Source of the DNA: Candidatus Parcubacteria bacterium | GTDB lineage: Bacteria > Patescibacteriota > Minisyncoccia > Phycocordibacterales > Zambryskibacteraceae | DNA: 64,000 nt | Reading direction: 5' to 3' | Assembly: GCA_019661895.1 (NCBI GenBank) | Contig: JAIFWO010000001.1 | Location: forward strand, 1,181 to 65,180 | Shown: positions 1-64,000 of the stretch, one piece after another | How the letters are laid out: each line of letters begins with the position of its first letter | Numbering within the stretch: position 1 is the stretch's first letter | The notes under the pieces: model-generated | The model's database searches: none | What the model was told of the DNA's origin: nothing | What the model saw: the letters and a program-made list of their open reading frames with translations, nothing else | Program-made: the position numbers and the translations under genes

Positions 1-19894: not shown

Positions 19895-19968
19895 CCCGTT
19901 AGAAATTTACTAAATAAAATATTTATCATTAATCTTACCTTGACTTCTTTGACTTGTTTATTTCTAAC
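19895..19968. repeat. 12-bp inverted repeat (cccgttagaaat / atttctaacggg) flanking a ~50-nt AT-rich spacer between the SBP gene and the pilin-like array
   Basis: The inverted repeat is perfect. It could be an operator, attenuator or processing site. Confidence 0.4.
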
Positions 19969-19973
19969 GGGAT

Positions 19974-21260
19974 TCATTGCGATTCTATAATACTTCTCAT
20001 TGTACCATCGGCGGTCGAGAGTGCCTCGCCGCTCCTGGCCCGGCCCGAGGTCACCGAGGTGATCATGTCGGCAAACAGGCTCTTAGTCTTAACGGGATTA
20101 GGATCGAGCCATCCCTTAGACTGTATAGCCGCATCGTAGAAGATGGACTGCACTCCGTCCCCAGGCTTGTTGGAAAGAAGATCGCGCCTGGCTGGAGGCA
20201 AGCCGACGACGGAAGCGAGCGCCGAGACAGAAGCGCCTGAGGCGAGCTTGGTAGCGGCCACTAGGTCGGCCGCCTGGTTCCTGGAAGTTCTGACCAGAGC
20301 AATGCCGTACAGCTTGCCGTATGTCATGGTCTTCCCCGCCACGCGTGATTGAAGGACGGGGGTCACGCCGACGCTTAAATTGGGATTCTTGGCCTTCAAT
20401 ATCGGCAGCTCACTGGCAAAGCCGATGTAGAGAGCGCTGTCGCCAGAGACGAAGTTGGTCTGGGCGGAAGAGAGTGAGCGATTCCAGCTATAGAAGGGCT
20501 TGGCCGGGTTAGCAAACTGAGTGTAGAAGTCGAGAGCCGCCTCGCCCGGTGGCACTGGGAGGTTGAAGCTCTGGGTAAACTCGGGAGTCAGCCCGCCGCT
20601 TTGCATATCGGTAATGGGAGTACCGGCTTGGAGCATGAGCAGAGAGAGGATGTCCTTGGCATGAGGGATGTTGGTGGCCTCGCCGAGAGCGATAGCACTC
20701 TTCTTGATATTGCCCGCGGCATCCTTAATGGTGAGTTTGTCGGCGTAAGCGTAGAGCTCGTCCCAATACTTGGGCGCTTGGGCGATGGCAGCGCTATTCA
20801 ACAGGTCGCGATTGGTATAGAGGACAAGCGGGTCGACAAAGAGCGGCAGGGCGTAGATGCCCGAGAGGCTGGTGAGGAGGCGGCCCTCGTCTATGAAGGT
20901 CGAGTCGAAGTCGCTTTGCTTCACAGCACTAAATGGGATGAGGGTAAGCTTGTTGCGCTCTTGCCACACTTGATCCTGGCTCACGATGACGAGGTCCGGT
21001 CCGCGGCCCTCGGCCAGGGCTCCGGTAAACTCTTCGTCGAAGTTCTCCGGCGAGATCTCGACATAGTTAATGGAGAGGGTGTTGTCCTGACTCAAGGCGG
21101 CCGCGTTCATGAAGTTCTGGAAGTCGGTGATAGAGACCGGACCCCAGATGGTGACGTTGGCTACGGCCTTGCTCGAGCCCTTAGAGAGGGAGAAGACGAG
21201 AACGCCCGCCACAATAGCCACTCCGAAGATAGTAAGAAGGATGATCTGGAACTTGGACAT
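19974..21260 (-). CDS. extracellular solute-binding protein (ABC-type family-1 SBP-like), membrane-anchored, orphan
   Basis: An N-terminal TM anchor is followed by a periplasmic-binding-protein-like sequence. There is no adjacent permease or ATPase. Confidence 0.45.
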   Translation of the reverse strand: MSKFQIILLTIFGVAIVAGVLVFSLSKGSSKAVANVTIWGPVSITDFQNFMNAAALSQDNTLSINYVEISPENFDEEFTGALAEGRGPDLVIVSQDQVWQERNKLTLIPFSAVKQSDFDSTFIDEGRLLTSLSGIYALPLFVDPLVLYTNRDLLNSAAIAQAPKYWDELYAYADKLTIKDAAGNIKKSAIALGEATNIPHAKDILSLLMLQAGTPITDMQSGGLTPEFTQSFNLPVPPGEAALDFYTQFANPAKPFYSWNRSLSSAQTNFVSGDSALYIGFASELPILKAKNPNLSVGVTPVLQSRVAGKTMTYGKLYGIALVRTSRNQAADLVAATKLASGASVSALASVVGLPPARRDLLSNKPGDGVQSIFYDAAIQSKGWLDPNPVKTKSLFADMITSVTSGRARSGEALSTADGTMRSIIESQ

Positions 21261-21655
21261 GCTTACAAATATTGTAGCACCTGTTTGACAAAAACAAACT
21301 GTTTGTATAGAACAGAGCTAGCGAACGCTCATTGGAGAGGCATATGCGCCAAAGGGTAAGGAACGAGGATATCTACGACCCCAAGCTCCTTCGGAAGAAA
21401 AAGGGGCATCGTCAAAGCAAGGTGCAGGTCTGGAGGCAACTGCCAGTCAAATGGAGAATTGTCATGGCGGCAAGCGTCCTTGGTCTCTTTGGAGGGCTTA
21501 CTTATTTGTCCTTTAAGCCTAACGGCTTATTCTCGAGGACGCAGAACCTCTTCGCACAACAAGTAGACAGGATCACGCCGCACCACAAGCACCGCACCAC
21601 CTCAAGCAAGAAAGCGCCTGTACACGAATCGGGTCCGTAACCACGGGCCTTTTTG

Positions 21656-24091
21656 TTATAAACAAATAAGCGAAGCGAGGCGGTCCCCTTCGCGCAGCTT
21701 CATAATGCGCACGCCTTGGGTCGAGCGGCCAAGGACCGGAATCTCTTTGATATCGACGCGCACCACTTGGCTCTTCTTAGAAATAGCGACGACCTCAGCC
21801 TCTTCCTCCGTCACGATCTGTGAGGCGATCACGGGTCCGGTCTTCTGCGTCACCTTGGAGGTAAGTATGCCCGAGCCTCCCCTGCCTTGGATCTTGTACT
21901 CACTAAGCTTGGTGCGCTTGCCATAGCCGCTGGCAGAGATGACGAGCAGGTGGGCGTCCTTCCAAGCCTTCTTGATGGCATGAGCGCCGATGACTTCGTC
22001 ACTCTTATCGAGCTTCACCCCTCTTACGCCGCCAGCGGTCCTACCCATCTCGCGGATATCCGACTCCTTGAAGCGGATCGACATGCCCTCCTTCGTCACC
22101 ACCGAGACGTCGTCTCCCTTCTCCACATGCGAGACGGAGATAAGCCGGTCTCCCGCATCAAGGCGGATGGCGATGATGCCAGAGGAGCGCACATCGTGGA
22201 AGGATTTGGCCGAGACCTTCTTGGTCGTGCCATCCTTGGTGACCATAAGGAGCGAGCCCTCAATACTCTTCAGGCTGTTGGGCATGGGCAAAATGCTTGT
22301 CACGCGCTCATCGTCTCCAAGAGCGATAAAGTTGACGATCGACTTGCCCTTGGTGGCGCGCTTCCCCTCCGGGATGTCATACATCTTGATCTTGTAGGCC
22401 TTGCCCTTGTCCGTGAAGAAGAGGAGATCGGAGTGAGTGGAAGCAGTGAGGAAGCTAGTGACAAAATCTTCTTCCTTAGTATCGAGGTCGACGACGCCGA
22501 CGCCGCCGCGCTTCTGGCGCTTGTACTCGTCTGGGTTGGTGCGCTTGATGTAGCCGCCACTTGTTAAGACCAGAGCATTCTCCTCATCGGCAATAAGGTC
22601 CTCGACCGAGAGCACTTTGGCCCCGCCCTTTATCACCTTGGTGCGGCGATCGTCTCCGTACTTCTCTTGTACGTCTACCAACTCCTTCTTAATGAGCGTG
22701 CGCATCTTCTTCTGCGAGGCAAGGAGCTCGCGCAGGGAGTCAATAAGGATTTGTACTTCTTTGAGCTCGTCCTCCACCTTCTTCCTCTCAAGACCGGCGA
22801 GCTTCTGCAAGCGCATCTCGAGGATCGCTCCGGCTTGCAGGTCGGAAAATTTGAACTTCTGCATCAAATTGCTCTTAGCCTCCTCCACCGACTTCGAGGC
22901 GCGGATGACCTTGATCACTTCTTCGATATGGTCGAGAGCCTTCTTCAGGCCAAGTAAGATGTGCTCGCGGGCCAAGGCCTTCTCGAGGTCGAACTCGGCG
23001 CGGCGCTTCACCACCACCTCACGATGCTTGATAAATTCTTGGAGCATCGACTTCAAGGAGAGCGTCTGCGGCACGCCGTCGACGAGAGCCACGAGGTTGA
23101 AGTGGAAGACTTCTTCGAGCTGTGTGTGCTTGTAGAGGCTATTCAAAACTTTCTGCGGCTGGCTCCCCCGCTTTAGATCGATGACGACGCGAATATCTTT
23201 GGTAGATTCGTCGCGTAAGCCGTTGATGCCCTCAATCTTCTTCTCTCGATGAAGCTCGGCGATCTTCTCGAGCAGGGTCGACTTATTGACTCGGTACGGG
23301 ATCTCGGAGACCACGATCTGGAAGGCTCCCGCCTTCGTCTCGACGATCTCGGCCACGCCGCGCGTTACCACGCCGCCGCGGCCGGTAGCGTAGGCGTGAG
23401 CGATATCCTTCTGATTAAAAATAATTCCTCCCGTCGGGAAGTCGGGACCCTTGATGTATTCCAAAAGGTCGTCGGTAGTGGCCTCCTCGTCGTCAATGAG
23501 ACGTACCGTGGCGTCGATGACCTCGCGCAAGTTGTGCGGAGGGATGTTGGTGGCCATACCCACGGCAATGCCGAGGGTGCCGTTAAGCAAGAGGTTGGGT
23601 ACCGCAGCCGGCAGGACGGCGGGCTCCTTCTTGGTCCCGTCGTAGTTGGGGCGGAAGTCGACCGTGTTCCTCTCGATATCGGCGAGAAGCTCTCCGGCAA
23701 TCCGGCTCATCTTGGCCTCGGTGTAGCGGTAGGCGGCGGCCCCGTCGCCGTCGATCGAGCCGAAGTTGCCTTGGCCGATGACCAGCGGGTAACGCGTGGC
23801 GAAGTCTTGAGCAAGCTTGACCATGGCATCGTAGACCGAGGCGTCGCCGTGCGGATGGTACGAGCCCAGCACCTCTCCGACCACCGTGGCGCTCTTACGG
23901 GTCTTGGCCGTGGCCGAGAGGCCGATCTGGTTCATGGCAAAGAGAATGCGGCGATGCACCGGCTTGAGTCCGTCGCGCACGTCGGGCAGGGCGCGATCGG
24001 TGATCACCGACATAGCATAGTCGATAAACGACTCCTTCATCTCGGAGACGATCGAACGGGCTACTACTTTGTCGTGAGTCTTATCGTCCAT
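21656..24091 (-). CDS. gyrA: DNA gyrase subunit A
   Basis: The N-terminal segment reads [29 protein letters not shown]. The active-site Tyr region and the C-terminal beta-pinwheel repeats are present. Confidence 0.95.
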
Positions 24092-24094
24092 TGT

Positions 24095-24430
24095 TTATTG
24101 TTCATTACTCAGAGCTTGATCGCGCGCTTCTTGGTAGCCACCGTTCAATTGGCTGAAGCCTGACTTGAAGGCCTCGAAGGAAGACTCTACTCCGGACTTC
24201 AAATTTTCGAAAGGGGTGACGCCGTCTGGCACATTCACGGCCTCGCCGGCCCCGACGACTGCGGCAAGATTATTTTGATCTTCCTGCGTGGCGACCACGC
24301 TCGTCTGGCCGAAGTGCACGAACGACCAAATGGCAAAGATCATGAGCGTCACTGCGCCAGAAACCGAGAGCGCGAAGGCTCGTTTGTGCGAGTGGGGTCT
24401 CTCCTTCATTGTTTCGATATATTTTCTCAT
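24095..24430 (-). CDS. hypothetical membrane-anchored protein
   Basis: ORF with one TM segment. Confidence 0.3.
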   Translation of the reverse strand: MRKYIETMKERPHSHKRAFALSVSGAVTLMIFAIWSFVHFGQTSVVATQEDQNNLAAVVGAGEAVNVPDGVTPFENLKSGVESSFEAFKSGFSQLNGGYQEARDQALSNEQ

Positions 24431-24436
24431 ATAAAT

Positions 24437-25000
24437 TTATTCTTCTTTAAGCACGATAATCTCCCCTTCCTTGCCCTCCAAATCCTTCTTCTTGATCACG
24501 AGTTTCTCTAAGGGGCTTGCTACCTCGCTGCCGCCCTCCTTCAGAAACTTTTTCAAGCTCTCTTTATCATAATGCATCGGGATAGAGATGCTCGGCTCGA
24601 GCGAGACGGCGAGCTTGTACGCGCCCTCGGGCGTGAGCGTATCAACCGGCACGAAGAGGATATCAATGTCCTCGAGGTGCTCCTTGGTCTCCTTAGGCAA
24701 CTCGGCTTGGGTGAGCGGTCCCAAGAAGCACATATTCATCCCCTCGAAGCTCACCATATAGATGGTGTTGATGCGCTCACCGCTTTTAGAAAGGAAGCCT
24801 TTAATGCCAATATCCTTCACCTCATACTCGCCGGGGCCGTTGACGATAAAGCCTTTGCCCCCGCCGGCAAACTCGGAGGAGCTTATGAGAGTGATATCCG
24901 AGGCGCTGCGCGAGTTGGTGGGGTTGACTGAAATAGAGAGCTCGCCTTGAGAGATTTTGAAGGCTTCGCCTCCTTGGTACGTGACTATCATAATCCTCAT
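24437..25000 (-). CDS. MBL-fold-like protein lacking the canonical His metal-binding motif
   Basis: The layout resembles UPF0173/MBL hydrolases (MIVTYQGGEAFKIS...IDILFVPVD). The HxHxDH motif is not evident. Confidence 0.3.
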   Translation of the reverse strand: MRIMIVTYQGGEAFKISQGELSISVNPTNSRSASDITLISSSEFAGGGKGFIVNGPGEYEVKDIGIKGFLSKSGERINTIYMVSFEGMNMCFLGPLTQAELPKETKEHLEDIDILFVPVDTLTPEGAYKLAVSLEPSISIPMHYDKESLKKFLKEGGSEVASPLEKLVIKKKDLEGKEGEIIVLKEE

Positions 25001-25080
25001 TTTAGCATAAAATCCGAGCTTTTACCAGCCATTTTGTGGTATAAAAGGACTAGAACTGTTCCCCATCTCACGGAGGCGAG

Positions 25081-25473
25081 ATGCCATACCTAGCTCGCAA
25101 GATAGGTCGTGACTCCGCAATCATTTTTGCCATTGTGGTTGTCCTCATCTTCGCCTTGGCTCGACTTTCAAAAGCCCAAGAGCCGGCAAGGGTGGCGCGA
25201 GACACGACCACGACGAAGATCTGCGCCCAGTTTATAAGTCTCGGTGATCCATTTCTGGAATCCGACAACACCATCGCTCTCTTTGTCAGACGTGATGGTA
25301 ACAAGGACACGACGCTTCTCGCGCCGAGAAGAGTCTACAATCGGCATCAGATCATCTTGCTGAATTGGTACAATTTCGTCTACGCCGACAATGAGCTTGT
25401 CGACTACAAGGTCTTACCGTTCCGCCGTAAGTGTCCGGAGACATATCAGGCCCAAGCGACCCCTACTCCGTAG
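25081..25473 (+). CDS. hypothetical secreted/anchored protein
   Basis: ORF with an N-terminal hydrophobic segment. Confidence 0.3.
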   Translation: MPYLARKIGRDSAIIFAIVVVLIFALARLSKAQEPARVARDTTTTKICAQFISLGDPFLESDNTIALFVRRDGNKDTTLLAPRRVYNRHQIILLNWYNFVYADNELVDYKVLPFRRKCPETYQAQATPTP

Positions 25474-25501
25474 GGGTCTTTTTATGACTTTATAGATGTG
25501 C

Positions 25502-25530
25502 TTGACAAGAAATTAGAATAGGTGTATAAT
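25502..25530 (+). promoter_or_regulatory. consensus sigma70 promoter (TTGACA-17-TATAAT)
   Basis: Both hexamers are perfect with a 17-nt spacer. It drives the 25537-25896 transcript. Confidence 0.55.
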
Positions 25531-25536
25531 AGTACA

Positions 25537-25896
25537 AGAGTGGATAACCCTCTGGCACAGCTGTAGAGCTAGTGCTAGTGTAGTCCATAGACCCGTTCCT
25601 CAATCAACCCATCGACAAATGGAGGCTCGACGTTCACCCAAGGCCAACCTTGGGCTCGCAACTACTCCCACCGATGAATCGCGCTACCGGTCCTTACGTA
25701 GTCCTCACCTCCAAACCGGTGCGCACCGCGACAACCGAGAAAAATCGTTTGATTCAGCTCGCAGACGCGAGCCGGCAGTCAGAGGCCACTGAGCCCGGGT
25801 GCCCGCGATCGACTTCAGAAAGTCCGATCGCGGGCCTACCCAAACGCGAAGATCCAACCCCACCCACCCACGCATTGCGTGGGCTTGTTATTTATG
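25537..25896 (+). ncRNA. candidate ~360-nt GC-rich non-coding RNA or structured rpsA leader, bounded by consensus promoter and intrinsic terminator
   Basis: No convincing ORF lies within it. A perfect 15-bp hairpin sits at 25801-25835, and a terminator (cccacgc-att-gcgtggg plus a T-rich tail) sits at 25867-25896. Confidence 0.4.
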
Positions 25897-25992
25897 TTAA
25901 TTTAACTTGGTTCTTTATTACCCCCGCTTTTCGTATCCCCTCTTGCTTCGGCAACCATTCATAAGCCAGAGGGCCGGGAGCGGCTCAAACAT

Positions 25993-27087
25993 TTGAACGA
26001 TACACAAACACTCGACCCCGTAAACAGCGAGGTCATGCAGAAATTAATGCTCGAGGTCCCCGAGCCACCCAAGCTCGATGACGTCATCGAGGGACCCGTC
26101 ATAGCCATAGACAAGGGCGCGGTCTATATTGACCTGCCCCCCTTCGGCACCGGCATCATCTTCGGCCGAGAGTTCATGAACGCTCGCGACATTATCAAGA
26201 AGATCAATGTGGGCGACACGGTAGCCGGCAAAGTGGTCGGCATGGGCGGCCTTGAAGGCTACATCGAGATCTCTCTCAAGGAGGCCCGCCAAGCGCTCAT
26301 CTGGAGCGAGGCTGAGGAAGCTATCCGCGAGAAGCGCGTATACGAACTGGCTATTACCGACGCCAACAAGGGCGGACTGATCATCAATTGGCAAGGCATC
26401 CAGGGCTTCCTCCCCGCTTCTCAACTCAAGCCGGAGCACTATCCTCGCATCGCCGATGGAGACAAGGATAAGATCCTCGACGAATTGAAGAAGCTCGTGG
26501 GCGTGAAGCTCTCCGTCACTATCATCGGCGCTACGCCGAAGGAGGGCAAATTGATCTTCTCTGAGAAGTCGCCTGAGACCAAGAATAAGGAAAATATTAT
26601 TGCCAAGTATACGCTTGGCGACGAAGTAATGGGAGAAGTGACGGGACTCGTCGACTTCGGCATCTTCGTCAAACTTGAAGAGGGCTTGGAGGGCTTGGTA
26701 CACATCTCGGAGATCGATTGGGGCTTGGTCGAGAATCCGAAGGCTATGTTCAGGATCGGCGAGAAGGTCAATGTCAAGATCATCGAGATCAAAGAGGATA
26801 AGATCTCCCTCTCTATCAAGGCCTTGAAGGAGAACCCTTGGAAGGAAGCCTCCGAGAAGTATAAAAAGGACGACGTGGTCGACGGCGTGATCATCAAGTA
26901 CAACAAGCACGGCGCCTTGGCCTCGATCGAGGAGGGTGTGGCCGGCTTGGTCCACGTCTCGGAGTTCGGCTCGGAAGAGAAGTTGAAGGAGAAGCTCGAA
27001 ATGGGCAAATCCTACCCCTTCAAGATCACTCTTTTCGATCCTAAGGAGCAGAAGATGGCTTTAAGTTTCGTAGAGAAAAACAAATAG
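25993..27087 (+). CDS. rpsA: 30S ribosomal protein S1 (reduced, ~4 S1 domains)
   Basis: Repeated S1-domain signatures are present (GxVxGxV...GLVHISE...). Confidence 0.85.
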   Translation: MNDTQTLDPVNSEVMQKLMLEVPEPPKLDDVIEGPVIAIDKGAVYIDLPPFGTGIIFGREFMNARDIIKKINVGDTVAGKVVGMGGLEGYIEISLKEARQALIWSEAEEAIREKRVYELAITDANKGGLIINWQGIQGFLPASQLKPEHYPRIADGDKDKILDELKKLVGVKLSVTIIGATPKEGKLIFSEKSPETKNKENIIAKYTLGDEVMGEVTGLVDFGIFVKLEEGLEGLVHISEIDWGLVENPKAMFRIGEKVNVKIIEIKEDKISLSIKALKENPWKEASEKYKKDDVVDGVIIKYNKHGALASIEEGVAGLVHVSEFGSEEKLKEKLEMGKSYPFKITLFDPKEQKMALSFVEKNK

Positions 27088-27110
27088 AAAATAGTTAATA
27101 AGAAATAACA

Positions 27111-27140
27111 AAAACTCTGGACTCTCCAGAGTTTTGTTAT
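27111..27140 (+). terminator. intrinsic terminator of rpsA
   Basis: The hairpin aaaactctgga-ctc-tccagagtttt is followed by gttattt. Confidence 0.65.
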
Positions 27141-27374
27141 TTGGTCGAAAGGGGTTATGGTAGAACCAGACACAACAGTGGAGATCCCATGGACGCAGAA
27201 TGGATCGTCGAATATGACGGACGCCCGCGCGGTTGGATCCGCGAACATCACGGACAAGTGACCATCCCGGGAGAATCGGAGGAGGTCGTCCGCCGAAGAG
27301 CGGAGGCCGACCTCGGCAAAGATTACATCATCACCAAGATATATCGGGATACCAAATCCAGCACCACGGCCTAG
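27141..27374 (+). CDS. hypothetical small protein (77 aa)
   Basis: Good SD (aaagggg) and ATG. First gene of the small-gene cassette region. Confidence 0.4.
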   Translation: MVERGYGRTRHNSGDPMDAEWIVEYDGRPRGWIREHHGQVTIPGESEEVVRRRAEADLGKDYIITKIYRDTKSSTTA

Positions 27375-27434
27375 CCGCGGTTTTATTTATACTACGATAT
27401 ATCGTAGTGACAATGATAAAGAAAAGCCCATCTC

Positions 27435-27662
27435 TCATTTTGAAAGATGGGCGCGGAAGAGGTGCGTGAGCGGCGGGCTCCAGAGGTTCGTGCCCTCGTG
27501 CTGGAAATAGCCTTGCAATTTCTGCACACGGCACTGCTCGCACTTAGCGTCAGTGCAATCATCCATGTGCATGGCGTTCACGAATACGATGACCGGATTC
27601 GTATCCATCGGCGGAATATCCGGACACATTGTTGCGTACTGCACAGCCAAGTGGACTGACAT
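27435..27662 (-). CDS. small Cys-rich hypothetical protein (75 aa)
   Basis: It has its own TTGACT-16-TATAAT promoter (minus strand, 27690-27717), RBS AGGAG and a downstream terminator at 27385-27430. The Cys cluster reads C..DDCTDAKCEQC. Confidence 0.45.
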   Translation of the reverse strand: MSVHLAVQYATMCPDIPPMDTNPVIVFVNAMHMDDCTDAKCEQCRVQKLQGYFQHEGTNLWSPPLTHLFRAHLSK

Positions 27663-27689
27663 GGGCGATCTCCTGTTGAGTCTGGCGCA

Positions 27690-27717
27690 ATTATACTAAT
27701 TTTATAAATTAAGTCAA
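27690..27717 (-). promoter_or_regulatory. sigma70-like promoter for the 27662 gene (TTGACT-16-TATAAT on minus strand)
   Basis: Sequence read as the reverse complement of 27690-27717. Confidence 0.5.
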
Positions 27718-27732
27718 GAAAAGCCGCCCATA

Positions 27733-27963
27733 TCAGGCGGTCGATTCCGACTCCTTCATGATCAAGAAGATGGCTATCGAGGCGTTGTGTGCGCACTTGT
27801 CATTCCAGCACTTATCGCACACGCGCTTTCCACTACCATCATCGTAGAACGCCGCATCCTTCCTCGTAAAATCTTTGACACGGCAGATACCACAGCGGAC
27901 AATCTCCGTATCCTTAAACTGTGCCACCGCATCGCGGTAAGCGGTCGAACGCGGGTTACTCAT
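27733..27963 (-). CDS. small Zn-ribbon protein (CxxC...CxxC), 76 aa
   Basis: The first pair reads RCGICRV and the second RVCDKCWNDKC. A terminator follows. Confidence 0.45.
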   Translation of the reverse strand: MSNPRSTAYRDAVAQFKDTEIVRCGICRVKDFTRKDAAFYDDGSGKRVCDKCWNDKCAHNASIAIFLIMKESESTA

Positions 27964-28001
27964 ACTGCCTCCCCTCTAGTCTGCATTCAGAATATGCCTA
28001 T

Positions 28002-28058
28002 TTGTAAAAACTTCAATGGAGTGATAGGGTCGAGATAGACCCCTATACCGAGGACACA
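28002..28058 (+). promoter_or_regulatory. cassette promoter/leader L1 (TTGTAA-17-TAGGGT; GGTC-N6-GACC; GAGGA RBS)
   Basis: It is homologous to L2 over about 50 nt. Confidence 0.45.
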
Positions 28059-28625
28059 ATGCACATCCTTCTACCGAAGATTTATCCAGCCTCCCTACCT
28101 GGCCGTTACACTTTCTTCTTGCTTGGACCCATTAAAGGCGGCGGAGCGTGGCAACACACTGCTTGTCTCGAGCTGAAGAGGCTGATACAACAAGAGCCGT
28201 TACAAACGGAAGACTTCACTGTCGTCGTCCCATGCCGCTGGCAAGCCGATCATGCACTTGCACAATATTTTATCCCTGGTATTCCTCGAGATGTACGCCA
28301 GACTGACTGGGAACGTACTTACCTAGAGAAAGCGGCTACGGACACCTGCGGTTGTATCATAGGCTGGTTGCCCTGCGAGGATAAAATAAATCCTCGTAAC
28401 GACGGTCAGCCATACGCACGAGATTCATACGGTGAGATTGGTGAGTGGAGAGGGAGGATGATGTGCGACAAGACCTTGCACTTTTGCCTCGGCGCAGAAG
28501 AAGGCTTCCCGGGCCTCGATGTGATGAAGAGCAATTTCGAACTAGCTCTCAACCGTCGGTTCACTATCTACGGAAGTCTGGACGAAACGCTTCAGAAGGC
28601 TTATGAGATTGTCGATCCTGCTTAG
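28059..28625 (+). CDS. hypothetical protein with nucleoside 2-deoxyribosyltransferase-like / SLOG-like N-terminal motif (YTFFLLGPIKGGG)
   Basis: The assignment rests on motif resemblance only. Confidence 0.3.
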   Translation: MHILLPKIYPASLPGRYTFFLLGPIKGGGAWQHTACLELKRLIQQEPLQTEDFTVVVPCRWQADHALAQYFIPGIPRDVRQTDWERTYLEKAATDTCGCIIGWLPCEDKINPRNDGQPYARDSYGEIGEWRGRMMCDKTLHFCLGAEEGFPGLDVMKSNFELALNRRFTIYGSLDETLQKAYEIVDPA

Positions 28626-28645
28626 AAATTAAGTGGGATTTTTGT

Positions 28646-28699
28646 TTGCAAAAATTCAATCAGATGATAAGGTCAGAATAGACCAACAAGTGAGGAACA
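28646..28699 (+). promoter_or_regulatory. cassette promoter/leader L2 (TTGCAA-17-TAAGGT; GGTC-N6-GACC; GAGGA RBS)
   Basis: It aligns with L1: aaaa-TTCAAT-..GATArGGTCnnnaTAGACC..GAGGA.CAATG. Confidence 0.45.
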
Positions 28700-29155
28700 A
28701 TGATTACTTATGCAGAGACCCAAATCGCGCCTGAGGATCTCGTTCTCTTCAGATCTATCCGGCATACAGTAAACCATCTCCCGCAACTTGACCTCGGTGC
28801 CACGAAGGATGGAAACGACGTCGAAATGTCATGCCACCTGCTTGCCGAGGCCGTTGCTCGAGTATGGAACCTCGAGGTTGCACATGGCGTCTTCCTTAAA
28901 GGATACAACCACAGCTGGACAGTCACCTCTAACAAAAATGTCATCGATGTGTACCCGGTGGCATCAGTTGGAGGGCCAATAATTTACGACGGATCAGCCC
29001 TGACGGTTCTCCGTCAACTATTCAATCCCTTCTCGCCGTCCAATATCGAAGCGAGGTATGGGAAAGACTTTGGGAGCATGTGGTTTGAAAGGGCTGTTGA
29101 CACCTTGGCTCTCCAACTCCACAAACTTTCACGCCTCTCCCCCGCTCAGCAGTAA
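28700..29155 (+). CDS. hypothetical protein (151 aa)
   Basis: ORF with RBS. A terminator (cccgctc-agcagtaa-gagcggg + T-run) follows. Confidence 0.4.
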   Translation: MITYAETQIAPEDLVLFRSIRHTVNHLPQLDLGATKDGNDVEMSCHLLAEAVARVWNLEVAHGVFLKGYNHSWTVTSNKNVIDVYPVASVGGPIIYDGSALTVLRQLFNPFSPSNIEARYGKDFGSMWFERAVDTLALQLHKLSRLSPAQQ

Positions 29156-29197
29156 GAGCGGGGATTTTTATTTTGTGATACCTTAATACGCAGAATT

Positions 29198-29620
29198 TTG
29201 TACACTCACAGGAGAAGTGGCATGACTCATCAGGCACCAAACGATCGCAACGACATGTTCGTGTTCGTACTCCTCATGGAGTCAGGGAAATATACGCTCT
29301 CGTACGAAATCATTCAGAGCATGATCCATCCCTTCAAAGCGGCCTTAAGGCTCCAAGGCGTAAGAGTAAACGGTCTGGAACGGCAAACGGTTCACGAAGC
29401 TCTGGTAGAGGCTGTCGATCTGGGCCTTGCCCGACACTCTCGAGAAAACTCTTTGAACGTGTACTGGGTCAACAATGAGTTAATCAAAGAGTATATGCTG
29501 CGAGCTCATAGCGATCTGACTGCTGAAGAGCTTGCGTTCGCCAAGGAAGCGGCGAAGATTGCTGTTGCAAACACCTTTAGACCAAGGGTCAATGGCACAA
29601 AGAAACTGCCCGCTCTCTGA
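29198..29620 (+). CDS. hypothetical protein (140 aa)
   Basis: ORF with RBS AGGAG. A terminator follows at 29622-29645. Confidence 0.4.
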   Translation: MYTHRRSGMTHQAPNDRNDMFVFVLLMESGKYTLSYEIIQSMIHPFKAALRLQGVRVNGLERQTVHEALVEAVDLGLARHSRENSLNVYWVNNELIKEYMLRAHSDLTAEELAFAKEAAKIAVANTFRPRVNGTKKLPAL

Positions 29621-29633
29621 GCGGGTTTTTTAC

Positions 29634-29694
29634 TTGCAAAACTTATAAAAGTATGGATATATATGTCTAGACAGACCCCACCAGAGGAGAACTC
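29634..29694 (+). promoter_or_regulatory. cassette promoter/leader L3 (TTGCAA-17-TATATA; palindrome GTCTAGAC-AGACC; GAGGAG RBS)
   Basis: The AGACC element is shared with L1 and L2. Confidence 0.45.
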
Positions 29695-30123
29695 ATGAGC
29701 CACCCGGGAGGAAAGTCCTTGGAGGCAAGTGAAGTCTGCCTCCTCTTGCTACAATGCTTCGACGAAGAGAATGTCGCCGACATCGAAGTGGATGGATTGA
29801 CTCATGCGTTCGGCTACCTCATTAACCTGCTCCTCGAAGCTGGCGTCATCAAGAAGTCTGGCCTGACGTATAGGCACGAGCCATTCAGATATGAGGTCGT
29901 CACGGCGGTGATCGAGAACCTGGTTGAGAAAAAGATCGCCACCGTAAGTCACGAGGGCCACACTGAGATGCTCGAGCTTGGTCCTGGCACTTGGGGTCGC
30001 ATCGAATCGCTTCTTCGGGAGCGCGGGATGTCGGCTGAGGACAAGCGAGCGTATCTGCCGTATTGCCGCAAGGCCTTCCAATACTACAAGGGCGACATAC
30101 GCTCTTACGGCTGCGATGAATGA
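29695..30123 (+). CDS. hypothetical protein (142 aa)
   Basis: ORF. A terminator (ctgcgat-gaatg-atcgcag + T6) follows. Confidence 0.4.
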   Translation: MSHPGGKSLEASEVCLLLLQCFDEENVADIEVDGLTHAFGYLINLLLEAGVIKKSGLTYRHEPFRYEVVTAVIENLVEKKIATVSHEGHTEMLELGPGTWGRIESLLRERGMSAEDKRAYLPYCRKAFQYYKGDIRSYGCDE

Positions 30124-30137
30124 TCGCAGCTTTTTTA

Positions 30138-30207
30138 TTGCAAAATTACTTAAAGTGTGGTTAAATATGAAAAGACAGCACCCATCATCTTCTTGCCAGG
30201 TGAGACA
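30138..30207 (+). promoter_or_regulatory. cassette promoter/leader L4 (TTGCAA-17-TTAAAT; AGACAGCACCC; GGTGAG RBS)
   Basis: Same design as L1-L3. Confidence 0.45.
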
Positions 30208-30651
30208 ATGCCGACAACACCCACTCACTCTCTTATCGACGCACTTCCCGAGAGAGACCAGCGCCGCTTCACCTTCATGCTTGAAGCGCTCTTCGACCTC
30301 TGGAAAAACAATCAATCGAGCATCGAGCGGCCCCTCTTCAGTCGGATGCTCAGAGAAGTCCTCAGGTATGTGCCGGCTGCCTACCGAACAGCTCTCGGCT
30401 CATTGGTCCACGAAAGTGATCCTTGCGACAAAGCCCTCGTCATCTTGCTTGAGGAAGCAACACGACTCGGATTCATCCGCTTCGACGCGGATCACGACAC
30501 TATTTATCTCAACAGCGAGATGATAGTGGGCCTCCGAACATTTCTCAATCAAGGAAAAAGGTTTTACCTCGACATTCTGGGTCCCATTCGGATAGGCATC
30601 AAATACTACCTGCGAGAGATTGCTCTTGAAAGCCGCCGCGACGATACTTAG
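30208..30651 (+). CDS. hypothetical protein (148 aa; start moved to ATG after RBS GGTGAG)
   Basis: The tracked ORF begins at 30157. The promoter -10 lies inside that extension, so the internal ATG at 30208 is preferred. Confidence 0.4.
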   Translation: MPTTPTHSLIDALPERDQRRFTFMLEALFDLWKNNQSSIERPLFSRMLREVLRYVPAAYRTALGSLVHESDPCDKALVILLEEATRLGFIRFDADHDTIYLNSEMIVGLRTFLNQGKRFYLDILGPIRIGIKYYLREIALESRRDDT

Positions 30652-30662
30652 TCGCGGTTTTT

Positions 30663-31190
30663 CTATGAATTAAACTGGGTCATGGCCGTCTGGAGACCCT
30701 CGGCAGAGAGAGTCTCGACCGCTTCGACGACTCTCTTCAAAACCTTTTTAAATATGAGCGCCTCTTTGGGAGAAAACTTTCCTAAGATATGGCGCTCCAC
30801 ATTCTTCTCGCCCAAAGGCTTTTTAATTTTGCCGCTAGGCGTCACAGGCGAAATGCCGATGCGAACACGGATAAAAGCCTCTGTCTTAAGCGCTCTGATG
30901 ATAGATTCGATGCCTTTGTGCCCGCCTGAGCCGCGATTGTAAGAAATCTTCATGGTTCCAAGCGGCAAATCGAGATCATCATAGATAATCACGAGCTTCT
31001 CGGCAGCCTTTTTGCTCTTTATTACCTTAGCCACGCCGCTTCCGGATTTATTCATGAAGGTGTCGAGAGAGATGAGCTTGATACCGTCGATTTCCTTCTT
31101 CGACAAAGCCTCGAGAGCCATGCGGCCTGTGTTATGGCGAGTCTCGGCGTAGGCCTCACCGGGGTTCCCGAGCCCAACGATTGTGTACAT
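30663..31190 (-). CDS. pth: peptidyl-tRNA hydrolase
   Basis: The N-terminus reads MYTIVGLGNPGEAYAETRHNTG. Overall Pth fold. Confidence 0.85.
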   Translation of the reverse strand: MYTIVGLGNPGEAYAETRHNTGRMALEALSKKEIDGIKLISLDTFMNKSGSGVAKVIKSKKAAEKLVIIYDDLDLPLGTMKISYNRGSGGHKGIESIIRALKTEAFIRVRIGISPVTPSGKIKKPLGEKNVERHILGKFSPKEALIFKKVLKRVVEAVETLSAEGLQTAMTQFNS

Positions 31191-31220
31191 TCGATAAGTA
31201 TAATACAATCTAGCGAAATT

Positions 31221-31784
31221 ATGGATCCAATGGAAAATTCTTCGAAGACTTCGACCTCGTTTTGGAAAGAATTGCTAAAGCTCGTCGCCATCGCGGCCAT
31301 TGTGGTCATCCCCTTCCGTCTCTACATCGCTCAACCCTTCATCGTCGACGGCGCCTCCATGGACCCGACCTTCGAGACAGGCCAGTATCTCATTGTCGAC
31401 GAGGTTACCTACCGCTTCCACCCTCCAGTACGAGGCTCGGTCCTCATCTTCAAGTACCCCAAGGACCCTTCGAAGTATTTCATTAAGCGCCTGATCGGCT
31501 TACCAGGTGAGACTGTCACCATAGAGAACGGCGTCGTGACGATCGTCGAACCGAATAAAGAAACGCTCACCCTCGACGAGCCGTACGTGAAGCTGGCTAA
31601 GTCCGAGACCTCTACCTATCGCGAGCTTGGACCCGACGAATACTTCGTCATGGGAGACAACCGCGCGGGTAGCGCCGACAGCCGCTTCTGGGGACCGGTG
31701 CCAAAGAAAAATATTATCGGCCGACCGATCCTGCGCGTGTGGCCCTTCAGCCTATTGCCTGGCAACATCAATGAATCCCATTAG
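31221..31784 (+). CDS. lepB: signal peptidase I
   Basis: The catalytic Ser sits in VDGASMDPTF. Box motifs IKRLIGLPGETV and MGDNRAGSADSRFWG are present. Confidence 0.85.
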   Translation: MDPMENSSKTSTSFWKELLKLVAIAAIVVIPFRLYIAQPFIVDGASMDPTFETGQYLIVDEVTYRFHPPVRGSVLIFKYPKDPSKYFIKRLIGLPGETVTIENGVVTIVEPNKETLTLDEPYVKLAKSETSTYRELGPDEYFVMGDNRAGSADSRFWGPVPKKNIIGRPILRVWPFSLLPGNINESH

Positions 31785-31855
31785 AAAGCACAACAAAACA
31801 AGTTTCCAAGATAAATATTTGTATATGAGCGTTATTAGCAGTACTTTCTAACGGG

Positions 31856-33028
31856 ATGAATCCAACTAAATCTTCAACCGCCATAAAAGAGAGCGAGGCC
31901 TCGACCCGCGCATTTGTTATCGGCATGAAGAAAGTGGAGATAGACCGCGCCCTCTACATCGCGGCCCACTTCGGCTTCACCCCTATCGAGGCACCGAAGG
32001 TAACGGAGAGTGACGCCAAGATGGTGGAAGACTGCGCGGAAGTAATCGAGAGAGTGCCAGGCCGCTTCGTCTGCGACCCCACAGAGAAGGCCGCCTTCTT
32101 GCGCACGTATATAGAGAAGGGCTTGGTCTCGCACCCGCACCCTATGGCTCTCGCCTGGCACAAGGGACATAACTATTCTCTGGAGCTTATCGGCTTCCCC
32201 TTCGGCGTGGCCGAGGCCAAGCTCATCCGTACCGCGCTCTCGATCTTAAACGAGGAAGGCTTCAAGAATTTGGTGGTCGAGCTCAATACCATCGGTGACA
32301 AGGAGTCCATTACCGCTTACGAGCACGAGCTTCATAACTTCGTGCGTAAAGTTCATCACACCCTCTCAGCTGAGGCCAAGAAACTTGTTAAAGATAATAT
32401 CTTCTCAGTCGCGGCCATGCCCGAGGTCGACATCCCGCTCCCCTCCTCGATCTCCACTCTCAGCATTCAGAGCCGAGCGCAGTTCAAGGAGGTGCTCTCG
32501 TATTTGGACGCGCTTGGGGTCGACTTCCGCTTCGCGCCGGGACTTGTGGGCAACAAGCACTTCTGCTCTGAGACTTTGTTTACCATTAGAGACGCGGACA
32601 ACACGCTCCTGGCCGGAGGATATCGTTACTCGCGCCTCTCCAAACGCTTCGGATTCAAAAAGGAGTTACAACTCGTCGGAGCCACCGTCTATTGCGATCT
32701 TAAAAAGGATTCGGCCAAGAAGGTGTACAAGGATCTGCCCAGACCCAAGTTCTACTTAGTCCAACTCGGGCGCGAGGCCAAGATGAGAGCCTTGCCGCTG
32801 ATCGAGCTCCTTCGCACGCACCATATTCCTATCTACCACTTCTTAGGCAAGGACAAGATCACCGCTCAGATGCAGACCGCGGACAATCTCCGGGTGCCGT
32901 ATATCTTGATCATCGGACAAAAGGAGGCTCTGGAAAATACTGTCACCATCCGTAACACCTCCACCCGCGCCCAAGACACCATTCCTTTGAAAGACTTGCC
33001 CTTCTACCTCAAGAACCTGCCGTTTTAG
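31856..33028 (+). CDS. hisS: class II aaRS HisRS-like protein (divergent histidine--tRNA ligase or HisZ-like paralogue)
   Basis: The motif-3-like segment is LLAGGYRY. An ELNTIGD block and a C-terminal anticodon-binding-like domain (IIGQKEALENTVTIRN) are present. Motif 2 is atypical. Confidence 0.5.
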   Translation: MNPTKSSTAIKESEASTRAFVIGMKKVEIDRALYIAAHFGFTPIEAPKVTESDAKMVEDCAEVIERVPGRFVCDPTEKAAFLRTYIEKGLVSHPHPMALAWHKGHNYSLELIGFPFGVAEAKLIRTALSILNEEGFKNLVVELNTIGDKESITAYEHELHNFVRKVHHTLSAEAKKLVKDNIFSVAAMPEVDIPLPSSISTLSIQSRAQFKEVLSYLDALGVDFRFAPGLVGNKHFCSETLFTIRDADNTLLAGGYRYSRLSKRFGFKKELQLVGATVYCDLKKDSAKKVYKDLPRPKFYLVQLGREAKMRALPLIELLRTHHIPIYHFLGKDKITAQMQTADNLRVPYILIIGQKEALENTVTIRNTSTRAQDTIPLKDLPFYLKNLPF

Positions 33029-33057
33029 TTGACATTTATACCGAAGGGTGATATAAT
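33029..33057 (+). promoter_or_regulatory. consensus sigma70 promoter (TTGACA-17-TATAAT)
   Basis: Both hexamers are perfect. It lies upstream of the 33093 small gene. Confidence 0.55.
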
Positions 33058-33092
33058 GCTCACAGAGCAGCCAAACCCCAACCGGACGGCAA

Positions 33093-33392
33093 ATGAGAAC
33101 CCTCGTCGAGCTTGAAGTCCCAGCTCAGGATGCAAAGTGCAGCAGTAAGTATTACCTCAAGGAGTGCCCGCACTTCCCCCTCACTCTTGCGCAGCCGCAG
33201 GGGTTGTGGATGCCCAAGGGAACAGGCACCCTTGGATCCTTCGTCTTCAAATCCATTTTTGGAAATGAAGAAGACAACGCCCTCGTGGTCTGCTTCAGAC
33301 TCAACGGATATCCACCCGATGAAGAAATTGCAAGGAACCTTGGGGATGAGCTCACGAAAGTAGGCTGGGTTGAGGGTCAATACGAATTCTAG
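33093..33392 (+). CDS. hypothetical small protein (99 aa) with its own promoter and strong terminator
   Basis: The promoter is at 33029-33057 and the terminator at 33409-33444 (13-bp stem + T-run). Confidence 0.4.
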   Translation: MRTLVELEVPAQDAKCSSKYYLKECPHFPLTLAQPQGLWMPKGTGTLGSFVFKSIFGNEEDNALVVCFRLNGYPPDEEIARNLGDELTKVGWVEGQYEF

Positions 33393-33408
33393 TACTTGAC
33401 CACCTATC

Positions 33409-33444
33409 AGCCGGATGAACGCATTGCGTTCATCCGGCTTTTCC
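33409..33444 (+). terminator. intrinsic terminator
   Basis: The hairpin agccggatgaacg-cattg-cgttcatccggct is followed by tttcc. Confidence 0.65.
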
Positions 33445-33488
33445 ATACTTGCCTCTACTGTATAGATGTGCTAAAGTACGCGGACCTC

Positions 33489-33740
33489 ATGATAAATATT
33501 GAAGTCGTAAAAGGTAATAACGAAAACAATCTAAGCGTCCTCAGGCGCTTCCAGAAGCGCGTCCAGGGAGCCGGCATTCTGACCAAAGTCCGCTCACGCC
33601 GCTACAGCGAGCGCATCAAAAGCGAGAATGTCAAACGCGCGAAGACCCTCTCCTACCTCAAGAAGAAGGAGAATATAAACGAGCTCTTGAAGCTCGGCAA
33701 AATGAATGAACTCCAGAAATTTGGCAAGAAAAGACGATAA
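33489..33740 (+). CDS. rpsU: 30S ribosomal protein S21
   Basis: The sequence reads MINIEVVKGNNENNLSVLRRFQKRVQGAGILTKVRSRRYSE... with a basic tail. Confidence 0.8.
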   Translation: MINIEVVKGNNENNLSVLRRFQKRVQGAGILTKVRSRRYSERIKSENVKRAKTLSYLKKKENINELLKLGKMNELQKFGKKRR

Positions 33741-34155
33741 GATCGAGGACTTCTCCATCCAAAACTTGACTAAAGCGAAAGGCACACCCGAAGGTGCGCC
33801 TTTCAAAGCTACTAAACGCAAAGTCTTAGGCGACTCTTACAGACTCTCATTAGTCCTCTGCGGTGACGCCCTCTCGCGCCGACTCAACCGCGCGTACCGC
33901 AAGAAAGATAAGCCGACCAATGTCCTCGCCTTCCCTCTCTCAAAAGATTCTGGAGAAATTTTCATAAATCTGAAGAAAGTTAAACCCTTTAGCGTCGAAT
34001 TCCTCTTTATCCACGGGCTCCTTCATTTGAAAGGAATGGAACACGGCGCTACAATGGAGAGAAGAGAACAAGAACTCTTGAAAAAATTTTATGGCCCGCC
34101 ACATCGCAGCCGGAATCGACATCGGAACGTACCAAGTAAAGGCGGTCATCGCTGA
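33706..34155 (+). CDS. ybeY: rRNA maturation endoribonuclease YbeY
   Basis: The motifs NVLAFPL...GEI and HGLLHLKGMEH (metal-binding H..H) are present. The 3' end overlaps ftsA by about 65 nt. Confidence 0.75.
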   Translation: MNSRNLARKDDKIEDFSIQNLTKAKGTPEGAPFKATKRKVLGDSYRLSLVLCGDALSRRLNRAYRKKDKPTNVLAFPLSKDSGEIFINLKKVKPFSVEFLFIHGLLHLKGMEHGATMERREQELLKKFYGPPHRSRNRHRNVPSKGGHR

Positions 34156-35296
34156 GGAACTTGTGCTTGAGAGCGGACGCGTCATGCCGAAGATCATTGG
34201 CACGGGCACGAGCGAGTCGAAGGGTCTCCACCAAGGCTACATTACGAACCAAAGCGAGGTGACCAGAAGCGTGCGCGCCGCGGTGGCCGCCGCCGAGAAG
34301 GCCGCCGGGGTCGAGGTCAAGCGCGCCTTCGTCTCGGTGGGAGGCATAGGGCTCTCGGGCGTGGCTACCACGGGCTCTACGGCTATCTCTCGAGCCGACC
34401 TTGAGATTACACCTCTCGATATCGAGAAGGCTTCCGAATCGGCCGAGGCGGCTATCCCCCACGCTCTCTCTTTGAACAGAAAGATCATCAACACCATTCC
34501 TCTGGAATGGAAGCTCGATGGCAAGACGGCCCTTGGTAGGATCGAGGGTTCGAGAGCCTCGAAGATCGAGGTCAAAACTCTTTTCATAACTTGTCTGGAA
34601 CATCACTTGGAAGACCTCATCGGTTCCGTCGAGGAAGCTGGCATCGAAGTGGTCGACGTGGTAGCCGCGCCTATTGCCGCCTCGTTCGTCACTCTCTCTA
34701 AAAAGCAGAAGAAGGCCGGCTGCGTATTGGCCAATATCGGCGCGGAGACGCTCTCGATCGTAGTCTTCGAGAATTCTAATCCCATTTCCTTAGAAGTCTT
34801 TGAGATCGGCTCGATGGACATAACCAACGACATCGCTCTTGGCTTGAAGATCCCTCTCGAGGAGGCCGAGTCGATCAAACTTGGGAGCGTGACCCGCACC
34901 ACCTACCCGAAGAAGAAGTACGAAGACATCGTGGCCGCCCGACTCTCTGACATGTTCGAACTGGTGGAAGGGCATTTGAAGAAGATCGGCCGCAACGCTC
35001 TCTTGCCGGCGGGCATCATCATTACCGGCGGCGGAGCGGGCATCATGGGAGTGAGAGACGCCGCCGAGACGGCCCTCAAACTTCCCTCGAAGATCGCTGA
35101 GATCCACTTCGGAGATGTGGAGAAGCATGGGAGCAAGGACTCCATCTGGTCGATAGCCTTCGGCCTAGCCATTGTCGGCTTCAATTCTGAGAACGAGCAA
35201 GGCTCGGTCGGCCTCAAACCCGTGGCCAAACTGGCCGCCTCCGGCAAGCGCGGCATGCGCACCCTCTCTGAGTGGTTCTCCAAATTCCTACCATAA
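34091..35296 (+). CDS. ftsA: cell division protein FtsA (actin-like ATPase)
   Basis: The phosphate-1 motif GIDIGTYQVKAVIAE and later actin-fold motifs are present. Confidence 0.85.
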   Translation: MARHIAAGIDIGTYQVKAVIAEELVLESGRVMPKIIGTGTSESKGLHQGYITNQSEVTRSVRAAVAAAEKAAGVEVKRAFVSVGGIGLSGVATTGSTAISRADLEITPLDIEKASESAEAAIPHALSLNRKIINTIPLEWKLDGKTALGRIEGSRASKIEVKTLFITCLEHHLEDLIGSVEEAGIEVVDVVAAPIAASFVTLSKKQKKAGCVLANIGAETLSIVVFENSNPISLEVFEIGSMDITNDIALGLKIPLEEAESIKLGSVTRTTYPKKKYEDIVAARLSDMFELVEGHLKKIGRNALLPAGIIITGGGAGIMGVRDAAETALKLPSKIAEIHFGDVEKHGSKDSIWSIAFGLAIVGFNSENEQGSVGLKPVAKLAASGKRGMRTLSEWFSKFLP

Positions 35297-35352
35297 TTTT
35301 CTATATCTGCTAGTATCTCTGAGGACACTTTGACCTTTCACAAGGAGATGCA

Positions 35353-36399
35353 ATGCTCTCAGAATGTATTCATGACGAGACAACCGCCGAAGCTAACCAA
35401 CACATCGGGTGCTTATCCCACCTCCGCACCGATAAGGGACGCAGGATCCGTGATCACAGTCCCGAAGAACCGATCCTCATTCCAAATGATTTTATTTCGG
35501 ACCGGTCAAGAATCACCTCGTCGAAAGCGTATAGACTGATGGCCCTCAAGACACAGGTGCTCACCGAGCCTGGTAACCCGTTCATTCGGACACGGCTCGC
35601 TCATGTGCTCGAAGTTGATGCGATCTCGAACATCTTGGCAAATGCGCTCGGGCTCAACGACCACTTGGTATCGGCTATTGCGCATGGTCACGATATTGGT
35701 CATGTACCGCTTGGCCACCCAGGAGAACACTTTCTCGCCAAACATATAGGGCGCAAGGAGTTCTGCCATGAGATACTTGGACCCCTGGTTGCTCAAAAGA
35801 TTGAGCGCAAGGGACAAGGTCTAAACCTCACCTGGGAGACACTCGACGGCATGATGCGTCATAGTGGCAATACCGCCCGTCCAGAGATGACGCAAGAGGC
35901 TTGGGTGGTACGCTATGGGGATAAGTTCGCATACATATTCGCAGATTACAGTGACTTGTCGAAGCGCATGAAATGCCCAATCCCAGCAGAGCTCACCGAA
36001 CTCATGAACAAGTTCGGAATCTCGCAGCGGAGTCGCACTAGCTTGGCCATGGCCGGGCTAATCGTGGAATCTGCTGAGATGAAACGTGTGAGTTTCGAAC
36101 ACTCGGAACTCGCCAAGAATTTCGCTCGGCTACGGGAGCTCATGATGGGCGTATATGTCCATGTCACGGAACAAAGCCTTGGCGGCATTATTGAGCCAGT
36201 GCTCAAATTTCTCGAAACCCTCAACCTCGGTGATCCATATCTGCTATTCGCCCTGATGACAGACAAAGACGTGATATATCTGGCGAATAAATCGAACAGA
36301 AACTTCACACATCTGCAGGATACAGCTCTCGCCGAACGGCTTCCCTATCTTGAATCAATAGGGAAACTCGATCTCTGTAATCCCTACCTCGATTGGTGA
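35353..36399 (+). CDS. HD-domain phosphohydrolase of the dGTP triphosphohydrolase (Dgt-like) family
   Basis: The N-terminal segment reads KAYRLMALKTQVL...RTRLAHVLEV, and the HD motif reads AHGHDIGHVPLGHPGE. Confidence 0.65.
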   Translation: MLSECIHDETTAEANQHIGCLSHLRTDKGRRIRDHSPEEPILIPNDFISDRSRITSSKAYRLMALKTQVLTEPGNPFIRTRLAHVLEVDAISNILANALGLNDHLVSAIAHGHDIGHVPLGHPGEHFLAKHIGRKEFCHEILGPLVAQKIERKGQGLNLTWETLDGMMRHSGNTARPEMTQEAWVVRYGDKFAYIFADYSDLSKRMKCPIPAELTELMNKFGISQRSRTSLAMAGLIVESAEMKRVSFEHSELAKNFARLRELMMGVYVHVTEQSLGGIIEPVLKFLETLNLGDPYLLFALMTDKDVIYLANKSNRNFTHLQDTALAERLPYLESIGKLDLCNPYLDW

Positions 36400-36402
36400 T
36401 TT

Positions 36403-36951
36403 ATGACTAATCAACTTATCGAGATCGAGCGCAAGTTCCGGCTGGATAATTTCCATCCGAGCATGATTCCGGCCGATGCAATCCTCACTGAATTGGTACA
36501 AGATTACCTGCTCAGTCCGCCTGGATCGGAGAGGCGTGTACGAGCGATCCAAAGTACCACTGGTATCTGGAAACACATCTACAATGAGAAGGGTCAGACC
36601 GGGGATGTTCGCATACGCACCGAACTGAAACGTGAGTTGAGCGAGGAGGAGTACCGCTCACTTCTAGAAGAAGTGGACCCGCAGCGAGCTACGATTCGTA
36701 AACTTCGGCACACCTTTCCTCACGCTGGTCAGACTCTCGAGCTCGACAAGTATCACGCTATACCAGCTCTTTACATCGTTGAGCACGAGATGGAGCATGT
36801 CGGCGTCGAAGTCGTCAAGCCAGATGGCTGGCAATGGACCGAGGTCACCAACGATCGCGATTATGGTAATTATGCTATTGCTCGGCTCCTCAAGATTGGT
36901 CAAGCGACGAGGCTCGTTAAGACTCCAGCACTTTCTTCCCCACAAGCCTAG
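36403..36951 (+). CDS. CYTH-domain protein (triphosphate tunnel metalloenzyme / class IV adenylate cyclase-like)
   Basis: The N-terminal EIERKF signature is present. The gene is 4 nt downstream of the HD gene. Confidence 0.6.
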   Translation: MTNQLIEIERKFRLDNFHPSMIPADAILTELVQDYLLSPPGSERRVRAIQSTTGIWKHIYNEKGQTGDVRIRTELKRELSEEEYRSLLEEVDPQRATIRKLRHTFPHAGQTLELDKYHAIPALYIVEHEMEHVGVEVVKPDGWQWTEVTNDRDYGNYAIARLLKIGQATRLVKTPALSSPQA

Positions 36952-36965
36952 CTTGTGGGGTTTTT
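36938..36965 (+). terminator. intrinsic terminator
   Basis: The hairpin ccccacaagc-ctag-cttgtgggg is followed by ttttt. Confidence 0.65.
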
Positions 36966-37066
36966 CTTAATTTCAGCTGTTTTTAAACGAAACAAATTGG
37001 CGTAATGTCAACTGTTTCCTTTTACCTCAAGTTTCTGTACTATATTGCCATCGTAACTATACAGAC

Positions 37067-38296
37067 ATGCCACAAGTCAAACCAGAAGTAGAAGCCTTTG
37101 CCCGCATCAAGGTCGTCGGCGTTGGCGGATCCGGGAAGAATGCGGTCAACCACATGATCAATTCGAAGGTCCGCGGCGTTGATTTCATCGCGGTCAATAC
37201 CGATGCGCAAGACCTTCATAACTCCATGGCCAAGAAGAAGGTCCATATCGGCAAGAACCTGACTCGCGGTCTCGGCGCAGGCATGAATCCCGAACTCGGC
37301 AAACGCGCGGTAGAAGAAACGAAGGAAGAGATCCAAGAAGCGATCAAGGGTGCGGACATGATCTTCATAGCGAGCGGCATGGGCGGCGGGACTGGCTCAG
37401 GCGCCGCGCCTATCATTGCTCGCACCGCTAAGGAAGCGGGAGTACTGACCGTAGCCGTCGTGACCAAGCCCTTCTTCTTCGAGGGCCAGCAACGCATGAG
37501 GATTGCCGAGAATGCCATAGAGGAATTGAAGCAGGCTGTTGACGCTATCATCGTCATCCCCAACGATCGCCTGCTCGCCACCATCGAGAAGGATACCAGC
37601 GCCAAGAACGCCTTCGCTATCTGTGACAATATTTTGAAGGAGGCGGTCGAGGGTATCTCGGACCTCATCACTATGCCAGGCATTATCAATATCGACTTCG
37701 CGGACATCCGCGCGGTCATGGAGAACGCCGGAGCAGCCCTGATGGGCATTGGCACTGGCAGCGGCGAGAAGCGCGCCGAGGATGCCGCCCGTGCCGCCAT
37801 CTCAAGTCCCCTTTTGGAAATTTCTATCAACGGCGCCAAGGGTGTGCTCTTCTCCATTGCTGGAGGCGACGACCTCACCATGTTTGAGATCCAGGATGCC
37901 GCCAAGGTCATCACCGAGAGCGTAGACCCGAACGCCAAGATCATCTTCGGTACTGTACGAGATGAGAAACTCAAAAAAGGCGAGGTCAAGATCACCGTGA
38001 TCGCCTCCTCCTTCCCAGAAAATCTCCAACGCCGCGCCACCTCGCTCTTCGGTGCTGGAGCACCGCCAAGCGCTCACAAGGAGCTCGCTGAGGAAGTCAA
38101 CCGCGGTAAGATCTTCAACACCTTCTCGCCCAAAAATGATAAGCAGAATGACAGACAGGAAGAGAAGCGCGACATACCTCCGCCTCAGAAGAAGCCGGAC
38201 ATCGTCCCTCCATCCCCCGCCACTCCTGTTATTGAAGACCCAGACGACGACTGGGGCGCCGTCCCAGCCTTCCTAAGGCGTTCGAAACTTAAATAA
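37067..38296 (+). CDS. ftsZ: cell division protein FtsZ
   Basis: The tubulin signature GGGTGSG is present, along with IKVVGVGGSGKNAVNHMI. Confidence 0.95.
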   Translation: MPQVKPEVEAFARIKVVGVGGSGKNAVNHMINSKVRGVDFIAVNTDAQDLHNSMAKKKVHIGKNLTRGLGAGMNPELGKRAVEETKEEIQEAIKGADMIFIASGMGGGTGSGAAPIIARTAKEAGVLTVAVVTKPFFFEGQQRMRIAENAIEELKQAVDAIIVIPNDRLLATIEKDTSAKNAFAICDNILKEAVEGISDLITMPGIINIDFADIRAVMENAGAALMGIGTGSGEKRAEDAARAAISSPLLEISINGAKGVLFSIAGGDDLTMFEIQDAAKVITESVDPNAKIIFGTVRDEKLKKGEVKITVIASSFPENLQRRATSLFGAGAPPSAHKELAEEVNRGKIFNTFSPKNDKQNDRQEEKRDIPPPQKKPDIVPPSPATPVIEDPDDDWGAVPAFLRRSKLK

Positions 38297-38301
38297 GAAA
38301 A

Positions 38302-38336
38302 ACCGCCCTTCGAGAATCTCGGGGCGGTTTTTGTAT
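38302..38336 (+). terminator. intrinsic terminator after ftsZ
   Basis: The hairpin accgccc-...-gggcggt is followed by ttttgt. Confidence 0.55.
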
Positions 38337-38390
38337 CGGTTTTTGTATCTTGGCACTTTTCTGATACTCTTATAGCACTAAGAAAAAATT

Positions 38391-39308
38391 ATGTACGACT
38401 TGATCATTATTGGTGGCGGACCGGCGGGGGTCAGTGCGGGCGTATACGCGGCGAGGAAGATGCTTAAGACCTTGCTTATCACGGAATCCTTCGGCGGACA
38501 GTCGACGGACTCGATGGGCATCCAAAACTGGATCGGCACCGTTGAGATCGCCGGACCAGACCTCGGCAAAAGCTTGGAGGCACATTTGCGCGCGTATGCG
38601 GATGGTGTTGTTGATATTAAGACCAATACCCGCGTGTCGAAAATTTCAAAGACTGACAGCAGCTTTGCCGTAGAAGCCGATGGGCAGTCTTATACTACAA
38701 AGACCGTGCTTATTGCGACAGGCTCCTCCCGCCGGAAGCTCGAGGTACCAGGGGCTAAAGAATATGAGAACAAGGGGGTGACGTACTGCGCCTCGTGCGA
38801 TGGTCCCCTCTTCTCTGGCCAAGACGTAGCGGTTGTGGGAGGCGGCAATGCCGGCTTCGAGAGCGCGGCCCAACTCCTGGCGTACTGTAAGTCGGTCACT
38901 CTCTTAAATAGAGGTGAGCACTTCAAGGCCGATGAGATGACGGTGGCCAAAGTCCTTGCCAATCCTAAGATGAAGGCTATCAAAAACGTGGTGCCCAAAG
39001 AGATCAAAGGCGAGAAGTTCGTCAAAGCCCTTGTCTACGAAGACGTCAATACGCATGAGGTCAGTGAGATCGCGGTAAATGGGATATTTGTCGAGATCGG
39101 GCTTATCCCTGCCACGGGCTTGGTGGAGGGTTTGGTACCGCTTAATGAGTACAAGCAAATTATCATTGATCACAAGACTCAACGCACGCAAGTGGAAGGC
39201 ATTTGGGCAGCTGGCGACTCGACCGATGCTCTCTATCATCAAAACAACATCGCCTCTGGCGATGCGGTCAAAGCTCTCGAAGATATCTATCTATATATCC
39301 ACGCATAA
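38391..39308 (+). CDS. trxB: thioredoxin-disulfide reductase
   Basis: The motifs are IIIGGGPAG, CASCDG (redox-active) and VVGGGNAG. Confidence 0.9.
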   Translation: MYDLIIIGGGPAGVSAGVYAARKMLKTLLITESFGGQSTDSMGIQNWIGTVEIAGPDLGKSLEAHLRAYADGVVDIKTNTRVSKISKTDSSFAVEADGQSYTTKTVLIATGSSRRKLEVPGAKEYENKGVTYCASCDGPLFSGQDVAVVGGGNAGFESAAQLLAYCKSVTLLNRGEHFKADEMTVAKVLANPKMKAIKNVVPKEIKGEKFVKALVYEDVNTHEVSEIAVNGIFVEIGLIPATGLVEGLVPLNEYKQIIIDHKTQRTQVEGIWAAGDSTDALYHQNNIASGDAVKALEDIYLYIHA

Positions 39309-39351
39309 GAAAAACCCACCAGGCTTGTGGCCAAGTGGGCATGGAGCTTAA

Positions 39352-40767
39352 CTACGGAATGGGTATTCTTGCTCCGAGGAATACCGCTGACTGCTTCGGC
39401 GGCGGGCATGCGTTGACCGCGCCGACACTCGAACATGCGTACGAACTCGACTTCGAGCCGCAATCTTTGCTGATGATGCAATACCCCGCAACAACCGCAC
39501 CGATCGCCCCACCTATCTTGATGGCCTTGCCCCATGGGAAGTTATCCTTCACATAGAGCGTATCGAAGTGCTGCCGCGTCTCGTAACGATCGTGGACCAC
39601 GACTGAATCACGCATTGTGACCGTGTCGTGGACAACCGTGGTGTCGTGCACAAGCACGGTATCCACTCGTCTGGTCGGTACGATCTTGGCAACCTGCCTT
39701 GAGGCAGTGTCCTTGGTTATTGGGATCCGTTGCTTAGAGGTTGGCCGCTTCTTGGTCGTATCCTGCTGGACCGACTGCTTGACGGCGTTGCCGACCTTCG
39801 CCACTTCGCCCGCGGCAGCAACTTCTGTCTTCGGCTTCGAAGACACGAGCTGTTGCAACTTCTTGACCGAGTCCCGCCACTTGGCATCACGCATACGTCC
39901 GAGGGAATCCTCATACCCAGACTGCGCAACAACAGCGGCTTTCTTGATCGAGTCGACATTCGCCGGCAGTCTCACCGTATCGACATTCGTGACTGTGTCA
40001 TGAATTTCGATAGGTTTAGACTTTACAGCAACGTATTGCGTGTCGACGCGCGCCGGCACTTTGCGTGCCTTAGCGAGTGAGTCAGCCCGAGCTGATGCTT
40101 TGCTTGCGACGAGTTGAACTGCATGCAAGCTTTCTTGCAACTTCTTCTGCGCTGCAGCAGCGTCTGCCAAGGCCTTTTTGAGCGGGCCTGAGTCAACAAC
40201 TGTAACGGTGAGCTGCGGAGTCGGCTTCGGTTCGAGTGCCTTACCAGGACTCATGCCCATGGTGATCAGCGCAGGAGTATCAACTAGCTTATGCTTCGCT
40301 GGATCGAAATCGCCTGCGAGATTCTTGAGCATCGGCTGGTTTGGTCGACTCGGTGTTGCGGATGCATTCGACTTCGGCTTCTCACTTGCACTTTTCGTAC
40401 TTGCGAGCGCCTTGGCCGGTGCCCTCTTCGGCGTATCGTGCATGAGTGAGAAGAGGCTGCACACCTTGCCTGTCTGGAAGAATACTCGAACAGTGTCCGG
40501 GCCGAGTTCGAAAGTAGTTCCGGATACCCAACCAGGCTTCACGTCTATTACATGTCTCAGATGACCGCGGGGGGGGAGCGGGTGAGGCTTGAGCGAGGCA
40601 TCCGGTGCGTCGTAAACGAGTACCGGATTGTTGCAAAGAGCCTTATCGGCCATGAGACTATCCAGCAGCTTCTGCCGGTCAGGTACCACCTTCTCTGGCG
40701 TCTTCACTTGAGCCCAAAGGCCCTGGAAGGCCGTAAAGAGGCCCAAAACTACCAACTTGAGTCGCAT
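39352..40767 (-). CDS. hypothetical secreted low-complexity protein with C-terminal hydrophobic/Cys-rich tail; contains a G8 tract
   Basis: A signal peptide MRLKLVVLGLFTAFQGLWAQV is present. Lys/Ala/Thr-rich repeats follow. Confidence 0.4.
   Translation of the reverse strand: MRLKLVVLGLFTAFQGLWAQVKTPEKVVPDRQKLLDSLMADKALCNNPVLVYDAPDASLKPHPLPPRGHLRHVIDVKPGWVSGTTFELGPDTVRVFFQTGKVCSLFSLMHDTPKRAPAKALASTKSASEKPKSNASATPSRPNQPMLKNLAGDFDPAKHKLVDTPALITMGMSPGKALEPKPTPQLTVTVVDSGPLKKALADAAAAQKKLQESLHAVQLVASKASARADSLAKARKVPARVDTQYVAVKSKPIEIHDTVTNVDTVRLPANVDSIKKAAVVAQSGYEDSLGRMRDAKWRDSVKKLQQLVSSKPKTEVAAAGEVAKVGNAVKQSVQQDTTKKRPTSKQRIPITKDTASRQVAKIVPTRRVDTVLVHDTTVVHDTVTMRDSVVVHDRYETRQHFDTLYVKDNFPWGKAIKIGGAIGAVVAGYCIISKDCGSKSSSYACSSVGAVNACPPPKQSAVFLGARIPIP
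40569..40576. repeat. G8/C8 homopolymer inside the 39352-40767 gene (codons HPLPPRG)
   Basis: Eight consecutive G on the plus strand. Confidence 0.8.
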
Positions 40768-40898
40768 GAGGAAGCTCCTTCGTGGAAGGTAAACGGTATA
40801 TTACGAAGATCACTCTGATAGGCACTGTATCACGCTCTTTCGCATTTGTAAAGAGCTCTGCACTATAGAGACGTACTGACGAGATAAGGCTTACTTTG

Positions 40899-40971
40899 TG
40901 CGCGATACAGGATTCGAACCTGTGACCCTCCCCACGTCAAGGGGATGCTCTACCAACTGAGCTAACCGCGC
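40899..40971 (-). tRNA. tRNA-Val (anticodon GAC)
   Basis: Reverse-complement fold. The acceptor pairs gcgcggt with atcgcgc. The loop is ttGACgt and the T-arm is acagg-ttcgaat-cctgt. Confidence 0.8.
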
Positions 40972-41011
40972 GCAAGTGTTACTTTACACGAAATATAAAT
41001 TTTCCGAAAGT

Positions 41012-41449
41012 CTACTTATTGACCACCAAAGTCTTGGCCAAGATGTCGTGGAGACCTTGCTTCTTAGCAGTGAAGGCCACCATGAGGAAGCCGATGCCAA
41101 GGATAATACCGGAGAGAATCTTGCCGAAGTAGCGGCCAGTGGCTCGAGCAAAGTCGACGCGCGCGCCACTCAGATCAGTGACCTTAATACCAAGAGCCAT
41201 CTTACCAAGCGTGGCCTGATACTTCGAACTCTCAAGAAGAGAATAGTATAGCCAACCAAGAGCGATCTTCACCACTCCGGCACTGGCTCCAAAGCTGGCA
41301 TAAAACTTAGGTCCGTACACAGCGGGTCCATGCATCGGCCAACCTCCAAAGCCGAGTACAGACATGGCCGCACCCACGATCAATCCGTCTAAGATCACTG
41401 CCAAAACTCTCTTCCAAAATCCTGCATATACAACTGTGGTGGTGTCCAT
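41012..41449 (-). CDS. RDD-family membrane protein
   Basis: RDD-like organisation (GFWKRVLAVILDGLIV ... QGLHDILAKTLVV). Confidence 0.6.
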   Translation of the reverse strand: MDTTTVVYAGFWKRVLAVILDGLIVGAAMSVLGFGGWPMHGPAVYGPKFYASFGASAGVVKIALGWLYYSLLESSKYQATLGKMALGIKVTDLSGARVDFARATGRYFGKILSGIILGIGFLMVAFTAKKQGLHDILAKTLVVNK

Positions 41450-41481
41450 GGTATTTAGATTATAAAATTATTATAGCACTG

Positions 41482-41568
41482 CGGAGGAGGAGAGATTCGA
41501 ACTCTCGAGACCCTTTCGAGCCTGCTGGTTTTCGAAACCAGTGCCTTCAACCACTCAGCCACTCCTCC
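41482..41568 (-). tRNA. tRNA-Ser (anticodon CGA)
   Basis: The acceptor pairs ggaggag with ctcctcc. The loop is ttCGAaa, there is a long variable arm, and the T-arm is gagag-ttcgaat-ctctc. Confidence 0.8.
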
Positions 41569-41627
41569 GTATAAGCGCTCAAACTATAGCATTTTTGGCA
41601 TTAAATGCTAGTATTAGGCCGGTTTAA

Positions 41628-41699
41628 GGCCCTATCGTCTATCGGTTAGGACGAAAGCTTTTCAAGCTTTAAAGCCGGGTTCGACTCCCGGTAGGGTCA
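41628..41699 (+). tRNA. tRNA-Glu (anticodon TTC)
   Basis: The acceptor pairs ggcccta with tagggtc. The loop is ttTTCaa and the T-arm is ccggg-ttcgact-cccgg. Confidence 0.8.
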
Positions 41700-41702
41700 T
41701 GC

Positions 41703-42743
41703 GTGAAAATTCTTGCCATAGAAACAAGTTGCGACGAGACGGCAATTTGTATATTGGAGGCCACTGGCGAGTTGCCGGAACCTCATTTCAAAGTGCTTGG
41801 CAATTCCCTTCTTTCCCAGATCCATATCCACCAAGACTACGGCGGCGTTTACCCGATGCTGGCCAAGAGAGAACATATAAAGAATTTGCCCGTGCTCTTA
41901 GAGAAGATTTTAGAAGAAGCTGGTGGGATGGAAGGGGTAGATGTAATCGCCGTCACCGCTGGTCCTGGGCTCGAACCTGCTCTTTGGACTGGGATCGAAT
42001 TTGCTAAAGACTTGGGAGAGAAATGGAAGAAGCCCGTGTTACCAGTCAATCACATGCATGGACATATGTTCTCCTTCCTATTCGAGCCATCCGAGCTCGT
42101 CAAATTCCCGGCTCTTGCCCTCCTTGTCTCAGGCGGACACACGGAGATCGTCCTTATGAAGAGCTTCAAGGATTACGAGATCATAGGCAAGACACGCGAC
42201 GACGCCGTGGGCGAGGCCTTCGACAAAGTCGCCAGGCTCCTCGACCTCCCTTACCCTGGCGGTCCCAAGATCTCGGCCTTGGCAGACATGCATAGGCAAA
42301 AGGGTCTCGCTTCAGAGATTATCTTCCCAAGGCCGATGATCAATACCGACGACTTCGACTTCTCATACTCCGGGCTCAAGACCTCGGTACTCTACACTAT
42401 TAAAAAGCTTGGCGTGCTTAACGAAGAGAAAAAAGAGGAAATCGCTCACGCCTTCGAGGACGCGGCCATAGAGGTGCTGATAGAAAAGACGAAAAGGGCC
42501 TTAGACAAATTCGGTGCCTCAACTCTTATCGTCGGCGGCGGAGTCTCGGCCAATCGTTACCTCCAGGAGAGGCTTAGAGGGCTCGCTCTAGAGCTCGCTC
42601 TCGACTTGCGTTTACCTCCACCTGCACTCACCACAGACAACGCGATCATGATCGGTATCGGAGCGTATGTGGCCATACTCAATCACCCAAAGATTTTGGG
42701 CACAACACGAGAGATTACCGCACAAGGCAACCTCGGTATTTAA
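41703..42743 (+). CDS. tsaD: tRNA N6-adenosine threonylcarbamoyltransferase
   Basis: The N-terminus reads (V)KILAIETSCDETAI. Metal-binding H..H motifs are present. GTG start. Confidence 0.9.
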   Translation: MKILAIETSCDETAICILEATGELPEPHFKVLGNSLLSQIHIHQDYGGVYPMLAKREHIKNLPVLLEKILEEAGGMEGVDVIAVTAGPGLEPALWTGIEFAKDLGEKWKKPVLPVNHMHGHMFSFLFEPSELVKFPALALLVSGGHTEIVLMKSFKDYEIIGKTRDDAVGEAFDKVARLLDLPYPGGPKISALADMHRQKGLASEIIFPRPMINTDDFDFSYSGLKTSVLYTIKKLGVLNEEKKEEIAHAFEDAAIEVLIEKTKRALDKFGASTLIVGGGVSANRYLQERLRGLALELALDLRLPPPALTTDNAIMIGIGAYVAILNHPKILGTTREITAQGNLGI

Positions 42744-43850
42744 TTATTTCTTCAGCTCGGTCTTCTCGATCTTCGTCTCAACTTTGGCAGGCTCTGTCTT
42801 AACTTCCGTTTTGGTCTCCTTGATGGCGTCTGGGGTAGTAGTGACAGTAGTGGTCTTAGTGATCGAGGCAGGAGGCATTGGTATAGCCGCACTTTTTACT
42901 GAGTACCAATTCTTTATAGCGCTTCTCTGCGGATAGAGAGCCATGGTTATAAGAGAGATCAGAAGAGCGAGGGCAAAAGGCAAGATAAGACACCACTCGC
43001 TTAAGGCCCAGGCAATGGCGATGGCCACCAAGAGGCCGAGAGCCACAGCAACCCACTTAGTGAAGAATCTCTTCTTAGTATTTTCTGGAAGGTCGCTGTA
43101 TAGGACATCCTCAAGGACACTTGCGAGGATATAAAGGACAACAAGGATGAGGAGGAGTTCCCAGAGGCACTGGAAGAAGTTACCAACACCCTTTGGCATT
43201 GAGAATATGGCTGCGGCGAGACCCCTGATATTTTGTCCTTTAGGAGTCGAGGTGGCCTCTCCTACTATCGGTGCCAGAGGGCCGGTACTCGTACCAGACC
43301 CAACCTCACCGCCGGAGGTACTGCCGCCATAGTAACCAGGAGGCAGCTCAGGATTGATGCCTTGGGCTCTGAGGCTCTCTATAAGAGCTTTGTAGGCCAC
43401 AATTTCTTGCTGTTGGGCATCATTTAGCGGATATATAGTCTGGCAGTAGATCTCGTTTATCTTCTTAAGGGTCAAAATATAGACATATCCGGTAGGCTGA
43501 GTAAGGCCCCAAGGAGTCAGGATATCGCTCTGGAATTTGACCTGGAAGGCGGAGACCGCATCAAACGTAGCCTGGTCAAAGACACCTGTAAGGGACACCG
43601 TGTCGTAGCCTTCGATATACTTCAAGAAGGATTGCAGGAGGTAGACTTGGTCTGGGTCATTCACAAAGTCGATGCGCATGTAGTCGTGGAGATACAGGCA
43701 GGCTGCAACTGGATTATGGCTTCCGCCAGTCGAACTGCCGCCCGAAGAGCTGCCGCTACTGCTGCCTCCCCCCCGCCCCCACCACCGCCACCTCCTCCTC
43801 CACCAGGTTGAGTAACGGTGATAACCAAGTTCGTATTTGTGGTACCGCAA
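42744..43850 (-). CDS. C-terminal module of split surface protein: Gly/Ser linker, putative peptidoglycan-binding (PG_binding_1-like) domain, multi-TM anchor, Lys/Thr-rich tail
   Basis: After GGGSSSGSSSGG comes the segment TVSLTGVFDQATFDAVSAFQVKF...GYVYILTLKKIN. Hydrophobic helices follow. The frame is +1 relative to the upstream 43661-45349 ORF. Confidence 0.5.
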   Translation of the reverse strand: MRYHKYELGYHRYSTWWRRRWRWWGRGGGSSSGSSSGGSSTGGSHNPVAACLYLHDYMRIDFVNDPDQVYLLQSFLKYIEGYDTVSLTGVFDQATFDAVSAFQVKFQSDILTPWGLTQPTGYVYILTLKKINEIYCQTIYPLNDAQQQEIVAYKALIESLRAQGINPELPPGYYGGSTSGGEVGSGTSTGPLAPIVGEATSTPKGQNIRGLAAAIFSMPKGVGNFFQCLWELLLILVVLYILASVLEDVLYSDLPENTKKRFFTKWVAVALGLLVAIAIAWALSEWCLILPFALALLISLITMALYPQRSAIKNWYSVKSAAIPMPPASITKTTTVTTTPDAIKETKTEVKTEPAKVETKIEKTELKK

Positions 43851-45349
43851 TTATTGGTAGCGGTGAGAGGGATAGTGTACGTGCCGGCAGTAGTGGGATT
43901 GCCGCTTATGGTGTTGGTACTTGAGGCGAAGCTGAATCCCTCAGGCAGGCTTGAGGTAGCTACGGTGTAGCTGTTAACCGTTGTGCTTGAGAAGGTAAAT
44001 ACATATGCGAAGTTTGCTCCACGCGTAGTGGACACTGATAGCGGACTTGTAAACTCAGGCAATGGGCACGAGCCGCCACCATTGTTCGGATTGGAGACGG
44101 TGATCACAAGGTTAGCTGGAGTATTACCACAATTGTTAGTAGCGGTAAGTGGAATGGTGAAGGTTCCCGCAGTGGTAGTAGTACCGCTTATAGTATTGGT
44201 ACTAGTGGAAAATGAGAGTCCAGCCGGAAGGCTTGAGGTAGCTACAATGAAGTTCGAGACCGTAGTGCTTGAGAAGGTGAAGGTGTAGGTAAAGGCCGAG
44301 CCGACGGTCGTCGAGGCCGCGAGCGAGCTTGTGAAGGCGGGCAATGGGCAGGAACCTCCGCCGGCGGGGATAACATTGACGGTCACAGAGTCGCTGGCTG
44401 TATCGGTACCGTTTGAACACTCAATAGTAATGACCTTAGAAGCATTATCGGCAGGATAATAATCGTGGCCAACACCTATCGGAGTACTCGATCCAGAAGT
44501 CTCAACACTCGAGTTTGCCGGAGAGGTTTGCTGGCAAGAGGTGGCATTTGAGGAGGTCCAGGTATATACGAAGGTATCGCCATGGGTAATGGTGACAGGA
44601 CCATCTGAACCATTAACCTTCACATCCACTATTGGAGTAGTAGTTGCAGGAGGAGTGGTCGTACCACCGCTTAGGTTGATAGTAACAGAGTCGGAAGCAG
44701 TATTTGATCCGTCGCTGCATTCAATAGTAATGATGATCGGGCTCGTTGCAGACGGATAGAAGGTCGTATTGCCCGATCCAATCTCTGGACTTACACCGGA
44801 AGTCTCAATACTAGAATTTTCTGGTGAAGTTTGCTGGCAAGTAGTAGCAAAGGATGAAGTCCAACTGTATGTGTAGGTGCCACCTTGGTTTAAAGTGACA
44901 GGACCATCGGAGCCATTTGCCTTGACGTCTATCAAAACAGCGTTGGTCGGAGGAGGGGTCACTGTCACCGAAGCAAGACTTATAGTTACAGAGTCACTTG
45001 CGGTGTTTACTCCATCAGAACACTCGATGGTAATAACCGTTGGATTACCCTCAGTAGGATAGTAAGGATGATCTGAAGGCACAGGTCCATCTGATCCAGA
45101 AGTCACAACACTCGAGTTTGCCGGAGAGGTTTGCTGACAAGAGGTGGCATTTGAGGAGGTCCAGGAGTATGAAAATGATTCGCCAGAGTTAAGGATGACG
45201 GATCCATCAGAGCCATTGACCTTGAGGTCGACGGATATTGTGGTATCAGCCAGAGCAAGTAACGGCAAGTTACCCAAGACAAAGGTCATAAGGATGAAAA
45301 CCTTACCAATGCGGCCGACAAACTTGTGGCGCTGTATATATGCGTTCAT
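43661..45349 (-). CDS. N-terminal part of large adhesin-like surface protein (signal peptide, 3x ~100-aa Ig-like repeats, 2x He_PIG-like repeats, poly-Gly), terminated shortly after a poly-G tract
   Basis: The signal peptide ends ...NLPLLALA. Three repeats have the form VNGSDGPV...SWTSS.AT.CQQTSP.NSS..TSG...ECSDG. Two further repeats have the form SGxxTTAGT(F/Y)TIPLTATNNCG. Confidence 0.6.
   Translation of the reverse strand: MNAYIQRHKFVGRIGKVFILMTFVLGNLPLLALADTTISVDLKVNGSDGSVILNSGESFSYSWTSSNATSCQQTSPANSSVVTSGSDGPVPSDHPYYPTEGNPTVITIECSDGVNTASDSVTISLASVTVTPPPTNAVLIDVKANGSDGPVTLNQGGTYTYSWTSSFATTCQQTSPENSSIETSGVSPEIGSGNTTFYPSATSPIIITIECSDGSNTASDSVTINLSGGTTTPPATTTPIVDVKVNGSDGPVTITHGDTFVYTWTSSNATSCQQTSPANSSVETSGSSTPIGVGHDYYPADNASKVITIECSNGTDTASDSVTVNVIPAGGGSCPLPAFTSSLAASTTVGSAFTYTFTFSSTTVSNFIVATSSLPAGLSFSTSTNTISGTTTTAGTFTIPLTATNNCGNTPANLVITVSNPNNGGGSCPLPEFTSPLSVSTTRGANFAYVFTFSSTTVNSYTVATSSLPEGFSFASSTNTISGNPTTAGTYTIPLTATNNCGTTNTNLVITVTQPGGGGGGGGGGGGEAAVAAALRAAVRLAEAIIQLQPACISTTTCASTL
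43768..43774. repeat. C7 (G7 on coding strand) homopolymer at the junction of the two adhesin ORFs, candidate slipped-strand phase-variation site
   Basis: By hand translation, adding one G to the coding strand makes GGGGGSSSGSSSGGSSTGGSHNPV... continuous with the 42744-43850 ORF. Confidence 0.6.
43870..45250. repeat. in-frame tandem DNA repeats (~300 nt x3 and ~270 nt x2) encoding the adhesin repeat domains
   Basis: Long repeated nucleotide blocks are visible, e.g. recurring ...gaggtttgctg(g/a)caag(a/t)gg.... Confidence 0.6.
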
Positions 45350-45630
45350 ATTTCAAACTCTACATTAAGTTATAAGACTGTCAACTGGTACCAAAACTTA
45401 CATGAATGCATAAAGTCCTTATTTATCAACATATTCTAAGACTTTGTCCTTTATAGCTAAAACGTCCTTGAAAGAAAGTGTGAGAAATTAAAAATATTCA
45501 ACCAATGTCTGACAAGATACGACGCTAAATATGATTTGCCAAAAATTCTTAAAAGTGGTGCTAGATTTGTCCTTTTAATATAAGCTTTATACATAAGCCT
45601 AAACTCAAGAATATGCTAAAATAGCCCTAA

Positions 45631-47727
45631 ATGGATGCGAAATTCTTAAAACCCTACTCCCCTGCCGAGACCGAAGGCCGGATCTATAAGCTCTGGGAGG
45701 AAAGCGGCCTCTTTAACCCAGACAAATGCATCGAGGATGGAGTGGCAGACGCTCACGCAGACACCTTCTCAGTTGTCCTGCCTCCTCCAAACGTCACTGG
45801 CACCCTCCACATGGGCAGCGCTCTTATGCTGGCTATCCAAGACACGCTGGTACGCTTCTCGCGTATGCGCGGCAAACGAACCCTTTGGATACCCGGCACA
45901 GACTCGGCCGCCATAGCGACCCAAGCCAAGGTGGAAAAGGACATCCAGAAGTCCGAGGGTAAGTCCCACCACAAACTTGGACGCGAAGAGCTTTTGAAAC
46001 GCATAGATACTTTCGTCGAGGAGAACAAGTCCACCATACTCTCACAGATTCGCGGCATGGGCGCCTCGGTCGATTGGAGCCGCTACGCGTACACCATGGA
46101 CGAGAGGCGCTACGATGCGGTGATGGAGGCCTTCATACGCATGTACGATGCCGGACTTATATACAGAGGCAGTAGGATCGTTAACTGGGACCCCAGAGGC
46201 CAGACGACGATCTCAGATGATGAGATCGTCTATGAGGAGGAGAAGGCGACTTTGTATTATCTCAGATACGGTCCCTTTACCATCACCACCGCTCGTCCAG
46301 AGACAAAGTTTGGCGATAAGTACGTGGTCATGCACCCTGACGATGAGAGATACAAGGATTTCAAGCACCAAGATACAATCGAGCTCGAATGGATCAATGG
46401 TCCGGTGAAGGCAACTGTCATTAAAGACGTCAACATCGACATGGCCTTTGGTACCGGGGTCATGACTATTACCCCCTGGCACGACCAGGTGGACTTCGAG
46501 ATGGCAGAAAGGCATGACCTCGACAAAGAGCAGATCATCGATCAGTTCGGCAAACTCTTGCCAGTAGCAGGAGAATTCTCCGGCATGAAGATCGCTGAAG
46601 CGCGCCCGAAGATAGTTGAGAAGATGCGAGCCAAGGGCCTGGTGGCCAAAGAGGAGCCTTATGTCCACAACATAGCCACAGCTGAACGAACTGGCGGCAG
46701 AATAGAGCCTCAGATAATGAAACAATGGTTCATAAACGTTAATAAGCCTGTCGCCACCCGCGGGAACAATACACTCAAAGAACTGATGCGCGAGCCGGTA
46801 GAGAAAGCGGCCATTGAGATTATCCCGGAATACTTAGACAAAACGTACTTCAATTGGATAGACAATTTGCGCGACTGGTGTATCTCGAGACAAATATGGT
46901 TTGGCCACAGGATACCTGTTTGGTACAAAGGTGAGGAAATATATTGCGGTAATGGAAAGCCTGTGGGAGAGGGCTGGGAGCAAGACTCGGACGTACTTGA
47001 TACGTGGTTTTCTTCGGCTTTATGGACCTTCTCCACCCTCGGCTGGCCAGAGGAGACAGCGGATCTTAAGACATATCATCCAACGGCTCTCCTTGAGACT
47101 GGTTATGACATCATCTTCTTTTGGGTGGCTCGCATGATCCTCATGAGTCAATTCCATCTTGGAGAGGTCCCCTTCCGCACTGTTTACTTGCACGGCCTGG
47201 TGCGTGACAAAGAGGGCAAGAAGATCTCAAAGTCGCTGGGCAATAACATCGACCCGCTCGATATGGGCTTGAAGTATGGCATGGACGCGGTCAGGTTCGC
47301 CCTCATAAGCGGCCAGGCTCCAGGGACCGACTCAAGGATCTCGGAGGATAAGATCAGAGGGTACAAAAACTTCGCGAACAAACTTTGGAATATCACCCGC
47401 TTTATACTTTCTCAGGAGAAAACAGGGGAACTTAAGCAAGAGTTGATCGATGAGCTTCAAGCCCTTATGCTAGACATAACGAAGGATATCGAAGAGTATC
47501 GCCTCCACCTGGCAGCCGAGAAGATCTACCACTACGTTTGGCACCGCTTGGCAGACGAGATCATCGAGGAAAGCAAGGGTAAGCCGGAGTATGGCGCGAC
47601 GCTCTACTATATCCTTGAGAATGTCTTGAAGCTCCTCCACCCCTTTATGCCATTTGTCACGGAAGAAATATGGCAAAGCATATATAATGAAGAGCGTATG
47701 CTTATGGTTAGCAAGTGGCCGATATGA
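45631..47727 (+). CDS. valS: valine--tRNA ligase (short form, C-terminal coiled-coil absent)
   Basis: HIGH-region reads PPPNVTGTLHMGSAL, KMSKS reads KISKSLGN, and a ValRS-like block reads WCISRQIWFGHRIPVWY. Confidence 0.8.
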   Translation: MDAKFLKPYSPAETEGRIYKLWEESGLFNPDKCIEDGVADAHADTFSVVLPPPNVTGTLHMGSALMLAIQDTLVRFSRMRGKRTLWIPGTDSAAIATQAKVEKDIQKSEGKSHHKLGREELLKRIDTFVEENKSTILSQIRGMGASVDWSRYAYTMDERRYDAVMEAFIRMYDAGLIYRGSRIVNWDPRGQTTISDDEIVYEEEKATLYYLRYGPFTITTARPETKFGDKYVVMHPDDERYKDFKHQDTIELEWINGPVKATVIKDVNIDMAFGTGVMTITPWHDQVDFEMAERHDLDKEQIIDQFGKLLPVAGEFSGMKIAEARPKIVEKMRAKGLVAKEEPYVHNIATAERTGGRIEPQIMKQWFINVNKPVATRGNNTLKELMREPVEKAAIEIIPEYLDKTYFNWIDNLRDWCISRQIWFGHRIPVWYKGEEIYCGNGKPVGEGWEQDSDVLDTWFSSALWTFSTLGWPEETADLKTYHPTALLETGYDIIFFWVARMILMSQFHLGEVPFRTVYLHGLVRDKEGKKISKSLGNNIDPLDMGLKYGMDAVRFALISGQAPGTDSRISEDKIRGYKNFANKLWNITRFILSQEKTGELKQELIDELQALMLDITKDIEEYRLHLAAEKIYHYVWHRLADEIIEESKGKPEYGATLYYILENVLKLLHPFMPFVTEEIWQSIYNEERMLMVSKWPI

Positions 47728-48416
47728 GCTTCGAATTCTCCCCCATTATCTACGCCCTCCTCGGAGGCATCTTGCCCGCCTTCGTCTGGCTCCTCTTCTG
47801 GCTCGAGGAAGACAGAGACAATCCGGAACCCAACACCAAGCTCCTCGCCACCTTCCTCGCTGGCATGCTCGCGGTCATTGTGGTCTTACCCTTCCAAAAG
47901 GCTGTGGATAAGATCCTGCCTGGAGCTGGGCCCGTCGCCTTCCTCCTCTGGGCGGTGCTTGAAGAAGGGTTTAAATTTGCCGCCGCCTACTACGCCGGCC
48001 TCCGTGGAGCAGACGATGATGAGCCTCTAGACCCCATGATCTATATGATCACCGCGGCGCTCGGCTTCGCCGCGCTCGAAAACGCGCTCTTCCTTCTTAA
48101 CCCGCTCCTCCAGTCCGACATCACTGGCAGCCTTATTACGGGCAATTTGCGCTTTATTGGCTCGACCCTCCTCCACACCGTCTCCTCCGGTATCATTGGC
48201 ACTGCCCTCGATCTCACCTTCTACAAATCACGCGACGAGCGGGTAGCTTTGGGAGTCTTGGCATTTTTCCTCGCCATCTTTGCGCATACGGCCTTCAATC
48301 TATTTATCTTGAATGAATCCGGCTTTGGCACCTTCCTCACCTTCGCGACCGTCTGGGCCGGCATCACCGCTCTTATCCTCATGTTTGAAAAGGTTAAAAG
48401 TATGATGGTACAATAG
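47715..48416 (+). CDS. PrsW-family-like intramembrane metalloprotease
   Basis: It is polytopic with the motif EEGFKFAAAYYAG and later FAHTAFN. Confidence 0.45.
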   Translation: MADMSFEFSPIIYALLGGILPAFVWLLFWLEEDRDNPEPNTKLLATFLAGMLAVIVVLPFQKAVDKILPGAGPVAFLLWAVLEEGFKFAAAYYAGLRGADDDEPLDPMIYMITAALGFAALENALFLLNPLLQSDITGSLITGNLRFIGSTLLHTVSSGIIGTALDLTFYKSRDERVALGVLAFFLAIFAHTAFNLFILNESGFGTFLTFATVWAGITALILMFEKVKSMMVQ

Positions 48417-48434
48417 AGAGGTACTTTATAATTT

Positions 48435-48899
48435 ATGGCACACGAAAAAAGATCCTTTTTTGAACGGTTGACCGGAGCAGTGCGGCTCGAGGATGAGACT
48501 CACTCTTACGCCCCCGAGCCTCAAGCCCAAGCGCCGATCCGCTCTCTGGCTAACAGCTTGTACGAGGAGGAGGATGCCCAACTGACTGTCGATGTCTACC
48601 AGACTCCGACCGAGATCGTCATTAAGACTATGGTGGCGGGAGTCAAGCCGGAAGACCTCGACGTCTCCATTACCCGCGACTCGGTCAGCATCCGCGGCAA
48701 GCGCCAAGAGGACAGGACCATCTCGAGCGAGGATTACTTCCATCACGAGCTTTATTGGGGCTCCTTCTCGCGTACGATCGTCCTGCCGGAGGAAGTCGAT
48801 GTCGATAACGCCGAGGCCATCGAGAAGTATGGCCTCCTCATCCTGCGCCTCCCCAAGATCGACAAGCACCGCCAGACCAAGCTCAAGGTTCGAGGTTAA
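48435..48899 (+). CDS. Hsp20/alpha-crystallin family small heat-shock protein
   Basis: The ACD pattern is DVYQTPTEIVIKTMVAGVKPEDLDVSITRDSVSIRGKRQ...GSFSRTIVLPEEVD. Confidence 0.8.
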   Translation: MAHEKRSFFERLTGAVRLEDETHSYAPEPQAQAPIRSLANSLYEEEDAQLTVDVYQTPTEIVIKTMVAGVKPEDLDVSITRDSVSIRGKRQEDRTISSEDYFHHELYWGSFSRTIVLPEEVDVDNAEAIEKYGLLILRLPKIDKHRQTKLKVRG

Positions 48900-48931
48900 T
48901 TGAATAATTTAGACTTTCCCTTATACTAACG

Positions 48932-49174
48932 ATGAATCCAGACGAACGAGGCATGCTTGAGAGGGCGCTAAAGCTCTCTGAGGAGAACAACAAAATCCTT
49001 AGGAAGATGCAGCGAACCGCTCGATGGGCGGCGGTCTGGGGAGTCATTAAGTTTCTGGTGCTTATTATCCCTCTTATTGTCGGCTATCTATACCTGGAGC
49101 CGTACCTTAAGGGTCTTGAGCCATTATTTAAACAAGCTCAGACGGTATTTAGCGGAGAGACATTGCCGAGGTAG
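48932..49174 (+). CDS. hypothetical small membrane protein
   Basis: ORF with one TM helix. Its 3' end abuts tRNA-Phe. Confidence 0.3.
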   Translation: MNPDERGMLERALKLSEENNKILRKMQRTARWAAVWGVIKFLVLIIPLIVGYLYLEPYLKGLEPLFKQAQTVFSGETLPR

Positions 49175-49237
49175 CTCAGTTGGTAGAGCATTCCCCTGAA
49201 GAGGGAAGGGTCACCAGTTCGAATCTGGTCCTCGGCA
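49165..49237 (+). tRNA. tRNA-Phe (anticodon GAA)
   Basis: The acceptor pairs gccgagg with cctcggc. The loop is ctGAAga and the T-arm is accag-ttcgaat-ctggt. Confidence 0.85.
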
Positions 49238-49244
49238 CATTGTT

Positions 49245-49290
49245 ATAAAGAAAAGAGCCCGATCATCTGGGCTCTTGGTGAGGCTCGACT
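49245..49290 (+). terminator. terminator-like hairpin after tRNA-Phe
   Basis: The hairpin agagcccaga-tgatc-gggctct is read on the opposite strand. There is no strong T-run on the plus strand. Confidence 0.35.
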
Positions 49291-49648
49291 AGCCTGTTTT
49301 ACGTCTAACGACGTGACGCCGATCGATCCCCTTTGGGATGTTCTCTTTTTGTTCCAGTTTTCGGCGCTCTTCCGATTCACGCATACTTATTTCGTCGACG
49401 ATACGATCTCGAACTTTCTCAGGAGAATCGTGCGGCCAGACTGGCACAGTAACACTATGGAACTGAACCAGTATAACCTCCTCCTCGTTTGTTGCATGCT
49501 CGCTTGCCACTTCGGCAAGCAACTTCGAGTCGACGGCGTTGGCACCTGCGACCAGTCTTGGAATTTTTGGCGACATTATAATCTCCTCGCGCTGAATGTG
49601 CTGCTCCTGCCACGACCGATACTGGCGTGAGGAGACTACGTCTAGCAA
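49289..49648 (-). CDS. hypothetical protein
   Basis: ORF. The start may be the internal MSPKIP. Confidence 0.3.
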   Translation of the reverse strand: MLDVVSSRQYRSWQEQHIQREEIIMSPKIPRLVAGANAVDSKLLAEVASEHATNEEEVILVQFHSVTVPVWPHDSPEKVRDRIVDEISMRESEERRKLEQKENIPKGIDRRHVVRRKTG

Positions 49649-49712
49649 GTATTATAAATCACTCTAGAATAAAAAATCAAGTGTCAAGAAAAACTGTGGA
49701 TAACTCGATGGG

Positions 49713-49784
49713 TGCTCTCGATAGGAATCGAACCTACATCTCATCCTTAGGACGGATTTGCTCTATCCATTGAGCTACGAGAGC
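49713..49784 (-). tRNA. tRNA-Arg (anticodon CCT)
   Basis: The acceptor pairs gctctcg with cgagagc. The D-arm is gctc-aatggata-gagc, the loop is gtCCTaa and the T-arm is gtagg-ttcgatt-cctat. Confidence 0.75.
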
Positions 49785-49805
49785 GATTTTAGGCTGCGAG
49801 GGCCT

Positions 49806-50060
49806 TTATACGGCTACACCAAGAAGGTCCGTAAGCCTCCTCTGGTCGAAGCCGATAACCACATCTTGATCGTCTATGACAATGACAGGCACGCCAAGCT
49901 GGCCGGACTTATCCATCATCTCCTCTCTCTTAGAGATATCACTCGCCACGTCGTAGTCGGTAAAGGCGATGTGATGCTCGGTAAAGAACTCCTTGGCCAT
50001 GTGGCAGAAGTGGCAGGAAGGGGTTGAATATATTTCTACTTTTTTCCCATTAATATTCAT
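49806..50060 (-). CDS. nrdH: glutaredoxin-like protein (NrdH/Grx family)
   Basis: The CxxC reads SCHFC. The thioredoxin fold is short, with GVPVIVID. Confidence 0.65.
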   Translation of the reverse strand: MNINGKKVEIYSTPSCHFCHMAKEFFTEHHIAFTDYDVASDISKREEMMDKSGQLGVPVIVIDDQDVVIGFDQRRLTDLLGVAV

Positions 50061-50440
50061 AGTGCAGAGAGTATACCATCCCAGAATCTCTTGTACCAGG
50101 GCTCAGTCGACGAGGCGTCACTGCTGGAGCTCTTGGAGGAGTCGACGATGACTGCCACACGCTCCCCTGCAGCCGAGACGTTAAATTTCTGCTTTATTTC
50201 CTCGTTTATGCCCTCCTCAGTTTTCAATTTGTTGATCTCGGTATTAAGCCGCCTCTCTTCTTCGGACAGGGCGATGGATTTGGCTTCGAGCGCTAAGACA
50301 TCCGCGGCACTTTGGCGCTCTTTAAGCATAATCCCAACAGCCCCTCGAGCCAAAAACAGGGTAAAAACGACAAAAACGACTAAAGCCGGGGTCGAATATA
50401 AACGCTGTTTGATCCGCTGTCTCTTTTGAAGTTCACGCAT
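50057..50440 (-). CDS. ftsB: FtsB/FtsL/DivIC-like septum-formation protein (TM + coiled coil)
   Basis: An N-terminal TM is followed by a leucine-zipper-like coiled coil and a Ser-rich tail. Confidence 0.4.
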   Translation of the reverse strand: MRELQKRQRIKQRLYSTPALVVFVVFTLFLARGAVGIMLKERQSAADVLALEAKSIALSEEERRLNTEINKLKTEEGINEEIKQKFNVSAAGERVAVIVDSSKSSSSDASSTEPWYKRFWDGILSAL

Positions 50441-50580
50441 TGGAAATATCTTATCTCCATGCTACCATACCCCTATGTTCGACAAACGCCACAAGAAGAA
50501 GCTCCACGGCATCATGGTCGTCGTCTCCGTGATGATGATCCTAGGTATGCTCCTACTCTACGTTCCGAGCTTCCGTTAAA

Positions 50581-52821
50581 CTACCTCAACCAATCCCCCG
50601 CCACCCAGCCATCTACTCCTGAGGAGAAGTCTACTTGCCACCAGGTGTATCCTGAGCCAGTCTGTGGTCCAGCCACGATCACTCCGGTTGATCCAGCTTT
50701 CTGCTGGCCCAAAGGCTTGCCTTTGGTGGTAGCCGTAGAGCGGACGTTTACCTTAGAGGTGGTAGTGACGAAGGAGCCGATCCCGAGGATAGTAGGCGGA
50801 GGAGTGCTTGGATCTACGGGAGTAAGGACTGAAACCGGAGAGGATTGAGCGGAAGAGTTGCCGGCAGCGTCCATGGCACTGACCGAGTATGAGTAACTGG
50901 TGCCAGCCACTACCGTACCGTCTGTATAGGAAGTGTTGGTAACCGTGTTGAGAAGCGCGCCGTTCTTGAAGATCTTGTAGCCGGTGACTGCGACGTTGTC
51001 TGTGGAAGCGGACCAAGAGAGATTCACGTGGGTAGTGTCTGAAGCTGTGCCTTGGAGGTTCTGAGGGACAGAAGGAGCCGTGGTATCTCCAGAAGTTGGA
51101 GGCGGAGGAGGAGGGAGGGAGATGGAACCGCTCCAGTCACCGGAGACTGCGCCTCGGGTAGCGTAGAGGACGGCGTCTATGTCTGCTCCTGGGTCAGAGC
51201 CGTCTGAAGCTTTGCCTTTGTATGGAGAGTTGGAAGAGAGGTGGAAGTCGGTGGAGGAGACGAAGCCGATGGCAGCTTTATTCTCAGGGTACATATTGTT
51301 TGGAGGGAGTGTCCAGGCCGCGCAGTATTTGTTCGGATCGCAGACAATGGTATTGTGGTCGAACAGCCAGCTCGGTGATGCCGCATTAAGCGTGGCGGTA
51401 CCATTCGCGCCACTACCAAAGATTGTGTACAGAGCGTCGCCGCCGACATTGTCTTGAATAACCAAGTTTGGCGCTGACGGGTCTATGATGCTCCATGTAT
51501 CGGTACTAAAGCCTGTGTTGTGAATGAAAGTTAAATTGGCAAAGCCATTGACAGTAAGGTACCGCCAAGGTGGGTTGTCTGCCCTCTGACCGACATCGAG
51601 GTTGTTCGCGATGTACAGATTCTTCATAGGAATAGTCGAGGTGTCGTATCTGGCGCTGAGCGAGTATAGTGAGTTTACATTCTTCAGCATGTTATTGCGA
51701 ATGGTGATGTCCGATGTCGTACACCAGCTGCAGCCAGAGTTTGCCGACCAGAGCGCAAAGCCCCAGCCCGCCTGATCTTGCTGCCAACTGTTCTCAAGTA
51801 CGTTTCCTTCGATAAGCACACGTACGCCTGATTTGAATTCAACAAGATTTTTTATCGATCGGTGGATGCCATCATAAGAAGGGTCGCTGGCGCGCCAGGA
51901 GAGCGGTTTGAAGATGTGGTTACCGCGAATTTCAACATCAGATGGAATGAGACCGGTGATATGTGGAGTAAAGCCGCCAATCGCAATGTTCTCAGCGGAG
52001 GCTTCGAGATAATTGTTATTAATCTTGTATGGACCAGGGCCATTACCCATAGTAATGGCTTGGACATCGAAGCCATCGTTCTCACATTTACTAATATAAC
52101 TTTCAACGACGGCACTCCAGGCGCTATGCAGACCAATGCACTTGCGGTTTTGCAACGTATCAAGTCCGTGTACATATGAACGGTCAAGTATCAAATGGTG
52201 AGGAACGCTTGCAAGCGTATTTTGGATGGTTCCTTCAGCAGTTCCGAAGGAAAGGATCTGGTTTACATCAGTAAGGGTTGGGGCTACCGTGACTTCAAGT
52301 CCGATGAGTCGGTAATAGTTCGCACCAGCCTCGGTATCCAAGGTCCAACTGTAATTCTGCCCTGTTTGTATTTTCGCGAGCTGAGATGCGTCGGTCGGCT
52401 TTACTCTCCTACCCTCCGGAGGCAGGGCACCATTGGACTTAATGACGATCCATTGATTGTTAGGGTTAGACTTGTTCCTTAAGACGAAGTTGCCGGTGTA
52501 AGTGGCTCCCGCTTGGAGGACAATGGTGTCTCCAGGCTGAGCGGTATCAAGAGCGGCTTGGAGGTTTCCGCCTGAGGTGACATTGATAGTCTGGCCACTC
52601 TGTGTTGGCATAGTAGTGTCCACGTAGGCTCGAGGGAGCTCGGCGGGGCCGGCAAAGCCGGAGTAGCTTTGGTTCACTGAGGCGGTATTAGGTCTTGATG
52701 CCGGAGCAGATCTGAGTACATATAAAGCGCCGACCAGAACAATAGCGACAAGGAACGAGCCGAATATTGATACTTTTTTCATAAGATTTGTTAAGCTTCT
52801 CATCCTATGATTATACCTCAA
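50581..52821 (-). CDS. secreted right-handed beta-helix (pectate-lyase-like) protein with C-terminal FN3 and SH3b domains, paralogue A
   Basis: An N-anchor is followed by QTINVTSGGNLQAALDTAQPGDTIVLQAGATYTGNF and parallel beta-helix repeats. FN3 reads APSVPQNLQGTASDTTHVNLSWSAS...AGNSS. The SH3b-like domain reads VNVRSTATTKGKPLG...GYTWWQVDF. Confidence 0.55.
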   Translation of the reverse strand: MRYNHRMRSLTNLMKKVSIFGSFLVAIVLVGALYVLRSAPASRPNTASVNQSYSGFAGPAELPRAYVDTTMPTQSGQTINVTSGGNLQAALDTAQPGDTIVLQAGATYTGNFVLRNKSNPNNQWIVIKSNGALPPEGRRVKPTDASQLAKIQTGQNYSWTLDTEAGANYYRLIGLEVTVAPTLTDVNQILSFGTAEGTIQNTLASVPHHLILDRSYVHGLDTLQNRKCIGLHSAWSAVVESYISKCENDGFDVQAITMGNGPGPYKINNNYLEASAENIAIGGFTPHITGLIPSDVEIRGNHIFKPLSWRASDPSYDGIHRSIKNLVEFKSGVRVLIEGNVLENSWQQDQAGWGFALWSANSGCSWCTTSDITIRNNMLKNVNSLYSLSARYDTSTIPMKNLYIANNLDVGQRADNPPWRYLTVNGFANLTFIHNTGFSTDTWSIIDPSAPNLVIQDNVGGDALYTIFGSGANGTATLNAASPSWLFDHNTIVCDPNKYCAAWTLPPNNMYPENKAAIGFVSSTDFHLSSNSPYKGKASDGSDPGADIDAVLYATRGAVSGDWSGSISLPPPPPPTSGDTTAPSVPQNLQGTASDTTHVNLSWSASTDNVAVTGYKIFKNGALLNTVTNTSYTDGTVVAGTSYSYSVSAMDAAGNSSAQSSPVSVLTPVDPSTPPPTILGIGSFVTTTSKVNVRSTATTKGKPLGQQKAGSTGVIVAGPQTGSGYTWWQVDFSSGVDGWVAGDWLR

Positions 52822-54675
52822 CTATTCCGATCTCATCATCTTCAAAAAGACCTCTTGGGGAATAGCCACCGTGCCCTTGCCGCGCTCGGCCATCTTCTTC
52901 TTACCCTTCTTCTGCTTCTCCCTAAGCTTCATCTTGCGGGTAATGTCACCTCCGTACATGTGCTGGGTGACATCCTTCTTCATGCCTGAGAGTGTTCGTG
53001 AGGCAATGATGCGGCCAAAAGCCTTGGCTTGGATCTTGAGGGTAAACATTTGTCTCGGGAGGAGTTTAGACAGCTTCTCGACCGCTGTCTCTGCTTCAAG
53101 CTCCACCTGCCTTCTGGAAATGACTTTGGCAAAGGCGGCCACTGGCTCGTCGGCTACCACAATGTCCATCCGGGTCACGTCGGCAGCGCGTTCCTCGGCC
53201 ACGTCGTATGAGATAGAGGCAAAGCCCGATGAAGCACTCTTCAATTTATCGAAAAAGCTTCTCATGAGTTCGCGCAGCGGCATGAGGAGAGTGAGCGAGG
53301 TTCTGTCTGCCAGCGTGTGCGTCTCCCCCACCTCGGCCTCATGCTCATAGAGAAGCTGCAAGATTGTTCCCAAATACTCCGGCGGCGTAATGATGGAGGC
53401 CTTGACCCATGGCTCACGCACGCTTGAGACCAAATGATCTTCCGGGAAAAATGATGGAGTATAGATCGTCTCTTCCTTGCCATTTTTGTATGTCACTTTG
53501 TACGTAATAGACGGCAGAGTGATGATAAGCGGCAGGTTAAACTCGCGCCGCAGCCGCTCGCTAATAATTTCCAAATGGAGCATGCCGAGGAAGCCACAGC
53601 GATATCCTCGGCCGAGCACTCCGGAGGACTCTTCCTCAAAGGAGAAGGCCGAGTCGGTGAGCTTGAGACGCAAGAGAGCCTGCTTAAGAAGGGTGAAATC
53701 GTCTTGCGACTCTGGATAGATAGAGGCCCACACCACCGGGCGAGCCTCGCGGTACCCTTCGAGGGCGGGCTCAGTGTCTGAAGCCGCCGAGACGGTGTCG
53801 CCTACCGAGACCACCCCAGGCTCTTTGATCCCGGTGACGATATATCCGATCTCGCCCTCGTTTAAGAATTCGGCCGGCGTCTCTTCGGGAGCGAAGATAC
53901 CCACCTCAAGGGCTTGGAAGGTCTTGCCCGCTACTTTAAATATCAAATTCTCCCCTTTCATGACCTTGCCACGCATCGCTCTCACAAAGACAATCACTCC
54001 CCTATGATTTGAATATTTGAAATCGAAGACCAAAGATCGGAAGGCGCCGAGCGTGTCACGAGAAAAGTCTGGTTGAGCAAGGCGACCCGAAGACTTTTCG
54101 AGAGGCAGGCTCGGCGCTGGAACTTTTGTTACAACAGCCTCGAGAAGTTCTTTTACCCCTTCGCCCGTCTTACCAGAGACTAGCAAAATATCTTTTTCAT
54201 CTACCTCAAGAAGGGTCATGATTTCTTGCTTCACTTCCTCAATCCTCGCTAAAGGTGAATCGATTTTGGAAACGACGGGGATGATGGTTAAGCCGGCCTC
54301 ACGCGCCATGCCAAGGGTGGTCAGGGTCTGAGCTTGTACCCCTTGAGTGGCATCGACAAGTAAGATCGAGCCCTCCACGGCCTTAAGCGCTCTTGAGACC
54401 TCGTAGGAGAAGTCGATGTGCCCGGGGGTGTCGATGAGATTAAGGATAAAATCTGGTCCCTCGCGATGCTCGGGACCTTCAGGATGATAAATCATCCTTA
54501 CGGGTTGCATCTTGATAGTAATCCCCCTTTCGCGCTCGAGCTCCATCGAGTCGAGGACTTGTTCCTTCATCTTCCGCTTCTCGATAGTACCAGTCAGCTC
54601 AAGCATCCTGTCAGCCAAAGTGGACTTGCCGTGATCAATATGAGCAATGATTGAGAAGTTTCGAATATGATCCAT
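52822..54675 (-). CDS. lepA: elongation factor 4
   Basis: The N-terminus reads [23 protein letters not shown]. The LepA-specific C-terminal domain is present. Confidence 0.95.
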   Translation of the reverse strand: MDHIRNFSIIAHIDHGKSTLADRMLELTGTIEKRKMKEQVLDSMELERERGITIKMQPVRMIYHPEGPEHREGPDFILNLIDTPGHIDFSYEVSRALKAVEGSILLVDATQGVQAQTLTTLGMAREAGLTIIPVVSKIDSPLARIEEVKQEIMTLLEVDEKDILLVSGKTGEGVKELLEAVVTKVPAPSLPLEKSSGRLAQPDFSRDTLGAFRSLVFDFKYSNHRGVIVFVRAMRGKVMKGENLIFKVAGKTFQALEVGIFAPEETPAEFLNEGEIGYIVTGIKEPGVVSVGDTVSAASDTEPALEGYREARPVVWASIYPESQDDFTLLKQALLRLKLTDSAFSFEEESSGVLGRGYRCGFLGMLHLEIISERLRREFNLPLIITLPSITYKVTYKNGKEETIYTPSFFPEDHLVSSVREPWVKASIITPPEYLGTILQLLYEHEAEVGETHTLADRTSLTLLMPLRELMRSFFDKLKSASSGFASISYDVAEERAADVTRMDIVVADEPVAAFAKVISRRQVELEAETAVEKLSKLLPRQMFTLKIQAKAFGRIIASRTLSGMKKDVTQHMYGGDITRKMKLREKQKKGKKKMAERGKGTVAIPQEVFLKMMRSE

Positions 54676-54686
54676 GGCACCTTACG

Positions 54687-56366
54687 CTACACGATTTCGG
54701 GATTCTGGGCAATGACTTTGGCCTTCCAGAACTTGGCATGGACAGCTCTCCAGGACTCCGCGAGTTCGCGAGAGCCGAGGAGCCGAAGGACTAAGATCCC
54801 AATGACAATACCTACCATACCCGCTACGAGGCCTTGGAGGAAGATGCCTGGAAGAGTATTGAGGTTAAAGAGCGGCGCGAAGAGGGTAAGAGCAATATGG
54901 CTGGCGTAACCCATAACTACCGAGGCGCTCGAGCATTCAAAGAGAGTCCGCTTAACAGACTTCGAGAATCCGCCATACTCTCGCTCAAAGCCGATCCAGT
55001 GCACCACGCCGTTAATGATCGTACCGACCGAGTAGCCCAAGGGCAGCATAAGCACCGCCGCGCTCCCAGAGAGATCATCGACCTTAAGAAGTGCCGTGAT
55101 GAAATAACGGAAGCCTTCGAAACTGTAAAATACTTTTACAAAGAAATATGTGCAAGCGATCAAGATGCCCGTGGAAGCAAGATTAATAAGCAAGGGCTTC
55201 CTGGTCTGCCCCGCCGAGTAGAAGGCTCTGATGAAAAGAAGTAGCAAACTTTGGAAAAGGGCCGAGACAGAGAAGATGGCCAGGGCGGCGGCGGTGAGTC
55301 GGGTGTCGTCCCAATTGAAGCGGCCCGTGCCGAGGAGCACGCGCACGATCTGCGCTCTTAAGACAATGAAGAGCGCCGTCACCGGCAGAGACCAGAAGAT
55401 GATATGCCGCGTCGTGGTCGCCATCTGTTCGATGAAGCCTTGTATATTTTTCTGCGAGAAGTATCGCGAGAGCGTCGGGAAGACTGCCAAAGAATACGAG
55501 ACTCCGATGATGGAGAGCGGCACCGAAGAAATATTGAAGGAGAAGGAGTATATGGAGATCGACCCGACGGCCATGAGCGAGGCCAAAGAGACTAGAAAGA
55601 TCGTGGATATATGGTTAATGGAGAGCGTCAGGGTGCGCGGGAAGGAGAGCAGCACCACTCTTCGAATGGAAGCGAAGTCGAAGAAGGCCTTGAACCTCGG
55701 CATGAGGCCCATCTTTATCACGTAGGGAATCTGGATAAGGGCATGGAGAAGCGCTCCCAGAGCTACTCCCCAGGCCACGCCCATGACACCGAACTTAGGC
55801 ACAAGAATTAAGACGCCTAGAATAATACCGGCATTGTAGACTACCGGCGCGAAGGCATAGACCAAGAAGCGGTTATAGGCCTGAGTGAGCGAGCCGAAGA
55901 GATTCGAGAAGCCGAGGAATATCGGCGAAAGCAGTAAGATCCTCGAGAGCAAGATGACCTGCGAGAGCGCCTCGCCAGAAAGGCCTTTAAAGAGAATGGG
56001 AGAGAACACCGGGATAAGGAAGTATGCCAGACCGCAGACGATGATGATGAGGAAGGAGAAGAACGAGAAGATATCATTTATAAACTCCTTGACCGCCTCT
56101 CTCCCCTCTTCCTCACGTTCCACGATGAAGGGCACGATCACCGAAAGCGAGACGATCGAGGCCACAGTGACGAACAGGAAGTCCGGAATGCGGAAGGCCG
56201 CGTAGTAGGTATCGAGCTCACTACCGGCACCGAAAACGTGCGCCAGTAAGCGATCTCGCAGGAAGGCCAGCACCTGGCTCAAGAGAGCAAAGAAGCCAAG
56301 AAGATACGCCGCCTGATGGAGAGTGGAGGTCTCCTTATAGAGAAGGGTAAGAAACTTCTTGACCAT
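54687..56366 (-). CDS. murJ: lipid II flippase MurJ (MviN)
   Basis: 14-TM MOP-family organisation, ending FGAGSELDTYYAAFRIPDF. Confidence 0.85.
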   Translation of the reverse strand: MVKKFLTLLYKETSTLHQAAYLLGFFALLSQVLAFLRDRLLAHVFGAGSELDTYYAAFRIPDFLFVTVASIVSLSVIVPFIVEREEEGREAVKEFINDIFSFFSFLIIIVCGLAYFLIPVFSPILFKGLSGEALSQVILLSRILLLSPIFLGFSNLFGSLTQAYNRFLVYAFAPVVYNAGIILGVLILVPKFGVMGVAWGVALGALLHALIQIPYVIKMGLMPRFKAFFDFASIRRVVLLSFPRTLTLSINHISTIFLVSLASLMAVGSISIYSFSFNISSVPLSIIGVSYSLAVFPTLSRYFSQKNIQGFIEQMATTTRHIIFWSLPVTALFIVLRAQIVRVLLGTGRFNWDDTRLTAAALAIFSVSALFQSLLLLFIRAFYSAGQTRKPLLINLASTGILIACTYFFVKVFYSFEGFRYFITALLKVDDLSGSAAVLMLPLGYSVGTIINGVVHWIGFEREYGGFSKSVKRTLFECSSASVVMGYASHIALTLFAPLFNLNTLPGIFLQGLVAGMVGIVIGILVLRLLGSRELAESWRAVHAKFWKAKVIAQNPEIV

Positions 56367-56367
56367 C

Positions 56368-58818
56368 TTATTCCTGCGTAGCGGTACTCTTTATGGGAGG
56401 GGTGGAACGCTTCTCGGGCTTCTTGGCGCTGGCCGGAGCTTTGTAGAAGGCGTCATGTCCCGCTTCAAGATTGGCGAGGATAGAGGCTACGTCGGCATTG
56501 TCTGGATTCGACGCAGCCAGGTCCTTAAATTCTCGGATGGCCTCTTCATGAGCCCCGAGTTTGTCCAATGAGAGGCCCAAGAAATATTTGGCGTTGGCAT
56601 ACTCTGGGACGATCTCGACGGCACGCTTCAGAGCCTGGGCAGCACCTAAGTAATCCTGAGTGGTGTACTTAAGAAGGCCAAGCTCGAAGAAGACTCCGGC
56701 ATTGTTGGGAGAGAGGATGGCCGTAGCCTCTGCCGCCTGGATGGCTTCAGCGACATTATTCTCCTGGACGTCGAGTTGCGTGAGGAGGAAGTAGGCGTCG
56801 ACGTAATCCTGCTTCTTCTGGATCGCGCTTTGGATATGGGTGCGGGCCTCTGCGGCGTTCCCATGATCGATCTCCAAACGAGCCATGAGGAGAGAGGGCT
56901 CGGGATTCTCGGGGCTCAATTTTTGCGCTGCTTCATAGGCACCTCGGGCGCTCTCATAAGCACCAGCTACCGCCAAAGGTTTCGGCACTAAGGCGGCGTA
57001 GACTCGGCCAAGTCTCACCCAGTTTTGATAATTGCCGGGATTTACTTTAGTGGCATTGTCTGCAGCCGCGATGCTCTTTTGGAAGACTGCCTGGAATGCA
57101 GTCTGCGTGGCCTCAGGCGTAGTAGTCGGGTTTTGGAGGATGCCTTGCGCTCGGGCAAAGGAGAGCTCGGAAAGCGAACCATAATAAATATCTGCTGGCG
57201 AGAGAGAGATGGCACGATCAAGCTCTGACTCTATCTTGTCAGCAGAGCTACCGACAACTCGGGAGAGGGCCAAAGCTCGCTCGAAGTGGAAGATCGAGGC
57301 CACCTTCTGGTATGAGACAAGCGCCAAAGAGAGTGAGCCGATCCCGATGATGATAATGACGAGGACAGAGGCGAAGTTGAGCGCCGGAGAACTGCGGAAG
57401 TGAAGTGTGCGGGAAGCGATAATACCGCCGGTTGCGGCCGAAGCCACGAAGAGTCCAGTAAAGATGAAGGCCAAAACGAGAAGGGCCGCGCTCGGCACGT
57501 AGAAGAAGGCCGCCGCCCACAAGAAGAGCGCTCCGACAAAAGAGGAGACGATGGCGAAACGCTCGGAGTTTTTAGAAATATTCCTTAGCGATCGCGCCCC
57601 AAGGATAAGAAGGGCGAGAAGAAAGCCAAGCCACATTAACCCACCAAGGAGGCCGGTAGTGGCAAGCATGGTCGGGATGAATCCAACGCCTGCTGGGAAG
57701 GCCACGTTCCAGAAGGTGGTGGTATTGATGGCCGAAGGCTTGTAGAGGAGCCAATCCTGGTCAAAGGTATTTGGCCCTGAGCCAAGGAGAGCCTCTTTGG
57801 CCAAGACCCGCCTAGCTACCGAGATGGTGGAGGAGAAGGATGGACGCACATCTGAGGTAACGATATGGAATTTATTGGAAAGCGCCGCACCAAGCGAACC
57901 TTCTGATAAGAAGGTCGGATTAATGGTAAAGATCAGAGACAGTGCCAAAAGGATGCCGACAGGCACTAAGCGCGAGAGCTTCCAAGTGCTGCGAGCTTCC
58001 ACTGTCGAGCGTTCGACCGTAAGGAAGTAAACCGCGGTGATGAGAGAGACCCCGAGAGTGATATACCAGGCTGTCGAGAAGTTGAGCACAGCCACTAGGA
58101 AGATAGACAGAAGGAAAATTATATAGACGATCGCTCTCCACGACTTGCGCAAGGTGAGCATCTCTAGCGCGAAGATGCAGATGATGGAGAGGAGCGCAAA
58201 GCCGACGGCGTAATCCGTCCAAGCGCCAATGGGACTCGCGGTAGCGTCCGGGAAGGCGCCAAAGACAAATGTATTGCCGCCAGTCGCAAGCTTAACAAGC
58301 GCGAAGACCAGCAAGAGGACCGCCGAGAGGAAGAAGGCGCCATACACCCGCAAGAGTCTCCCGGTATCCGTGACCGTAAGCGCCGACAGAAGAAAAAAGA
58401 TGGAACCCAAGAGCACGAAGGCAAATGTCCCAGTCTCGAAACTATATCCAAAGAGTGAGACCCCCGGAACCGAGCTGCCGAAAGCAGCCAGGAGATAGAC
58501 GAGCGGGAGCGCTACTACTCCCCACAGGACATAAGCTCTGGGGAGAGCAATACCCCCGGAGCGCAAGGCGCTGATCAAAAAGGCAATGAGACCCACAACA
58601 GCGCCAAGAGTAAGGAGTATGACCTTAGCCACACCAAGCGGCGCCAACGCTGTCGGGAGGAAGAATAGAGGAAGCAAGAATACAACAACGAGAAGTGTGA
58701 TGAAGCTGACTTTATAGGATGAATGCATAGCGTTGTGTTTATGATTAATGGATATATTGTAGCAAAGAAAGCTCTGCTTTGAAGCGAATTTGTGAATTAA
58801 AATAAGGCTAAACAGCAA
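56368..58818 (-). CDS. O-antigen ligase (Wzy_C)-like polytopic membrane protein with C-terminal TPR repeats
   Basis: About 12 TM helices are followed by multiple TPR-like helical repeats. The architecture is typical of Wzy_C+TPR proteins. Confidence 0.5.
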   Translation of the reverse strand: MLFSLILIHKFASKQSFLCYNISINHKHNAMHSSYKVSFITLLVVVFLLPLFFLPTALAPLGVAKVILLTLGAVVGLIAFLISALRSGGIALPRAYVLWGVVALPLVYLLAAFGSSVPGVSLFGYSFETGTFAFVLLGSIFFLLSALTVTDTGRLLRVYGAFFLSAVLLLVFALVKLATGGNTFVFGAFPDATASPIGAWTDYAVGFALLSIICIFALEMLTLRKSWRAIVYIIFLLSIFLVAVLNFSTAWYITLGVSLITAVYFLTVERSTVEARSTWKLSRLVPVGILLALSLIFTINPTFLSEGSLGAALSNKFHIVTSDVRPSFSSTISVARRVLAKEALLGSGPNTFDQDWLLYKPSAINTTTFWNVAFPAGVGFIPTMLATTGLLGGLMWLGFLLALLILGARSLRNISKNSERFAIVSSFVGALFLWAAAFFYVPSAALLVLAFIFTGLFVASAATGGIIASRTLHFRSSPALNFASVLVIIIIGIGSLSLALVSYQKVASIFHFERALALSRVVGSSADKIESELDRAISLSPADIYYGSLSELSFARAQGILQNPTTTPEATQTAFQAVFQKSIAAADNATKVNPGNYQNWVRLGRVYAALVPKPLAVAGAYESARGAYEAAQKLSPENPEPSLLMARLEIDHGNAAEARTHIQSAIQKKQDYVDAYFLLTQLDVQENNVAEAIQAAEATAILSPNNAGVFFELGLLKYTTQDYLGAAQALKRAVEIVPEYANAKYFLGLSLDKLGAHEEAIREFKDLAASNPDNADVASILANLEAGHDAFYKAPASAKKPEKRSTPPIKSTATQE

Positions 58819-58819
58819 A

Positions 58820-58848
58820 TTGCAAAAATTTCAAATTCGTGATATAAT
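58820..58848 (+). promoter_or_regulatory. sigma70-like promoter of rnpB (TTGCAA-17-TATAAT)
   Basis: The -10 hexamer ends 7 nt before the P1 stem. Confidence 0.5.
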
Positions 58849-58854
58849 ACACCA

Positions 58855-59177
58855 TGGTGTCGGGTAACTGCTCCATAGCAATATGGGGAGGAAAGTCCGA
58901 ACATTCAGTCCCGACAGTTTTCTCTCGAGAAAAATCGCCGGGACACAGGTAGCAGGTAACGCCTGCCGAGGGCAACCTTAGAAGTGAGAACAGAAACGAC
59001 CCGGTTCAGTCCGGCTGAAACGCGCAAAATCTTTACCCGAATGCAAGGCCGTGTCATTTGCCTGTATGAAAGTACGGATAAATGAAGTGCCGCTCGATCC
59101 TAACGGTGACGTTGGGACCAGATAAATAGTTACCGTTCCGCTTATAGCGGAATACAGAATTCGGCTTATAGACACCC
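58855..59177 (+). ncRNA. rnpB: RNase P RNA (bacterial, reduced length ~320 nt)
   Basis: P4 reads GGAGGAAAGTCCG. The 3' conserved block reads ACAGAATTCGGCTTATAG. P1 pairs ggtgtc with gacacc. A terminator (atcccgc-gcaa-gcgggat + T-run) follows. Confidence 0.75.
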
Positions 59178-59232
59178 AAAATCCCGCGCAAGCGGGATTT
59201 TGTTTTCTTTCTATTTCTACTTTTTATTTGAG

Positions 59233-61722
59233 CTATCTCAAACTATCCACTACCCAGCCATCTGCTCCTGAGGAGAAGTCTACCTGCCACCAGGTATAAC
59301 CGTCGGCTTGCGTAGGGCCAGCCGTAATGGTGCCGATAGCCCCCGCATTCTGGCTACCGAGTTTGAGTCCTGAGGTGGAAGGCGTGGAGCGAACGGTCAG
59401 CCTCTCAGTAGTGGAGACACTAGAACCGATGGCTAGAGGAATCGGAGCTTGAGTCTTTACCATAGAGTCTCCTATGGCCCAGCCGTCTGTACCGGTAGTG
59501 AAGTCCACATTGTACCAGGTGTAGCCTGAGCCTTGAGTGGGGCCAGCCGTGATCTGGCCTACCGCACTCGCACTTTGGGAACCGGCAGGTTTGCCTCCGG
59601 TAGCGGGGGTGGAGCGGATGTTGGTCTTTTGAGTAAGTTGGATCCAGTCTCCTACCTGGAGAGTAGTGGTTGGAGGAGGGGTGGTGGGGGTACCAGTAGT
59701 GTTCGAGACCAAGACTGAGACGCTCTGACTCACAGTGCTATTACCTGCCGCATCTCGAGCGACAGCAGTAATAATGTGCGAACCGTCTGAACCTGCTGTT
59801 GTATTCCAAGAAGCAGTGTAAGGGGGAATAGTTTTCTCGGTATCTACATTGACCCCATCAACCTTGAACTGCACACCCACGACGCCTACGTTGTCTGAGG
59901 CGGTAGCGATTAGGGTGGCTGTACCAACGAGGGTAGTGCCCGCTACTGGAGTAGTAACAGAGACTGAAGGAGCCGTGGTATCTCCAGTAGTAGGAGGTGG
60001 AGGAGGGAGGGAGATGGAACCGCTCCAGTCACCGGAGACTGCTCCTCGGGTAGCGTAGAGGACTGCGTCTATGTCTGCTCCTGGGTCAGAGCCGTCTGAA
60101 GCTTTGCCCTTGTATGGAGAGTTGGAGGAGAGGTGGAAGTCTGTGGAGGAGACGAAGCCGATGTCTGCCAGCGTCACCGGATAAGAGTTGTTAGCAGGAT
60201 AAGGGAAGAGCCATGTTGAGTCCTGATCATTCTTTGAGAGAAGGAAGACGTTATGATCAAAGGTCCACGACTTATTAGTGGCGGAATCAAGTCCTTTTAT
60301 TCCACTTCCAACTGCATTGGTAATGCCATAATAACCGTCGCCAATTACGTTGTCTTGGAAGATAAGGTTAGCTGAGGGAATTGCGGAATCGGGAATCATA
60401 AATGACTCCCCGTGTATAAGCATTGTGTTATGCACGGCAGTAATATTGGAAACTCCGGCAATACTAAACTCTCTCCAGCCAGGATTGTCCGCATTGCGTC
60501 CGTAGTCAATATTGTTGGCAATATAGAGTCGACTCATCGGCACAGCAACTCCGTATACACCACTAAGACCAAATGGGGAGGCCACGTTCTTCAAGATATT
60601 ATTTCTTATGACCACGTCCGAGGTCTCACACCAAGTGCAGCCGCCGTTCTGGTTAACAGACCAAAGGGTAAAGCCCCAACCAACCTGAGCGTCATTCCAG
60701 GCATTTTCAAGCACGTTACCTTCCATAAGAAGGCGCTTGCCAATCTTAAACTCGATAACATTCTTCTCCAGACGAGGGACACCGTCATAGATACTGGTAC
60801 CAGAGCGCCAGGTGAGCGGGCGGAAGAAGTGATTGCCTCGTATCTCCATGTCATTAGGGAGCATGCCTTGGATAGCGGGGTCAAAGCCGCCGAAAGCAAT
60901 ATCTTCAGAAGAGGCCTCGAGGAAATTGTTCACGATCTTATACGGGCCAGGGCCATTGCCACCGGCGATGGCCTGAGTATCATAACCCGCTCCCTCACAT
61001 TGTGAGACATAGGAGTCGATTACCGCGCTCCAGGCGCTGTTGAGTCCAATACAGCGGCGATTCTGAAGCGTGTCATATCCGTGCACATATGAGCGGTCGA
61101 CAACGATGTGATGTGGAATGCTTGCTAAAGTGTTTTGCACTGCGCCATCAGACGTACCCATGGCAAGAATCGTATTTACATCGATAAGTTGGGGTGCGGT
61201 GGTGATCTCAAGACCAATGAGTCGATAATAGTTTGCACCTGGCTGCGTAGCCACTGCGTTGGCGTAATTTACCCCTGTTTGCAATTTGGCAAGCTGTCCA
61301 GCATTAGCTGGAGTAACTCTCCTCCCCTCTGGAGGAAGAGTGCCATTGGACTTAATAACAATCCATTGATTGTTAGGGTTAGACTTGTTCCTTAAGATGA
61401 AGTTACCAGTGTAGGTGGCTCCGGCTTGGAGGACAATGGTGTCTCCAGGCTGAGCGGTATCAAGAGCGGCTTGGAGGTTTCCGCCTGAGGCTACGTTAAT
61501 AGTCTGGCCACTCTGAGAGGGCATAGTAGTGTCCACATAGGCTCGAGGGAGCTCGGCTGGACCGGCAAAGCCGGAGTAGCTGAGGTTGACGGAGGCGGTC
61601 TTGGATTGAGGAGAATTGCGGGTGAGCGGCTTAAAGACCGAGATAATAGCGACTAAGAGCACGAGTAAGGCTAAGGAAGCGATGAGTGGTGATTTTTTCA
61701 TGAAAGCGATAATTTGATTCAT
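59233..61722 (-). CDS. secreted right-handed beta-helix protein with Ig-like domain and two C-terminal SH3b domains, paralogue B
   Basis: The N-region and an internal ~65-aa block (SSTDFHLSSNSPYKGKASDGSDPGADIDAVLYATRGAVSGDWSGSISLPPPPP) match paralogue A. Two SH3b-like modules end ...GYTWYNVDF and ...GYTWWQVDF. Confidence 0.55.
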   Translation of the reverse strand: MNQIIAFMKKSPLIASLALLVLLVAIISVFKPLTRNSPQSKTASVNLSYSGFAGPAELPRAYVDTTMPSQSGQTINVASGGNLQAALDTAQPGDTIVLQAGATYTGNFILRNKSNPNNQWIVIKSNGTLPPEGRRVTPANAGQLAKLQTGVNYANAVATQPGANYYRLIGLEITTAPQLIDVNTILAMGTSDGAVQNTLASIPHHIVVDRSYVHGYDTLQNRRCIGLNSAWSAVIDSYVSQCEGAGYDTQAIAGGNGPGPYKIVNNFLEASSEDIAFGGFDPAIQGMLPNDMEIRGNHFFRPLTWRSGTSIYDGVPRLEKNVIEFKIGKRLLMEGNVLENAWNDAQVGWGFTLWSVNQNGGCTWCETSDVVIRNNILKNVASPFGLSGVYGVAVPMSRLYIANNIDYGRNADNPGWREFSIAGVSNITAVHNTMLIHGESFMIPDSAIPSANLIFQDNVIGDGYYGITNAVGSGIKGLDSATNKSWTFDHNVFLLSKNDQDSTWLFPYPANNSYPVTLADIGFVSSTDFHLSSNSPYKGKASDGSDPGADIDAVLYATRGAVSGDWSGSISLPPPPPTTGDTTAPSVSVTTPVAGTTLVGTATLIATASDNVGVVGVQFKVDGVNVDTEKTIPPYTASWNTTAGSDGSHIITAVARDAAGNSTVSQSVSVLVSNTTGTPTTPPPTTTLQVGDWIQLTQKTNIRSTPATGGKPAGSQSASAVGQITAGPTQGSGYTWYNVDFTTGTDGWAIGDSMVKTQAPIPLAIGSSVSTTERLTVRSTPSTSGLKLGSQNAGAIGTITAGPTQADGYTWWQVDFSSGADGWVVDSLR

Positions 61723-61762
61723 GGAATTTATTATACCTCAACTATTCTGAGCGCAACATCTT

Positions 61763-62143
61763 TTATATCCCCACTTGAGTGTTTGAGGTTGTCTCTGGGA
61801 TCGACTCTATCTCTATAATCTTGCCGATGCTTGGTCTATAGAGAATAGCTTTGCGAGCTTTGGGATAAATGAGCACCCTATCCCCCACTTGCGCGCCTTT
61901 GAAGAACGCTTCTCCAGCCAGAGCTTCTGGATCAGAGACGATACCGAGGACTGGCTCATCGCCCTCTGGCAACACCACGAATTTGGAGAGCGTATCGATG
62001 GTCTCTTGGAGGAGTGCGCTCTGGTCTGTAGCATTGCCGGCACTTGGAAGATTAGTAACAGTAATAGTAGAACGCGATCTGTAGTAGAAGTAGCCAAAGG
62101 CTACGACAAGAAGTACGGTGGCGATGAGGAATAGGCGCTTCAT
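61763..62143 (-). CDS. hypothetical signal-anchored protein
   Basis: ORF with an N-terminal TM segment. Confidence 0.3.
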   Translation of the reverse strand: MKRLFLIATVLLVVAFGYFYYRSRSTITVTNLPSAGNATDQSALLQETIDTLSKFVVLPEGDEPVLGIVSDPEALAGEAFFKGAQVGDRVLIYPKARKAILYRPSIGKIIEIESIPETTSNTQVGI

Positions 62144-62144
62144 A

Positions 62145-64000
62145 TTACTTGAGTGAGACGTATGGCTTTAGATCTAAGTCTAGAGTCATACTTCGAAGTA
62201 AAGCGAAGAATCGCTCAAGGAATAAGAATCCTGTATCCCCTCCTCCACCGCCGCCACTGCTACCTCCGCCAGTACTACCACCGCTGCCGCTGCCGCCAGT
62301 ACTGCCTCCACCACCGCCGTTAGTGCCGCCGGGCACGATAGGACCCGAGCCATTACCCTCTCCTCCTGCGCCACCACCTCCGCGAACTGGTCTCGTTTGA
62401 TTAGCCTGAATAATGATCTGCGGCGTAGCCGTATGGGTGAAGTTGGTGACCGAACCAGCATTAGTGAGGCGGAAGCAATACGTCGTCCCGGCCGAGACAA
62501 ACGAGGTCGAGCGCAGGGCGTACTCAAGCTCGGTGAACTGGGAGCTCGTGAGGGCGTGCGCGCTGGTCTGATTGGAACCTGCCTTCAAGTATCCAGCGGC
62601 GAAGGTCTTGCCGTTGGGGTTAGTGAGGCCAGCCGAGTCGGTAGTCGAGGCACTGTCGGAGAAGTATTGAGAGAAGTCCATCACCCAATGGGTACTATTG
62701 GTCTCGGTGGCTGGCACGGCCATCCATGCGGTACACGAGCTCGAGGCCTGCTCAAGTTTATAAGTAATTCCAGAAGCGTTCCCTGCTCCAGCGTTCGAGA
62801 TCACGAAGCGCAAGCGCTTGCGGTCACCAACGTATACGTCGCTTGTCAGAGCTGTATCCTCGCTCGCAGCGTAACTTGCTCCGCTCTCAGAACCGTCGTC
62901 ATTGCGCCAACGATAATGGAGTTCGGTTAAGTTGGGCACATCTGCGACCGCGGGCGTGGCCGGAGAGCCGCTTGGGGCTACACCCGGCGTAGACCAGTTG
63001 CCGTTAGTATCTAGAGTAAAGATCTTGTAATAGTAAGCTGTGCCATTACTGAGAGAGGTGTCTATACATGATGCTTGTAAGCCGTAACATGCCGCTCGCG
63101 AGGCGCCCGAGAGAGTCGAGGTCGAGTACGCAGTTCCTTCAACTGGGGTAAAGGTGATGGCAGAAGTAGAAGCGACAACCATGACTTTGCTCAAATCAGA
63201 ACTACCAGGATTGGTCCAGGAGAGCGAGTTCTGAGTATCACCAGAGCTTACTGTCGAGGCTCCAGGAGAATTTTCTGAACCTACAGAGTAGAAGGTGGCG
63301 GGAGAATTTTGGCTGTTGTATTCAGTGGTCAGCCAATCAGCCGAACGCATACCTTGAGACATGTGTACTTCGTCAACCGAACCAACTACGCCCGCCGCCA
63401 AACCATCGGACCAGGTACCGATGCCAAATGCCCCCGCCGAGTCCGAGACAGTCTGAACACCACTTCCGATTGAAGTGCCGAAGTTGCCATTATCAACTGC
63501 CGTGCCATTGCGGTAAATTTTAAAGTCTCCACTGGCAGCGGTGGATCCTGAACCATTCCAGGTGACTGAGTAGTGGTCCCACTGGCCGGTGGTACCGACA
63601 CTTGAAGCAATACGACCACCGTAGAGAGTGTTGGTAAGATCAGAAACCCAGAAATAGAAGTCGTTAGTGTTGAAAAATCCCATGACATATTCGTAGCCAA
63701 GGCTGTTGTATTTCTGAAGGACGGTACCATCGGTCGTATTGGTGCGGTTGACCCAGGCTGAAAGGGTTATCCCCGAACTTGGAGTAAGAGTGGCTCGGTC
63801 AGCTATCGTAATACCGCGGCCGCTAGCCGTGGAAACTTGCCCGCCAGCAAACGACCCCGCTCCAGCGATTTTACCTGTCGTTGCAGTAGGAGGGCTGGCG
63901 TCAAGCGAGCCGTTGCCCAGACCGGTCGAGTCATTGCCGTTGAGCGTTGTGCCATCGGCCAAGTGAGAGACGTACTTGAAGCTGCTATCCCAGACTCCAG
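62145..64000 (-). CDS. large secreted LamG/concanavalin-A-like domain protein with FN3-like region and Gly-rich C-terminal tail (5' end outside window)
   Basis: The LamG-like block reads GITLSAWVNRTNTTDGTVLQKYNSLGYEYVMGF...WDHYSVTWNG. The open frame continues past position 64000. Confidence 0.5.
   Translation of the reverse strand, partial: GVWDSSFKYVSHLADGTTLNGNDSTGLGNGSLDASPPTATTGKIAGAGSFAGGQVSTASGRGITIADRATLTPSSGITLSAWVNRTNTTDGTVLQKYNSLGYEYVMGFFNTNDFYFWVSDLTNTLYGGRIASSVGTTGQWDHYSVTWNGSGSTAASGDFKIYRNGTAVDNGNFGTSIGSGVQTVSDSAGAFGIGTWSDGLAAGVVGSVDEVHMSQGMRSADWLTTEYNSQNSPATFYSVGSENSPGASTVSSGDTQNSLSWTNPGSSDLSKVMVVASTSAITFTPVEGTAYSTSTLSGASRAACYGLQASCIDTSLSNGTAYYYKIFTLDTNGNWSTPGVAPSGSPATPAVADVPNLTELHYRWRNDDGSESGASYAASEDTALTSDVYVGDRKRLRFVISNAGAGNASGITYKLEQASSSCTAWMAVPATETNSTHWVMDFSQYFSDSASTTDSAGLTNPNGKTFAAGYLKAGSNQTSAHALTSSQFTELEYALRSTSFVSAGTTYCFRLTNAGSVTNFTHTATPQIIIQANQTRPVRGGGGAGGEGNGSGPIVPGGTNGGGGGSTGGSGSGGSTGGGSSGGGGGGDTGFLFLERFFALLRSMTLDLDLKPYVSLK

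What the first reader, a model, noticed from the sequence alone, without database searches (positions are those of the whole stretch)
25502..25896. Promoter-to-terminator-bounded ~360-nt GC-rich transcript upstream of rpsA: candidate unannotated ncRNA or unusually long structured leader
A textbook promoter (TTGACA-17-TATAAT, 25502-25530) drives a region with no credible ORF. It contains a perfect 15-bp hairpin (gcccgcgatcgactt-cagaa-agtccgatcgcgggc, 25801-25835). It ends in a terminator (cccacgc-att-gcgtggg plus a T-rich tail, 25867-25896) about 100 nt before the rpsA start.

The GC content is visibly higher than the flanks. I looked for tmRNA, 6S and SRP hallmarks and could not confirm any. 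It could be an S1 autoregulatory leader, but the internal terminator argues for a separate RNA.
Basis: seen in the sequence. Interest (0 to 1): 0.5.

Follow-up and report, generated by a model that had tools for sequence, protein, structure and literature searches.

The report
Orphan noncoding RNA gene upstream of rpsA
A strongly promoted, terminator-bounded stretch of about 360 bases just upstream of the ribosomal protein S1 gene of an uncultivated Zambryskibacteria (Parcubacteria) bacterium is a separate gene for a noncoding RNA of unknown function that matches no described RNA family and is found only in a few close relatives; it is not the S1 leader.

Summary
The "perfect 15-bp hairpin" is 11 bp, a bulged C, then 4 bp.

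The promoter at 25502-25530 is one of only two perfect sigma-70 consensus promoters in the 64 kb window. The unit has no conserved ORF and ends at a terminator.

It is not the S1 leader. rpsA has its own positionally conserved promoter. Its -35 hexamer TTGCGT (25875-25880) lies inside the terminator's 3' arm, and its -10 is TAATTT (25898-25903). A separate leader (25910-25992) shows strong covariation across 34 species.

Homologous ORF-free units exist in four or five close relatives. These keep the promoter, a 5' hairpin with compensatory changes, one internal hairpin module and the terminator. Silent sites in S1 are saturated over the same distances.

The body turns over by indels. Without the end hairpins it folds little better than the genomic background.

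Neither the window unit nor any of 13 related loci scanned reached an Rfam gathering score. ARAGORN finds no tmRNA.

The unit sits in a hypervariable slot that otherwise holds small secreted-protein cassettes with similar promoters and terminators. A cassette that lost its ORF therefore remains a live rival.

Function is unknown. Interest is moderate.

The parts
25458..25483 (+). Terminator of the upstream small secreted-protein gene (p130, 25081-25473). It marks the 5' boundary of the unit.
   Evidence: Terminator scan, 9-bp stem plus T run; sequence.
25502..25530 (+). Promoter TTGACA-17-TATAAT (-35 at 25502-25507, -10 at 25525-25530). The transcription start near 25537 is inferred, not measured.
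   Evidence: 12 of 12 match. One of two in the window, 0.13 expected. TTGACA is kept in all five homologues; TATAAT is kept in the window, L081 and L083.
25540..25588 (+). P1, the 5'-terminal hairpin. It has an outer stem GUGGAU/GUCCAU, a middle stem onto the invariant GCUAG, and a 4-bp inner stem with a tetraloop.
   Evidence: Single-sequence folds of four homologues give the same hairpin. Three of four inner pairs show changes on both sides among four sequences. Identity is 72-76% where neutral sites are 39-49% identical.
25596..25609 (+). Short C-rich motif UUCCUCAAUCAACC after P1. Related CCUCAA motifs occur in other units.
   Evidence: CTCAA and CCTCA are the top enriched non-terminator 5-mers over nine units (z 3.7-4.1, not corrected for 1024 tests). 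The 9-mer TTCCTCAAT is shared with L106.
25621..25668 (+). Module 2: GGAG..CG..[CCCAAGG-CCAA-CCUUGGG]..CG..CUCC. It is shared with L083.
   Evidence: nhmmer E=1.2e-5 against L083. The only indel is 5 nt and lies in the hairpin loop. The window's 57-aa frame has two stops in L083.
25681..25724 (+). Hairpin GCGCUACCGGU/ACCGGUGCGC with a 23-nt loop that contains CACCUCC (25706-25712).
   Evidence: MFE and centroid folds. Not seen to be conserved in homologues.
25757..25772 (+). Hairpin GCUCGC-AGAC-GCGAGC.
   Evidence: MFE and centroid folds.
25801..25835 (+). Penultimate GC-rich hairpin: 11 bp, bulged C, 4 bp, loop CAGA.
   Evidence: A hairpin with a CCCGCG...CGCGGG-type base lies before the terminator in L001, L081, L083, L105 and L020. 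The same two-hairpin 3' end also closes protein-coding cassettes.
25867..25897 (+). Intrinsic terminator of the unit: stem 25867-25883, then a U-rich tail.
   Evidence: A terminator at the same place is present in all homologues.
25875..25903 (+). rpsA's own promoter: TTGCGT (25875-25880), 17 nt, TAATTT (25898-25903). It overlaps the terminator. It is not part of the RNA but delimits it.
   Evidence: A TTGNNN-16..18-TANNNT site is found in 22 of 41 loci, and the -10 ends 7 nt before leader position 1 in 14 of them. This includes relatives with only about 155 nt between the divergent genes.
25910..25992 (+). The true rpsA 5' leader. It is a conserved structured element that ends 9 nt before an SD-less UUG start. 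It is adjacent to the unit, not part of it.
   Evidence: Found in about 48 of 87 S1 loci. 12 of 15 pairs change on both sides; 0 of 500 shuffles reach the observed covariation.

Best explanation
The stretch 25537 to about 25893 is an independent gene for a noncoding RNA of about 360 nt.

Shown:
- It has a full-consensus promoter, its own terminator and no conserved reading frame.
- It has homologues of 386-609 nt in a few close Zambryskibacteria relatives, always as the last unit before the rpsA promoter.
- Selection acts on the promoter, on a 5'-terminal hairpin (P1), on at least one internal hairpin module, and on the terminator.

Inferred:
- The RNA accumulates as a discrete stable species. 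P1 would protect the 5' end and the tandem 3' hairpins would protect the 3' end.
- It acts in trans through short exposed C-rich single-stranded segments (UUCCUCAAUCAACC after P1; CACCUCC in a 23-nt loop). The partners would be G-rich RNA such as ribosome-binding sites, or a single-strand RNA-binding protein.
- The long variable body serves mainly as a scaffold.

The gene probably arose on the same promoter/terminator chassis as the neighbouring small secreted-protein cassettes. The trans-acting step is my best guess, not a result.
For: Promoter:
- 12 of 12 match, one of two in 64 kb.
- The -35 is kept in all five homologues and the -10 in three.

Separate transcript:
- rpsA has its own promoter at a fixed distance from its leader, also in relatives that lack the unit.
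- The leader is a distinct covarying element.
- Terminators are strong in L083, L001 and L082.

Noncoding:
- No ORF with an SD or a hydrophobic stretch is shared by the five units.
- The window's 57-aa frame has two stops and a 5-nt loop indel in L083.
- There is no Pfam hit and no blastx or tblastx similarity to neighbouring small proteins.
- Gene callers left the corresponding gaps empty in L081, L082 and L083.

Selection:
- S1 four-fold sites are only 39-49% identical to the window.
- P1 and module 2 are 72-76% identical.
- P1's inner stem has compensatory changes at 3 of 4 pairs.

Folding:
- z scores are -5.1, -8.0, -4.0, -5.9 and -5.6 for the five units.
- The genomic background is -0.87 +/- 1.5.

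Persistence:
- An ORF-free unit of 360-600 nt has survived saturating divergence in a small, gene-dense genome.
Against: - No expression data exist.
- Only four or five homologues are known, so covariation cannot be tested statistically.
- Without P1 and the 3' hairpins the body folds at z = -1.8, -1.1, -2.9 and -2.7, close to background.
- Most of the body is not alignable even between close relatives.
- Promoter style, 5' leader motifs and the tandem 3' hairpins are shared with protein-coding cassettes in the same slot. The conserved parts could therefore be generic cassette parts.
- In the L040/L042 pair the unit is 72% identical, the same as four-fold sites (72%).
- Predicted pairing with the start regions of neighbouring genes or of S1 is no better than with shuffled targets.
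- The C-rich motif enrichment is weak once multiple tests are considered.
Confidence: 0.5

Rival explanations
1. Decayed cassette. The unit is the remnant of a small secreted-protein cassette that lost its reading frame. Promoter and terminator still work, so it is transcribed, but the RNA has no function of its own.
For: - The slot between the MBL-fold gene and rpsA is hypervariable, 36 to 2439 nt. In many relatives it holds small TM or secreted ORFs with the same kind of promoter and terminator.
- A coding cassette in L085 has a 5' UTR resembling the unit's 5' end without the inner hairpin.
- Coding cassettes also end in a GC hairpin plus terminator.
- A GGAGG with no usable start codon follows the 5' domain at 25621.
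- Unit sizes of 530-610 nt match a cassette encoding 130-160 aa.
- Body folding is near background.
- The L040/L042 units diverge at the neutral rate.
Against: - ORF-free units persist in at least five lineages that have diverged to saturation at silent sites, in a gene-dense genome.
- The promoter stays at full consensus.
- P1 carries an inserted hairpin with compensatory changes that the coding cassette lacks.
- Module 2 is conserved, and its only indel lies in the loop.
- No residual protein similarity remains.
Confidence: 0.2
2. The act of transcription matters, not the RNA. A very strong promoter firing towards a terminator that overlaps the rpsA -35 tunes rpsA transcription. The possible routes are occlusion, local supercoiling or polymerase hand-over. 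The unit could also insulate rpsA from the variable cassettes.
For: - The terminator's 3' arm contains the rpsA -35, and the T tract is the promoter spacer, in all homologues.
- The ORF-free unit is always the one next to rpsA.
- The body sequence is free to vary.
- The only other perfect promoter in the window drives a small unit immediately upstream of rpsU (S21).
Against: - Coding cassettes next to rpsA have the same terminator/-35 overlap (L006), so the overlap is not specific to ORF-free units.
- This reading does not explain selection on P1 or module 2.
- Many relatives express rpsA with no upstream unit at all.
Confidence: 0.1
3. mRNA for a small protein or peptide. Candidates are the 57-aa arginine-rich ORF at 25619-25792 or a shorter lineage-specific sORF.
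For: - The ORF exists with an ATG start.
- SD-less starts do occur in this genome, for example rpsA and the 99-aa ORF at 33093.
- L001 has a 22-aa ORF with a hydrophobic tail.
Against: - The ORF has no SD and no Pfam hit.
- The frame is broken by two stops and a 5-nt indel in the L083 homologue.
- No ORF is shared among the five units.
- Long open frames are expected by chance at 17% T.
Confidence: 0.07
4. Long rpsA leader or attenuator. rpsA is transcribed from 25502, and the terminator at 25867 is a regulated attenuator.
For: - The unit lies in tandem upstream of rpsA.
- The window's terminator has an interrupted U tract (CUUGUUAUUUAU), so some read-through is plausible.
Against: - rpsA's own promoter is positionally conserved in 22 or more of 41 loci, including those with a gap of about 155 nt.
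- The conserved leader starts downstream of that promoter.
- The unit is absent from most relatives.
- Homologues have strong terminators.
- No sequence upstream can pair with the terminator arms as an antiterminator.
- No Rfam leader or riboswitch hit was found.
Confidence: 0.05

Closest known systems
Generic bacterial sRNA genes bounded by a promoter and an intrinsic terminator, in particular C-rich regulators such as RsaE/RoxS of Firmicutes (comparison from my own knowledge)
   Same: - A stand-alone promoter and a Rho-independent terminator.
- No ORF.
- Stable end hairpins.
- Exposed C-rich single-stranded motifs that could pair with G-rich ribosome-binding sites.
   Different: - It is three to four times longer than those regulators.
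- There is no sequence or Rfam similarity.
- No target pairing above shuffled controls was found.
- The body evolves by large indels.
- It is restricted to a few Zambryskibacteria.
E. coli rpsA leader, the target of S1 autoregulation (comparison from my own knowledge: a structured, SD-less 5' UTR)
   Same: It lies upstream of rpsA. Its neighbour at 25910-25992 is indeed a structured, SD-less leader.
   Different: The unit is a separate transcript upstream of the rpsA promoter. It is the 83-nt element at 25910-25992, not the unit, that plays the leader role.
Housekeeping RNAs of similar size: tmRNA, RNase P RNA, 6S RNA, SRP RNA
   Same: The size of about 360 nt matches tmRNA and RNase P RNA. 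It has a strong promoter and folds stably.
   Different: - There is no tRNA-like domain or tag ORF.
- No Rfam match was found at E up to 10.
- It is absent from this locus in most relatives and highly variable in length, whereas housekeeping RNAs are universal and conserved.
Orphan large structured RNAs: OLE, ROOL, GOLLD, raiA, HEARO
   Same: It is a long noncoding RNA of unknown function. Larger relatives (L081, L040, L042, L037, L105) have a 5'-3' closing helix around a multi-hairpin body.
   Different: - Those families have extensive conserved cores with strong covariation and wide distribution.
- Here conservation is confined to the ends and one module.
- No Rfam hits were found.

Membership tests
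tmRNA | tRNA-like domain (acceptor and T arms) plus an internal tag-peptide reading frame | tested here: not met
   ARAGORN finds 13 tRNAs and no tmRNA in the window. No Rfam tmRNA match was found at E up to 10 in 25300-26100.
6S RNA | A rod of about 180 nt with a closing stem, a large central bubble and an apical stem; a match to the Rfam 6S models | tested here: not met
   No Rfam match. The fold is a string of local hairpins with no 5'-3' closing stem in the window copy. Homologues are 386-609 nt long.
RNase P RNA / SRP RNA | Conserved P4 core (RNase P) or domain IV motif (SRP), as captured by the Rfam covariance models | tested here: not met
   No match at E up to 10. No match in 13 related loci scanned. 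The AAAGUCC at 25819-25825 is simply part of the hairpin arm.
rpsA (S1) 5' leader | Lies within the rpsA mRNA, between the rpsA promoter and the start codon | tested here: not met
   The rpsA promoter TTGCGT-17-TAATTT (25875-25903) lies downstream of the unit's body and is positionally conserved. The real leader is 25910-25992.
Riboswitch or transcription attenuator | A conserved sensor domain plus mutually exclusive terminator and antiterminator pairings that control the downstream gene | tested here: not met
   No Rfam cis-regulatory hit. No upstream segment is complementary to the terminator arms. The downstream gene has its own promoter.
Stand-alone sRNA/ncRNA gene (generic kind) | Own promoter | tested here: met
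   12 of 12 consensus match. Conserved in homologues.
Stand-alone sRNA/ncRNA gene (generic kind) | Own intrinsic terminator | tested here: met
   Present in every homologue.
Stand-alone sRNA/ncRNA gene (generic kind) | No conserved reading frame | tested here: met
Stand-alone sRNA/ncRNA gene (generic kind) | A discrete transcript is observed | not testable with these tools
   No transcriptome data are available here.
Stand-alone sRNA/ncRNA gene (generic kind) | Conserved secondary structure supported by covariation | tested here: inconclusive
   The P1 inner stem has 3 of 4 pairs compensatory, but among only four sequences. RNAalifold on the MAFFT alignment predicts nothing. Body-only z scores are near background.
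Type I toxin mRNA | A small hydrophobic ORF with a ribosome-binding site inside a structured mRNA | tested here: not met
   No ORF in the window unit reaches a 15-residue mean hydropathy above 0.6, and none of these has an SD. None is shared between units.
Large ornate RNAs (OLE, ROOL, GOLLD, raiA, HEARO) | A match to the family covariance model | tested here: not met

The most novel reading that the evidence does not exclude
The unit belongs to a fast-evolving family of highly expressed RNAs that is functionally tied to ribosomal protein S1. One example would be an RNA that titrates S1, or another single-strand RNA-binding factor. Together with the SD-less structured rpsA leader next to it, it would form a regulatory circuit peculiar to these reduced-genome bacteria. 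Its rapid turnover would then reflect adaptation rather than decay.
Probability: 0.1. Interest if true: 0.65.

Novelty: new member of a known kind. Interest (0 to 1): 0.4.

Why it matters
- Almost nothing is known about regulatory RNAs in Candidate Phyla Radiation bacteria. They have tiny genomes and cannot yet be grown alone.
- A strongly promoted, lineage-specific noncoding RNA retained in such a streamlined genome is a concrete candidate for transcriptomics.
- The locus shows how a hypervariable array of self-contained promoter/terminator cassettes is packed against an essential gene. The last terminator is built around the essential gene's -35 element.
- The by-product is arguably the more solid result: a covariation-supported, SD-less structured leader of rpsA across dozens of Zambryskibacteria, with no Rfam match in the window scan (E up to 10). 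It is a candidate S1 autoregulatory element.

Tried and rejected
1. Known RNA families. Rfam at gathering score and at E up to 10 on the window unit, and at E up to 1 on 13 related loci, gave nothing relevant. ARAGORN found no tmRNA.
2. Mobile or repeated element. There is no second copy in the window. There is no phage or plasmid match beyond the promoter consensus.
3. oriC or DnaA regulation. The GTGGATAA at +3 resembles a DnaA box. It is isolated, degenerates to GTTGATAA in homologues, and is the 5' arm of P1.
4. Wider family search. A specific promoter + GTKGATAA + GCTAG pattern found 14 metagenome stretches, which inspection and nhmmer showed to be unrelated, and 3 viral stretches that nhmmer did not match. 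nhmmer with the 5' domain finds only five members among 87 S1 loci.
5. Pseudogene signal. blastx and tblastx against all neighbouring small proteins and loci gave nothing.
6. Recoding. The one stop in the long open frame is TGA, but all flanking genes use the standard code, so the idea was dropped.
7. Antisense pairing. Pairing to the start regions of neighbouring cassettes or rpsA was no better than with shuffled targets. Whole-length duplex prediction was meaningless.
8. Shared motif with the S1 leader loop (GGCAACCA). CAACC enrichment is only z = 2.85 uncorrected.
9. RNAalifold on the MAFFT alignment of the 5' domain predicted no structure because the inner stem was misaligned. Pairs were counted by hand instead.
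10. Literature. Nothing was found on rpsA leaders or ncRNAs in these bacteria.

Full report
**What is in the sequence**

The promoter TTGACA-17-TATAAT at 25502-25530 matches 12 of 12 consensus positions. It is one of only two perfect sites in 64 kb on both strands, against 0.13 expected. The terminator CCCACGC-AUU-GCGUGGG lies at 25867-25883 and is followed by a U-rich tail.

The 25801-25835 hairpin is 11 bp, then a bulged C at 25824, then 4 bp. It is not a perfect 15-bp stem. GC is 0.59 against 0.47-0.525 in the flanks. The stretch is C-rich and T-poor.

No ORF in it has a Shine-Dalgarno sequence or a Pfam match.

**Organism and context**

The S1 gene finds its closest relatives in Candidatus Zambryskibacteria and other Parcubacteria MAGs. 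The window's own proteins are on record at NCBI as a Candidatus Parcubacteria bacterium with locus tag KW785.

The gene order is conserved: gyrA(-), a small ORF(-), an MBL-fold gene(-), then S1(+). The space between the MBL-fold gene and S1 ranges from 36 to 2439 nt.

In many relatives that space holds one to three small genes for TM or secreted proteins. Each has its own TTGACA-type promoter, an SD and a terminator. In the window it holds p130 (25081-25473), whose only recorded database match is the window's own entry, followed by the unit under study.

**rpsA has its own promoter and leader**

Across relatives only 25870-25997 is conserved by blastn. In relatives with about 155 nt between the divergent genes, S1 is preceded by TTGCAT-17-TAACTT or similar. 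That site lies a fixed 7 nt before a conserved leader.

The window has the same arrangement: TTGCGT (25875-25880), 17 nt, TAATTT (25898-25903). The -35 therefore lies in the 3' arm of the unit's terminator, and the T tract is the promoter spacer. The arrangement is the same in L001, L002, L006, L081, L082 and L083.

The leader (25910-25992) is found in about 48 of 87 S1 loci. It has an outer and an inner helix. 12 of 15 pairs change on both sides, 88.5% of cells are paired, and 0 of 500 shuffles reach the observed covariation. Slid-partner controls score far lower.

The leader ends 9 nt before an SD-less UUG or AUG start. That start aligns between species and matches NCBI's 364-aa call. The "long S1 leader" reading of the unit is therefore rejected.

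**Homologues of the unit**

Among 80 species representatives only L001 gave a weak nhmmer hit. Fetching the loci of the closest S1 proteins (90-93% identity) gave L081, L082 and L083. Gene callers left 540-900 nt empty upstream of S1 in these loci.

These loci carry homologous units:

| Locus | Coordinates | Length |
|---|---|---|
| L081 | 2282-2890 | 609 nt |
| L083 | 2286-2862 | 577 nt |
| L001 | 2236-2770 | 535 nt |
| L082 | 2520-2905 | 386 nt (lacks the 5' hairpin) |

p130 is homologous to the gene just upstream of the L083 unit (34% identity). The order p130, unit, rpsA is therefore inherited.

The family is narrow. A specific DNA pattern found only unrelated sequences in the metagenome and viral collections. 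L105 and L106 (identical to L107 and L109) carry ORF-free units with the same layout and shared short motifs, but without P1.

**What is under selection**

S1 four-fold degenerate sites are only 39-49% identical between the window and these relatives, which is near saturation. Against that baseline:

- TTGACA is invariant.
- The first ~70 nt of the transcript are about 76% identical to L081.
- Module 2 (25621-25668) is 72% identical to a segment of L083 that lies 300 nt further from the 5' end.

P1 (25540-25588) folds in the same way in four species. Its 4-bp inner stem reads AGCU/AGCU, UCC/GGA, UGCC/GGCA and AGCC/GGCU. That gives compensatory changes at three of four pairs. The middle stem onto the invariant GCUAG is compatible with pairing in three of four.

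In module 2 the only indel, 5 nt, falls in the hairpin loop. The window's 57-aa frame acquires two stops in L083. No ORF is shared by the five units, and there is no protein-level similarity to anything nearby.

**How structured is it?**

Whole units fold far better than dinucleotide shuffles: z = -5.1, -8.0, -4.0, -5.9 and -5.6. Eighty 360-nt windows of the same contig average -0.87 +/- 1.5. Only tRNA-containing windows compare.

Without P1 and the two 3' hairpins, however, the bodies give z = -1.8, -1.1, -2.9 and -2.7. Most of the signal therefore comes from the ends.

Those 3' ends (GC hairpin plus terminator) and the promoter and leader style are shared with protein-coding cassettes in the same slot. 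The bodies are mostly unalignable and differ by hundreds of nt.

**A wider set of ORF-free units**

L040, L042, L023, L037, L002 and L020 also have ORF-poor units of 260-690 nt next to rpsA. None has an Rfam match. Five of the larger units have a perfect 8-13-bp helix joining the 5' region to the segment between the penultimate hairpin and the terminator. These are L081, L040, L042, L037 and L105. L081, L040 and L042 share a UGAUGU/ACAUCA core. The window copy has no such helix.

Sequence links between these groups are not detectable by nhmmer. L040 and L042 are 72% identical over 279 nt, exactly the identity of their S1 four-fold sites. This gives no evidence of constraint there beyond conserved stems and indels confined to loops.

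**Function**

- The DnaA-box-like GTGGATAA is the 5' arm of P1, not part of an origin.
- Pairing with the start regions of neighbouring genes or rpsA is no better than with shuffled targets.
- CCUCA and CUCAA are the most enriched internal 5-mers (z about 4 before correction), and CAACC only z 2.85.

My best reading is a stable, trans-acting noncoding RNA built on the cassette chassis. Only the existence of a separate, selected, ORF-free transcription unit is shown. The main rival is a cassette that lost its ORF.

**Comparison with known families and verdict**

The unit is not tmRNA, 6S, SRP or RNase P RNA. It is not a riboswitch, an r-protein leader or a known large RNA. A literature search found nothing on such RNAs in these bacteria.

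It is a new, narrow family of the familiar kind: a stand-alone bacterial noncoding RNA gene. Interest is moderate. The rpsA leader found alongside is the better-supported new RNA element.

Noticed in passing
window 25910-25992 (and about 48 of 87 related S1 loci, e.g. L009 2892-2979): A conserved structured 5' leader of rpsA. An outer helix (CCGUUUUCG/CGGAAACGG type) encloses a hairpin with the conserved loop GGCAACCA. It ends 9 nt before an SD-less UUG or AUG start. 12 of 15 pairs covary and 0 of 500 shuffles match. No Rfam hit. It is a candidate S1 autoregulatory element in Zambryskibacteria.
   Followed up: yes
window 25867-25903; same place in L001, L002, L006, L081-L083: The terminator of whatever unit lies upstream is built around the rpsA promoter. 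The -35 hexamer TTGCGT is the 3' arm of the stem, and the T tract is the 17-nt spacer.
   Followed up: yes
window 25001-25990 and the equivalent gap in L001-L109: The space between the MBL-fold gene and rpsA is a hypervariable slot of 36-2439 nt. It is filled with self-contained cassettes for small, fast-evolving TM or secreted proteins; p130 has no homologue beyond 34% identity.
   Followed up: partly
window 4041-4190, 5161-5320, 5678-5800, 15016-15180: A repeated element of about 80-100 nt (..GAGCCGGAG..GACGG.GCGAGGCGGGGTCG-hairpin-CGTGACC) lies 60-100 nt downstream of four tRNA genes (Leu, Trp, Tyr, Lys). The core 12-mer occurs 5 times against 0.33 expected. After tRNA-Trp it is followed by a second copy of the tRNA 3' end (CGATTCCTTCATCGCCCGCAATG at 5141-5163 and 5299-5320), like an integration scar. 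The 360-nt window at 5601 had the lowest folding z (-8.4) in the contig. It reached no Rfam gathering score in the whole-window scan.
   Followed up: partly
window 33029-33445: The only other perfect TTGACA-17-TATAAT in the window drives a 99-aa ORF of unknown function (33093-33392). Its terminator (..GGATGAACGCATTGCGTTCATCC..) shares the ACGCATTGCGT core with the unit's terminator. It sits directly upstream of rpsU (S21), a second case of a strong small unit abutting a ribosomal protein gene.
   Followed up: partly
window 47903-49703: A cluster of DnaA-box matches: perfect TTATCCACA at 47903 and 49695, and one-mismatch boxes at 48373 and 48800, near tRNA-Phe and tRNA-Arg. This is a possible replication origin.
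   Followed up: no
L081 573-582 of the unit, L040, L042, L037, L105 (unit coordinates): Larger ORF-free units next to rpsA in relatives have a perfect 8-13-bp long-range helix. It joins the 5' region to the segment between the penultimate hairpin and the terminator. Three share a UGAUGU/ACAUCA core with covarying flanks. The window copy lacks it.
   Followed up: partly
L106, L107, L109: The same 517-nt MBL-rpsA intergenic region, including a 300-nt ORF-free unit, is 100% identical in contigs from three independent public samples (ENA, Logan, JGI).
   Followed up: no

What the first reader, a model, noticed from the sequence alone, without database searches (positions are those of the whole stretch)
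27141..30651. Array of small single-gene cassettes each with its own sigma70-like promoter, RBS and terminator, sharing a conserved leader motif (AGACC / GGTC-N6-GACC)
Between rpsA and pth lie eight small genes (75-188 aa) on both strands. Nearly every one is followed by a clean hairpin+T terminator, and the five on the plus strand from 28059 are preceded by a TTG(C/T)AA-17-TAnnnT promoter.

The leaders of genes 28059 and 28700 align over about 50 nt (TTCAAT..GATArGGTCnnnaTAGACC..GAGGA.CAATG). Those of 29695 and 30208 retain the AGAC(C/A) element, and L3 carries the palindrome GTCTAGAC. This suggests a common operator and regulator and modular duplication of promoter units.

The products are orphans:
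- a Cys-rich protein and a CxxC..CxxC Zn-ribbon (27435 and 27733).
- a protein with a nucleoside-2-deoxyribosyltransferase/SLOG-like GP-IKGGG motif (28059).
- four helical proteins of about 140 aa.

The composition looks more GC-rich than neighbouring core genes. I read this as an accessory island of independently transcribed small effectors or immunity-like genes. It could be the undescribed system in the window, but its function is unknown.
Basis: partly seen in the sequence, partly recalled or inferred. Interest (0 to 1): 0.6.

Follow-up and report, generated by a model that had tools for sequence, protein, structure and literature searches.

The report
Variable small-gene hotspot between rpsA and pth
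The eight small genes sit in a gene-turnover hotspot between two conserved housekeeping genes of an uncultured Parcubacteria bacterium; each has its own promoter and terminator, but the supposed shared "operator" is only the ordinary transcription-start motif of this lineage.

Summary
The anatomy is real. Eight small genes lie between rpsA and pth. All eight have hairpin plus U-tract terminators and seven have recognisable promoters.

The window comes from a Zambryskibacteria-like Parcubacteria (CPR) genome. In 76 related genomes the gyrA…rpsA | pth-lepB synteny is fixed, while the rpsA–pth gap ranges from 3 to 5032 bp with mostly unrelated content. The "accessory island" reading is therefore supported, as a lineage-wide hotspot. 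The region is not GC-rich.

The "common operator" is not supported. AGAC lies 6 nt after the -10 hexamer, at the predicted +1. AGA(C) holds that position in promoters of many unrelated genes across the lineage.

The longer leader similarities (g4/g5 and g7/g8) are real duplications of promoter modules, and the same habit appears in relatives.

Contents:
- g5 has a transglutaminase/papain-like fold with a conserved Cys-His-Asp triad.
- g6 and g7 belong to a very divergent ~150-aa family found only in this hotspot.
- g3 is a Zn-ribbon with one relative.
- g1, g2 and g8 are orphans.

Nothing indicates a single co-regulated system, a defence system, an integron or a prophage. Stop codons sit inside the terminator hairpin far more often in hotspot genes than in other genes.

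The parts
25993..27087 (+). rpsA (ribosomal protein S1), conserved left flank of the hotspot
   Evidence: ORF. 72-88% identical orthologues in 80 related genomes, always followed by pth.
27111..27135 (+). rpsA terminator, an 11-bp stem. Its T-tract runs into the -35 element of g1.
27134..27171 (+). g1 promoter: TTGTTA-16-TATGGT, then N6, then AGAC at the predicted +1 (27168-27171)
27189..27374 (+). g1, a 61-aa orphan (alternative TTG start at 27141 gives 77 aa). Its stop codon lies in an imperfect terminator hairpin at 27363-27381.
   Evidence: Best of six frames. RBS GGAG precedes ATG 27189. Only a self hit, P0036 of 61 aa. Hairpin fold.
27435..27662 (-). g2, a 75-aa Cys-rich orphan. Promoter at 27717-27690 (TTGACT-16-TATAAT) with +1 AGAC at 27683-27680. 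Terminator at 27452-27426 encloses the stop codon.
   Evidence: No self hit in the protein collection, so it was probably not annotated in the source record.
27733..27963 (-). g3, a 76-aa CxxC...CxxC Zn-ribbon-like protein. Promoter at 28016-27989 with +1 AGAC at 27982-27979, back to back with the g4 promoter. Terminator at 27740-27724 encloses the stop codon.
   Evidence: One homologue lies in the same hotspot of L014 (E = 1.8e-5 in a 5242-ORF database).
28002..28041 (+). g4 promoter module: TTGTAA-17-TAGGGT, +1 AGAC at 28037-28040, GGTC-N6-GACC at 28028-28041
28059..28625 (+). g4, a 188-aa protein with a nucleoside 2-deoxyribosyltransferase-like (PF15891-related) fold. Terminator at 28614-28640 encloses the stop codon.
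28646..28684 (+). g5 promoter module, a duplicate of the g4 module: TTGCAA-16-TAAGGT, +1 AGAC at 28680-28683, GGTC-N6-GACC at 28671-28684
28700..29155 (+). g5, a 151-aa protein with a transglutaminase/papain-like fold and conserved Cys45-His71-Asp83. Terminator at 29140-29163 encloses the stop codon.
29222..29620 (+). g6, a 132-aa member of the hotspot-restricted divergent family, with no canonical promoter of its own. Terminator at 29608-29626 encloses the stop codon.
   Evidence: An HMM built from 13 non-window members gives E = 2.7e-5 (22 bits). The best reversed-sequence decoy scores 8.8 bits. Terminator.
29627..29683 (+). g7 promoter-leader module, copy 1 of a 57-nt direct repeat. TTGCAA at 29634-29639, palindrome GTCTAGAC at 29665-29672, AGAC at 29669-29672 and 29673-29676.
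29695..30123 (+). g7, a 142-aa member of the hotspot-restricted divergent family. Terminator at 30109-30131 encloses the stop codon.
   Evidence: HMM E = 2.5e-3 (15.8 bits). 24% identical relative in L011. No other homologue among 5.8 billion proteins.
30131..30187 (+). g8 promoter-leader module, copy 2 of the 57-nt repeat at 74% identity. TTGCAA at 30138-30143, TTAAAT at 30161-30166, +1 AGAC at 30173-30176.
30208..30651 (+). g8, a 147-aa orphan not recruited to the g6/g7 family. Terminator at 30635-30658 encloses the stop codon.
30663..31208 (-). pth (peptidyl-tRNA hydrolase), conserved right flank, convergent with rpsA

Best explanation
The 3.6-kb interval is this genome's copy of a lineage-wide gene-turnover hotspot. 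It lies at the convergent junction between the core genes rpsA and pth in Zambryskibacteria-like Parcubacteria (CPR). It is a collection of unrelated, individually transcribed accessory genes, not one system.

Each unit is packed to the minimum:
- a sigma-70-type promoter in the lineage's usual form (TTGcaA, 16-18 nt, TAnnnT, 6 nt, then AGAC at +1);
- a leader of 15-35 nt (about 15-25 nt for g1-g5 and g7);
- a Shine-Dalgarno site;
- the ORF;
- an intrinsic terminator whose hairpin encloses the stop codon and whose T-tract abuts the next promoter.

Contents (fold shown, function inferred):
- g4 is a probable nucleoside/nucleotide N-glycosyl enzyme of the NDT-like fold.
- g5 is a probable Cys-His-Asp peptidase or amidase of the transglutaminase-like fold.
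- g3 is a Zn-ribbon protein.
- g6 and g7 belong to a very fast-diverging ~150-aa family seen only at this locus.
- g1, g2 and g8 are species-specific orphans.

The 'AGACC' element is the generic transcription-start motif. The longer g4/g5 and g7/g8 leader similarities come from copying of promoter modules between neighbouring units.

Gain and loss most likely occur by recombination, using the conserved flanks or the similar promoter/terminator junctions as anchors. This step is inferred and was not shown.
For: Hotspot:
- gyrA-orf111-mbl-rpsA | pth-lepB-hisS-like is collinear in the related genomes.
- The rpsA-pth gap takes 76 values from 3 to 5032 bp. The window's gap of about 3.58 kb is the second largest.
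- The gaps hold 98 ORFs. These form 12 small families and 58 singletons, including an IS200-like Y1 transposase in 9 genomes and a CYTH protein in 7.
- g4 and g5 relatives lie in the same gap in L020, L031, L037 and L086. In other genomes they lie at quite different core-gene junctions: lepA|murJ, beside rplL, and beside pilin genes.

Accessory character:
- Codon score is 0.03-0.20 against 0.31 +/- 0.13 for core genes.
- Pfam, PHROGs, NCBIfam and PADLOC give no hits.

Unit architecture.

Generic +1 motif:
- Across 102 promoter-like sites with a downstream RBS and ORF, in the window plus 80 loci, positions 7-9 after the -10 hexamer are A 63%, G 67%, A 57%.
- AGAC is the top tetramer (18 of 102), upstream of many unrelated genes.

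Promoter-module copying:
- g4/g5 z = 9.5 and g7/g8 z = 10.8.
- The same is seen in L084, L013, L037 and L020.
- Within-locus upstream similarity exceeds between-locus similarity (Mann-Whitney p = 8.5e-4).
- g4 and g5 have unrelated folds, so the promoters were copied independently of the genes.

Folds.

g6/g7 family.
Against: - There are no transcript data, so promoters, +1 positions and terminators are sequence predictions.
- g6 lacks a recognisable promoter and may depend on read-through.
- g1, g2 and g8 have no homologue at all. Their coding status rests on frame preference and on promoter, RBS and terminator context only.
- No recombination event or mobility mechanism was demonstrated.
- The related genomes are one representative per species, so turnover within a species was not observed.
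- The promoter profile was built from orthologous neighbourhoods. Some promoters may be counted in several species.
Confidence: 0.72

Rival explanations
1. One reading: the eight genes form one functional system of effector- or immunity-like genes. A dedicated regulator co-controls them through a shared operator (AGACC / GGTC-N6-GACC) in their leaders.
For: - AGAC occurs in 7 of 8 leaders at a fixed distance from the -10 hexamer.
- GGTC-N6-GACC overlaps the -10/+1 region of g4 and g5, a classical repressor position.
- The composite -35/-10/AGAC pattern occurs 7 times in 64 kb against 1.35 expected, with 5 of them here.
Against: - The same AGA(C) at the same position is the consensus of promoters of unrelated genes across 80 related genomes.
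- The enrichment in the hotspot reflects its high promoter density.
- GGTC-N6-GACC is limited to one duplicated promoter pair, and GGTC is replaced by GGTG in the orthologous L031 leader.
- The genes do not co-occur in relatives. g4, g5 and the g6/g7 family travel separately.
- No regulator gene was identified, and no defence-family hit was found.
Confidence: 0.06
2. The array is the decayed remnant of a mobile element (prophage, satellite or IS200/IS605-type element), and the hairpins are element ends rather than terminators.
For: - An IS200-like Y1 transposase (PF01797) sits directly after rpsA in 9 of 76 relatives. Y1 transposases act on DNA hairpins.
- Every unit here ends in a hairpin.
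- One distant g4 relative (27.5% identity, E = 5e-6) lies in a 462-kb uncultured phage, LR756500.1.
Against: - The window has no transposase, integrase or phage gene in or beside the array.
- There is no DNA or g5 match in 50,697 phage records, and none for g4 or g5 in IMG/VR.
- The hairpins share no sequence, are G+C-rich with U-tracts, and sit exactly at gene ends, as terminators do.
- There are no flanking direct or inverted repeats.
Confidence: 0.07
3. Several of the orphan units (g1, g2, g8) are not protein genes. They could be non-coding transcripts or very young (de novo) ORFs bounded by a promoter and a terminator.
For: - No homologue was found among 1.84 billion cluster representatives, beyond self hits for g1 and g8. 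g2 gave no hit at all, so it is apparently not annotated in the source.
- Codon scores are low (0.07-0.16).
- Each ORF runs straight into the terminator stem, so the C-terminal residues are encoded by terminator sequence.
Against: - The annotated frame is the best of six in each case.
- Each has a Shine-Dalgarno site at the right distance.
- g3, g6 and g7 looked equally orphan at first but proved to have relatives at the same locus.
- Only hits with E below about 1e-12 were visible for these genes, because the g5 family filled the list.
Confidence: 0.15

Closest known systems
Chromosomal hotspots of gene turnover between conserved core genes (Oliveira, Touchon, Cury & Rocha 2017, PMC5635113)
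   Same: Content is variable and mostly unrelated between fixed core flanks across many genomes. There is no recognisable mobile element in the hotspot. This is the class for which that paper reports frequent homologous recombination at the flanking core genes (abstract).
   Different: The comparison here is across species of an uncultured CPR lineage, not across strains. The insert is tiny (0-5 kb). It is built of single-gene units that each carry a promoter and a stop-overlapping terminator. Recombination at the flanks was not tested.
Integron gene-cassette arrays
   Same: It is a series of short single-gene units. Each ends in a hairpin-forming sequence that overlaps the end of the ORF, and gene content differs between genomes.
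   Different: There is no integrase or attI. The hairpins have no conserved boxes and look like ordinary terminators. Every unit has its own promoter, and units lie on both strands.
PF15891 Nuc_deoxyri_tr2 / structure 4mcj (putative nucleoside deoxyribosyltransferase BDI_0649), compared with g4
   Different: g4 does not reach the Pfam model even at E = 1. It has its own invariant block PYARD-x-YGEIGEWRGR. Substrate and reaction are unknown.
Transglutaminase-like / papain-fold cysteine enzymes (for example TglA, LapG, Atu2299 2hly), compared with g5
   Different: There is no Pfam or PDB sequence-level match. The protein is a minimal ~150-aa stand-alone form. Activity is untested.

Membership tests
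Gene-turnover hotspot between core genes | The same two core genes flank the interval in many related genomes | tested here: met
   rpsA and pth are both present and convergent in 76 of 80 loci.
Gene-turnover hotspot between core genes | Interval content varies strongly between genomes | tested here: met
   Gap is 3-5032 bp. The 98 ORFs form 12 small families plus 58 singletons. Only 5 loci (L011, L014, L020, L031, L037) share any gene with the window.
Gene-turnover hotspot between core genes | Elevated homologous recombination in the flanking core genes | not tested
   This needs strain-level population data, and only one genome per species was available.
Regulon with a shared operator | The motif is specific to the co-regulated genes and absent from unrelated promoters | tested here: not met
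   AGA(C) at the same distance from the -10 hexamer is the consensus of 102 promoter-like sites of unrelated genes.
Regulon with a shared operator | The motif is conserved in orthologous leaders | tested here: inconclusive
   L031 keeps TAGGGT...AGACCCC-ATACC-GAGGAC but loses the GGTC half. L020 keeps little. What is retained is explained by the -10, +1 and RBS elements.
Integron cassette array | Tyrosine-recombinase integrase (IntI) and attI next to the array | tested here: not met
   The flanks are rpsA and pth. None of the eight proteins has any Pfam hit.
Integron cassette array | attC sites with conserved inverted core boxes after each cassette | tested here: not met
   The hairpins are 7-12 bp, unrelated in sequence and followed by U-tracts.
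Anti-phage defence system (PADLOC families) | At least one protein matches a known defence-system model | tested here: not met
   No hit with E < 0.01 for any of the eight proteins, or for o130, the ninth scanned.
PF15891 Nuc_deoxyri_tr2 (g4) | Match to the Pfam model above its gathering score | tested here: not met
   No Pfam hit at E <= 1.
PF15891 Nuc_deoxyri_tr2 (g4) | Same fold as a solved member | tested here: met
Transglutaminase-like / papain-fold cysteine enzymes (g5) | Conserved Cys-His-Asp catalytic triad | tested here: met
   His71 and Asp83 are invariant and Cys45 is conserved in at least 90% of 44 sequences.
Transglutaminase-like / papain-fold cysteine enzymes (g5) | Fold similarity to solved members | tested here: met
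Transglutaminase-like / papain-fold cysteine enzymes (g5) | Sequence-model match (Pfam Transglut_core or relatives) | tested here: not met
   None of the 44 members matches.
Winged-helix DNA-binding proteins (g6/g7 family) | Recognisable wHTH by profile or structure | tested here: inconclusive
   Only a by-eye resemblance (Y-x2-L-x2-L-x3-G-hydrophobic, then a beta-hairpin). The best PDB profile hits are non-significant, for example AdcR at E = 0.39.

The most novel reading that the evidence does not exclude
The rpsA-pth junction of Zambryskibacteria may be a dedicated diversification locus. On this reading, self-contained promoter-ORF-terminator modules are added, copied and swapped by recombination at their similar terminator/promoter junctions, like an integron without an integrase. 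A position-locked, hyper-divergent ~150-aa protein family (g6, g7 and 16 relatives, found only at this locus) would evolve there under diversifying pressure from phages or from the host cells these episymbionts attach to. The stop-in-hairpin terminators would make read-through into the next module depend on translation.
Probability: 0.12. Interest if true: 0.65.

Novelty: new member of a known kind. Interest (0 to 1): 0.35.

Why it matters
The finding turns a suspected 'undescribed system' into something more ordinary and better defined: a hotspot of accessory-gene turnover at a fixed core-gene junction in a CPR lineage that cannot be cultured.

It gives three reusable facts about these genomes:
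- The promoter form, including a strong AGA(C) at the predicted start site.
- The habit of copying promoter modules between neighbouring small genes.
- Terminators that swallow the stop codon.

It also yields three uncharacterised protein families with testable predictions:
- an NDT-like enzyme;
- a minimal Cys-His-Asp transglutaminase-like enzyme, whose family accounts for essentially all of the 279 sequence clusters matched (at least 270);
- a locus-restricted fast-evolving family.

For genome annotators it warns that a motif shared by neighbouring leaders may simply be the local start-site consensus.

Tried and rejected
1. I joined all eight proteins into one query for the word-indexed homologue search. 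It returned nothing. This was an artefact, because g4 alone found 31 relatives, and it cost one of three searches.
2. The same joining trick did work in the exhaustive representative search. However, the g5 family filled the 150-row list, so weak relatives of g1-g3 and g6-g8 (E above about 1e-12) were hidden.
3. Exact-sequence look-ups of g4 and of rpsA found no contig.
4. Pfam, PHROGs, NCBIfam and PADLOC scans of all eight proteins gave nothing usable.
5. All-against-all BLASTP of the eight proteins showed no paralogy. The g6/g7 relation appeared only through profiles built from other genomes.
7. RNA hairpin idea for GGTC-N6-GACC: rejected, because GGTC lies upstream of the predicted start.
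8. Integron, prophage and IS readings: rejected (see the rival explanations and membership tests).
9. Rfam found no RNA family in 24900-30800.
10. Phage and IMG/VR searches were negative apart from one distant g4 hit. Alignments A2 and A3 were too divergent for locus scans.
11. Winged-helix idea for g6, g7 and g8: not supported by PDB profile searches and left open.
12. g8 as a member of the g6/g7 family: not supported (4.1 bits, below the decoy maximum of 8.8 bits).

Full report
**What is there**

Between rpsA (25993-27087, +) and pth (30663-31208, -) lie eight small ORFs:
- g1, 27189-27374 + (an upstream TTG at 27141 is possible)
- g2, 27435-27662 -
- g3, 27733-27963 -
- g4, 28059-28625 +
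- g5, 28700-29155 +
- g6, 29222-29620 +
- g7, 29695-30123 +
- g8, 30208-30651 +

A codon-usage model trained on 27 long genes of the window ranks the annotated frame first of six for all eight. Their scores (0.03-0.20 bits per codon) lie below the core mean of 0.31 +/- 0.13, and below small core genes such as pth (0.38) and lepB (0.34).

The region is not GC-rich. It has 0.49-0.50 GC against 0.52-0.55 on either side, and GC3 is 0.53-0.70 against a core mean of 0.64.

**Transcription signals**

All eight genes end in a stable hairpin followed by a U-tract. The 6-kb scan found 19 terminator-like sites against 5.6 +/- 2.6 in shuffles.

Seven genes have a recognisable promoter of the form TTG(a/c/t)(a/t)(a/t), 16-18 nt, then TAnnnT or a close variant. 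The g2 promoter is near-consensus (TTGACT-16-TATAAT). g6 has none. The T-tract of each terminator runs directly into the -35 element of the next unit.

**The shared motif**

In g1-g5 and g8, AGAC begins exactly 6 nt after the -10 hexamer. In g7 it begins after 5 nt. That is the expected transcription start.

The composite pattern (-35, -10, N5-7, AGAC) occurs 7 times in the 64-kb window against 1.35 +/- 1.15 in shuffles, and 5 of the 7 lie here. Taken alone, that looks like a local signal.

I then collected every strong promoter-like site followed by an RBS and an ORF, in the window and in 80 related loci. This gave 102 sites upstream of membrane proteins, secreted proteins and many other unrelated genes.
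- Positions 7-9 after the -10 hexamer were A 63%, G 67%, A 57%.
- AGAC was the commonest tetramer (18 of 102), followed by AGAA, AGAG and AGAT.

AGA(C) is therefore the lineage's ordinary start-site context, not an operator of this array. Its density here reflects the density of promoters.

**The longer similarities**

- The g4 and g5 leaders align over 43 nt (z = 9.5). The 30-nt consensus is unique to them in the window.
- The first half of that consensus (TTGCAAAAAtTTCAA...TGATA) also resembles the RNase P RNA promoter at 58820.
- GGTC-N6-GACC occurs only in this pair among intergenic sites.
- In the orthologous leader of L031, GGTC has become GGTG, while the -10, AGACCCC and RBS are kept.
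- g7 and g8 share a 57-nt promoter-leader repeat at 74% identity (z = 10.8).

g4 and g5 have unrelated folds (see below), so these are copies of promoter modules, not of whole genes.

The habit recurs elsewhere. In L084 a g4 relative and its unrelated downstream neighbour share a near-identical promoter that differs from the window's. Pairs in L013, L037 and L020 behave likewise. Overall, upstream regions within a locus are more alike than those between loci (Mann-Whitney p = 8.5e-4).

**Where it comes from, and the hotspot**

g4 is identical to a hypothetical protein of a 'Candidatus Parcubacteria bacterium' MAG (locus tag KW785_00205). The closest rpsA genes belong to Zambryskibacteria and other Parcubacteria MAGs.

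In the related loci the order gyrA-orf111-MBL-fold gene-rpsA | pth-lepB-hisS-like is conserved. The rpsA-pth gap takes 76 values from 3 to 5032 bp, and the window's gap of about 3.58 kb is the second largest.

The gaps hold 98 ORFs that fall into 12 small families and 58 singletons. These include an IS200-like Y1 transposase in 9 genomes and a CYTH protein in 7. Only L011, L014, L020, L031 and L037 share any gene with the window.

This is the pattern of a gene-turnover hotspot without a recognisable mobile element. Oliveira et al. described that class and linked it to homologous recombination at the flanking core genes (PMC5635113). I did not test recombination.

**The proteins**

*g4.* It has 31 relatives at 40-59% identity, none annotated. 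They share the invariant motifs FFLAGPI-x-GGG-DWQ, RQTDWER and PYARD-x-YGEIGEWRGR.
- 4mcj belongs to PF15891. g4 itself does not reach that Pfam model.
- From my own knowledge, the G-P-I-x-G-G-G loop and the YGEIGE block resemble the phosphate loop and catalytic-Glu block of DNPH1/Rcl-type dNMP N-glycosidases. This is a lead, not a test.
- g4 relatives sit in the same hotspot in L020 and L031. In other genomes they sit between lepA and murJ, or next to pilin and rhamnose genes.
- One distant relative lies in a 462-kb uncultured phage.

*g5.* Its family accounts for essentially all of the 279 representative clusters matched, with His71 and Asp83 invariant and Cys45 near-invariant.
- There is no Pfam or PDB sequence match.
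- Relatives lie in this hotspot in L037 and L086, and beside rplL elsewhere.

*g6 and g7.* They first looked orphan, and g7 has no relative among 5.8 billion proteins.
- A profile built only from 13 hotspot ORFs of other genomes finds g6 (E = 2.7e-5, 22 bits) and g7 (E = 2.5e-3, 15.8 bits) in a database of 5242 ORFs.
- All 18 hits with E < 0.02 lie in the rpsA-pth gap on the rpsA strand.
- Noise starts at E = 0.6, and the best reversed-sequence decoy scores 8.8 bits.
- The family (alignment A3, mean column identity 25%) occurs as tandem pairs in L011, L014, L024 and the window.
- It matches nothing in Pfam or the PDB, so its fold is undetermined.

*g8.* It is not recruited to that family (4.1 bits).

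*g3.* It has one relative, in the L014 hotspot, that shares the CGIC...VCxxCW pattern.

*g1, g2 and g8.* They have no relatives. g2 seems not even to be annotated in the source record.

**A further regularity**

In all eight genes the stop codon lies inside the terminator hairpin, so the last residues are encoded by the 5' arm.

| Set | Terminators found | Stop codon inside hairpin |
|---|---|---|
| Window, hotspot genes (strict scan) | 7 | 7 |
| Window, other genes | 13 | 3 |
| Window plus 80 loci, hotspot ORFs | 45 | 20 |
| Window plus 80 loci, other genes of at least 120 aa | 166 | 11 |

In E. coli a terminator placed a few bases after a gene is almost fully repressed by the translating ribosome (PMC4824070). 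These terminators may therefore leak when the gene is being translated. That is an inference from another organism.

**Verdict**

The 'common operator and regulator' reading does not hold.

Nothing supports a single functional system, a defence system, an integron, a prophage or a structured RNA.

The most likely account is a set of independent, minimal transcription units carrying unrelated accessory genes. These are gained, lost and re-promoted by recombination at a safe convergent junction.

The open and more interesting possibility is that module copying and the locus-restricted fast-evolving family reflect a dedicated diversification mechanism. I rate that at about 0.12.

Noticed in passing
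window 25502-25895 (between the MBL-fold gene and rpsA); L001 about 9217-9870: A perfect TTGACA-17-TATAAT promoter (25502-25530) with AGA at the predicted +1 (25537) drives about 360 nt with no coding-like ORF. The stretch ends in a hairpin (25867-25883) plus T-run, just before the conserved rpsA leader. It folds far better than shuffles (z = -5.3) and matches no Rfam family. The closest relative, L001, has the same layout: a consensus promoter, about 620 nt without a plus-strand ORF of 50 aa or more, z = -6.65, shared blocks such as GCUAGUGUAGUC.AUAG, and a long 3' hairpin of different sequence. This is a candidate new structured RNA or an attenuator-type rpsA leader.
   Followed up: partly
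window plus loci L001-L080, promoter-like sites: Promoters of this lineage show a strong AGA(C) 6 nt after the -10 hexamer, at the predicted +1 to +4: A 63%, G 67%, A 57% over 102 sites. I found no description of this in a literature search. The sites come from orthologous neighbourhoods, so a genome-wide check is needed.
   Followed up: partly
window 27363-30658; rpsA-pth gaps of L001-L080: Stop codons lie inside the terminator hairpin in 20 of 45 hotspot ORFs with a terminator, against 11 of 166 other genes. In the window the figures are 7 of 7 against 3 of 13. The three other window cases are 21332-21640, 25081-25473 (in the neighbouring variable gap) and 36403-36951.
   Followed up: partly
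window 25000-25993; the same interval in L001-L080: The interval between the MBL-fold gene and rpsA is a second variable gap (67-2225 bp in relatives). In relatives it often holds small genes whose N-termini look like signal peptides or membrane segments. In the window it holds a 130-aa ORF (25081-25473) with a hydrophobic N-terminus.
   Followed up: no
L004, L005, L008, L009, L012, L017, L021, L036, L037, directly after rpsA on the minus strand: A conserved ~220-aa IS200-like Y1 transposase homologue (PF01797, E = 4e-12) occupies the first position of the hotspot in 9 of 76 relatives. It is absent from the window. It could be a domesticated REP-type transposase or a clue to how the hotspot is fed.
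   Followed up: partly
L084 6001-7301 (JGI contig Ga0480574_000002): A g4 relative and an unrelated 198-aa gene are inserted between lepA and murJ, which are adjacent in the window (52822-56366). The two inserted genes share a near-identical promoter. So other core-gene junctions receive the same kind of unit.
   Followed up: partly
window 58856-59180 (+): RNase P RNA (bacterial class A) scores 98.9 bits, just under Rfam's gathering score of 100, so it is missed at the default threshold. Its promoter at 58820 has the TTGCAAAAATTTCAA...TGATATAAT form.
   Followed up: yes
phage record LR756500.1, 46142-46570: A 462-kb uncultured phage encodes a distant relative of g4 (27.5% identity over 84% of the protein, E = 5e-6).
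   Followed up: no

What the first reader, a model, noticed from the sequence alone, without database searches (positions are those of the whole stretch)
35353..36951. An HD-domain dGTPase-family hydrolase and a CYTH (triphosphate-tunnel) protein are inserted as a coupled pair between ftsA and ftsZ
ftsA and ftsZ are almost universally adjacent. Here they are separated by two genes only 4 nt apart: a Dgt-like HD phosphohydrolase (AHGHDIGHVPLGHPGE) and a CYTH protein with the EIERKF signature.

Dgt-family enzymes deplete dNTPs and are known anti-phage defence effectors. CYTH enzymes make or hydrolyse nucleotide triphosphate signals. A fixed HD+CYTH pair embedded in the division cluster could be a nucleotide-pool or signalling module coupled to cell division, or a defence island landed at a conserved locus.
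Basis: partly seen in the sequence, partly recalled or inferred. Interest (0 to 1): 0.6.

Follow-up and report, generated by a model that had tools for sequence, protein, structure and literature searches.

The report
dNTPase plus triphosphatase operon between ftsA/ftsZ
Between the cell-division genes ftsA and ftsZ of a tiny Parcubacteria bacterium lies an optional two-gene operon: an enzyme predicted to split DNA building blocks into nucleoside plus triphosphate, and one predicted to destroy that triphosphate; it is not a defence island or part of the division machinery.

Summary
In this Candidatus Parcubacteria contig, ftsA (34091-35296) and ftsZ (37067-38296) are separated by an HD-domain gene (35353-36399) and a 182-aa gene (36403-36951), 3 nt apart.

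The HD protein is a short member of the dNTP triphosphohydrolase superfamily. Its best structural match is T. thermophilus TT1383, and its catalytic residues are intact. The second protein is a true CYTH/TTM enzyme, closest to the inorganic triphosphatase NeuTTM, although Pfam's CYTH model misses it.

- **Not a fixed pair.** Among 11 related genomes with the same backbone, the ftsA-ftsZ slot is empty in 5, and holds HD+CYTH in 2, HD alone in 1 and an AAA_28-CYTH fusion in 2.
- **Not foreign.** HD orthologues occur across Parcubacteria, usually elsewhere. This includes the sister genome, whose ftsA and ftsZ are contiguous. Composition is native.
- **No defence signature.**

HD and CYTH are nevertheless linked repeatedly: the same 3-nt-spaced operon occurs in a second genome, and an unrelated metagenome contig carries an HD-CYTH fusion.

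Best reading (inferred): HD converts dNTP to deoxynucleoside plus PPPi, and CYTH converts PPPi to PPi plus Pi. I found no paper describing this coupling.

The parts
34091..35296 (+). ftsA, upstream boundary of the variable slot. Its last codons hold the weak -35-like hexamer CTACCA (35288-35293).
   Evidence: TIGR01174 204.8 bits, above the 175.85 cutoff; Pfam FtsA and SHS2_FTSA. 64-73% identical orthologues sit in the same backbone in 8 genomes.
35297..35352 (+). Cassette leader: -10-like TAGTAT (35311-35316), a conserved block GGACAC..TTGACCTTTCACA, and the RBS AAGGAG (35342-35347) 5 nt before the ATG.
   Evidence: The leader is homologous in all five filled slots (window, L095, L012, L011, L096), whichever gene comes first. 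No consensus RNA structure was predicted. TTGACA-N16/17-TAGTAT/TAGACT motifs precede many HD orthologues elsewhere. Promoter function is inferred.
35353..36399 (+). HD-domain dNTP triphosphohydrolase-like gene (348 aa). The NCBI record starts it at M63 (286 aa), which is probably too short.
   Evidence: Pfam HD 31 bits, above the cutoff of 22. NF002327 169.9 bits and TIGR01353 97.6 bits are both below their cutoffs. PDB 2DQB, E 4.9e-25. AF2 pLDDT 93.7; Foldseek best match 2DQB, TM 0.63-0.67. H84, H113, D114, H117, H122, E125, H139, E140 and D190 are invariant in 42 orthologues.
36403..36951 (+). Stand-alone CYTH / triphosphate-tunnel metalloenzyme gene (182 aa), NeuTTM-like, with a C-terminal tail of about 20 aa ending in PQA.
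   Evidence: Tunnel residues in the window protein: E7, E9, K11, R45, R47, K63, R72, E74, K100, R102, E113, D115, E127, E129. All 14 are invariant in the 22-sequence alignment; all except K11 and R72 remain invariant in the 37-sequence alignment. The NeuTTM catalytic dyad Y28/K52 corresponds to Y35/K63.
36938..36965 (+). Intrinsic terminator (10-bp stem with 7 GC pairs, 3-nt loop, T-run). The stem and loop overlap the last four codons and the TAG stop of the CYTH gene.
   Evidence: Terminator scan. RNA fold -18 kcal/mol, z = -4.4, with 0 of 200 shuffles folding as well. Equivalent hairpins lie at the end of the last cassette gene in L011, L012, L095 and L096.
37005..37043 (+). Conserved ftsZ-upstream element (ATGTCAAC ... 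TACTAT), downstream boundary of the slot.
   Evidence: It is present upstream of ftsZ in the aligned clade genomes, filled or empty, and in outgroup L014; a similar element is visible in L095. Its role as the ftsZ promoter or operator is inferred.
37067..38296 (+). ftsZ.
   Evidence: TIGR00065 399.7 bits, above the 295.2 cutoff; Pfam Tubulin and FtsZ_C.

Best explanation
The two genes form a small, self-contained accessory operon: a promoter-like leader, an HD gene, a 3-nt gap, a CYTH gene, and a terminator overlapping the stop codon. The operon occupies a cargo-variable slot between ftsA and ftsZ in one clade of Parcubacteria.

The HD protein is a compact dNTP triphosphohydrolase of the TT1383/Dgt/SAMHD1 superfamily. 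Its family occurs across Parcubacteria at changing genomic positions. The CYTH protein is a NeuTTM-like triphosphate-tunnel enzyme, from a subfamily that is otherwise often fused to an AAA_28 P-loop domain.

Proposed mechanism: the HD enzyme cleaves dNTPs to deoxynucleoside plus inorganic triphosphate (PPPi). The CYTH enzyme hydrolyses that PPPi to PPi plus Pi. This would remove a strongly metal-chelating and possibly inhibitory product, and pull dNTP catabolism or pool balancing forward.

Shown here: the gene identities, intact catalytic residues, folds, operon anatomy, slot variability, and the recurrence of the HD-CYTH link.

Inferred: both enzyme activities, the PPPi hand-off, and promoter function.

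The operon's position next to the division genes looks historical (a permissive slot between two conserved genes) rather than functional.
For: **Identity**
- HD: PDB 2DQB E 4.9e-25. Full-length fold match to 2DQB, followed by CloA and the E. coli, L. blandensis and Shewanella dGTPases.
- The H..HD..D metal ligands and the H139/E140 'HE' dyad are invariant in 42 orthologues. The HD motif and HE dyad are the features the Clover paper names as required for dNTP hydrolysis (PMC12265719).
- CYTH: profile to NeuTTM (2FBL/3TYP) E 2.5e-22. AF2 pLDDT 95, best Foldseek matches 2FBL, then AtTTM3 and SaTTM bound to triphosphate.
- The charged tunnel residues are invariant or nearly so across the family.
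- NeuTTM's catalytic dyad Tyr-28/Lys-52 (Kohn et al. 2012, PMC3440374) aligns with Y35/K63.

**Chemistry**
- Dgt-type enzymes produce tripolyphosphate (Kornberg 1958, as cited in PMC3440374 and PMC13519002).

**Linkage**
- L095 has leader, HD (57.5% identical), 3 nt, CYTH (41%), terminator, then ftsZ.
- L054 encodes a single 521-aa HD-CYTH fusion. It is joined exactly where the window has 'LDW-stop / ...EIERKF'.
- The L054 CYTH falls elsewhere in the CYTH tree, so the fusion looks independent (weak support).
- My rough estimate: if CYTH were placed at random in a genome of about 700 genes, at most 0.03 such adjacencies would be expected among the 36 HD loci.

**Operon anatomy**.

**Accessory and native status**
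- Slot census.
- The sister genome carries its HD on another contig.
- Codon use is within the window's norm.
Against: - No enzyme activity was measured for any member of either family.
- HD scores below every curated dGTPase cutoff. It could have a different substrate.
- Most HD orthologues (34 of 36 loci) have no CYTH partner. CYTH occurs without HD in L011 and L096. The partnership is therefore dispensable.
- Within the 11 clade genomes, HD and CYTH presence are not statistically associated.
- The window and L095 probably share one ancestral event. There are therefore only about two independent HD-CYTH joinings, and one of them rests on a 2.3-kb metagenome contig.
- The commonest partner of this CYTH subfamily is an AAA_28 P-loop domain. 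This hints at a role not specific to dNTPases.
- In E. coli, bulk PPPase activity comes from inorganic pyrophosphatase (PMC3440374). A dedicated PPPase is therefore not obviously needed.
Confidence: 0.5

Rival explanations
1. There is no functional coupling. HD and CYTH are two independent accessory genes that sit side by side only because the ftsA-ftsZ gap tolerates cargo. HD trims dNTP pools on its own. CYTH, normally the partner of an AAA_28 P-loop domain, acts on some other triphosphate such as an NTP, short polyphosphate or thiamine triphosphate.
For: - The slot holds HD alone (L012), AAA_28-CYTH alone (L011, L096), an unrelated 166-aa ORF (L096), or nothing.
- The neighbouring FtsZ-TrxR gap also varies, from 95 nt to 1.6 kb.
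- 62 of the 149 best CYTH relatives carry an N-terminal extension of at least 150 aa, and 45 of those have a Walker A motif.
- 34 of 36 HD loci lack CYTH.
Against: - The L054 HD-CYTH fusion lies outside this slot.
- The 3-nt spacing is conserved between the window and L095 despite 41-57% protein identity.
- One leader and one terminator bracket both genes.
Confidence: 0.22
2. It is a regulated nucleotide-depletion system for anti-phage defence or stress, analogous to Clover (CloA dNTPase plus CloB). HD would be the effector. CYTH would make or destroy a nucleotide or phosphate signal, for example by class IV adenylyl cyclase-like chemistry, that switches HD on or off.
For: - dGTPase-family enzymes are known defence effectors, and PADLOC's dGTPase model hits HD at E 7e-30.
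- CloA is among the structural matches.
- Clover shows that a dNTPase can be paired with a small-molecule-making partner (PMC12265719).
- The slot contents turn over between genomes that are 93% identical in backbone proteins (L011 versus L012). This is a pattern common at defence hotspots.
- Cargo genes diverge faster than backbone genes (41-62% against about 75%).
Against: - HD is a lineage-wide orthologue family, mostly without a partner.
- The anti-phage dGTPase NCBIfam model scores 68.5 against a cutoff of 400, and the PADLOC hit covers only about a third of the model.
- CYTH has no PADLOC hit.
- CYTH is closest to a PPPase rather than to CyaB or YpAC-IV. The cyclases appear only at E of about 5e-4 and TM 0.47.
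- There are no defence genes nearby, composition is native, and no mobility signatures were found.
Confidence: 0.1
3. It is a division-coupled module. Co-transcription with ftsA ties dNTP/GTP-pool or triphosphate control to the cell cycle, for example by lowering dNTPs after replication or by modulating the guanine nucleotides available to FtsZ.
For: - No terminator was found between ftsA and HD, so read-through from ftsA is possible.
- HD lies next to ftsA or ftsZ in four independent genomes, counting the near-duplicate loci L047 and L057 as one. In L047/L057 it occupies a different slot on the opposite strand.
Against: - 5 of 11 clade genomes and both outgroups have ftsA and ftsZ contiguous.
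- The sister genome keeps HD between a PfkB kinase gene and a fructose-bisphosphate aldolase gene.
- About 30 other HD loci have no division gene nearby.
- The cassette has its own leader and terminator.
Confidence: 0.06

Closest known systems
TT1383, dNTP triphosphohydrolase of Thermus thermophilus HB8 (PDB 2DQB)
   Same: Best sequence match (E 4.9e-25) and best structural match (TM 0.63-0.67). Similar compact size, 348 against 376 aa. The H..HD..D metal site and the conserved His after it are shared.
   Different: Only about 25% identical. The window protein scores below all curated dGTPase family cutoffs. It belongs to a Parcubacteria-wide clade with its own invariant features: C20, C138, C342 and a C-terminal LDW. 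Its activity and oligomeric state are untested. TT1383 is not known to me to have a CYTH partner (from memory).
NeuTTM (NE1496), specific inorganic triphosphatase of Nitrosomonas europaea (PDB 2FBL, 3TYP)
   Same: Closest solved relative by sequence profile (E 2.5e-22) and by fold. It is a stand-alone single domain of about 150-180 aa. It shares the ExExK motif, the basic and acidic tunnel residues, and the Tyr/Lys catalytic dyad.
   Different: 27% identical. The window protein has an extra conserved C-terminal tail of about 20 aa. Its subfamily is often fused to AAA_28. It sits directly after, or is fused to, a dNTPase-like gene, which offers a candidate source of PPPi that the NeuTTM literature lacks.
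Clover anti-phage system (CloA dNTPase plus CloB nucleotidyltransferase; PDB 9P8S-9P8V)
   Same: A two-gene unit in which a Dgt-family dNTPase is paired with a second enzyme acting on nucleotide or phosphate compounds. CloA is a structural match to the HD protein.
   Different: The Clover partner is a Pol-beta NTase that makes p3diT, and the system lies in defence islands. Here the partner is a CYTH hydrolase-type enzyme, the HD is lineage-wide, and no defence context exists.
P-loop kinase-TTM proteins such as Arabidopsis TTM1/TTM2 (PDB 7Z67)
   Same: They have the same domain order as the AAA_28-CYTH fusions that occupy this slot in L011 and L096, and that make up about 40% of the window protein's closest relatives.
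   Different: The window protein has no P-loop domain. The plant proteins carry a uridine-kinase-like domain plus a coiled coil and a membrane anchor. Homology between the two P-loop domains was not tested.
Stand-alone anti-phage dGTPases (Tal et al. 2022 type; NCBIfam NF041026; Shewanella dGTPase, PDB 9P8W)
   Same: HD-domain dGTPase superfamily. There are partial HMM hits.
   Different: The score is 68.5 bits against a cutoff of 400. The window protein is about 100 aa shorter. It is conserved as an orthologue across a phylum-level lineage rather than scattered sporadically.

Membership tests
dNTP triphosphohydrolase superfamily (Dgt / TT1383 / SAMHD1) | HD-domain metal site H...HD...D | tested here: met
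   H84, H113-D114 and D190 align to the TT1383 ligands. They are invariant in 42 orthologues.
dNTP triphosphohydrolase superfamily (Dgt / TT1383 / SAMHD1) | Catalytic His/Glu 'HE' dyad and the GHxPxGH histidines downstream of the HD motif | tested here: met
   H117, H122, E125, H139 and E140 are invariant. The HD motif and HE dyad are the requirement stated in PMC12265719.
dNTP triphosphohydrolase superfamily (Dgt / TT1383 / SAMHD1) | Score above a curated family threshold (TIGR01353 or the NF0023xx equivalogs) | tested here: not met
   TIGR01353 scores 97.6 against 152.35. NF002327 scores 169.9 against 393. All 11 models fall below their cutoffs, and most hits cover only the N-terminal half. 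Membership therefore holds at superfamily level only.
dNTP triphosphohydrolase superfamily (Dgt / TT1383 / SAMHD1) | Whole-chain all-helical dNTPase fold | tested here: met
   AF2 pLDDT 93.7, pTM 0.93. The top 50 Foldseek PDB matches are all dNTPases or dGTPases, with the best being 2DQB at E 3e-12.
dNTP triphosphohydrolase superfamily (Dgt / TT1383 / SAMHD1) | Hydrolysis of dNTP to deoxynucleoside plus PPPi | not testable with these tools
   Needs an enzyme assay.
Anti-phage dGTPase (defence effector) | Match to the curated anti-phage dGTPase models | tested here: not met
   NF041026 scores 68.5 against a cutoff of 400, and NF003701 scores 58.5 against 383. The PADLOC dGTPase hit has E 7e-30 but covers model positions 37-175 of 395 only.
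Anti-phage dGTPase (defence effector) | Defence-island context, patchy distribution, or signs of horizontal transfer | tested here: not met
   Neighbours are housekeeping genes. The orthologue family is lineage-wide. GC3 z = -0.5 and codon-use z = -0.54. No flanking repeats. Only distant phage hits.
CYTH / triphosphate tunnel metalloenzyme superfamily (Pfam PF01928) | N-terminal ExExK motif and the paired basic and acidic tunnel residues | tested here: met
   Motifs: E7-x-E9-x-K11, R45-x-R47, K63, R72-x-E74, K100-x-R102, E113-x-D115, E127-x-E129. All are invariant in the 22-sequence alignment; all but K11 and R72 remain invariant in the 37-sequence alignment.
CYTH / triphosphate tunnel metalloenzyme superfamily (Pfam PF01928) | Pfam PF01928 gathering threshold | tested here: inconclusive
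   The window sequence itself gives no hit, even at E<=10. However, 11 of 22 close family members hit PF01928. The L011 homologue, 41% identical, scores 30.9 against 23.2.
CYTH / triphosphate tunnel metalloenzyme superfamily (Pfam PF01928) | Eight-stranded beta-barrel or tunnel fold | tested here: met
   AF2 pLDDT 95.1 with nine beta-strands. Foldseek matches at E<=0.001 are CYTH/TTM enzymes (2FBL, AtTTM3, SaTTM, Pfu and PH1012 proteins, class IV cyclases) plus the structurally related Mediator Med18/Med20 subunits.
NeuTTM-type specific inorganic triphosphatase | Tyr-28/Lys-52 catalytic dyad (Kohn et al. 2012, PMC3440374) | tested here: met
   Y35 and K63 align to the NeuTTM residues and are invariant in the family.
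NeuTTM-type specific inorganic triphosphatase | Specific PPPi hydrolysis; no adenylyl cyclase activity | not testable with these tools
   Needs an enzyme assay.
Class IV (CyaB-type) adenylyl cyclase | Closest similarity to CyaB or YpAC-IV rather than to phosphatase-type TTMs | tested here: not met
   YpAC-IV (2FJT, 3N0Z) appears only at E 5e-4 to 2e-3 and TM of about 0.47, well behind NeuTTM, AtTTM3 and SaTTM. No cyclase appears in the PDB sequence searches.
Clover (CloA-CloB) dNTPase-regulator system | Partner gene is a Pol-beta-superfamily nucleotidyltransferase | tested here: not met
   The partner is a CYTH-fold protein. The Clover definition is taken from PMC12265719.
Conserved core gene order of the lineage | ftsA-HD-CYTH-ftsZ order conserved across related genomes | tested here: not met
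   Census of 11 clade genomes: empty in 5, HD+CYTH in 2, HD alone in 1, AAA_28-CYTH in 2.

The most novel reading that the evidence does not exclude
The ftsA-ftsZ slot carries a swappable, fast-evolving nucleotide-control cassette: HD dNTPase, with or without AAA_28, with or without CYTH, all behind one conserved leader. It would act as a regulated dNTP-depletion system for anti-phage defence or cell-cycle control. CYTH would not merely clear a by-product. It would make or remove a phosphate or nucleotide signal that gates the dNTPase. This would be a CPR counterpart of Clover-type systems, built from a different partner enzyme and parked between the two main division genes.
Probability: 0.1. 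Interest if true: 0.75.

Novelty: new variant of a known kind. Interest (0 to 1): 0.42.

Why it matters
Specific inorganic triphosphatases of the CYTH family, such as NeuTTM, have had no known physiological source of substrate. Kohn et al. 2012 question whether PPPi even exists in cells. The classic reaction that produces PPPi is the Dgt-type dNTP triphosphohydrolase reaction.

An operon seen in two genomes, plus one gene fusion joining these two enzyme types, gives a directly testable hypothesis: CYTH clears the PPPi made by dNTPases. It also supplies small proteins suitable for expression to test it.

The locus further shows that the very conserved ftsA-ftsZ junction can serve as a cargo slot in streamlined CPR genomes, with turnover between genomes that are 93% identical in backbone proteins.

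If the coupling proves false, the finding reduces to two ordinary accessory enzymes in an unusual place.

Tried and rejected
**Led nowhere**
- A word-index homologue search with CYTH alone found only the protein itself.
- The exact-sequence contig look-up of that protein was not on record.
- Direct Pfam, NCBIfam and PADLOC scans of CYTH gave nothing.
- The HD neighbour-joining tree is star-like, with bootstraps below 40% for the window's position. It cannot tell vertical descent from cassette exchange.
- The search for flanking direct or inverted repeats found only short matches that look like chance.
- No consensus RNA structure was found in the conserved leader, and there are no Rfam hits other than tRNAs.
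- The AAA_28 domain of L011 has no informative PDB or NCBIfam relative.
- The afdb50 fold library was unavailable.
- Iyer & Aravind 2002 and Delvaux 2011 are not held.
- Four literature searches found no paper linking CYTH enzymes to dNTP triphosphohydrolases.

**Considered and rejected**
- Recent horizontal insertion or a defence island. Composition is native, the HD family is lineage-wide, there is no defence context, and the arrangement is shared with a diverged relative.
- A fixed HD+CYTH pair, rejected by the slot census and by the 34 of 36 HD loci that lack CYTH.
- An integral part of the division cluster. The cassette is absent from 5 of 11 clade genomes and has its own leader and terminator.
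- L095 as an especially close relative. Its 89% FtsZ identity looked striking, but over the same 313 residues every clade member scores 87-90%.
- HD fragments in the L096 slot. The 166-aa ORF there has no HD similarity.
Full report
**1. What is there**

The window is a contig of a Candidatus Parcubacteria bacterium. The 182-aa ORF is identical to NCBI 'hypothetical protein KW785_00270'.

The local gene order is as follows:

| Gene | Coordinates |
|---|---|
| signal peptidase I | 31134-31784 |
| HisS-like protein | 31856-33028 |
| small S21-like ORF | 33396-33740 |
| ybeY | 33706-34155 |
| ftsA | 34091-35296 |
| HD-domain gene | 35353-36399 |
| 182-aa gene | 36403-36951 |
| ftsZ | 37067-38296 |
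| thioredoxin reductase-like gene | 38391-39308 |

- ftsA and ftsZ both pass their NCBIfam equivalog cutoffs.
- The two inserted genes are separated by 3 nt, TGA-ttt-ATG.

**2. The HD protein**

- Pfam HD passes its threshold. Eleven dGTPase NCBIfam models hit, the best being NF002327 at E 7e-50. All fall far below their curated cutoffs, and most cover only the N-terminal half.
- PADLOC's dGTPase model hits at E 7e-30 over a third of its length.
- The best solved relative is the T. thermophilus dNTP triphosphohydrolase TT1383 (2DQB, E 4.9e-25).
- An AlphaFold model built on 42 orthologues has pLDDT 93.7. It matches 2DQB over the whole chain (TM 0.63-0.67). The next matches are CloA and the L. 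blandensis, E. coli and Shewanella dGTPases.
- The metal ligands H84, H113-D114 and D190, and the downstream H117, H122, E125 and H139-E140, are invariant.
- More than 300 homologues were found. The top 120 are 51-65% identical, mostly about 343 aa, and are named from Parcubacteria, Paceibacterota, Azambacteria and Minisyncoccia.
- The NCBI model of 286 aa starts at M63. That start removes conserved residues. The 348-aa start is supported by homologue lengths and by an AAGGAG box 5 nt upstream.

**3. The CYTH protein**

No Pfam, NCBIfam or PADLOC model detects the sequence. It is still a CYTH/TTM enzyme:
- phmmer finds NeuTTM (2FBL/3TYP) at E 4.5e-4.
- An exhaustive HMMER search finds 1026 relatives.
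- A profile of 22 relatives hits NeuTTM at E 2.5e-22, and 11 of the 22 hit PF01928.
- The AF2 model has pLDDT 95. Its best PDB matches are 2FBL, AtTTM3 and the S. acidocaldarius TTM bound to triphosphate. Class IV adenylyl cyclases score much weaker.
- The ExExK motif and the paired Arg/Lys and Glu/Asp tunnel residues are conserved across the family.
- The NeuTTM catalytic dyad Tyr-28/Lys-52 (PMC3440374) corresponds to invariant Y35/K63.
- Of the 149 best relatives, 73 are stand-alone. Another 62 carry an N-terminal extension of at least 150 aa, and 45 of those have a Walker A motif. In L011 this extension is a Pfam AAA_28 domain.

**4. Is the arrangement fixed, recent or foreign?**

A genome scan with FtsA recovered eight related MAGs that share the backbone S26, HisS-like, YbeY, FtsA, [slot], FtsZ, [slot], TrxR. 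Two more such genomes came from CYTH relatives.

| ftsA-ftsZ slot content | Loci |
|---|---|
| Empty (92-131 nt) | L007, L008, L009, L010, L013, and outgroup L014 (174 nt) |
| HD only | L012 (same locus as L001) |
| AAA_28-CYTH fusion only | L011, and L096, which also has an unrelated 166-aa ORF |
| HD + 3 nt + stand-alone CYTH | window and L095 |

- In L096 the AAA_28-CYTH gene has an internal stop codon.
- A concatenated backbone tree places the window with L007, which is empty, at 97.5% bootstrap.
- L011 pairs with L012 at 100% bootstrap and 93% amino-acid identity, although their cargo differs.
- The L007 genome carries its HD orthologue (P0011, 60% identical) on another contig, between a PfkB kinase gene and a fructose-bisphosphate aldolase gene.
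- About 50 metagenomic HD loci show unrelated contexts. The exception is L047/L057, where HD lies on the opposite strand between ftsZ and the TrxR gene.
- GC3 and synonymous codon use of both genes are within the window's norm, with z between -0.8 and +0.1.
- No flanking repeats were found, and there are no close phage homologues.

The pair is therefore neither a fixed lineage feature nor a recently landed foreign island. It is native but dispensable cargo in a permissive slot.

**5. Anatomy of the cassette**

- All five filled slots begin with a homologous leader: TA[GC]TATC, about 6 nt, GGACAC, TGACCYTT, ACA, GGAG, about 6 nt, then the start codon. This holds whether HD or AAA_28-CYTH comes first.
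- TAGTAT/TAGACT hexamers preceded by TTGACA at 16-17 nt are common upstream of HD orthologues elsewhere. The leader therefore probably contains the promoter's -10 element (inference).
- The leader has no predicted consensus RNA structure.
- The cassette ends in a strong intrinsic terminator at 36938-36965 (-18 kcal/mol, z = -4.4). Its stem overlaps the last four codons and the stop codon of CYTH. Equivalent hairpins close the cassette in L011, L012, L095 and L096.
- Downstream, a conserved ATGTCAAC...TA[CG]TAT element precedes ftsZ in filled and empty genomes alike. ftsZ therefore probably keeps its own control region.

**6. Are HD and CYTH functionally linked?**

Evidence for a link:
- The window and L095 share the identical HD-3 nt-CYTH layout although the proteins are only 57.5% and 41% identical.
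- A profile search of six-frame ORFs of all fetched loci found a 521-aa single ORF in L054, which has an unrelated context. In it an HD domain (47% identical) runs straight into a CYTH domain (30% identical; profile E 2.8e-37). The junction is '...DLEW|FKPYEIERKF', exactly where the window has 'LDW-stop' followed by '...LIEIERKF'.
- The L054 CYTH branches away from the window/L095 pair in the CYTH tree (weak support). This suggests an independent joining.

Evidence against a link:
- 34 of 36 HD loci lack CYTH.
- CYTH occurs without HD in L011 and L096.

**7. Mechanism**

Dgt-type enzymes cleave dNTP to deoxynucleoside plus tripolyphosphate (Kornberg 1958, as cited). [quoted passage not shown]

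The simplest model is a two-step pathway:
1. HD converts dNTP to deoxynucleoside plus PPPi.
2. CYTH converts PPPi to PPi plus Pi.

The second step would remove a chelating and possibly inhibitory product. Both activities and the hand-off are inferred. I put the hand-off model at about 0.5.

The AAA_28-CYTH variant could, speculatively, add a nucleoside-kinase-like step. No data support this.

**8. Comparison and novelty**

- Each protein is a new, divergent member of a known superfamily.
- The dNTPase-CYTH operon or fusion was not found in four literature searches. It is also absent from a 2026 survey of dGTPase domain architectures, which lists SAM, NLR, TIR, CARD, death-domain and SIR2 fusions (PMC13519002).
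- The library searched is limited, and Iyer & Aravind 2002 could not be read.
- Clover (CloA dNTPase plus CloB NTase, PMC12265719) is the nearest two-gene analogue. It differs in partner chemistry and in context.

I rate the finding a new variant of a known kind. Interest is moderate at 0.42. It offers a neat, testable link for an old question about PPPi, plus an unusual use of the ftsA-ftsZ junction. It is not a new kind of system.

Noticed in passing
window 35353-35538: The public annotation (P0002, 286 aa) starts the HD gene at M63. Homologues of about 343 aa, invariant N-terminal residues (C20, D50, R61) and an AAGGAG box 5 nt before the ATG at 35353 indicate that the true product is 348 aa.
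   Followed up: partly
window 36880-36965; L011 9380-9450; L095 1640-1700; L096 6860-6910: The terminator stem is built from the last codons of the CYTH gene. The C-terminal tail, ending in P-[QHS]-A, is conserved across relatives. The 3' end of the coding sequence may therefore be constrained as RNA as well as protein.
   Followed up: partly
window 37005-37043 and the equivalent ftsZ upstream regions of L007-L014: A conserved element, (A/T)TGTCAAC followed by TA[GC]TAT, lies upstream of ftsZ. The spacing is too long for a standard -35/-10 pair. It may be an operator or an unusual promoter. A TTGAC-like block also occurs in the cassette leader.
   Followed up: no
L011 8216-9580 versus L012 8216-9446: Two genomes 93% identical in backbone proteins carry different cargo (AAA_28-CYTH against HD). 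The cargo sits between near-identical leader and post-terminator sequences, so the replacement is precise to the ORF. Whether this arose by differential deletion or by recombinational exchange is unresolved.
   Followed up: partly
L096 5135-6891: The slot holds an unknown 166-aa ORF with its own terminator. It also holds an AAA_28-CYTH gene interrupted by an in-frame TAG, which splits it into 61-aa and 296-aa ORFs. This could be a pseudogene, a sequencing error or recoding.
   Followed up: partly
window 38297-38390 and the FtsZ-TrxR gaps of L007-L012, L047, L057: The next intergenic gap, between ftsZ and the TrxR gene, is also variable. It is 95 nt in the window, up to 1.6 kb in L010, and holds an opposite-strand HD gene in L047/L057.
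   Followed up: no
window 33706-34155 / 34091: The ybeY ORF overlaps the ftsA start by about 65 nt. ybeY, not ftsQ, lies directly upstream of ftsA in all clade genomes.
   Followed up: no
window 31856-33028: The 390-aa HisS-like protein scores 99.7 bits against the hisS cutoff of 286.75, and only its anticodon-binding domain is seen by Pfam. It may be a divergent or truncated HisRS, or a HisZ-like paralogue. It is conserved in the whole clade.
   Followed up: no
window 35353-36399 (protein positions 20, 138, 342, 348): Three cysteines and the C-terminal tryptophan are invariant across 42 HD orthologues. They could form a metal or redox site, or an oligomer contact, specific to this Parcubacteria clade.
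   Followed up: no
window 39352-40767 (-): A 471-aa ORF with normal codon use has no Pfam or NCBIfam hit.
   Followed up: no
window 14640-15262: A cluster of five tRNA genes: Cys, Leu, Gly, Lys, Leu. Thirteen tRNAs lie in the window overall, and there are no other Rfam hits.
   Followed up: no

What the first reader, a model, noticed from the sequence alone, without database searches (positions are those of the whole stretch)
42744..45349. Large adhesin-like surface protein split at a C7/G7 homopolymer: +1 G restores a ~930-aa protein with a peptidoglycan-binding/transmembrane C-terminus (candidate phase variation)
ORF 43661-45349 has a signal peptide, three Ig-like repeats of about 100 aa, two He_PIG-like repeats and a G12 run. 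It stops 40 codons after a G7 tract (plus-strand C7, 43768-43774).

In the +1 frame the same DNA reads GGGSSSGSSSGGSSTGG-SHNPV..., contiguous with ORF 42744-43850. That downstream ORF carries a PG_binding_1-like motif, a multi-helix membrane anchor and a Lys/Thr-rich tail.

A one-base change in the homopolymer therefore toggles between a truncated secreted form and a full anchored form. Slipped-strand switching of a surface adhesin is classic phase variation. Alternatively, the split is a homopolymer sequencing error.
Basis: seen in the sequence. Interest (0 to 1): 0.7.

Follow-up and report, generated by a model that had tools for sequence, protein, structure and literature searches.

The report
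Conserved envelope gene broken by one-base slip
A large membrane-anchored, cell-wall-binding surface protein gene of an uncultivated Parcubacteria-type bacterium is split in two by a single missing G in a run of Gs; relatives all carry it as one intact gene without such a run, so this looks like an ordinary slip (in the cell or in the sequencer), not a proven on/off switch.

Summary
On the minus strand, ORF 43661-45349 and ORF 42744-43850 overlap in different frames. One extra G in the G7 tract (plus-strand C7, 43768-43774) joins them into an 868-aa protein, not about 930 aa.

The joined protein has a signal peptide, three Ig-like repeats, two He_PIG domains, a poly-Gly/Ser linker, a PG_binding_1 domain, three transmembrane helices and a Lys/Thr-rich tail. 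It is the ortholog of a conserved, single-copy gene that lies between valS and tsaD in Parcubacteria/Patescibacteria.

In about 40 independent relatives the gene is one ORF. None of 64 homologous linkers has a G run longer than 5. ORF2 shows no decay: 79% identity to the nearest ortholog and every family-invariant residue kept. No frameshift-stimulating RNA structure follows the tract.

In near-clonal metagenome contigs of a relative, this linker is an indel hot spot. Eight indels are in frame and one, an 8-nt duplication, shifts the frame.

Best reading: a recent, unprogrammed G8-to-G7 slip, either a consensus miscall or a sporadic natural allele. Evolved phase variation is possible (about 0.2) but unsupported. 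Only read-level tract counts can decide. Interest is low to moderate.

The parts
42744..45349 (-). The whole interrupted gene. It is a single ancestral ORF of 868 codons once one G is restored. It lies between tsaD (41703-42743, +, convergent and directly abutting) and valS (45631-47727, +, divergent).
43661..45349 (-). ORF1 as it stands: 562 aa, made of 527 authentic residues, a 35-aa out-of-frame tail (EAAVAAALRAAV...CASTL) and a stop.
45245..45349 (-). N-terminal signal or hydrophobic anchor region, residues 1-35 (MNAYIQRHKFVGRIGKVFILMTFVLGNLPLLALAD).
   Evidence: Hydropathy peak 1.95 at residues 17-35; modelled as helix 3-26; conserved in homologs
44363..45238 (-). Three tandem beta-sandwich (Ig-like) repeats of about 100 aa, each with the motif D[LV]K[VA]NGSDG...W.S..AT.C...C.
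   Evidence: DNA repeat families D1 and D3, spacing 300-303 nt, 66-82% identity. AlphaFold2 pLDDT above 90, all-beta. Foldseek matches tandem Ig arrays.
43805..44362 (-). Two He_PIG (PF05345) Ig-like domains, each starting GGGSCPLP.
   Evidence: Pfam E = 5e-15, two stretches; 282-nt direct repeat at 72% identity
43701..43804 (-). Poly-Gly/Ser linker between the ectodomain and the PG-binding module. Restored reading: G14-SSSGSSSGGSSTGGSHNPVAA.
   Evidence: The linker is conserved in the family at protein level and is an indel hot spot in near-clonal relatives.
43768..43774 (-). The G7 homopolymer (plus-strand C7) where the frame breaks. The in-frame state is G8 (GGG GGG GGA). Run lengths allowed in a poly-Gly tract are 2, 5 and 8.
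42744..43850 (-). ORF2 as listed (368 aa from a TTG). Its first 26 or so codons (MRYHKYELGYHRYSTWWRRRWRWWGR) are the out-of-frame reading of He_PIG and poly-Gly DNA. There is no signal peptide and no credible start of its own.
43347..43700 (-). PG_binding_1-like helical domain with the following conserved helix (CLYLHDYMRIDF...PTGYVYILTLKKINEIYC...).
   Evidence: Pfam PF01471 at 26.7 bits, cut-off 23. AlphaFold2 pLDDT 87-97. Foldseek hits to the PG-binding domains of CtpB, SleB (TM-score 0.79 normalised to the target) and SltB3. 79% identical to ortholog P0002.
42933..43175 (-). Three-helix transmembrane anchor: CLWELLLILVVLYILASVL, then the KKRFFTK loop, then WVAVALGLLVAIAIAWAL, then CLILPFALALLISLITMAL.
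   Evidence: Hydropathy peaks of 2.6; long helices in the model; conserved across the family
42747..42932 (-). Lys/Thr/Glu-rich C-terminal tail, disordered and inferred to be cytoplasmic.
   Evidence: Sequence; pLDDT below 50. Topology is inferred from the positive-inside rule.
45357..45384 (-). Promoter-like site TTGACA-16 nt-TAGAGT, ending 8 nt before the ORF1 ATG, which suggests a nearly leaderless transcript. No comparable site or ribosome-binding site lies ahead of ORF2.
   Evidence: consensus match only

Best explanation
This is one gene, not two. It is the ortholog of a conserved, single-copy envelope protein of Parcubacteria/Patescibacteria that sits between valS and tsaD.

The protein is exported through an N-terminal signal. 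It displays a string of Ig-like domains (three family-specific repeats and two He_PIG). A flexible poly-Gly/Ser linker tethers these to a PG_binding_1 domain that would hold the cell wall. Three C-terminal transmembrane helices and a charged tail, inferred to be cytoplasmic, anchor it in the membrane.

In this window the linker has acquired two adjacent GGG codons followed by GGA, which makes a G8 run. One G is missing (G8 to G7). Translation therefore runs out of frame for 35 codons and stops. What is left is an unanchored ectodomain and an untranslatable C-terminal module.

The lesion is a strand-slippage product at the only long homopolymer of the gene. It is very recent or not physically present, and it is not a programmed or evolved switch. 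I put a homopolymer or consensus miscall at about 0.4 and a sporadic natural slippage allele at about 0.3. Such alleles do occur in this linker in related populations.

Shown: single-gene ancestry, the exact site and sign of the shift, the domain architecture, the lack of decay, and the absence of the tract in relatives. Inferred: the topology, the wall-tethering role, and whether the slip happened in the cell or in the sequencer.
For: - +1 G gives one 868-aa ORF.
- Database homologs are single proteins of 620-1190 aa covering up to 99% of the joined sequence.
- The nearest ortholog, P0002, sits in the same PrsW-valS-[gene]-tsaD context as one 910-aa ORF. TsaD lies next to the gene in 101 of 160 related loci and ValRS in 70.
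- All of the roughly 33 full-length members in species-representative genomes read in one frame, apart from three that are interrupted by runs of N. No truncated forms ending after the poly-Gly occur among the 120 database hits.
- 64 homologous linkers have longest G runs of 2, 3 or 5 nt and never 6 or more. GGG makes up 7% of linker Gly codons and is never adjacent to another GGG.
- ORF2 keeps every family-invariant residue and is 79% identical to P0002 in the PG-binding module, so there has been no time for decay.
- In near-identical contig sets, indels inside this gene are 8 in frame against 1 frameshift, and 4 of the 9 lie in this linker. The linker slips and selection keeps the frame. My arithmetic: the binomial probability of at least 8 of 9 in frame at 1/3 each is about 1e-3.
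- The frame break coincides with one of only two homopolymers of 7 nt or more in 64 kb.
- About 40 other genes checked by Pfam are intact, so this is not a generally indel-ridden assembly.
Against: - Nothing here separates a technical miscall from a real allele, because no reads are available.
- The assembly looks accurate elsewhere. No frameshift occurs at 18 A6/T6 runs or at the in-frame C8 tract at 40569-40576. That lowers the prior for a sequencing error and leaves room for a real, possibly selected, OFF allele.
- A G7/G8 tract is within the length range that is hypermutable in bacteria known for phase variation (my knowledge of Campylobacter, Neisseria and Bordetella; reviews listed).
- The break falls exactly at an inter-domain linker, so the truncated product could be a functional shed ectodomain.
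- A related population carries a frameshifted linker allele alongside intact ones.
- The two tracts of 7 nt or more in the window both lie in genes for signal-peptide proteins, one in frame and one out.
Confidence: 0.7

Rival explanations
1. Evolved homopolymer (simple-sequence-repeat) phase variation. The G tract is a lineage-specific contingency locus. Slipped-strand mispairing toggles G8 (ON: wall- and membrane-anchored protein) and G7/G9 (OFF: ectodomain released and the anchor module not made). This would diversify the cell surface of an episymbiont population.
For: - The tract length is in the hypermutable range, and both reading frames are perfectly preserved.
- The break lies at a domain boundary.
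- The only other tract of 7 nt or more in the window (C8, 40569-40576) sits 64 codons into another secreted-protein gene.
- The linker is an indel hot spot in natural near-clonal populations and includes one frameshift allele, L096.
- The rest of the assembly shows no homopolymer frameshifts.
Against: - The tract is absent from all 64 homologous linkers, including the nearest ortholog.
- The gene is a conserved, syntenic, single-copy core gene.
- Natural indels strongly favour keeping the frame, 8 against 1.
- G/C homopolymers are depleted in the window: 2 runs of 7 nt or more against about 8 expected.
- No heterogeneity data exist.
- Full-text searches found no report of repeat-mediated phase variation in Patescibacteria or the candidate phyla radiation.
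Confidence: 0.2
2. Programmed recoding. The genome really carries G7, and full-length protein is made by a -1 ribosomal slip of tRNA-Gly on the G run, or by RNA polymerase adding a G. This would yield a fixed ratio of shed and anchored forms.
For: - A -1 slip at the P site on G-GGG-GGG would land in the ORF2 frame (reading).
- The window encodes a tRNA-Gly(CCC).
- ORF2 is intact.
Against: - The 108 nt after the tract fold no better than shuffled sequence (z = +0.97; 169 of 200 shuffles fold at least as well).
- C-GGG-GGG is not a canonical X-XXY-YYZ slippery heptamer.
- No homolog needs a frameshift.
- Efficient transcriptional slippage is known mainly for longer A/T runs (my knowledge).
Confidence: 0.04
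3. A fixed pseudogene in decay, or two genuinely separate genes: a secreted Ig-repeat protein and a separate PG-binding membrane protein.
For: - The sequence as given has two ORFs.
- Another gene in the window, ClpB/ClpC, is also disrupted, so real gene damage may occur in this genome.
Against: - ORF2 has no start codon with a signal peptide, no promoter and no ribosome-binding site of its own. Its listed N-terminus is the out-of-frame reading of ORF1 DNA.
- There are no further lesions in about 1 kb. The PG module is 79% identical to the ortholog and all invariant residues are kept.
- No relative has a two-gene arrangement.
Confidence: 0.04

Closest known systems
Homopolymeric-tract (simple sequence repeat) phase-variable surface genes of Campylobacter jejuni, Neisseria, Helicobacter and Bordetella pertussis
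   Same: A poly-G/C tract of 7-8 nt lies inside the coding region of a surface protein gene. A one-base length change truncates the product, and the downstream frame is intact.
   Different: - Known loci show tract-length heterogeneity within cultures, and their tracts recur across strains. Their genomes carry many such tracts, usually near the 5' end of accessory genes.
- Here heterogeneity cannot be tested.
- The tract is unique among 64 homologs.
- It lies 60% of the way into a conserved core gene.
- Homopolymers are depleted in the window.
Uncharacterised Parcubacteria/Patescibacteria envelope protein family, annotated by sources as 'secreted agglutinin', 'T1SS secreted agglutinin RTX' or 'peptidoglycan-binding protein' (P0002, P0005, P0016, P0017)
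   Same: Same architecture from end to end: signal peptide, KANGSDGP-type Ig-like repeats, He_PIG, poly-Gly linker, PG_binding_1, three transmembrane helices and a charged tail. Same genomic position between valS and tsaD.
   Different: The window's copy is the only one with a G run of 6 nt or more in the linker. Together with metagenome contig L096, it is one of only two copies that are frameshifted.
PG_binding_1 (PF01471) wall-targeting domains of SleB, CtpB and SltB3
   Same: The helical domain after the linker scores above the Pfam cut-off. Its model superposes on the SleB N-terminal domain with a target-normalised TM-score of 0.79 and rmsd 2.7 A.
   Different: Those proteins are wall hydrolases or proteases. 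Here the domain joins a non-enzymatic Ig-like stalk to a three-helix membrane anchor. Overall Foldseek E-values are weak (0.2-0.5).
Homopolymer indel errors in genome and metagenome assemblies
   Same: A single-base length difference at one of the two longest homopolymers in the window, in an otherwise perfectly conserved ORF.
   Different: No other homopolymer-linked frameshift occurs in 64 kb, and the C8 tract 3 kb away is in frame. Platform and read data are unknown.

Membership tests
Parcubacteria Ig-repeat / PG_binding_1 / three-transmembrane-helix envelope protein family | N-terminal signal or hydrophobic segment followed by tandem Ig-like repeats of about 100 aa (KANGSDGP...W.S..AT.C motif) | tested here: met
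   Three repeats; beta-sandwich models with pLDDT above 90; aligned with 11-32 homologs
Parcubacteria Ig-repeat / PG_binding_1 / three-transmembrane-helix envelope protein family | Poly-Gly linker followed by a PG_binding_1 domain, a three-helix membrane anchor and a charged tail | tested here: met
   Pfam 26.7 bits against a cut-off of 23; model and fold hits; hydropathy; 33 invariant columns shared
Parcubacteria Ig-repeat / PG_binding_1 / three-transmembrane-helix envelope protein family | Conserved position between valS/prsW and tsaD | tested here: met
   Window. Ortholog locus L001. TsaD is adjacent in 101 of 160 loci.
Parcubacteria Ig-repeat / PG_binding_1 / three-transmembrane-helix envelope protein family | Encoded as one continuous ORF | tested here: not met
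   The window copy needs +1 G at 43768-43774. About 40 relatives are continuous.
Simple-sequence-repeat phase-variable (contingency) locus | Hypermutable repeat tract inside the ORF whose length sets the reading frame | tested here: met
   G7 (OFF) and G8 (ON) at 43768-43774. This is at the lower end of the tract lengths known to switch (my knowledge).
Simple-sequence-repeat phase-variable (contingency) locus | Tract-length heterogeneity within a population and reversible ON/OFF switching | not testable with these tools
   No reads. No contig above 60% identity was found in the genome or metagenome collections. The window's own proteins are not on record.
Simple-sequence-repeat phase-variable (contingency) locus | Tract maintained in relatives, or repeat tracts over-represented in the genome | tested here: not met
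   None of 64 homologous linkers has a G run of 6 or more. Runs of 7 nt or more in the window: 2 observed against about 12 expected.
Programmed -1 ribosomal frameshift | Canonical slippery heptamer plus a downstream stimulatory structure, conserved among homologs | tested here: not met
   C-GGG-GGG is non-canonical. Downstream fold z = +0.97. Homologs need no shift.
Decaying pseudogene | Further disabling lesions or relaxed constraint downstream of the first lesion | tested here: not met
   No stop in 1.0 kb of ORF2; all invariant residues kept; 79% identity to the ortholog
Homopolymer sequencing or consensus artefact | Lesion is a one-base change at a long homopolymer in an otherwise intact gene | tested here: met
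Homopolymer sequencing or consensus artefact | Other homopolymer-linked frameshifts in the same assembly, and reads that disagree with the consensus | tested here: inconclusive
   None found among about 40 genes checked, but only one other tract of 7 nt or more exists to test. Reads are unavailable.

The most novel reading that the evidence does not exclude
The poly-Gly/Ser linker of this core Parcubacteria envelope protein may be a natural slippage hot spot that populations use to switch the protein between a wall- and membrane-anchored form and a shed, ectodomain-only form. This window would be a G8/G7 homopolymer version and contig L096 an 8-nt tandem-duplication version. That would be the first case of repeat-mediated phase variation in the candidate phyla radiation, acting on a conserved gene and not an accessory one.
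Probability: 0.15. Interest if true: 0.6.

Novelty: new member of a known kind. Interest (0 to 1): 0.3.

Why it matters
**If the frameshift is real and heterogeneous.** It would show that ultra-small, uncultivated Parcubacteria vary a major surface-exposed, wall-tethered protein by strand slippage. That bears on how these likely episymbionts attach to or evade hosts and phages. It would also be testable directly in existing metagenome reads.

**If it is a consensus error.** The practical lesson is annotation. The two ORFs should be merged into one 868-aa gene.

**Either way.** The analysis defines a widespread, syntenic and so far uncharacterised envelope protein family: Ig-like stalk, poly-Gly linker, PG_binding_1 and a three-helix anchor, located between valS and tsaD. 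Its linker is an indel hot spot under selection to keep the frame.

Tried and rejected
- **Finding the source.** Exact-protein look-ups of ORF1, ValRS and PrsW found nothing on record. The sequencing platform could not be inferred.
- **Finding close relatives or strain variants.** The genome scan and the metagenome scan returned nothing above about 60% identity. The window's own tract could not be compared across strains.
- **ValRS as a second frameshift.** I suspected a ValRS frameshift (698 aa followed by an overlapping 233-aa ORF). Rejected: the second ORF is a separate PrsW protease, and the same arrangement occurs in relatives.
- **Split copies in L022, L023 and L029.** These looked split, but the frame changes lie across runs of N, that is gaps or masking inside the repeats. 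Rejected as evidence.
- **Avoidance of adjacent GGG codons.** I tested for selection against them in family linkers: 0 observed against 2.4-3.5 expected, P about 0.06. This is suggestive only.
- **Downstream RNA structure for ribosomal frameshifting.** None found.
- **A crude codon-usage coding score** for finding split genes was uninformative. I replaced it with Pfam scans of about 50 ORFs.
- **Literature.** Searches for phase variation in Patescibacteria or the candidate phyla radiation, and for this protein family, returned nothing relevant.
- **Structure model.** The second He_PIG domain in the ORF1 model is low-confidence because the global alignment misplaced it. I did not use it.
Full report
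**1. The observation**

On the minus strand, ORF 43661-45349 (562 aa) and ORF 42744-43850 (368 aa) overlap by 190 nt in different frames. The coding strand reads ...GGT GGG GGC GGG GGG G|AG GCA GCA.... The G7 is plus-strand C7 at 43768-43774 and is preceded by GGGGGC.

Inserting one G gives a single 868-codon ORF. ORF1 ends 35 codons after the last full GGG codon. The '12 G' is a run of 12 glycine residues encoded by mixed GGN codons.

Within a poly-Gly tract only G runs of 2, 5, 8 and so on are in frame. G7 therefore looks like G8 minus one.

Pfam finds He_PIG twice (E = 5e-15) in ORF1 and PG_binding_1 (26.7 bits, cut-off 23) in ORF2. DNA-level repeats of about 300 nt (three copies) and 282 nt (two copies) confirm the repeat structure.

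The window holds only two homopolymers of 7 nt or more, where about 12 are expected from composition. The frame break sits on one of them.

**2. What the gene is**

The joined protein finds single-ORF homologs of 620-1190 aa in Parcubacteria/Patescibacteria that cover up to 99% of its length. P0002 is 910 aa, 50% identical, and carries He_PIG plus PG_binding_1. Some sources call these proteins 'secreted agglutinin' or 'peptidoglycan-binding protein'.

The architecture is shared from end to end:
- a signal or hydrophobic N-terminus;
- one to five Ig-like repeats with a KANGSDGP...W.S..AT.C motif;
- zero to two He_PIG domains;
- a poly-Gly linker;
- a PG_binding_1 domain;
- a second disordered linker;
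- three transmembrane helices;
- a charged tail.

AlphaFold2 models support this. The repeats are confident beta-sandwiches resembling tandem Ig arrays. The module after the linker is a confident helical domain. Its best structural matches are the PG-binding domains of CtpB, SleB (target-normalised TM-score 0.79) and SltB3. Long membrane helices follow it.

I infer the topology from the positive-inside rule (KKRFFTK loop): ectodomain and PG-binding domain outside, tail inside.

The gene is a core, syntenic one. P0002 lies in the same PrsW-valS-[gene]-tsaD context. Across 160 related loci, TsaD is adjacent in 101, ValRS in 70, PrsW in 38 and Hsp20 in 34.

**3. Is the split found elsewhere?**

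- Of about 33 full-length members in species-representative genomes, all read in one frame. The three exceptions change frame across runs of N.
- A stricter count gives 41 unique loci with start, hydrophobic N-terminus and C-module in one ORF. One entry in this count may be a false positive of the start-codon test, so I state the number of intact relatives as about 40.
- None of the 120 database hits ends shortly after its poly-Gly.
- The poly-Gly linker is conserved as protein, but its DNA avoids long runs. In 64 homologous linkers the longest G run is 2, 3 or 5 nt and never 6 or more.
- GGG is 7% of linker Gly codons and is never adjacent to another GGG: 0 observed against 2.4-3.5 expected, P about 0.06.
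- Within the window's own gene, GGG accounts for 2 of 78 Gly codons outside the tract.

The G8/G7 tract is therefore a peculiarity of this lineage and not a family feature.

**4. A second, independent frameshift and a hot spot**

One metagenome contig, L096 (Ga0208245_1005295), is also split in the same linker.

It is 99.5% identical, with 0 mismatches and 3 gaps over 4761 nt, to L090 and L097. It is 97.9% identical to L093. All three of those are intact.

The difference is an 8-nt tandem duplication. L093 reads AGCGGTAG and L096 reads AGCGGTAGAGCGGTAG. In-frame differences of 3 nt (GGG) and 6 nt (GGCGGC) lie nearby.

Across all near-identical locus sets I counted nine indel events inside the gene. 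Eight are in frame and one is a frameshift. Four of the nine lie in this linker. At 1/3 per event, the probability of at least 8 of 9 being in frame is about 1e-3 (my arithmetic).

So the linker does slip in nature, and selection keeps the frame. Frameshift alleles exist but are rare.

**5. State of ORF2 and of the rest of the window**

ORF2 has no stop for 1.0 kb and keeps every invariant family residue. Its PG-binding module is 79% identical to P0002, against about 47% for the ectodomain. The lesion is thus very recent, reversible or not real.

ORF2 has no signal peptide. Its listed N-terminus is the out-of-frame reading of ORF1 DNA. No promoter-like site or ribosome-binding site precedes a plausible start.

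Pfam scans of about 50 other ORFs show topA, parB, miaA, gyrA, infB, rbfA, rpsA, ftsA, ftsZ, lepA, murJ, valS, tsaD, trxB and others intact. There are 18 A6/T6 runs and none is associated with a frameshift in the ORFs checked. The only other long tract, C8 at 40569-40576, is in frame. The assembly is therefore not generally indel-ridden.

One other gene is damaged. ClpB/ClpC lacks about 22 codons of its second Clp_N repeat and changes frame at about 10535-10560, with no homopolymer there.

**6. Mechanism and rivals**

*Best explanation (0.7).* This is a single conserved gene carrying an unprogrammed one-base contraction at the one long homopolymer of its linker. I split this into about 0.4 for a consensus or sequencing miscall and about 0.3 for a sporadic natural slippage allele.

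*Evolved phase variation (0.2).*
- For: the tract length, the intact frames, the break at a domain boundary, the clean remainder of the assembly, the L096 precedent, and the second tract in a neighbouring secreted-protein gene.
- Against: the tract is absent in all relatives, the gene has core status, natural indels are biased to stay in frame, homopolymers are depleted in the window, and there are no heterogeneity data.
- Full-text searches found no report of repeat-mediated phase variation in Patescibacteria or the candidate phyla radiation.

*Programmed recoding (0.04).* This is disfavoured. The slippery site is non-canonical, the downstream fold is no better than shuffles (z = +0.97), and no homolog needs a shift.

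*Decaying pseudogene or two true genes (0.04).* This is disfavoured by the undecayed ORF2 and its lack of any independent start.

**7. Comparison and novelty**

The locus works like a homopolymer frameshift in a surface protein gene, which is a known kind. Membership in the class of phase-variable loci fails the one comparative criterion I could test, tract maintenance or enrichment. The decisive criterion, heterogeneity, cannot be tested here.

The protein belongs to an uncharacterised but widespread Parcubacteria envelope family on every criterion except continuity of the ORF.

**Verdict**

Interest is about 0.3. Read-level tract counts would settle the question quickly.

Noticed in passing
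window 8202-10815 (-), junction about 10535-10560: ClpB/ClpC-type AAA+ chaperone is disrupted. A 103-codon ORF carries Clp_N repeat 1. The body ORF (762 aa from a TTG) carries only the second half of repeat 2 upstream of any start. About 22 codons are missing and the frame changes, with no homopolymer at the junction. It is a real deletion or a misassembly. It is the only other broken gene I found in the window.
   Followed up: partly
window 40569-40576 (G8 on +, C8 in the gene), ORF 39352-40767 (-): The longest homopolymer in the window lies in frame (CTC CCC CCC CGC, LPPR). It sits 64 codons into a 471-aa ORF that has a signal peptide and a C-terminal hydrophobic segment, no Pfam hit, and no counterpart in the 160 related loci. 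It could be a second slippage-prone surface gene.
   Followed up: partly
L096 3195-3215; L090 3710-3725; L093 2905-2950: Near-clonal metagenome contigs of a related Parcubacteria differ only by indels. L096 has an 8-nt tandem duplication in the Gly/Ser linker that frameshifts the gene. In-frame differences of 3 and 6 nt lie in the same linker. A 12-nt tandem duplication (ATCATGTCTTTT) lies at L096 875-886, outside the gene. The linker is a natural indel hot spot.
   Followed up: yes
window 17750-19547 (-): Four small tandem ORFs (109-132 aa) each match the type IV secretion system pilin family (PF18895 T4SS_pilin / TrbC). This is a paralogous pilin cluster.
   Followed up: no
window 50581-52821, 59233-61722 and 62145-63962 (all -): Three more large predicted surface proteins: fn3 plus SH3_3; Big_7 plus SH3_3; and Laminin_G_3. 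They are interleaved with lepA, murJ and a TPR protein, so the region is rich in envelope proteins.
   Followed up: no
window 45357-45384 (-): A promoter-like TTGACA-16 nt-TAGAGT ends 8 nt before the ATG of the surface protein gene. No Shine-Dalgarno sequence lies between them, which suggests a leaderless or nearly leaderless mRNA.
   Followed up: no
window 45631-47727 (+) and 47715-48416 (+): ValRS is short (698 aa; its Anticodon_1 match runs to residue 697 and nothing follows it). A PrsW-family intramembrane protease gene overlaps its end by 13 nt. The same valS-prsW-hsp20 order is conserved in relatives.
   Followed up: partly
L022 4446-4545; L023 4534-4623; L029 (200 N): In several public MAGs the Ig-repeat part of this gene contains runs of N (scaffold gaps or masking). 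These mimic frameshifts in tblastn. The tandem repeats evidently break short-read assemblies.
   Followed up: yes
window 14640-15262 (+) and 40898-41699: A cluster of five tRNA genes (Cys, Leu, Gly-CCC, Lys, Leu). Three further tRNAs (Val, Ser, Glu) lie just beyond tsaD, on the far side from the surface gene.
   Followed up: no

What the first reader, a model, noticed from the sequence alone, without database searches (positions are those of the whole stretch)
50581..61722. Two paralogous beta-helix/SH3b surface enzymes with mosaic near-identical DNA segments (gene conversion) and duplicated upstream leaders
Proteins 50581-52821 and 59233-61722 share a signal-anchor, a pectate-lyase-like right-handed beta-helix and C-terminal cell-wall-binding SH3b modules. 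Paralogue A additionally has FN3 with one SH3b. Paralogue B has an Ig-like domain with two SH3b.

At DNA level three blocks are almost identical:
- about 200 nt at 51073-51271 versus 59967-60163, with only about 6 substitutions plus one 3-nt indel.
- about 65 nt identical at 52516-52577 versus 61427-61490, within a ~90% similar 5' region.
- the 5' leader ttatacctcaactattc at 52811-52827 versus 61732-61749.

The rest has diverged. This patchwork indicates ongoing recombination between paralogues. Together with the LamG giant protein (62145-64000), these genes look like a secreted arsenal for binding or degrading a partner cell wall. That fits an episymbiotic lifestyle.
Basis: partly seen in the sequence, partly recalled or inferred. 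Interest (0 to 1): 0.6.

Follow-up and report, generated by a model that had tools for sequence, protein, structure and literature searches.

The report
Two wall-tethered beta-helix paralogues, gene-converted
A soil Parcubacteria genome carries two old, diverged copies of a secreted sugar-polymer-processing enzyme with cell-wall-binding tails, and recombination between the copies has re-homogenised short stretches of them; this is real, but it is a familiar kind of event acting on an uncharacterised enzyme family.

Summary
Genes A (50581-52803, -) and B (59233-61722, -) are paralogues with 59% amino-acid identity.

Each has:
- an N-terminal hydrophobic anchor;
- FN3 plus one SH3b (A), or Big_7 plus two SH3b (B).

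Two DNA blocks of 291 nt (89%) and 208 nt (95%), an 18-nt leader and a short 3' patch are near-identical. The rest is 50-65% identical.

Gene conversion is well supported:
- Synonymous difference is 0.19-0.28 in the blocks and about 0.77 (saturated) in the core.
- Permutation gives P<=1e-4.
- In the core, B groups with a gene from another genome (196/200 bootstraps). In the blocks, A groups with B.

The leader is not simply co-duplicated. A related genome has the same motif (TATAAT, then ATG 7-8 nt downstream) at the same two positions, in front of different genes that encode PG_binding_1 proteins.

The beta-helix family is large and has no Pfam or NCBIfam model. In free-living soil bacteria it lies in exopolysaccharide loci (58 of 62 loci). 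The Parcubacteria-type copies lack that context and are fused to peptidoglycan-binding modules.

The proposed role as an arsenal against a partner cell remains untested.

The parts
50581..52803 (-). Gene A (NCBI KW785_00370). It is 740 aa if it starts at ATG 52803. The ORF tool lists a TTG start at 52821; NCBI starts it at MKK (733 aa).
59233..61722 (-). Gene B (NCBI KW785_00395), 829 aa.
52810..52827 (-). Leader copy in the A slot: GAATAGTTGAGGTATAAT. It overlaps the lepA stop (GAA TAG). The TATAAT ends 6 nt before the ATG.
61730..61747 (-). Leader copy in the B slot, identical over all 18 nt. The TATAAT ends 7 nt before the ATG. About 22 further bases upstream weakly resemble the lepA 3' end.
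52708..52782 (-). A: N-terminal hydrophobic signal peptide or anchor (MKKVSIFGSFLVAIVLVGALYVLRS). It is diverged from B's and closer to P0004's.
   Evidence: Read from the sequence. No signal-peptide predictor was available.
61627..61701 (-). B: N-terminal hydrophobic signal peptide or anchor (MKKSPLIASLALLVLLVAIISVFKP).
   Evidence: Read from the sequence.
52400..52690 (-). Conversion block 1, copy in A. It covers the N-terminal cap and first coils of the beta-helix, A residues ~40-125.
61313..61603 (-). Conversion block 1, copy in B.
51064..51271 (-). Conversion block 2, copy in A. It covers the C-terminal cap of the beta-helix, the poly-Pro linker and the first 8 aa (GDTTAPSV) of the next module.
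59959..60163 (-). Conversion block 2, copy in B.
51109..52686 (-). A: right-handed beta-helix domain. It keeps all 24 invariant family residues.
   Evidence: Homology to the modelled B domain.
60019..61617 (-). B: right-handed beta-helix domain.
50830..51069 (-). A: FN3 module.
   Evidence: Pfam fn3, 30.5 bits against a cut-off of 25.
50587..50754 (-). A: SH3b module.
   Evidence: SH3_3 at 30.8 bits as an isolated module; AF2 pLDDT 96; SH3b fold matches.
59764..59970 (-). B: Big_7 Ig-like module.
   Evidence: Pfam Big_7, 57.1 bits.
59467..59667 (-). B: first SH3b module.
   Evidence: Internal repeat and alignment with SH3b modules.
59236..59442 (-). B: second SH3b module. Its 3' end carries the 55-72-nt patch that is 83-89% identical to the 3' end of A (A 50581-50652).

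Best explanation
A and B are two anciently diverged paralogues, in direct orientation 8.9 kb apart, in a soil Parcubacteria genome.

Each encodes an exported protein with:
- an N-terminal hydrophobic anchor or signal;
- a ~530-aa right-handed beta-helix domain of a large, unnamed family;
- a Pro-rich linker;
- an FN3 or Ig-like spacer;
- one or two SH3b modules, which would tether the protein to peptidoglycan.

Shown:
- Short non-reciprocal recombination tracts (ectopic gene conversion) have re-homogenised the two ends of the catalytic domain, which are the N-cap with first coils and the C-cap with linker. The leader and a 3' patch were probably converted as well.
- The central groove-forming coils and the accessory modules stayed diverged or are non-homologous.

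Inferred:
- Conversion tracts survive only where both proteins need the same sequence. They stop where homology ends, as at the FN3/Big_7 junction.
- Crossovers between the blocks would delete rnpB, murJ and lepA. Only non-crossover products therefore persist.
- Both genes are driven by a slot-specific -10 element placed 7-8 nt before the ATG. This is the geometry of a leaderless transcript.
- The beta-helix domain is a polysaccharide-processing enzyme (lyase, epimerase or hydrolase) for an acidic exopolysaccharide.
- The Parcubacteria lineage took the domain out of the exopolysaccharide-locus context it has in free-living soil bacteria and re-equipped it with peptidoglycan-binding modules.
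- The two diverged grooves probably give two substrate specificities.

It is not resolved whether the polymer belongs to a partner cell, to the surrounding matrix or to the cell's own envelope. I lean towards non-self, at roughly 50:30:20.
For: Paralogy: 59% amino-acid identity over 728 aa.

Mosaic:
- Sliding windows show it at DNA and codon level.
- Nei-Gojobori pS for A-B is 0.28 in block 1 and 0.19 in block 2, against 0.77 in the core.
- Every other pair among A, B, P0003 and P0004 has pS 0.59-0.86 in the blocks.
- Silent-codon scan: 56/63 and 58/69 identical codons in the two segments, against 42% outside. The scores were reached by 0 and 2 of 20000 permutations.

Incongruence (NJ bootstraps):
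- Core: B+P0003 in 196/200, A+B in 3/200.
- Block 1: A+B in 133/200. Block 2: A+B in 176/200.
- Core dN is 0.26 for B-P0003 and 0.37 for A-B.

Age: lepA and murJ between the window and L002 have pS 0.72, so the tracts postdate that split.

Synteny with L002 is intact around both genes.

Leader:
- It occurs exactly twice in the window.
- The same degenerate motif sits at both slots of L002 and nowhere else in the 81 loci held at that point.
- The ATG lies 7-8 nt after TATAAT in all four cases.
- No -35 element was found.

Fold:
- AF2 pLDDT 90, pTM 0.91.
- A profile hit to 6kfn has E 4e-9.
- 24 invariant residues, including R, R, H, D, E and R, are kept in both A and B.

SH3b.

Family context:
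- 58 of 62 loci of at least 15 kb have exopolysaccharide markers within 10 kb: AsnB 54, heparinase II/III-like 40, UDP-glucose dehydrogenase 37.
- UDP-glucose dehydrogenase, AsnB and heparinase II/III-like are absent from the window and the six other CPR-type loci (candidate phyla radiation, the group that includes Parcubacteria). Only GT4-like hits occur, in L086.
- The CPR-type members are fused to SH3b or PG_binding_1.
Against: - No reads are available, so coverage across the blocks could not be checked.
- Only four sequences make up the clade. Formal recombination tests (GARD, RDP) are therefore thin, and the donor and direction cannot be assigned.
- The blocks are also the most conserved parts of the family at protein level. 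Part of the nucleotide similarity, though not the silent-site similarity, is due to purifying selection.
- The chemistry is unresolved. There is no Pfam, NCBIfam or CAZy-type sequence membership. Identity to the structural neighbours is 9-19%. The PsAly catalytic residues Tyr184 and Lys221 could not be mapped.
- The exopolysaccharide context comes from phylogenetically clustered Acidobacteriota loci, so the counts are not independent.
- The leaderless-promoter reading rests on geometry alone.
- In this genome the genes sit among murJ, a TPR membrane protein and divIC, and their slots hold PG_binding_1 proteins in a relative. This fits equally well a role in the cell's own envelope.
Confidence: 0.7

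Rival explanations
1. A is a recent copy of B (or B of A). The divergent parts, namely the signal region, the helix core, the accessory module and most of the SH3b, were later replaced by recombination with divergent alleles imported from other cells. On this view the near-identical blocks are what remains of the duplication, not the product of conversion.
For: - The pattern of alternating similar and dissimilar segments is symmetrical with respect to the two models.
- A's signal region is closer to P0004 than to B (nt identity 0.54 vs 0.42).
- B's core is closest to P0003. Foreign-like segments therefore exist.
- The gene family occupies three different slots in three related genomes, which shows mobility.
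Against: - It needs at least three separate imports from donors that are not seen. No pair has unsaturated silent sites in the core: B-P0003 pS is 0.82.
- For conversion, the donor lies 8.9 kb away in the same genome.
- The metagenome and genome scans found no relative above 45% identity outside the four-gene clade.
Confidence: 0.12
2. The near-identical blocks are an artefact of metagenome assembly or binning. The assembler would have collapsed the two paralogues, or mixed strains.
For: - The sequence is a single MAG contig.
- Each protein cluster has one member from one contig, so there is no independent assembly.
Against: - The blocks are not identical (89% and 95%). Their differences are mostly third-position changes that keep the reading frame and the protein.
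- The longest exact repeat is 67 nt.
- A graph switch at such a repeat would swap flanks. Gene order on both sides of both genes, and between them, matches the independent contig L002.
Confidence: 0.04
3. The blocks are kept alike by selection acting on the nucleotide sequence itself (an RNA structure, a regulatory site, an overlapping gene or extreme codon bias), with no recombination involved.
For: The blocks coincide with the protein regions most conserved across the family.
Against: - The same regions in P0003 and P0004 are saturated at silent sites against A, B and each other (pS 0.59-0.86).
- Predicted RNA folding is unremarkable (z -0.19 and -1.29).
- No overlapping ORF is shared by the two copies.
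Confidence: 0.03
4. Functional rival: the two proteins act on the cell's own envelope, trimming or remodelling a self-made surface glycan or the wall during growth and division, and not on a partner organism.
For: - Both genes lie in a murJ / TPR membrane protein / lepA / divIC neighbourhood.
- In L002 the same two slots hold PG_binding_1 proteins.
- In free-living bacteria the family acts within the producer's own exopolysaccharide locus.
Against: - No UDP-glucose dehydrogenase, AsnB, heparinase II/III-like or GT4 marker was detected in the 64-kb window. In the six other CPR-type loci the only hits are GT4-like ones, in L086.
- The rest of the genome was not available, so this is weak evidence.
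Confidence: 0.3

Closest known systems
Ectopic gene conversion between paralogous bacterial genes (the classic cases are the tufA/tufB and rRNA operon copies, and surface-protein families such as opa and pil; cited from general knowledge)
   Same: - Two copies lie in one genome.
- Short tracts have much lower silent divergence than the rest.
- The segments give incongruent phylogenies.
- The tracts end where homology ends.
   Different: - Here the copies are old and functionally diverged, and only the ends of the catalytic domain are homogenised.
- No silent cassettes or further copies exist in the window.
- Nothing suggests programmed variation.
PsAly, the PL31 alginate lyase of Paenibacillus sp. 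FPU-7 (PDB 6kfn; PMC6796002)
   Same: - It is the only significant sequence link in the PDB: profile E 4e-9.
- It has a right-handed beta-helix with a long cleft.
   Different: - The sequence similarity is confined to the first ~55 residues, the N-terminal cap.
- The window domain is about 230 residues longer.
- The catalytic Tyr184/Lys221 and the cation ligands could not be mapped.
- PsAly has no SH3b, FN3 or Ig modules.
Beta-helix enzymes encoded in exopolysaccharide loci: AlgG and AlgE4 mannuronan C5-epimerases, and the RbmB Vibrio polysaccharide lyase
   Same: - The homologues in free-living bacteria sit inside exopolysaccharide biosynthesis loci next to UDP-glucose dehydrogenase.
   Different: - There is no sequence-level membership.
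- The DPHD-type epimerase motif was not seen among the invariant residues (the motif is recalled from memory).
- The Parcubacteria copies are not in an exopolysaccharide locus.
Phage tailspike and capsule depolymerases, and SH3b-bearing endolysins
   Same: - Many structural neighbours are beta-helix depolymerases.
- The SH3b module is closest to that of the phiSM101 endolysin (4krt, TM 0.70-0.74).
- The build is modular, with an enzyme joined to a wall-binding module.
   Different: - There is no phage context: the neighbours are lepA, murJ, rnpB and divIC.
- There is no trimerisation or particle-attachment domain.
- Combining a beta-helix glycanase-like domain with SH3b is not the usual endolysin layout.

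Membership tests
Right-handed parallel beta-helix (pectin-lyase-like fold) | A stack of three-stranded coils forming a right-handed beta-helix, recognisable by structure comparison. | tested here: met
   - AF2 model of B residues 30-585: pLDDT 90.1, pTM 0.91, all short strands.
- Foldseek gives 74 hits at E <= 1e-3.
PL31 alginate lyase (PsAly type) | Sequence similarity over the whole catalytic domain. | tested here: not met
   [not shown]
PL31 alginate lyase (PsAly type) | Catalytic Tyr184 and Lys221 with cation ligands Glu181, Glu216 and Asp219 (PMC6796002). | not testable with these tools
   No residue-level structural alignment or model coordinates were returned. No Lys or Tyr is invariant in the family; Y183, K291 and K297 (numbering of the B 30-585 fragment) are only near-invariant.
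Any Pfam or NCBIfam family for the N-terminal 530 aa | A score above the curated cut-off. | tested here: not met
   Pfam gives no hit on the B domain even at E 10, and only a sub-threshold DUF2106 hit on the A domain. NCBIfam gives only noise. Some homologues carry a precomputed PF13229 Beta_helix annotation.
SH3b (Pfam SH3_3, PF08239) | A profile score above the gathering cut-off, and an SH3-like barrel fold. | tested here: met
   - The isolated A module scores 30.8 bits against a cut-off of 27, and 4 of 8 repeats match.
- Within the whole proteins the scores are 25.5 and 25.8 bits, just under the cut-off.
- AF2 pLDDT 96.
- The top fold matches are SH3b domains of wall hydrolases, TM 0.70-0.76.
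SH3b (functional sense: cell-wall binding) | Binding to peptidoglycan or another wall polymer. | not testable with these tools
   Inferred only from homology to the wall-binding domains of endolysins and NlpC/P60 enzymes.
FN3 (PF00041) in A; Big_7 (PF17957) in B | A profile score above the gathering cut-off. | tested here: met
   fn3 scores 30.5 bits against 25. Big_7 scores 57.1 bits against 24.1.
Ectopic gene conversion between paralogues | Segments with significantly lower silent-site divergence than the rest of the same gene pair. | tested here: met
   pS is 0.19-0.28 in the blocks and 0.77 in the core. The permutation test reached the observed scores in 0 and 2 of 20000 shuffles.
Ectopic gene conversion between paralogues | Phylogenetic incongruence between segments when orthologues from other genomes are included. 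| tested here: met
   Core: B+P0003 in 196/200 bootstraps. Blocks: A+B in 133/200 and 176/200.
Ectopic gene conversion between paralogues | The mosaic is not an assembly artefact. | not testable with these tools
   No reads were available. Indirect evidence: the blocks are non-identical and differ mainly at third positions; the longest exact match is 67 nt; synteny with L002 is intact.
Diversity-generating retroelement (template/variable repeat pair) | Mismatches confined to adenines of one copy, with one copy non-coding and next to a reverse transcriptase. | tested here: not met
   The substitution spectrum is mixed, with 10 types and no adenine bias. Both copies are coding and in the same frame.
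Leaderless-type promoter | A -10 hexamer placed so that transcription starts at or next to the start codon. | tested here: inconclusive
   A perfect TATAAT lies 6-7 nt before the ATG in the window (both slots) and in L002 (both slots). No -35 element was found. No transcript data were available.

The most novel reading that the evidence does not exclude
A soil Parcubacteria lineage captured a beta-helix exopolysaccharide-processing enzyme from the exosortase-type exopolysaccharide loci of its likely hosts, such as Acidobacteriota or Gemmatimonadota. It stripped the enzyme of that context and fused it to peptidoglycan-binding modules. It now keeps two versions with different grooves, which act as cell-anchored depolymerases to cut through host matrix. 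Functionally this resembles phage tailspike depolymerases. Gene conversion keeps the structural caps and expression signals uniform while the specificity-determining coils diversify.
Probability: 0.15. Interest if true: 0.65.

Novelty: new member of a known kind. Interest (0 to 1): 0.38.

Why it matters
As a phenomenon this is ordinary. Gene conversion between paralogous surface-protein genes is well known, and the tracts here are few and not very recent.

Two by-products are of moderate value.

1. The catalytic domain belongs to a very large beta-helix family: 2685 representatives of 50%-identity clusters at E <= 1e-30.
   - It has no Pfam or NCBIfam model and no characterised member.
   - In soil Acidobacteriota and Gemmatimonadota it is a near-constant component of exosortase-type exopolysaccharide loci.
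   - Its activity would be worth determining.

2. In Parcubacteria-type genomes the same domain is found outside such loci and is repeatedly fused to SH3b or PG_binding_1 modules.
   - This gives a concrete, testable candidate for how these small-genome cells deal with a partner's or a biofilm's polysaccharide matrix.

The conserved leader that marks two slots for envelope proteins is a small, testable clue to promoter architecture in an uncultured lineage.

Tried and rejected
- **DGR template/variable repeat:** rejected. The mismatch spectrum is mixed and both copies are coding.
- **RNA-structure constraint on the blocks:** rejected (z -0.19 and -1.29).
- **Further copies or silent cassettes in the window:** none found by tblastn or blastn.
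- **Leader as a general promoter motif of this genome:** rejected. There are no other copies with up to 3 mismatches, and the short form is no more frequent than chance.
- **Concerted evolution as a general property of the two slots:** not supported. The PG_binding_1 paralogues in the L002 slots are 56% identical at protein level and have no near-identical DNA block.
- **Rfam at gathering threshold for the B-to-TPR gap:** nothing was found. The E-value scan then identified rnpB.
- **Search for closer relatives, to date or orient the conversion:**
  - The genome-contig scan and the metagenome-contig scan found nothing above 45% identity outside P0003 and P0004.
  - The exact-sequence look-up of the NCBI version of protein A failed.
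- **Literature searches on Parcubacteria gene conversion and on CPR beta-helix/SH3b proteins:** nothing relevant was found.
- **Mapping of the PsAly catalytic residues:** not possible without model coordinates.
Full report
**Source and gene map**

The window is from an NCBI metagenome-assembled genome labelled 'Candidatus Parcubacteria bacterium'. The two genes are KW785_00370 (A) and KW785_00395 (B), on a 65,978-nt contig.

Read on the minus strand, the order is:
- a LamG-domain ORF that runs off the window end;
- a 126-aa ORF;
- leader, then B (59233-61722);
- a terminator hairpin;
- rnpB on the opposite strand (58856-59180, RNase P class A, 98.9 bits against a gathering score of 100);
- an 816-aa polytopic TPR protein;
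- murJ;
- lepA;
- leader, then A (50581-52803);
- divIC, then a glutaredoxin gene.

A and B are 59% identical over 728 residues. At DNA level most of the pair is 40-65% identical, with these exceptions:
- Block 1, A 52400-52690 vs B 61313-61603: 31 substitutions in 291 nt, 25 at third codon positions. It contains a 67-nt exact match at 52511-52577 vs 61424-61490.
- Block 2, A 51064-51271 vs B 59959-60163: 10 substitutions, 8 at third positions, plus a 3-nt indel inside the proline run.
- The 18-nt leader GAATAGTTGAGGTATAAT at 52810-52827 and 61730-61747. It is found only twice in 64 kb even with 3 mismatches allowed, against an expectation of 0.01.
- A 55-72-nt patch at the 3' ends, 83-89% identical.

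The TTG start listed for A at 52821 is unlikely. A, B and the relative P0004 all begin M-x6-MKK, so A most probably starts at ATG 52803.

**Gene conversion is well supported**

- The proportion of synonymous differences between A and B is 0.28 in block 1 and 0.19 in block 2. In the 380-codon core it is 0.77, which is saturated.
- In the same blocks, every comparison involving the two closest genes from other genomes is at 0.59-0.86. These genes are P0003 on locus L001 and P0004 on locus L002. Protein-level constraint therefore cannot explain the blocks.
- A scan of silent codons picks out residues 512-577 (56 of 63 codons identical) and 44-117 (58 of 69), against 42% elsewhere. The two scores were reached by 0 and 2 of 20,000 permutations.
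- Neighbour-joining bootstraps show topological conflict. In the core, B pairs with P0003 in 196 of 200 replicates and with A in 3. In blocks 1 and 2, A pairs with B in 133 and 176 of 200.
- Core dN agrees: 0.26 for B-P0003 and 0.37 for A-B.

The copies are therefore old. Their split is at least as old as the divergence of B from a gene in another organism. The blocks are later homogenisations.

Housekeeping genes of the window and of the syntenic contig L002 are saturated at silent sites (lepA and murJ pS 0.72). The tracts are thus younger than that split. With pS around 0.2-0.3 they are not fresh, so 'ongoing' is not shown.

**Alternatives**

- *DGR-type repeat:* excluded by the mixed substitution spectrum.
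- *Selection on RNA structure:* not supported (z -0.19 and -1.29).
- *Assembly artefact:* this cannot be formally excluded without reads, but it is unlikely.
  - The blocks are not identical, and their differences are silent and in frame.
  - The longest exact repeat is 67 nt.
  - Gene order on both sides of both genes, and between them, matches the independent contig L002.
- *Mirror-image model:* a recent duplication followed by several imports of foreign segments. This needs unseen donors, and no pair has unsaturated core silent sites. I give it about 0.12.

**Where the tracts lie**

- Block 1 is the N-terminal cap and first coils of the beta-helix.
- Block 2 is the C-terminal cap, the Pro-rich linker and the first eight residues (GDTTAPSV) of the following module.
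- Its 3' edge is exactly where FN3 (A) and Big_7 (B) stop being homologous, which is a natural end for a tract. Its 5' edge is sharp within homologous sequence.
- The blocks are direct repeats flanking rnpB, murJ and lepA. I infer that crossover products would be lethal deletions, which leaves only non-crossover products.

**The leader**

- In L002, the syntenic contig from assembly GCA_034680565.1, the degenerate motif RGYTRAGKTATAAT occurs twice, at the two equivalent positions: after the 128-aa gene and on the lepA stop. It was found in none of the other 80 loci held at that point.
- There it precedes two paralogous PG_binding_1 proteins of 257 and 256 aa (56% identical), and P0004 follows the first of them.
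- In all four cases a perfect TATAAT ends 6-7 nt before the ATG, and no -35 element is detectable.
- I read this as a slot-specific -10 element with leaderless-transcript geometry. This is an inference.
- The full 18-nt identity within the window goes beyond the conservation between genomes, which is 14-15 of 17 by eye. It probably reflects conversion as well.
- In the A slot the motif overlaps the end of lepA, which reads ...RSE* here and ...RSDS* in L002.
- The L002 PG_binding_1 pair shows no near-identical DNA block, so concerted evolution is not a general property of the slots.
- P0003 sits in a third slot, between HSP20 and an 80-aa gene. The family moves around within this neighbourhood.

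**Protein folds**

- The N-terminal ~530 residues have no Pfam or NCBIfam match.
- AlphaFold2 with a 71-sequence alignment gives pLDDT 90.1 and pTM 0.91, with an all-beta stack of short strands.
- Next come the AlgE4 mannuronan epimerase (25.8), a GH28 polygalacturonase (25.5), a GH87 glucanase, phage depolymerases, RbmB and PL6 lyases. Foldseek agrees.
- The only sequence link to a solved structure is PsAly. It covers just the first ~55 residues (E 4e-9 with the family profile).
- PsAly uses Tyr184 and Lys221 with a bound cation (PMC6796002). I could not map these residues.
- The family has 24 invariant positions, including two Arg, His, Asp, Glu and Arg. All are kept in both A and B, so both are probably active.
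- The SH3b assignment is confirmed. The isolated A module scores 30.8 bits on SH3_3. The AF2 model has pLDDT 96. The best fold matches are the SH3b domains of the phiSM101 endolysin, NlpC/P60 enzymes, LytB and lysostaphin.

**Family context**

- The domain family is large: 7393 representatives at E <= 1e-3 and 2685 at E <= 1e-30.
- Named members are mostly from Gemmatimonadota and Acidobacteriota.
- Two long contigs place the gene inside exopolysaccharide loci. The neighbours include exosortase EpsH/EpsI, GT4 transferases, UDP-glucose dehydrogenase, AsnB-type amidotransferases, a heparinase II/III-like protein, a polysaccharide deacetylase and a flippase.
- Across the 62 genome loci of at least 15 kb, 58 have at least one such marker within 10 kb: AsnB 54, heparinase II/III-like 40, UDP-glucose dehydrogenase 37, deacetylase 27. 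These loci are phylogenetically clustered, so the counts are not independent.
- UDP-glucose dehydrogenase, AsnB and heparinase II/III-like are absent from the window and from the six other CPR-type loci (CPR is the candidate phyla radiation, which includes Parcubacteria). Only GT4-like hits occur, in L086.
- In the CPR-type loci the domain is fused to SH3b (A, B, P0003, P0007, P0009, L086) or to PG_binding_1 (an 1839-aa protein in the Parcubacteria locus L011).
- The four closest genes are monophyletic (200/200 in the core).
- Neither the genome scan nor the metagenome scan found a relative above 45% identity.

**Most likely function**

- The proteins are exported, wall-tethered polysaccharide-processing enzymes.
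- The frequent pairing of the family with UDP-glucose dehydrogenase and heparinase-like genes, together with the top structural neighbours (a polymannuronate lyase and a C5-epimerase), points to an acidic, uronate-containing polymer and to lyase or epimerase chemistry. A hydrolase is not excluded.
- The diverged central coils suggest two specificities.
- It is open whether the substrate is a partner's matrix, environmental biofilm or the cell's own surface glycan.
  - The loss of the exopolysaccharide-locus context favours non-self.
  - The murJ/divIC neighbourhood, and the PG_binding_1 proteins that occupy the same slots in a relative, favour self.
Exopolysaccharide is a better-supported target class than the wall itself.

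**Verdict**

The feature is real and correctly described. It is mechanistically ordinary: gene conversion between old paralogues. It acts on members of a large, uncharacterised beta-helix family whose recruitment and re-tooling in Parcubacteria is the more interesting lead.

Noticed in passing
window 58856-59180 (+): RNase P RNA (bacterial class A) lies between gene B and the TPR gene. It scores 98.9 bits, just under Rfam's gathering score of 100, so the default scan missed it. It has a good TTGCAA-17-TATAAT promoter at 58820-48 and a terminator hairpin at 59177-59202, which also ends gene B. It is conserved in L002, where two ORFs (116 and 147 aa) had been called between P0004 and the TPR gene, the 147-aa one over the rnpB stretch.
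   Followed up: yes
L003-L083 (genome and metagenome loci of free-living bacteria): The beta-helix family has no Pfam or NCBIfam model, yet it has 2685 50%-cluster representatives at E <= 1e-30. It is a near-constant neighbour of AsnB-type amidotransferase, heparinase II/III-like, UDP-glucose dehydrogenase and GT4 genes in exosortase-type exopolysaccharide loci of Acidobacteriota and Gemmatimonadota (58 of 62 loci).
   Followed up: partly
L002 9177-9190 and 19332-19345; window 52810-52827 and 61730-61747: A slot-specific motif, RGYTRAGKTATAAT, followed by an ATG 6-7 nt later, is conserved at the same two genomic positions in two genomes. It precedes different genes: PG_binding_1 proteins in L002 and the beta-helix/SH3b proteins in the window.
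   Followed up: partly
window 52822-52830 (lepA 3' end): The leader overlaps the lepA stop. LepA ends ...RSE* here and ...RSDS* in L002, so homogenisation of the leader may have altered the LepA C-terminus. About 22 nt upstream of the B-slot leader weakly resemble the lepA 3' end, which hints that this tract was copied from the A slot to the B slot.
   Followed up: partly
window 50827-51027 (-): A's FN3 module is 34% identical (tblastn E 9e-5) to the N-terminal FN3-like domain of the L002 PG_binding_1 protein that occupies the equivalent slots. This is a weak hint that A is a chimera with the slot's former resident.
   Followed up: no
L001 542-3424: P0003 is the closest relative of B's core. 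It sits in a third position, between HSP20 and an 80-aa gene, about 1.5 kb from where A's slot would be. Its contig ends 541 nt upstream of the gene.
   Followed up: partly
L084 699-3065 and 3320-6373: Another uncultured low-GC contig carries two tandem beta-helix genes of this family. The second (P0009) has five SH3b-like repeats. P0007 has two beta-helix domains within one protein.
   Followed up: no
L011 8027-13546: A Parcubacteria MAG encodes an 1839-aa protein that combines this beta-helix domain with Big_7, FN3 and Big_13 modules and a C-terminal PG_binding_1 domain.
   Followed up: partly
window 42888-45349 (-): This region encodes a homologue of the L001 980-aa He_PIG/PKD/PG_binding_1 surface protein. 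It is another large wall-associated protein in the same neighbourhood.
   Followed up: no
window 62145-64000 (-): The LamG (Laminin_G_3) ORF has no stop codon before the window end, so its true length is unknown. It ends in a long Gly-rich tract. It has only weak similarity to the 2374-aa DUF2341 protein at the same position in L002.
   Followed up: partly
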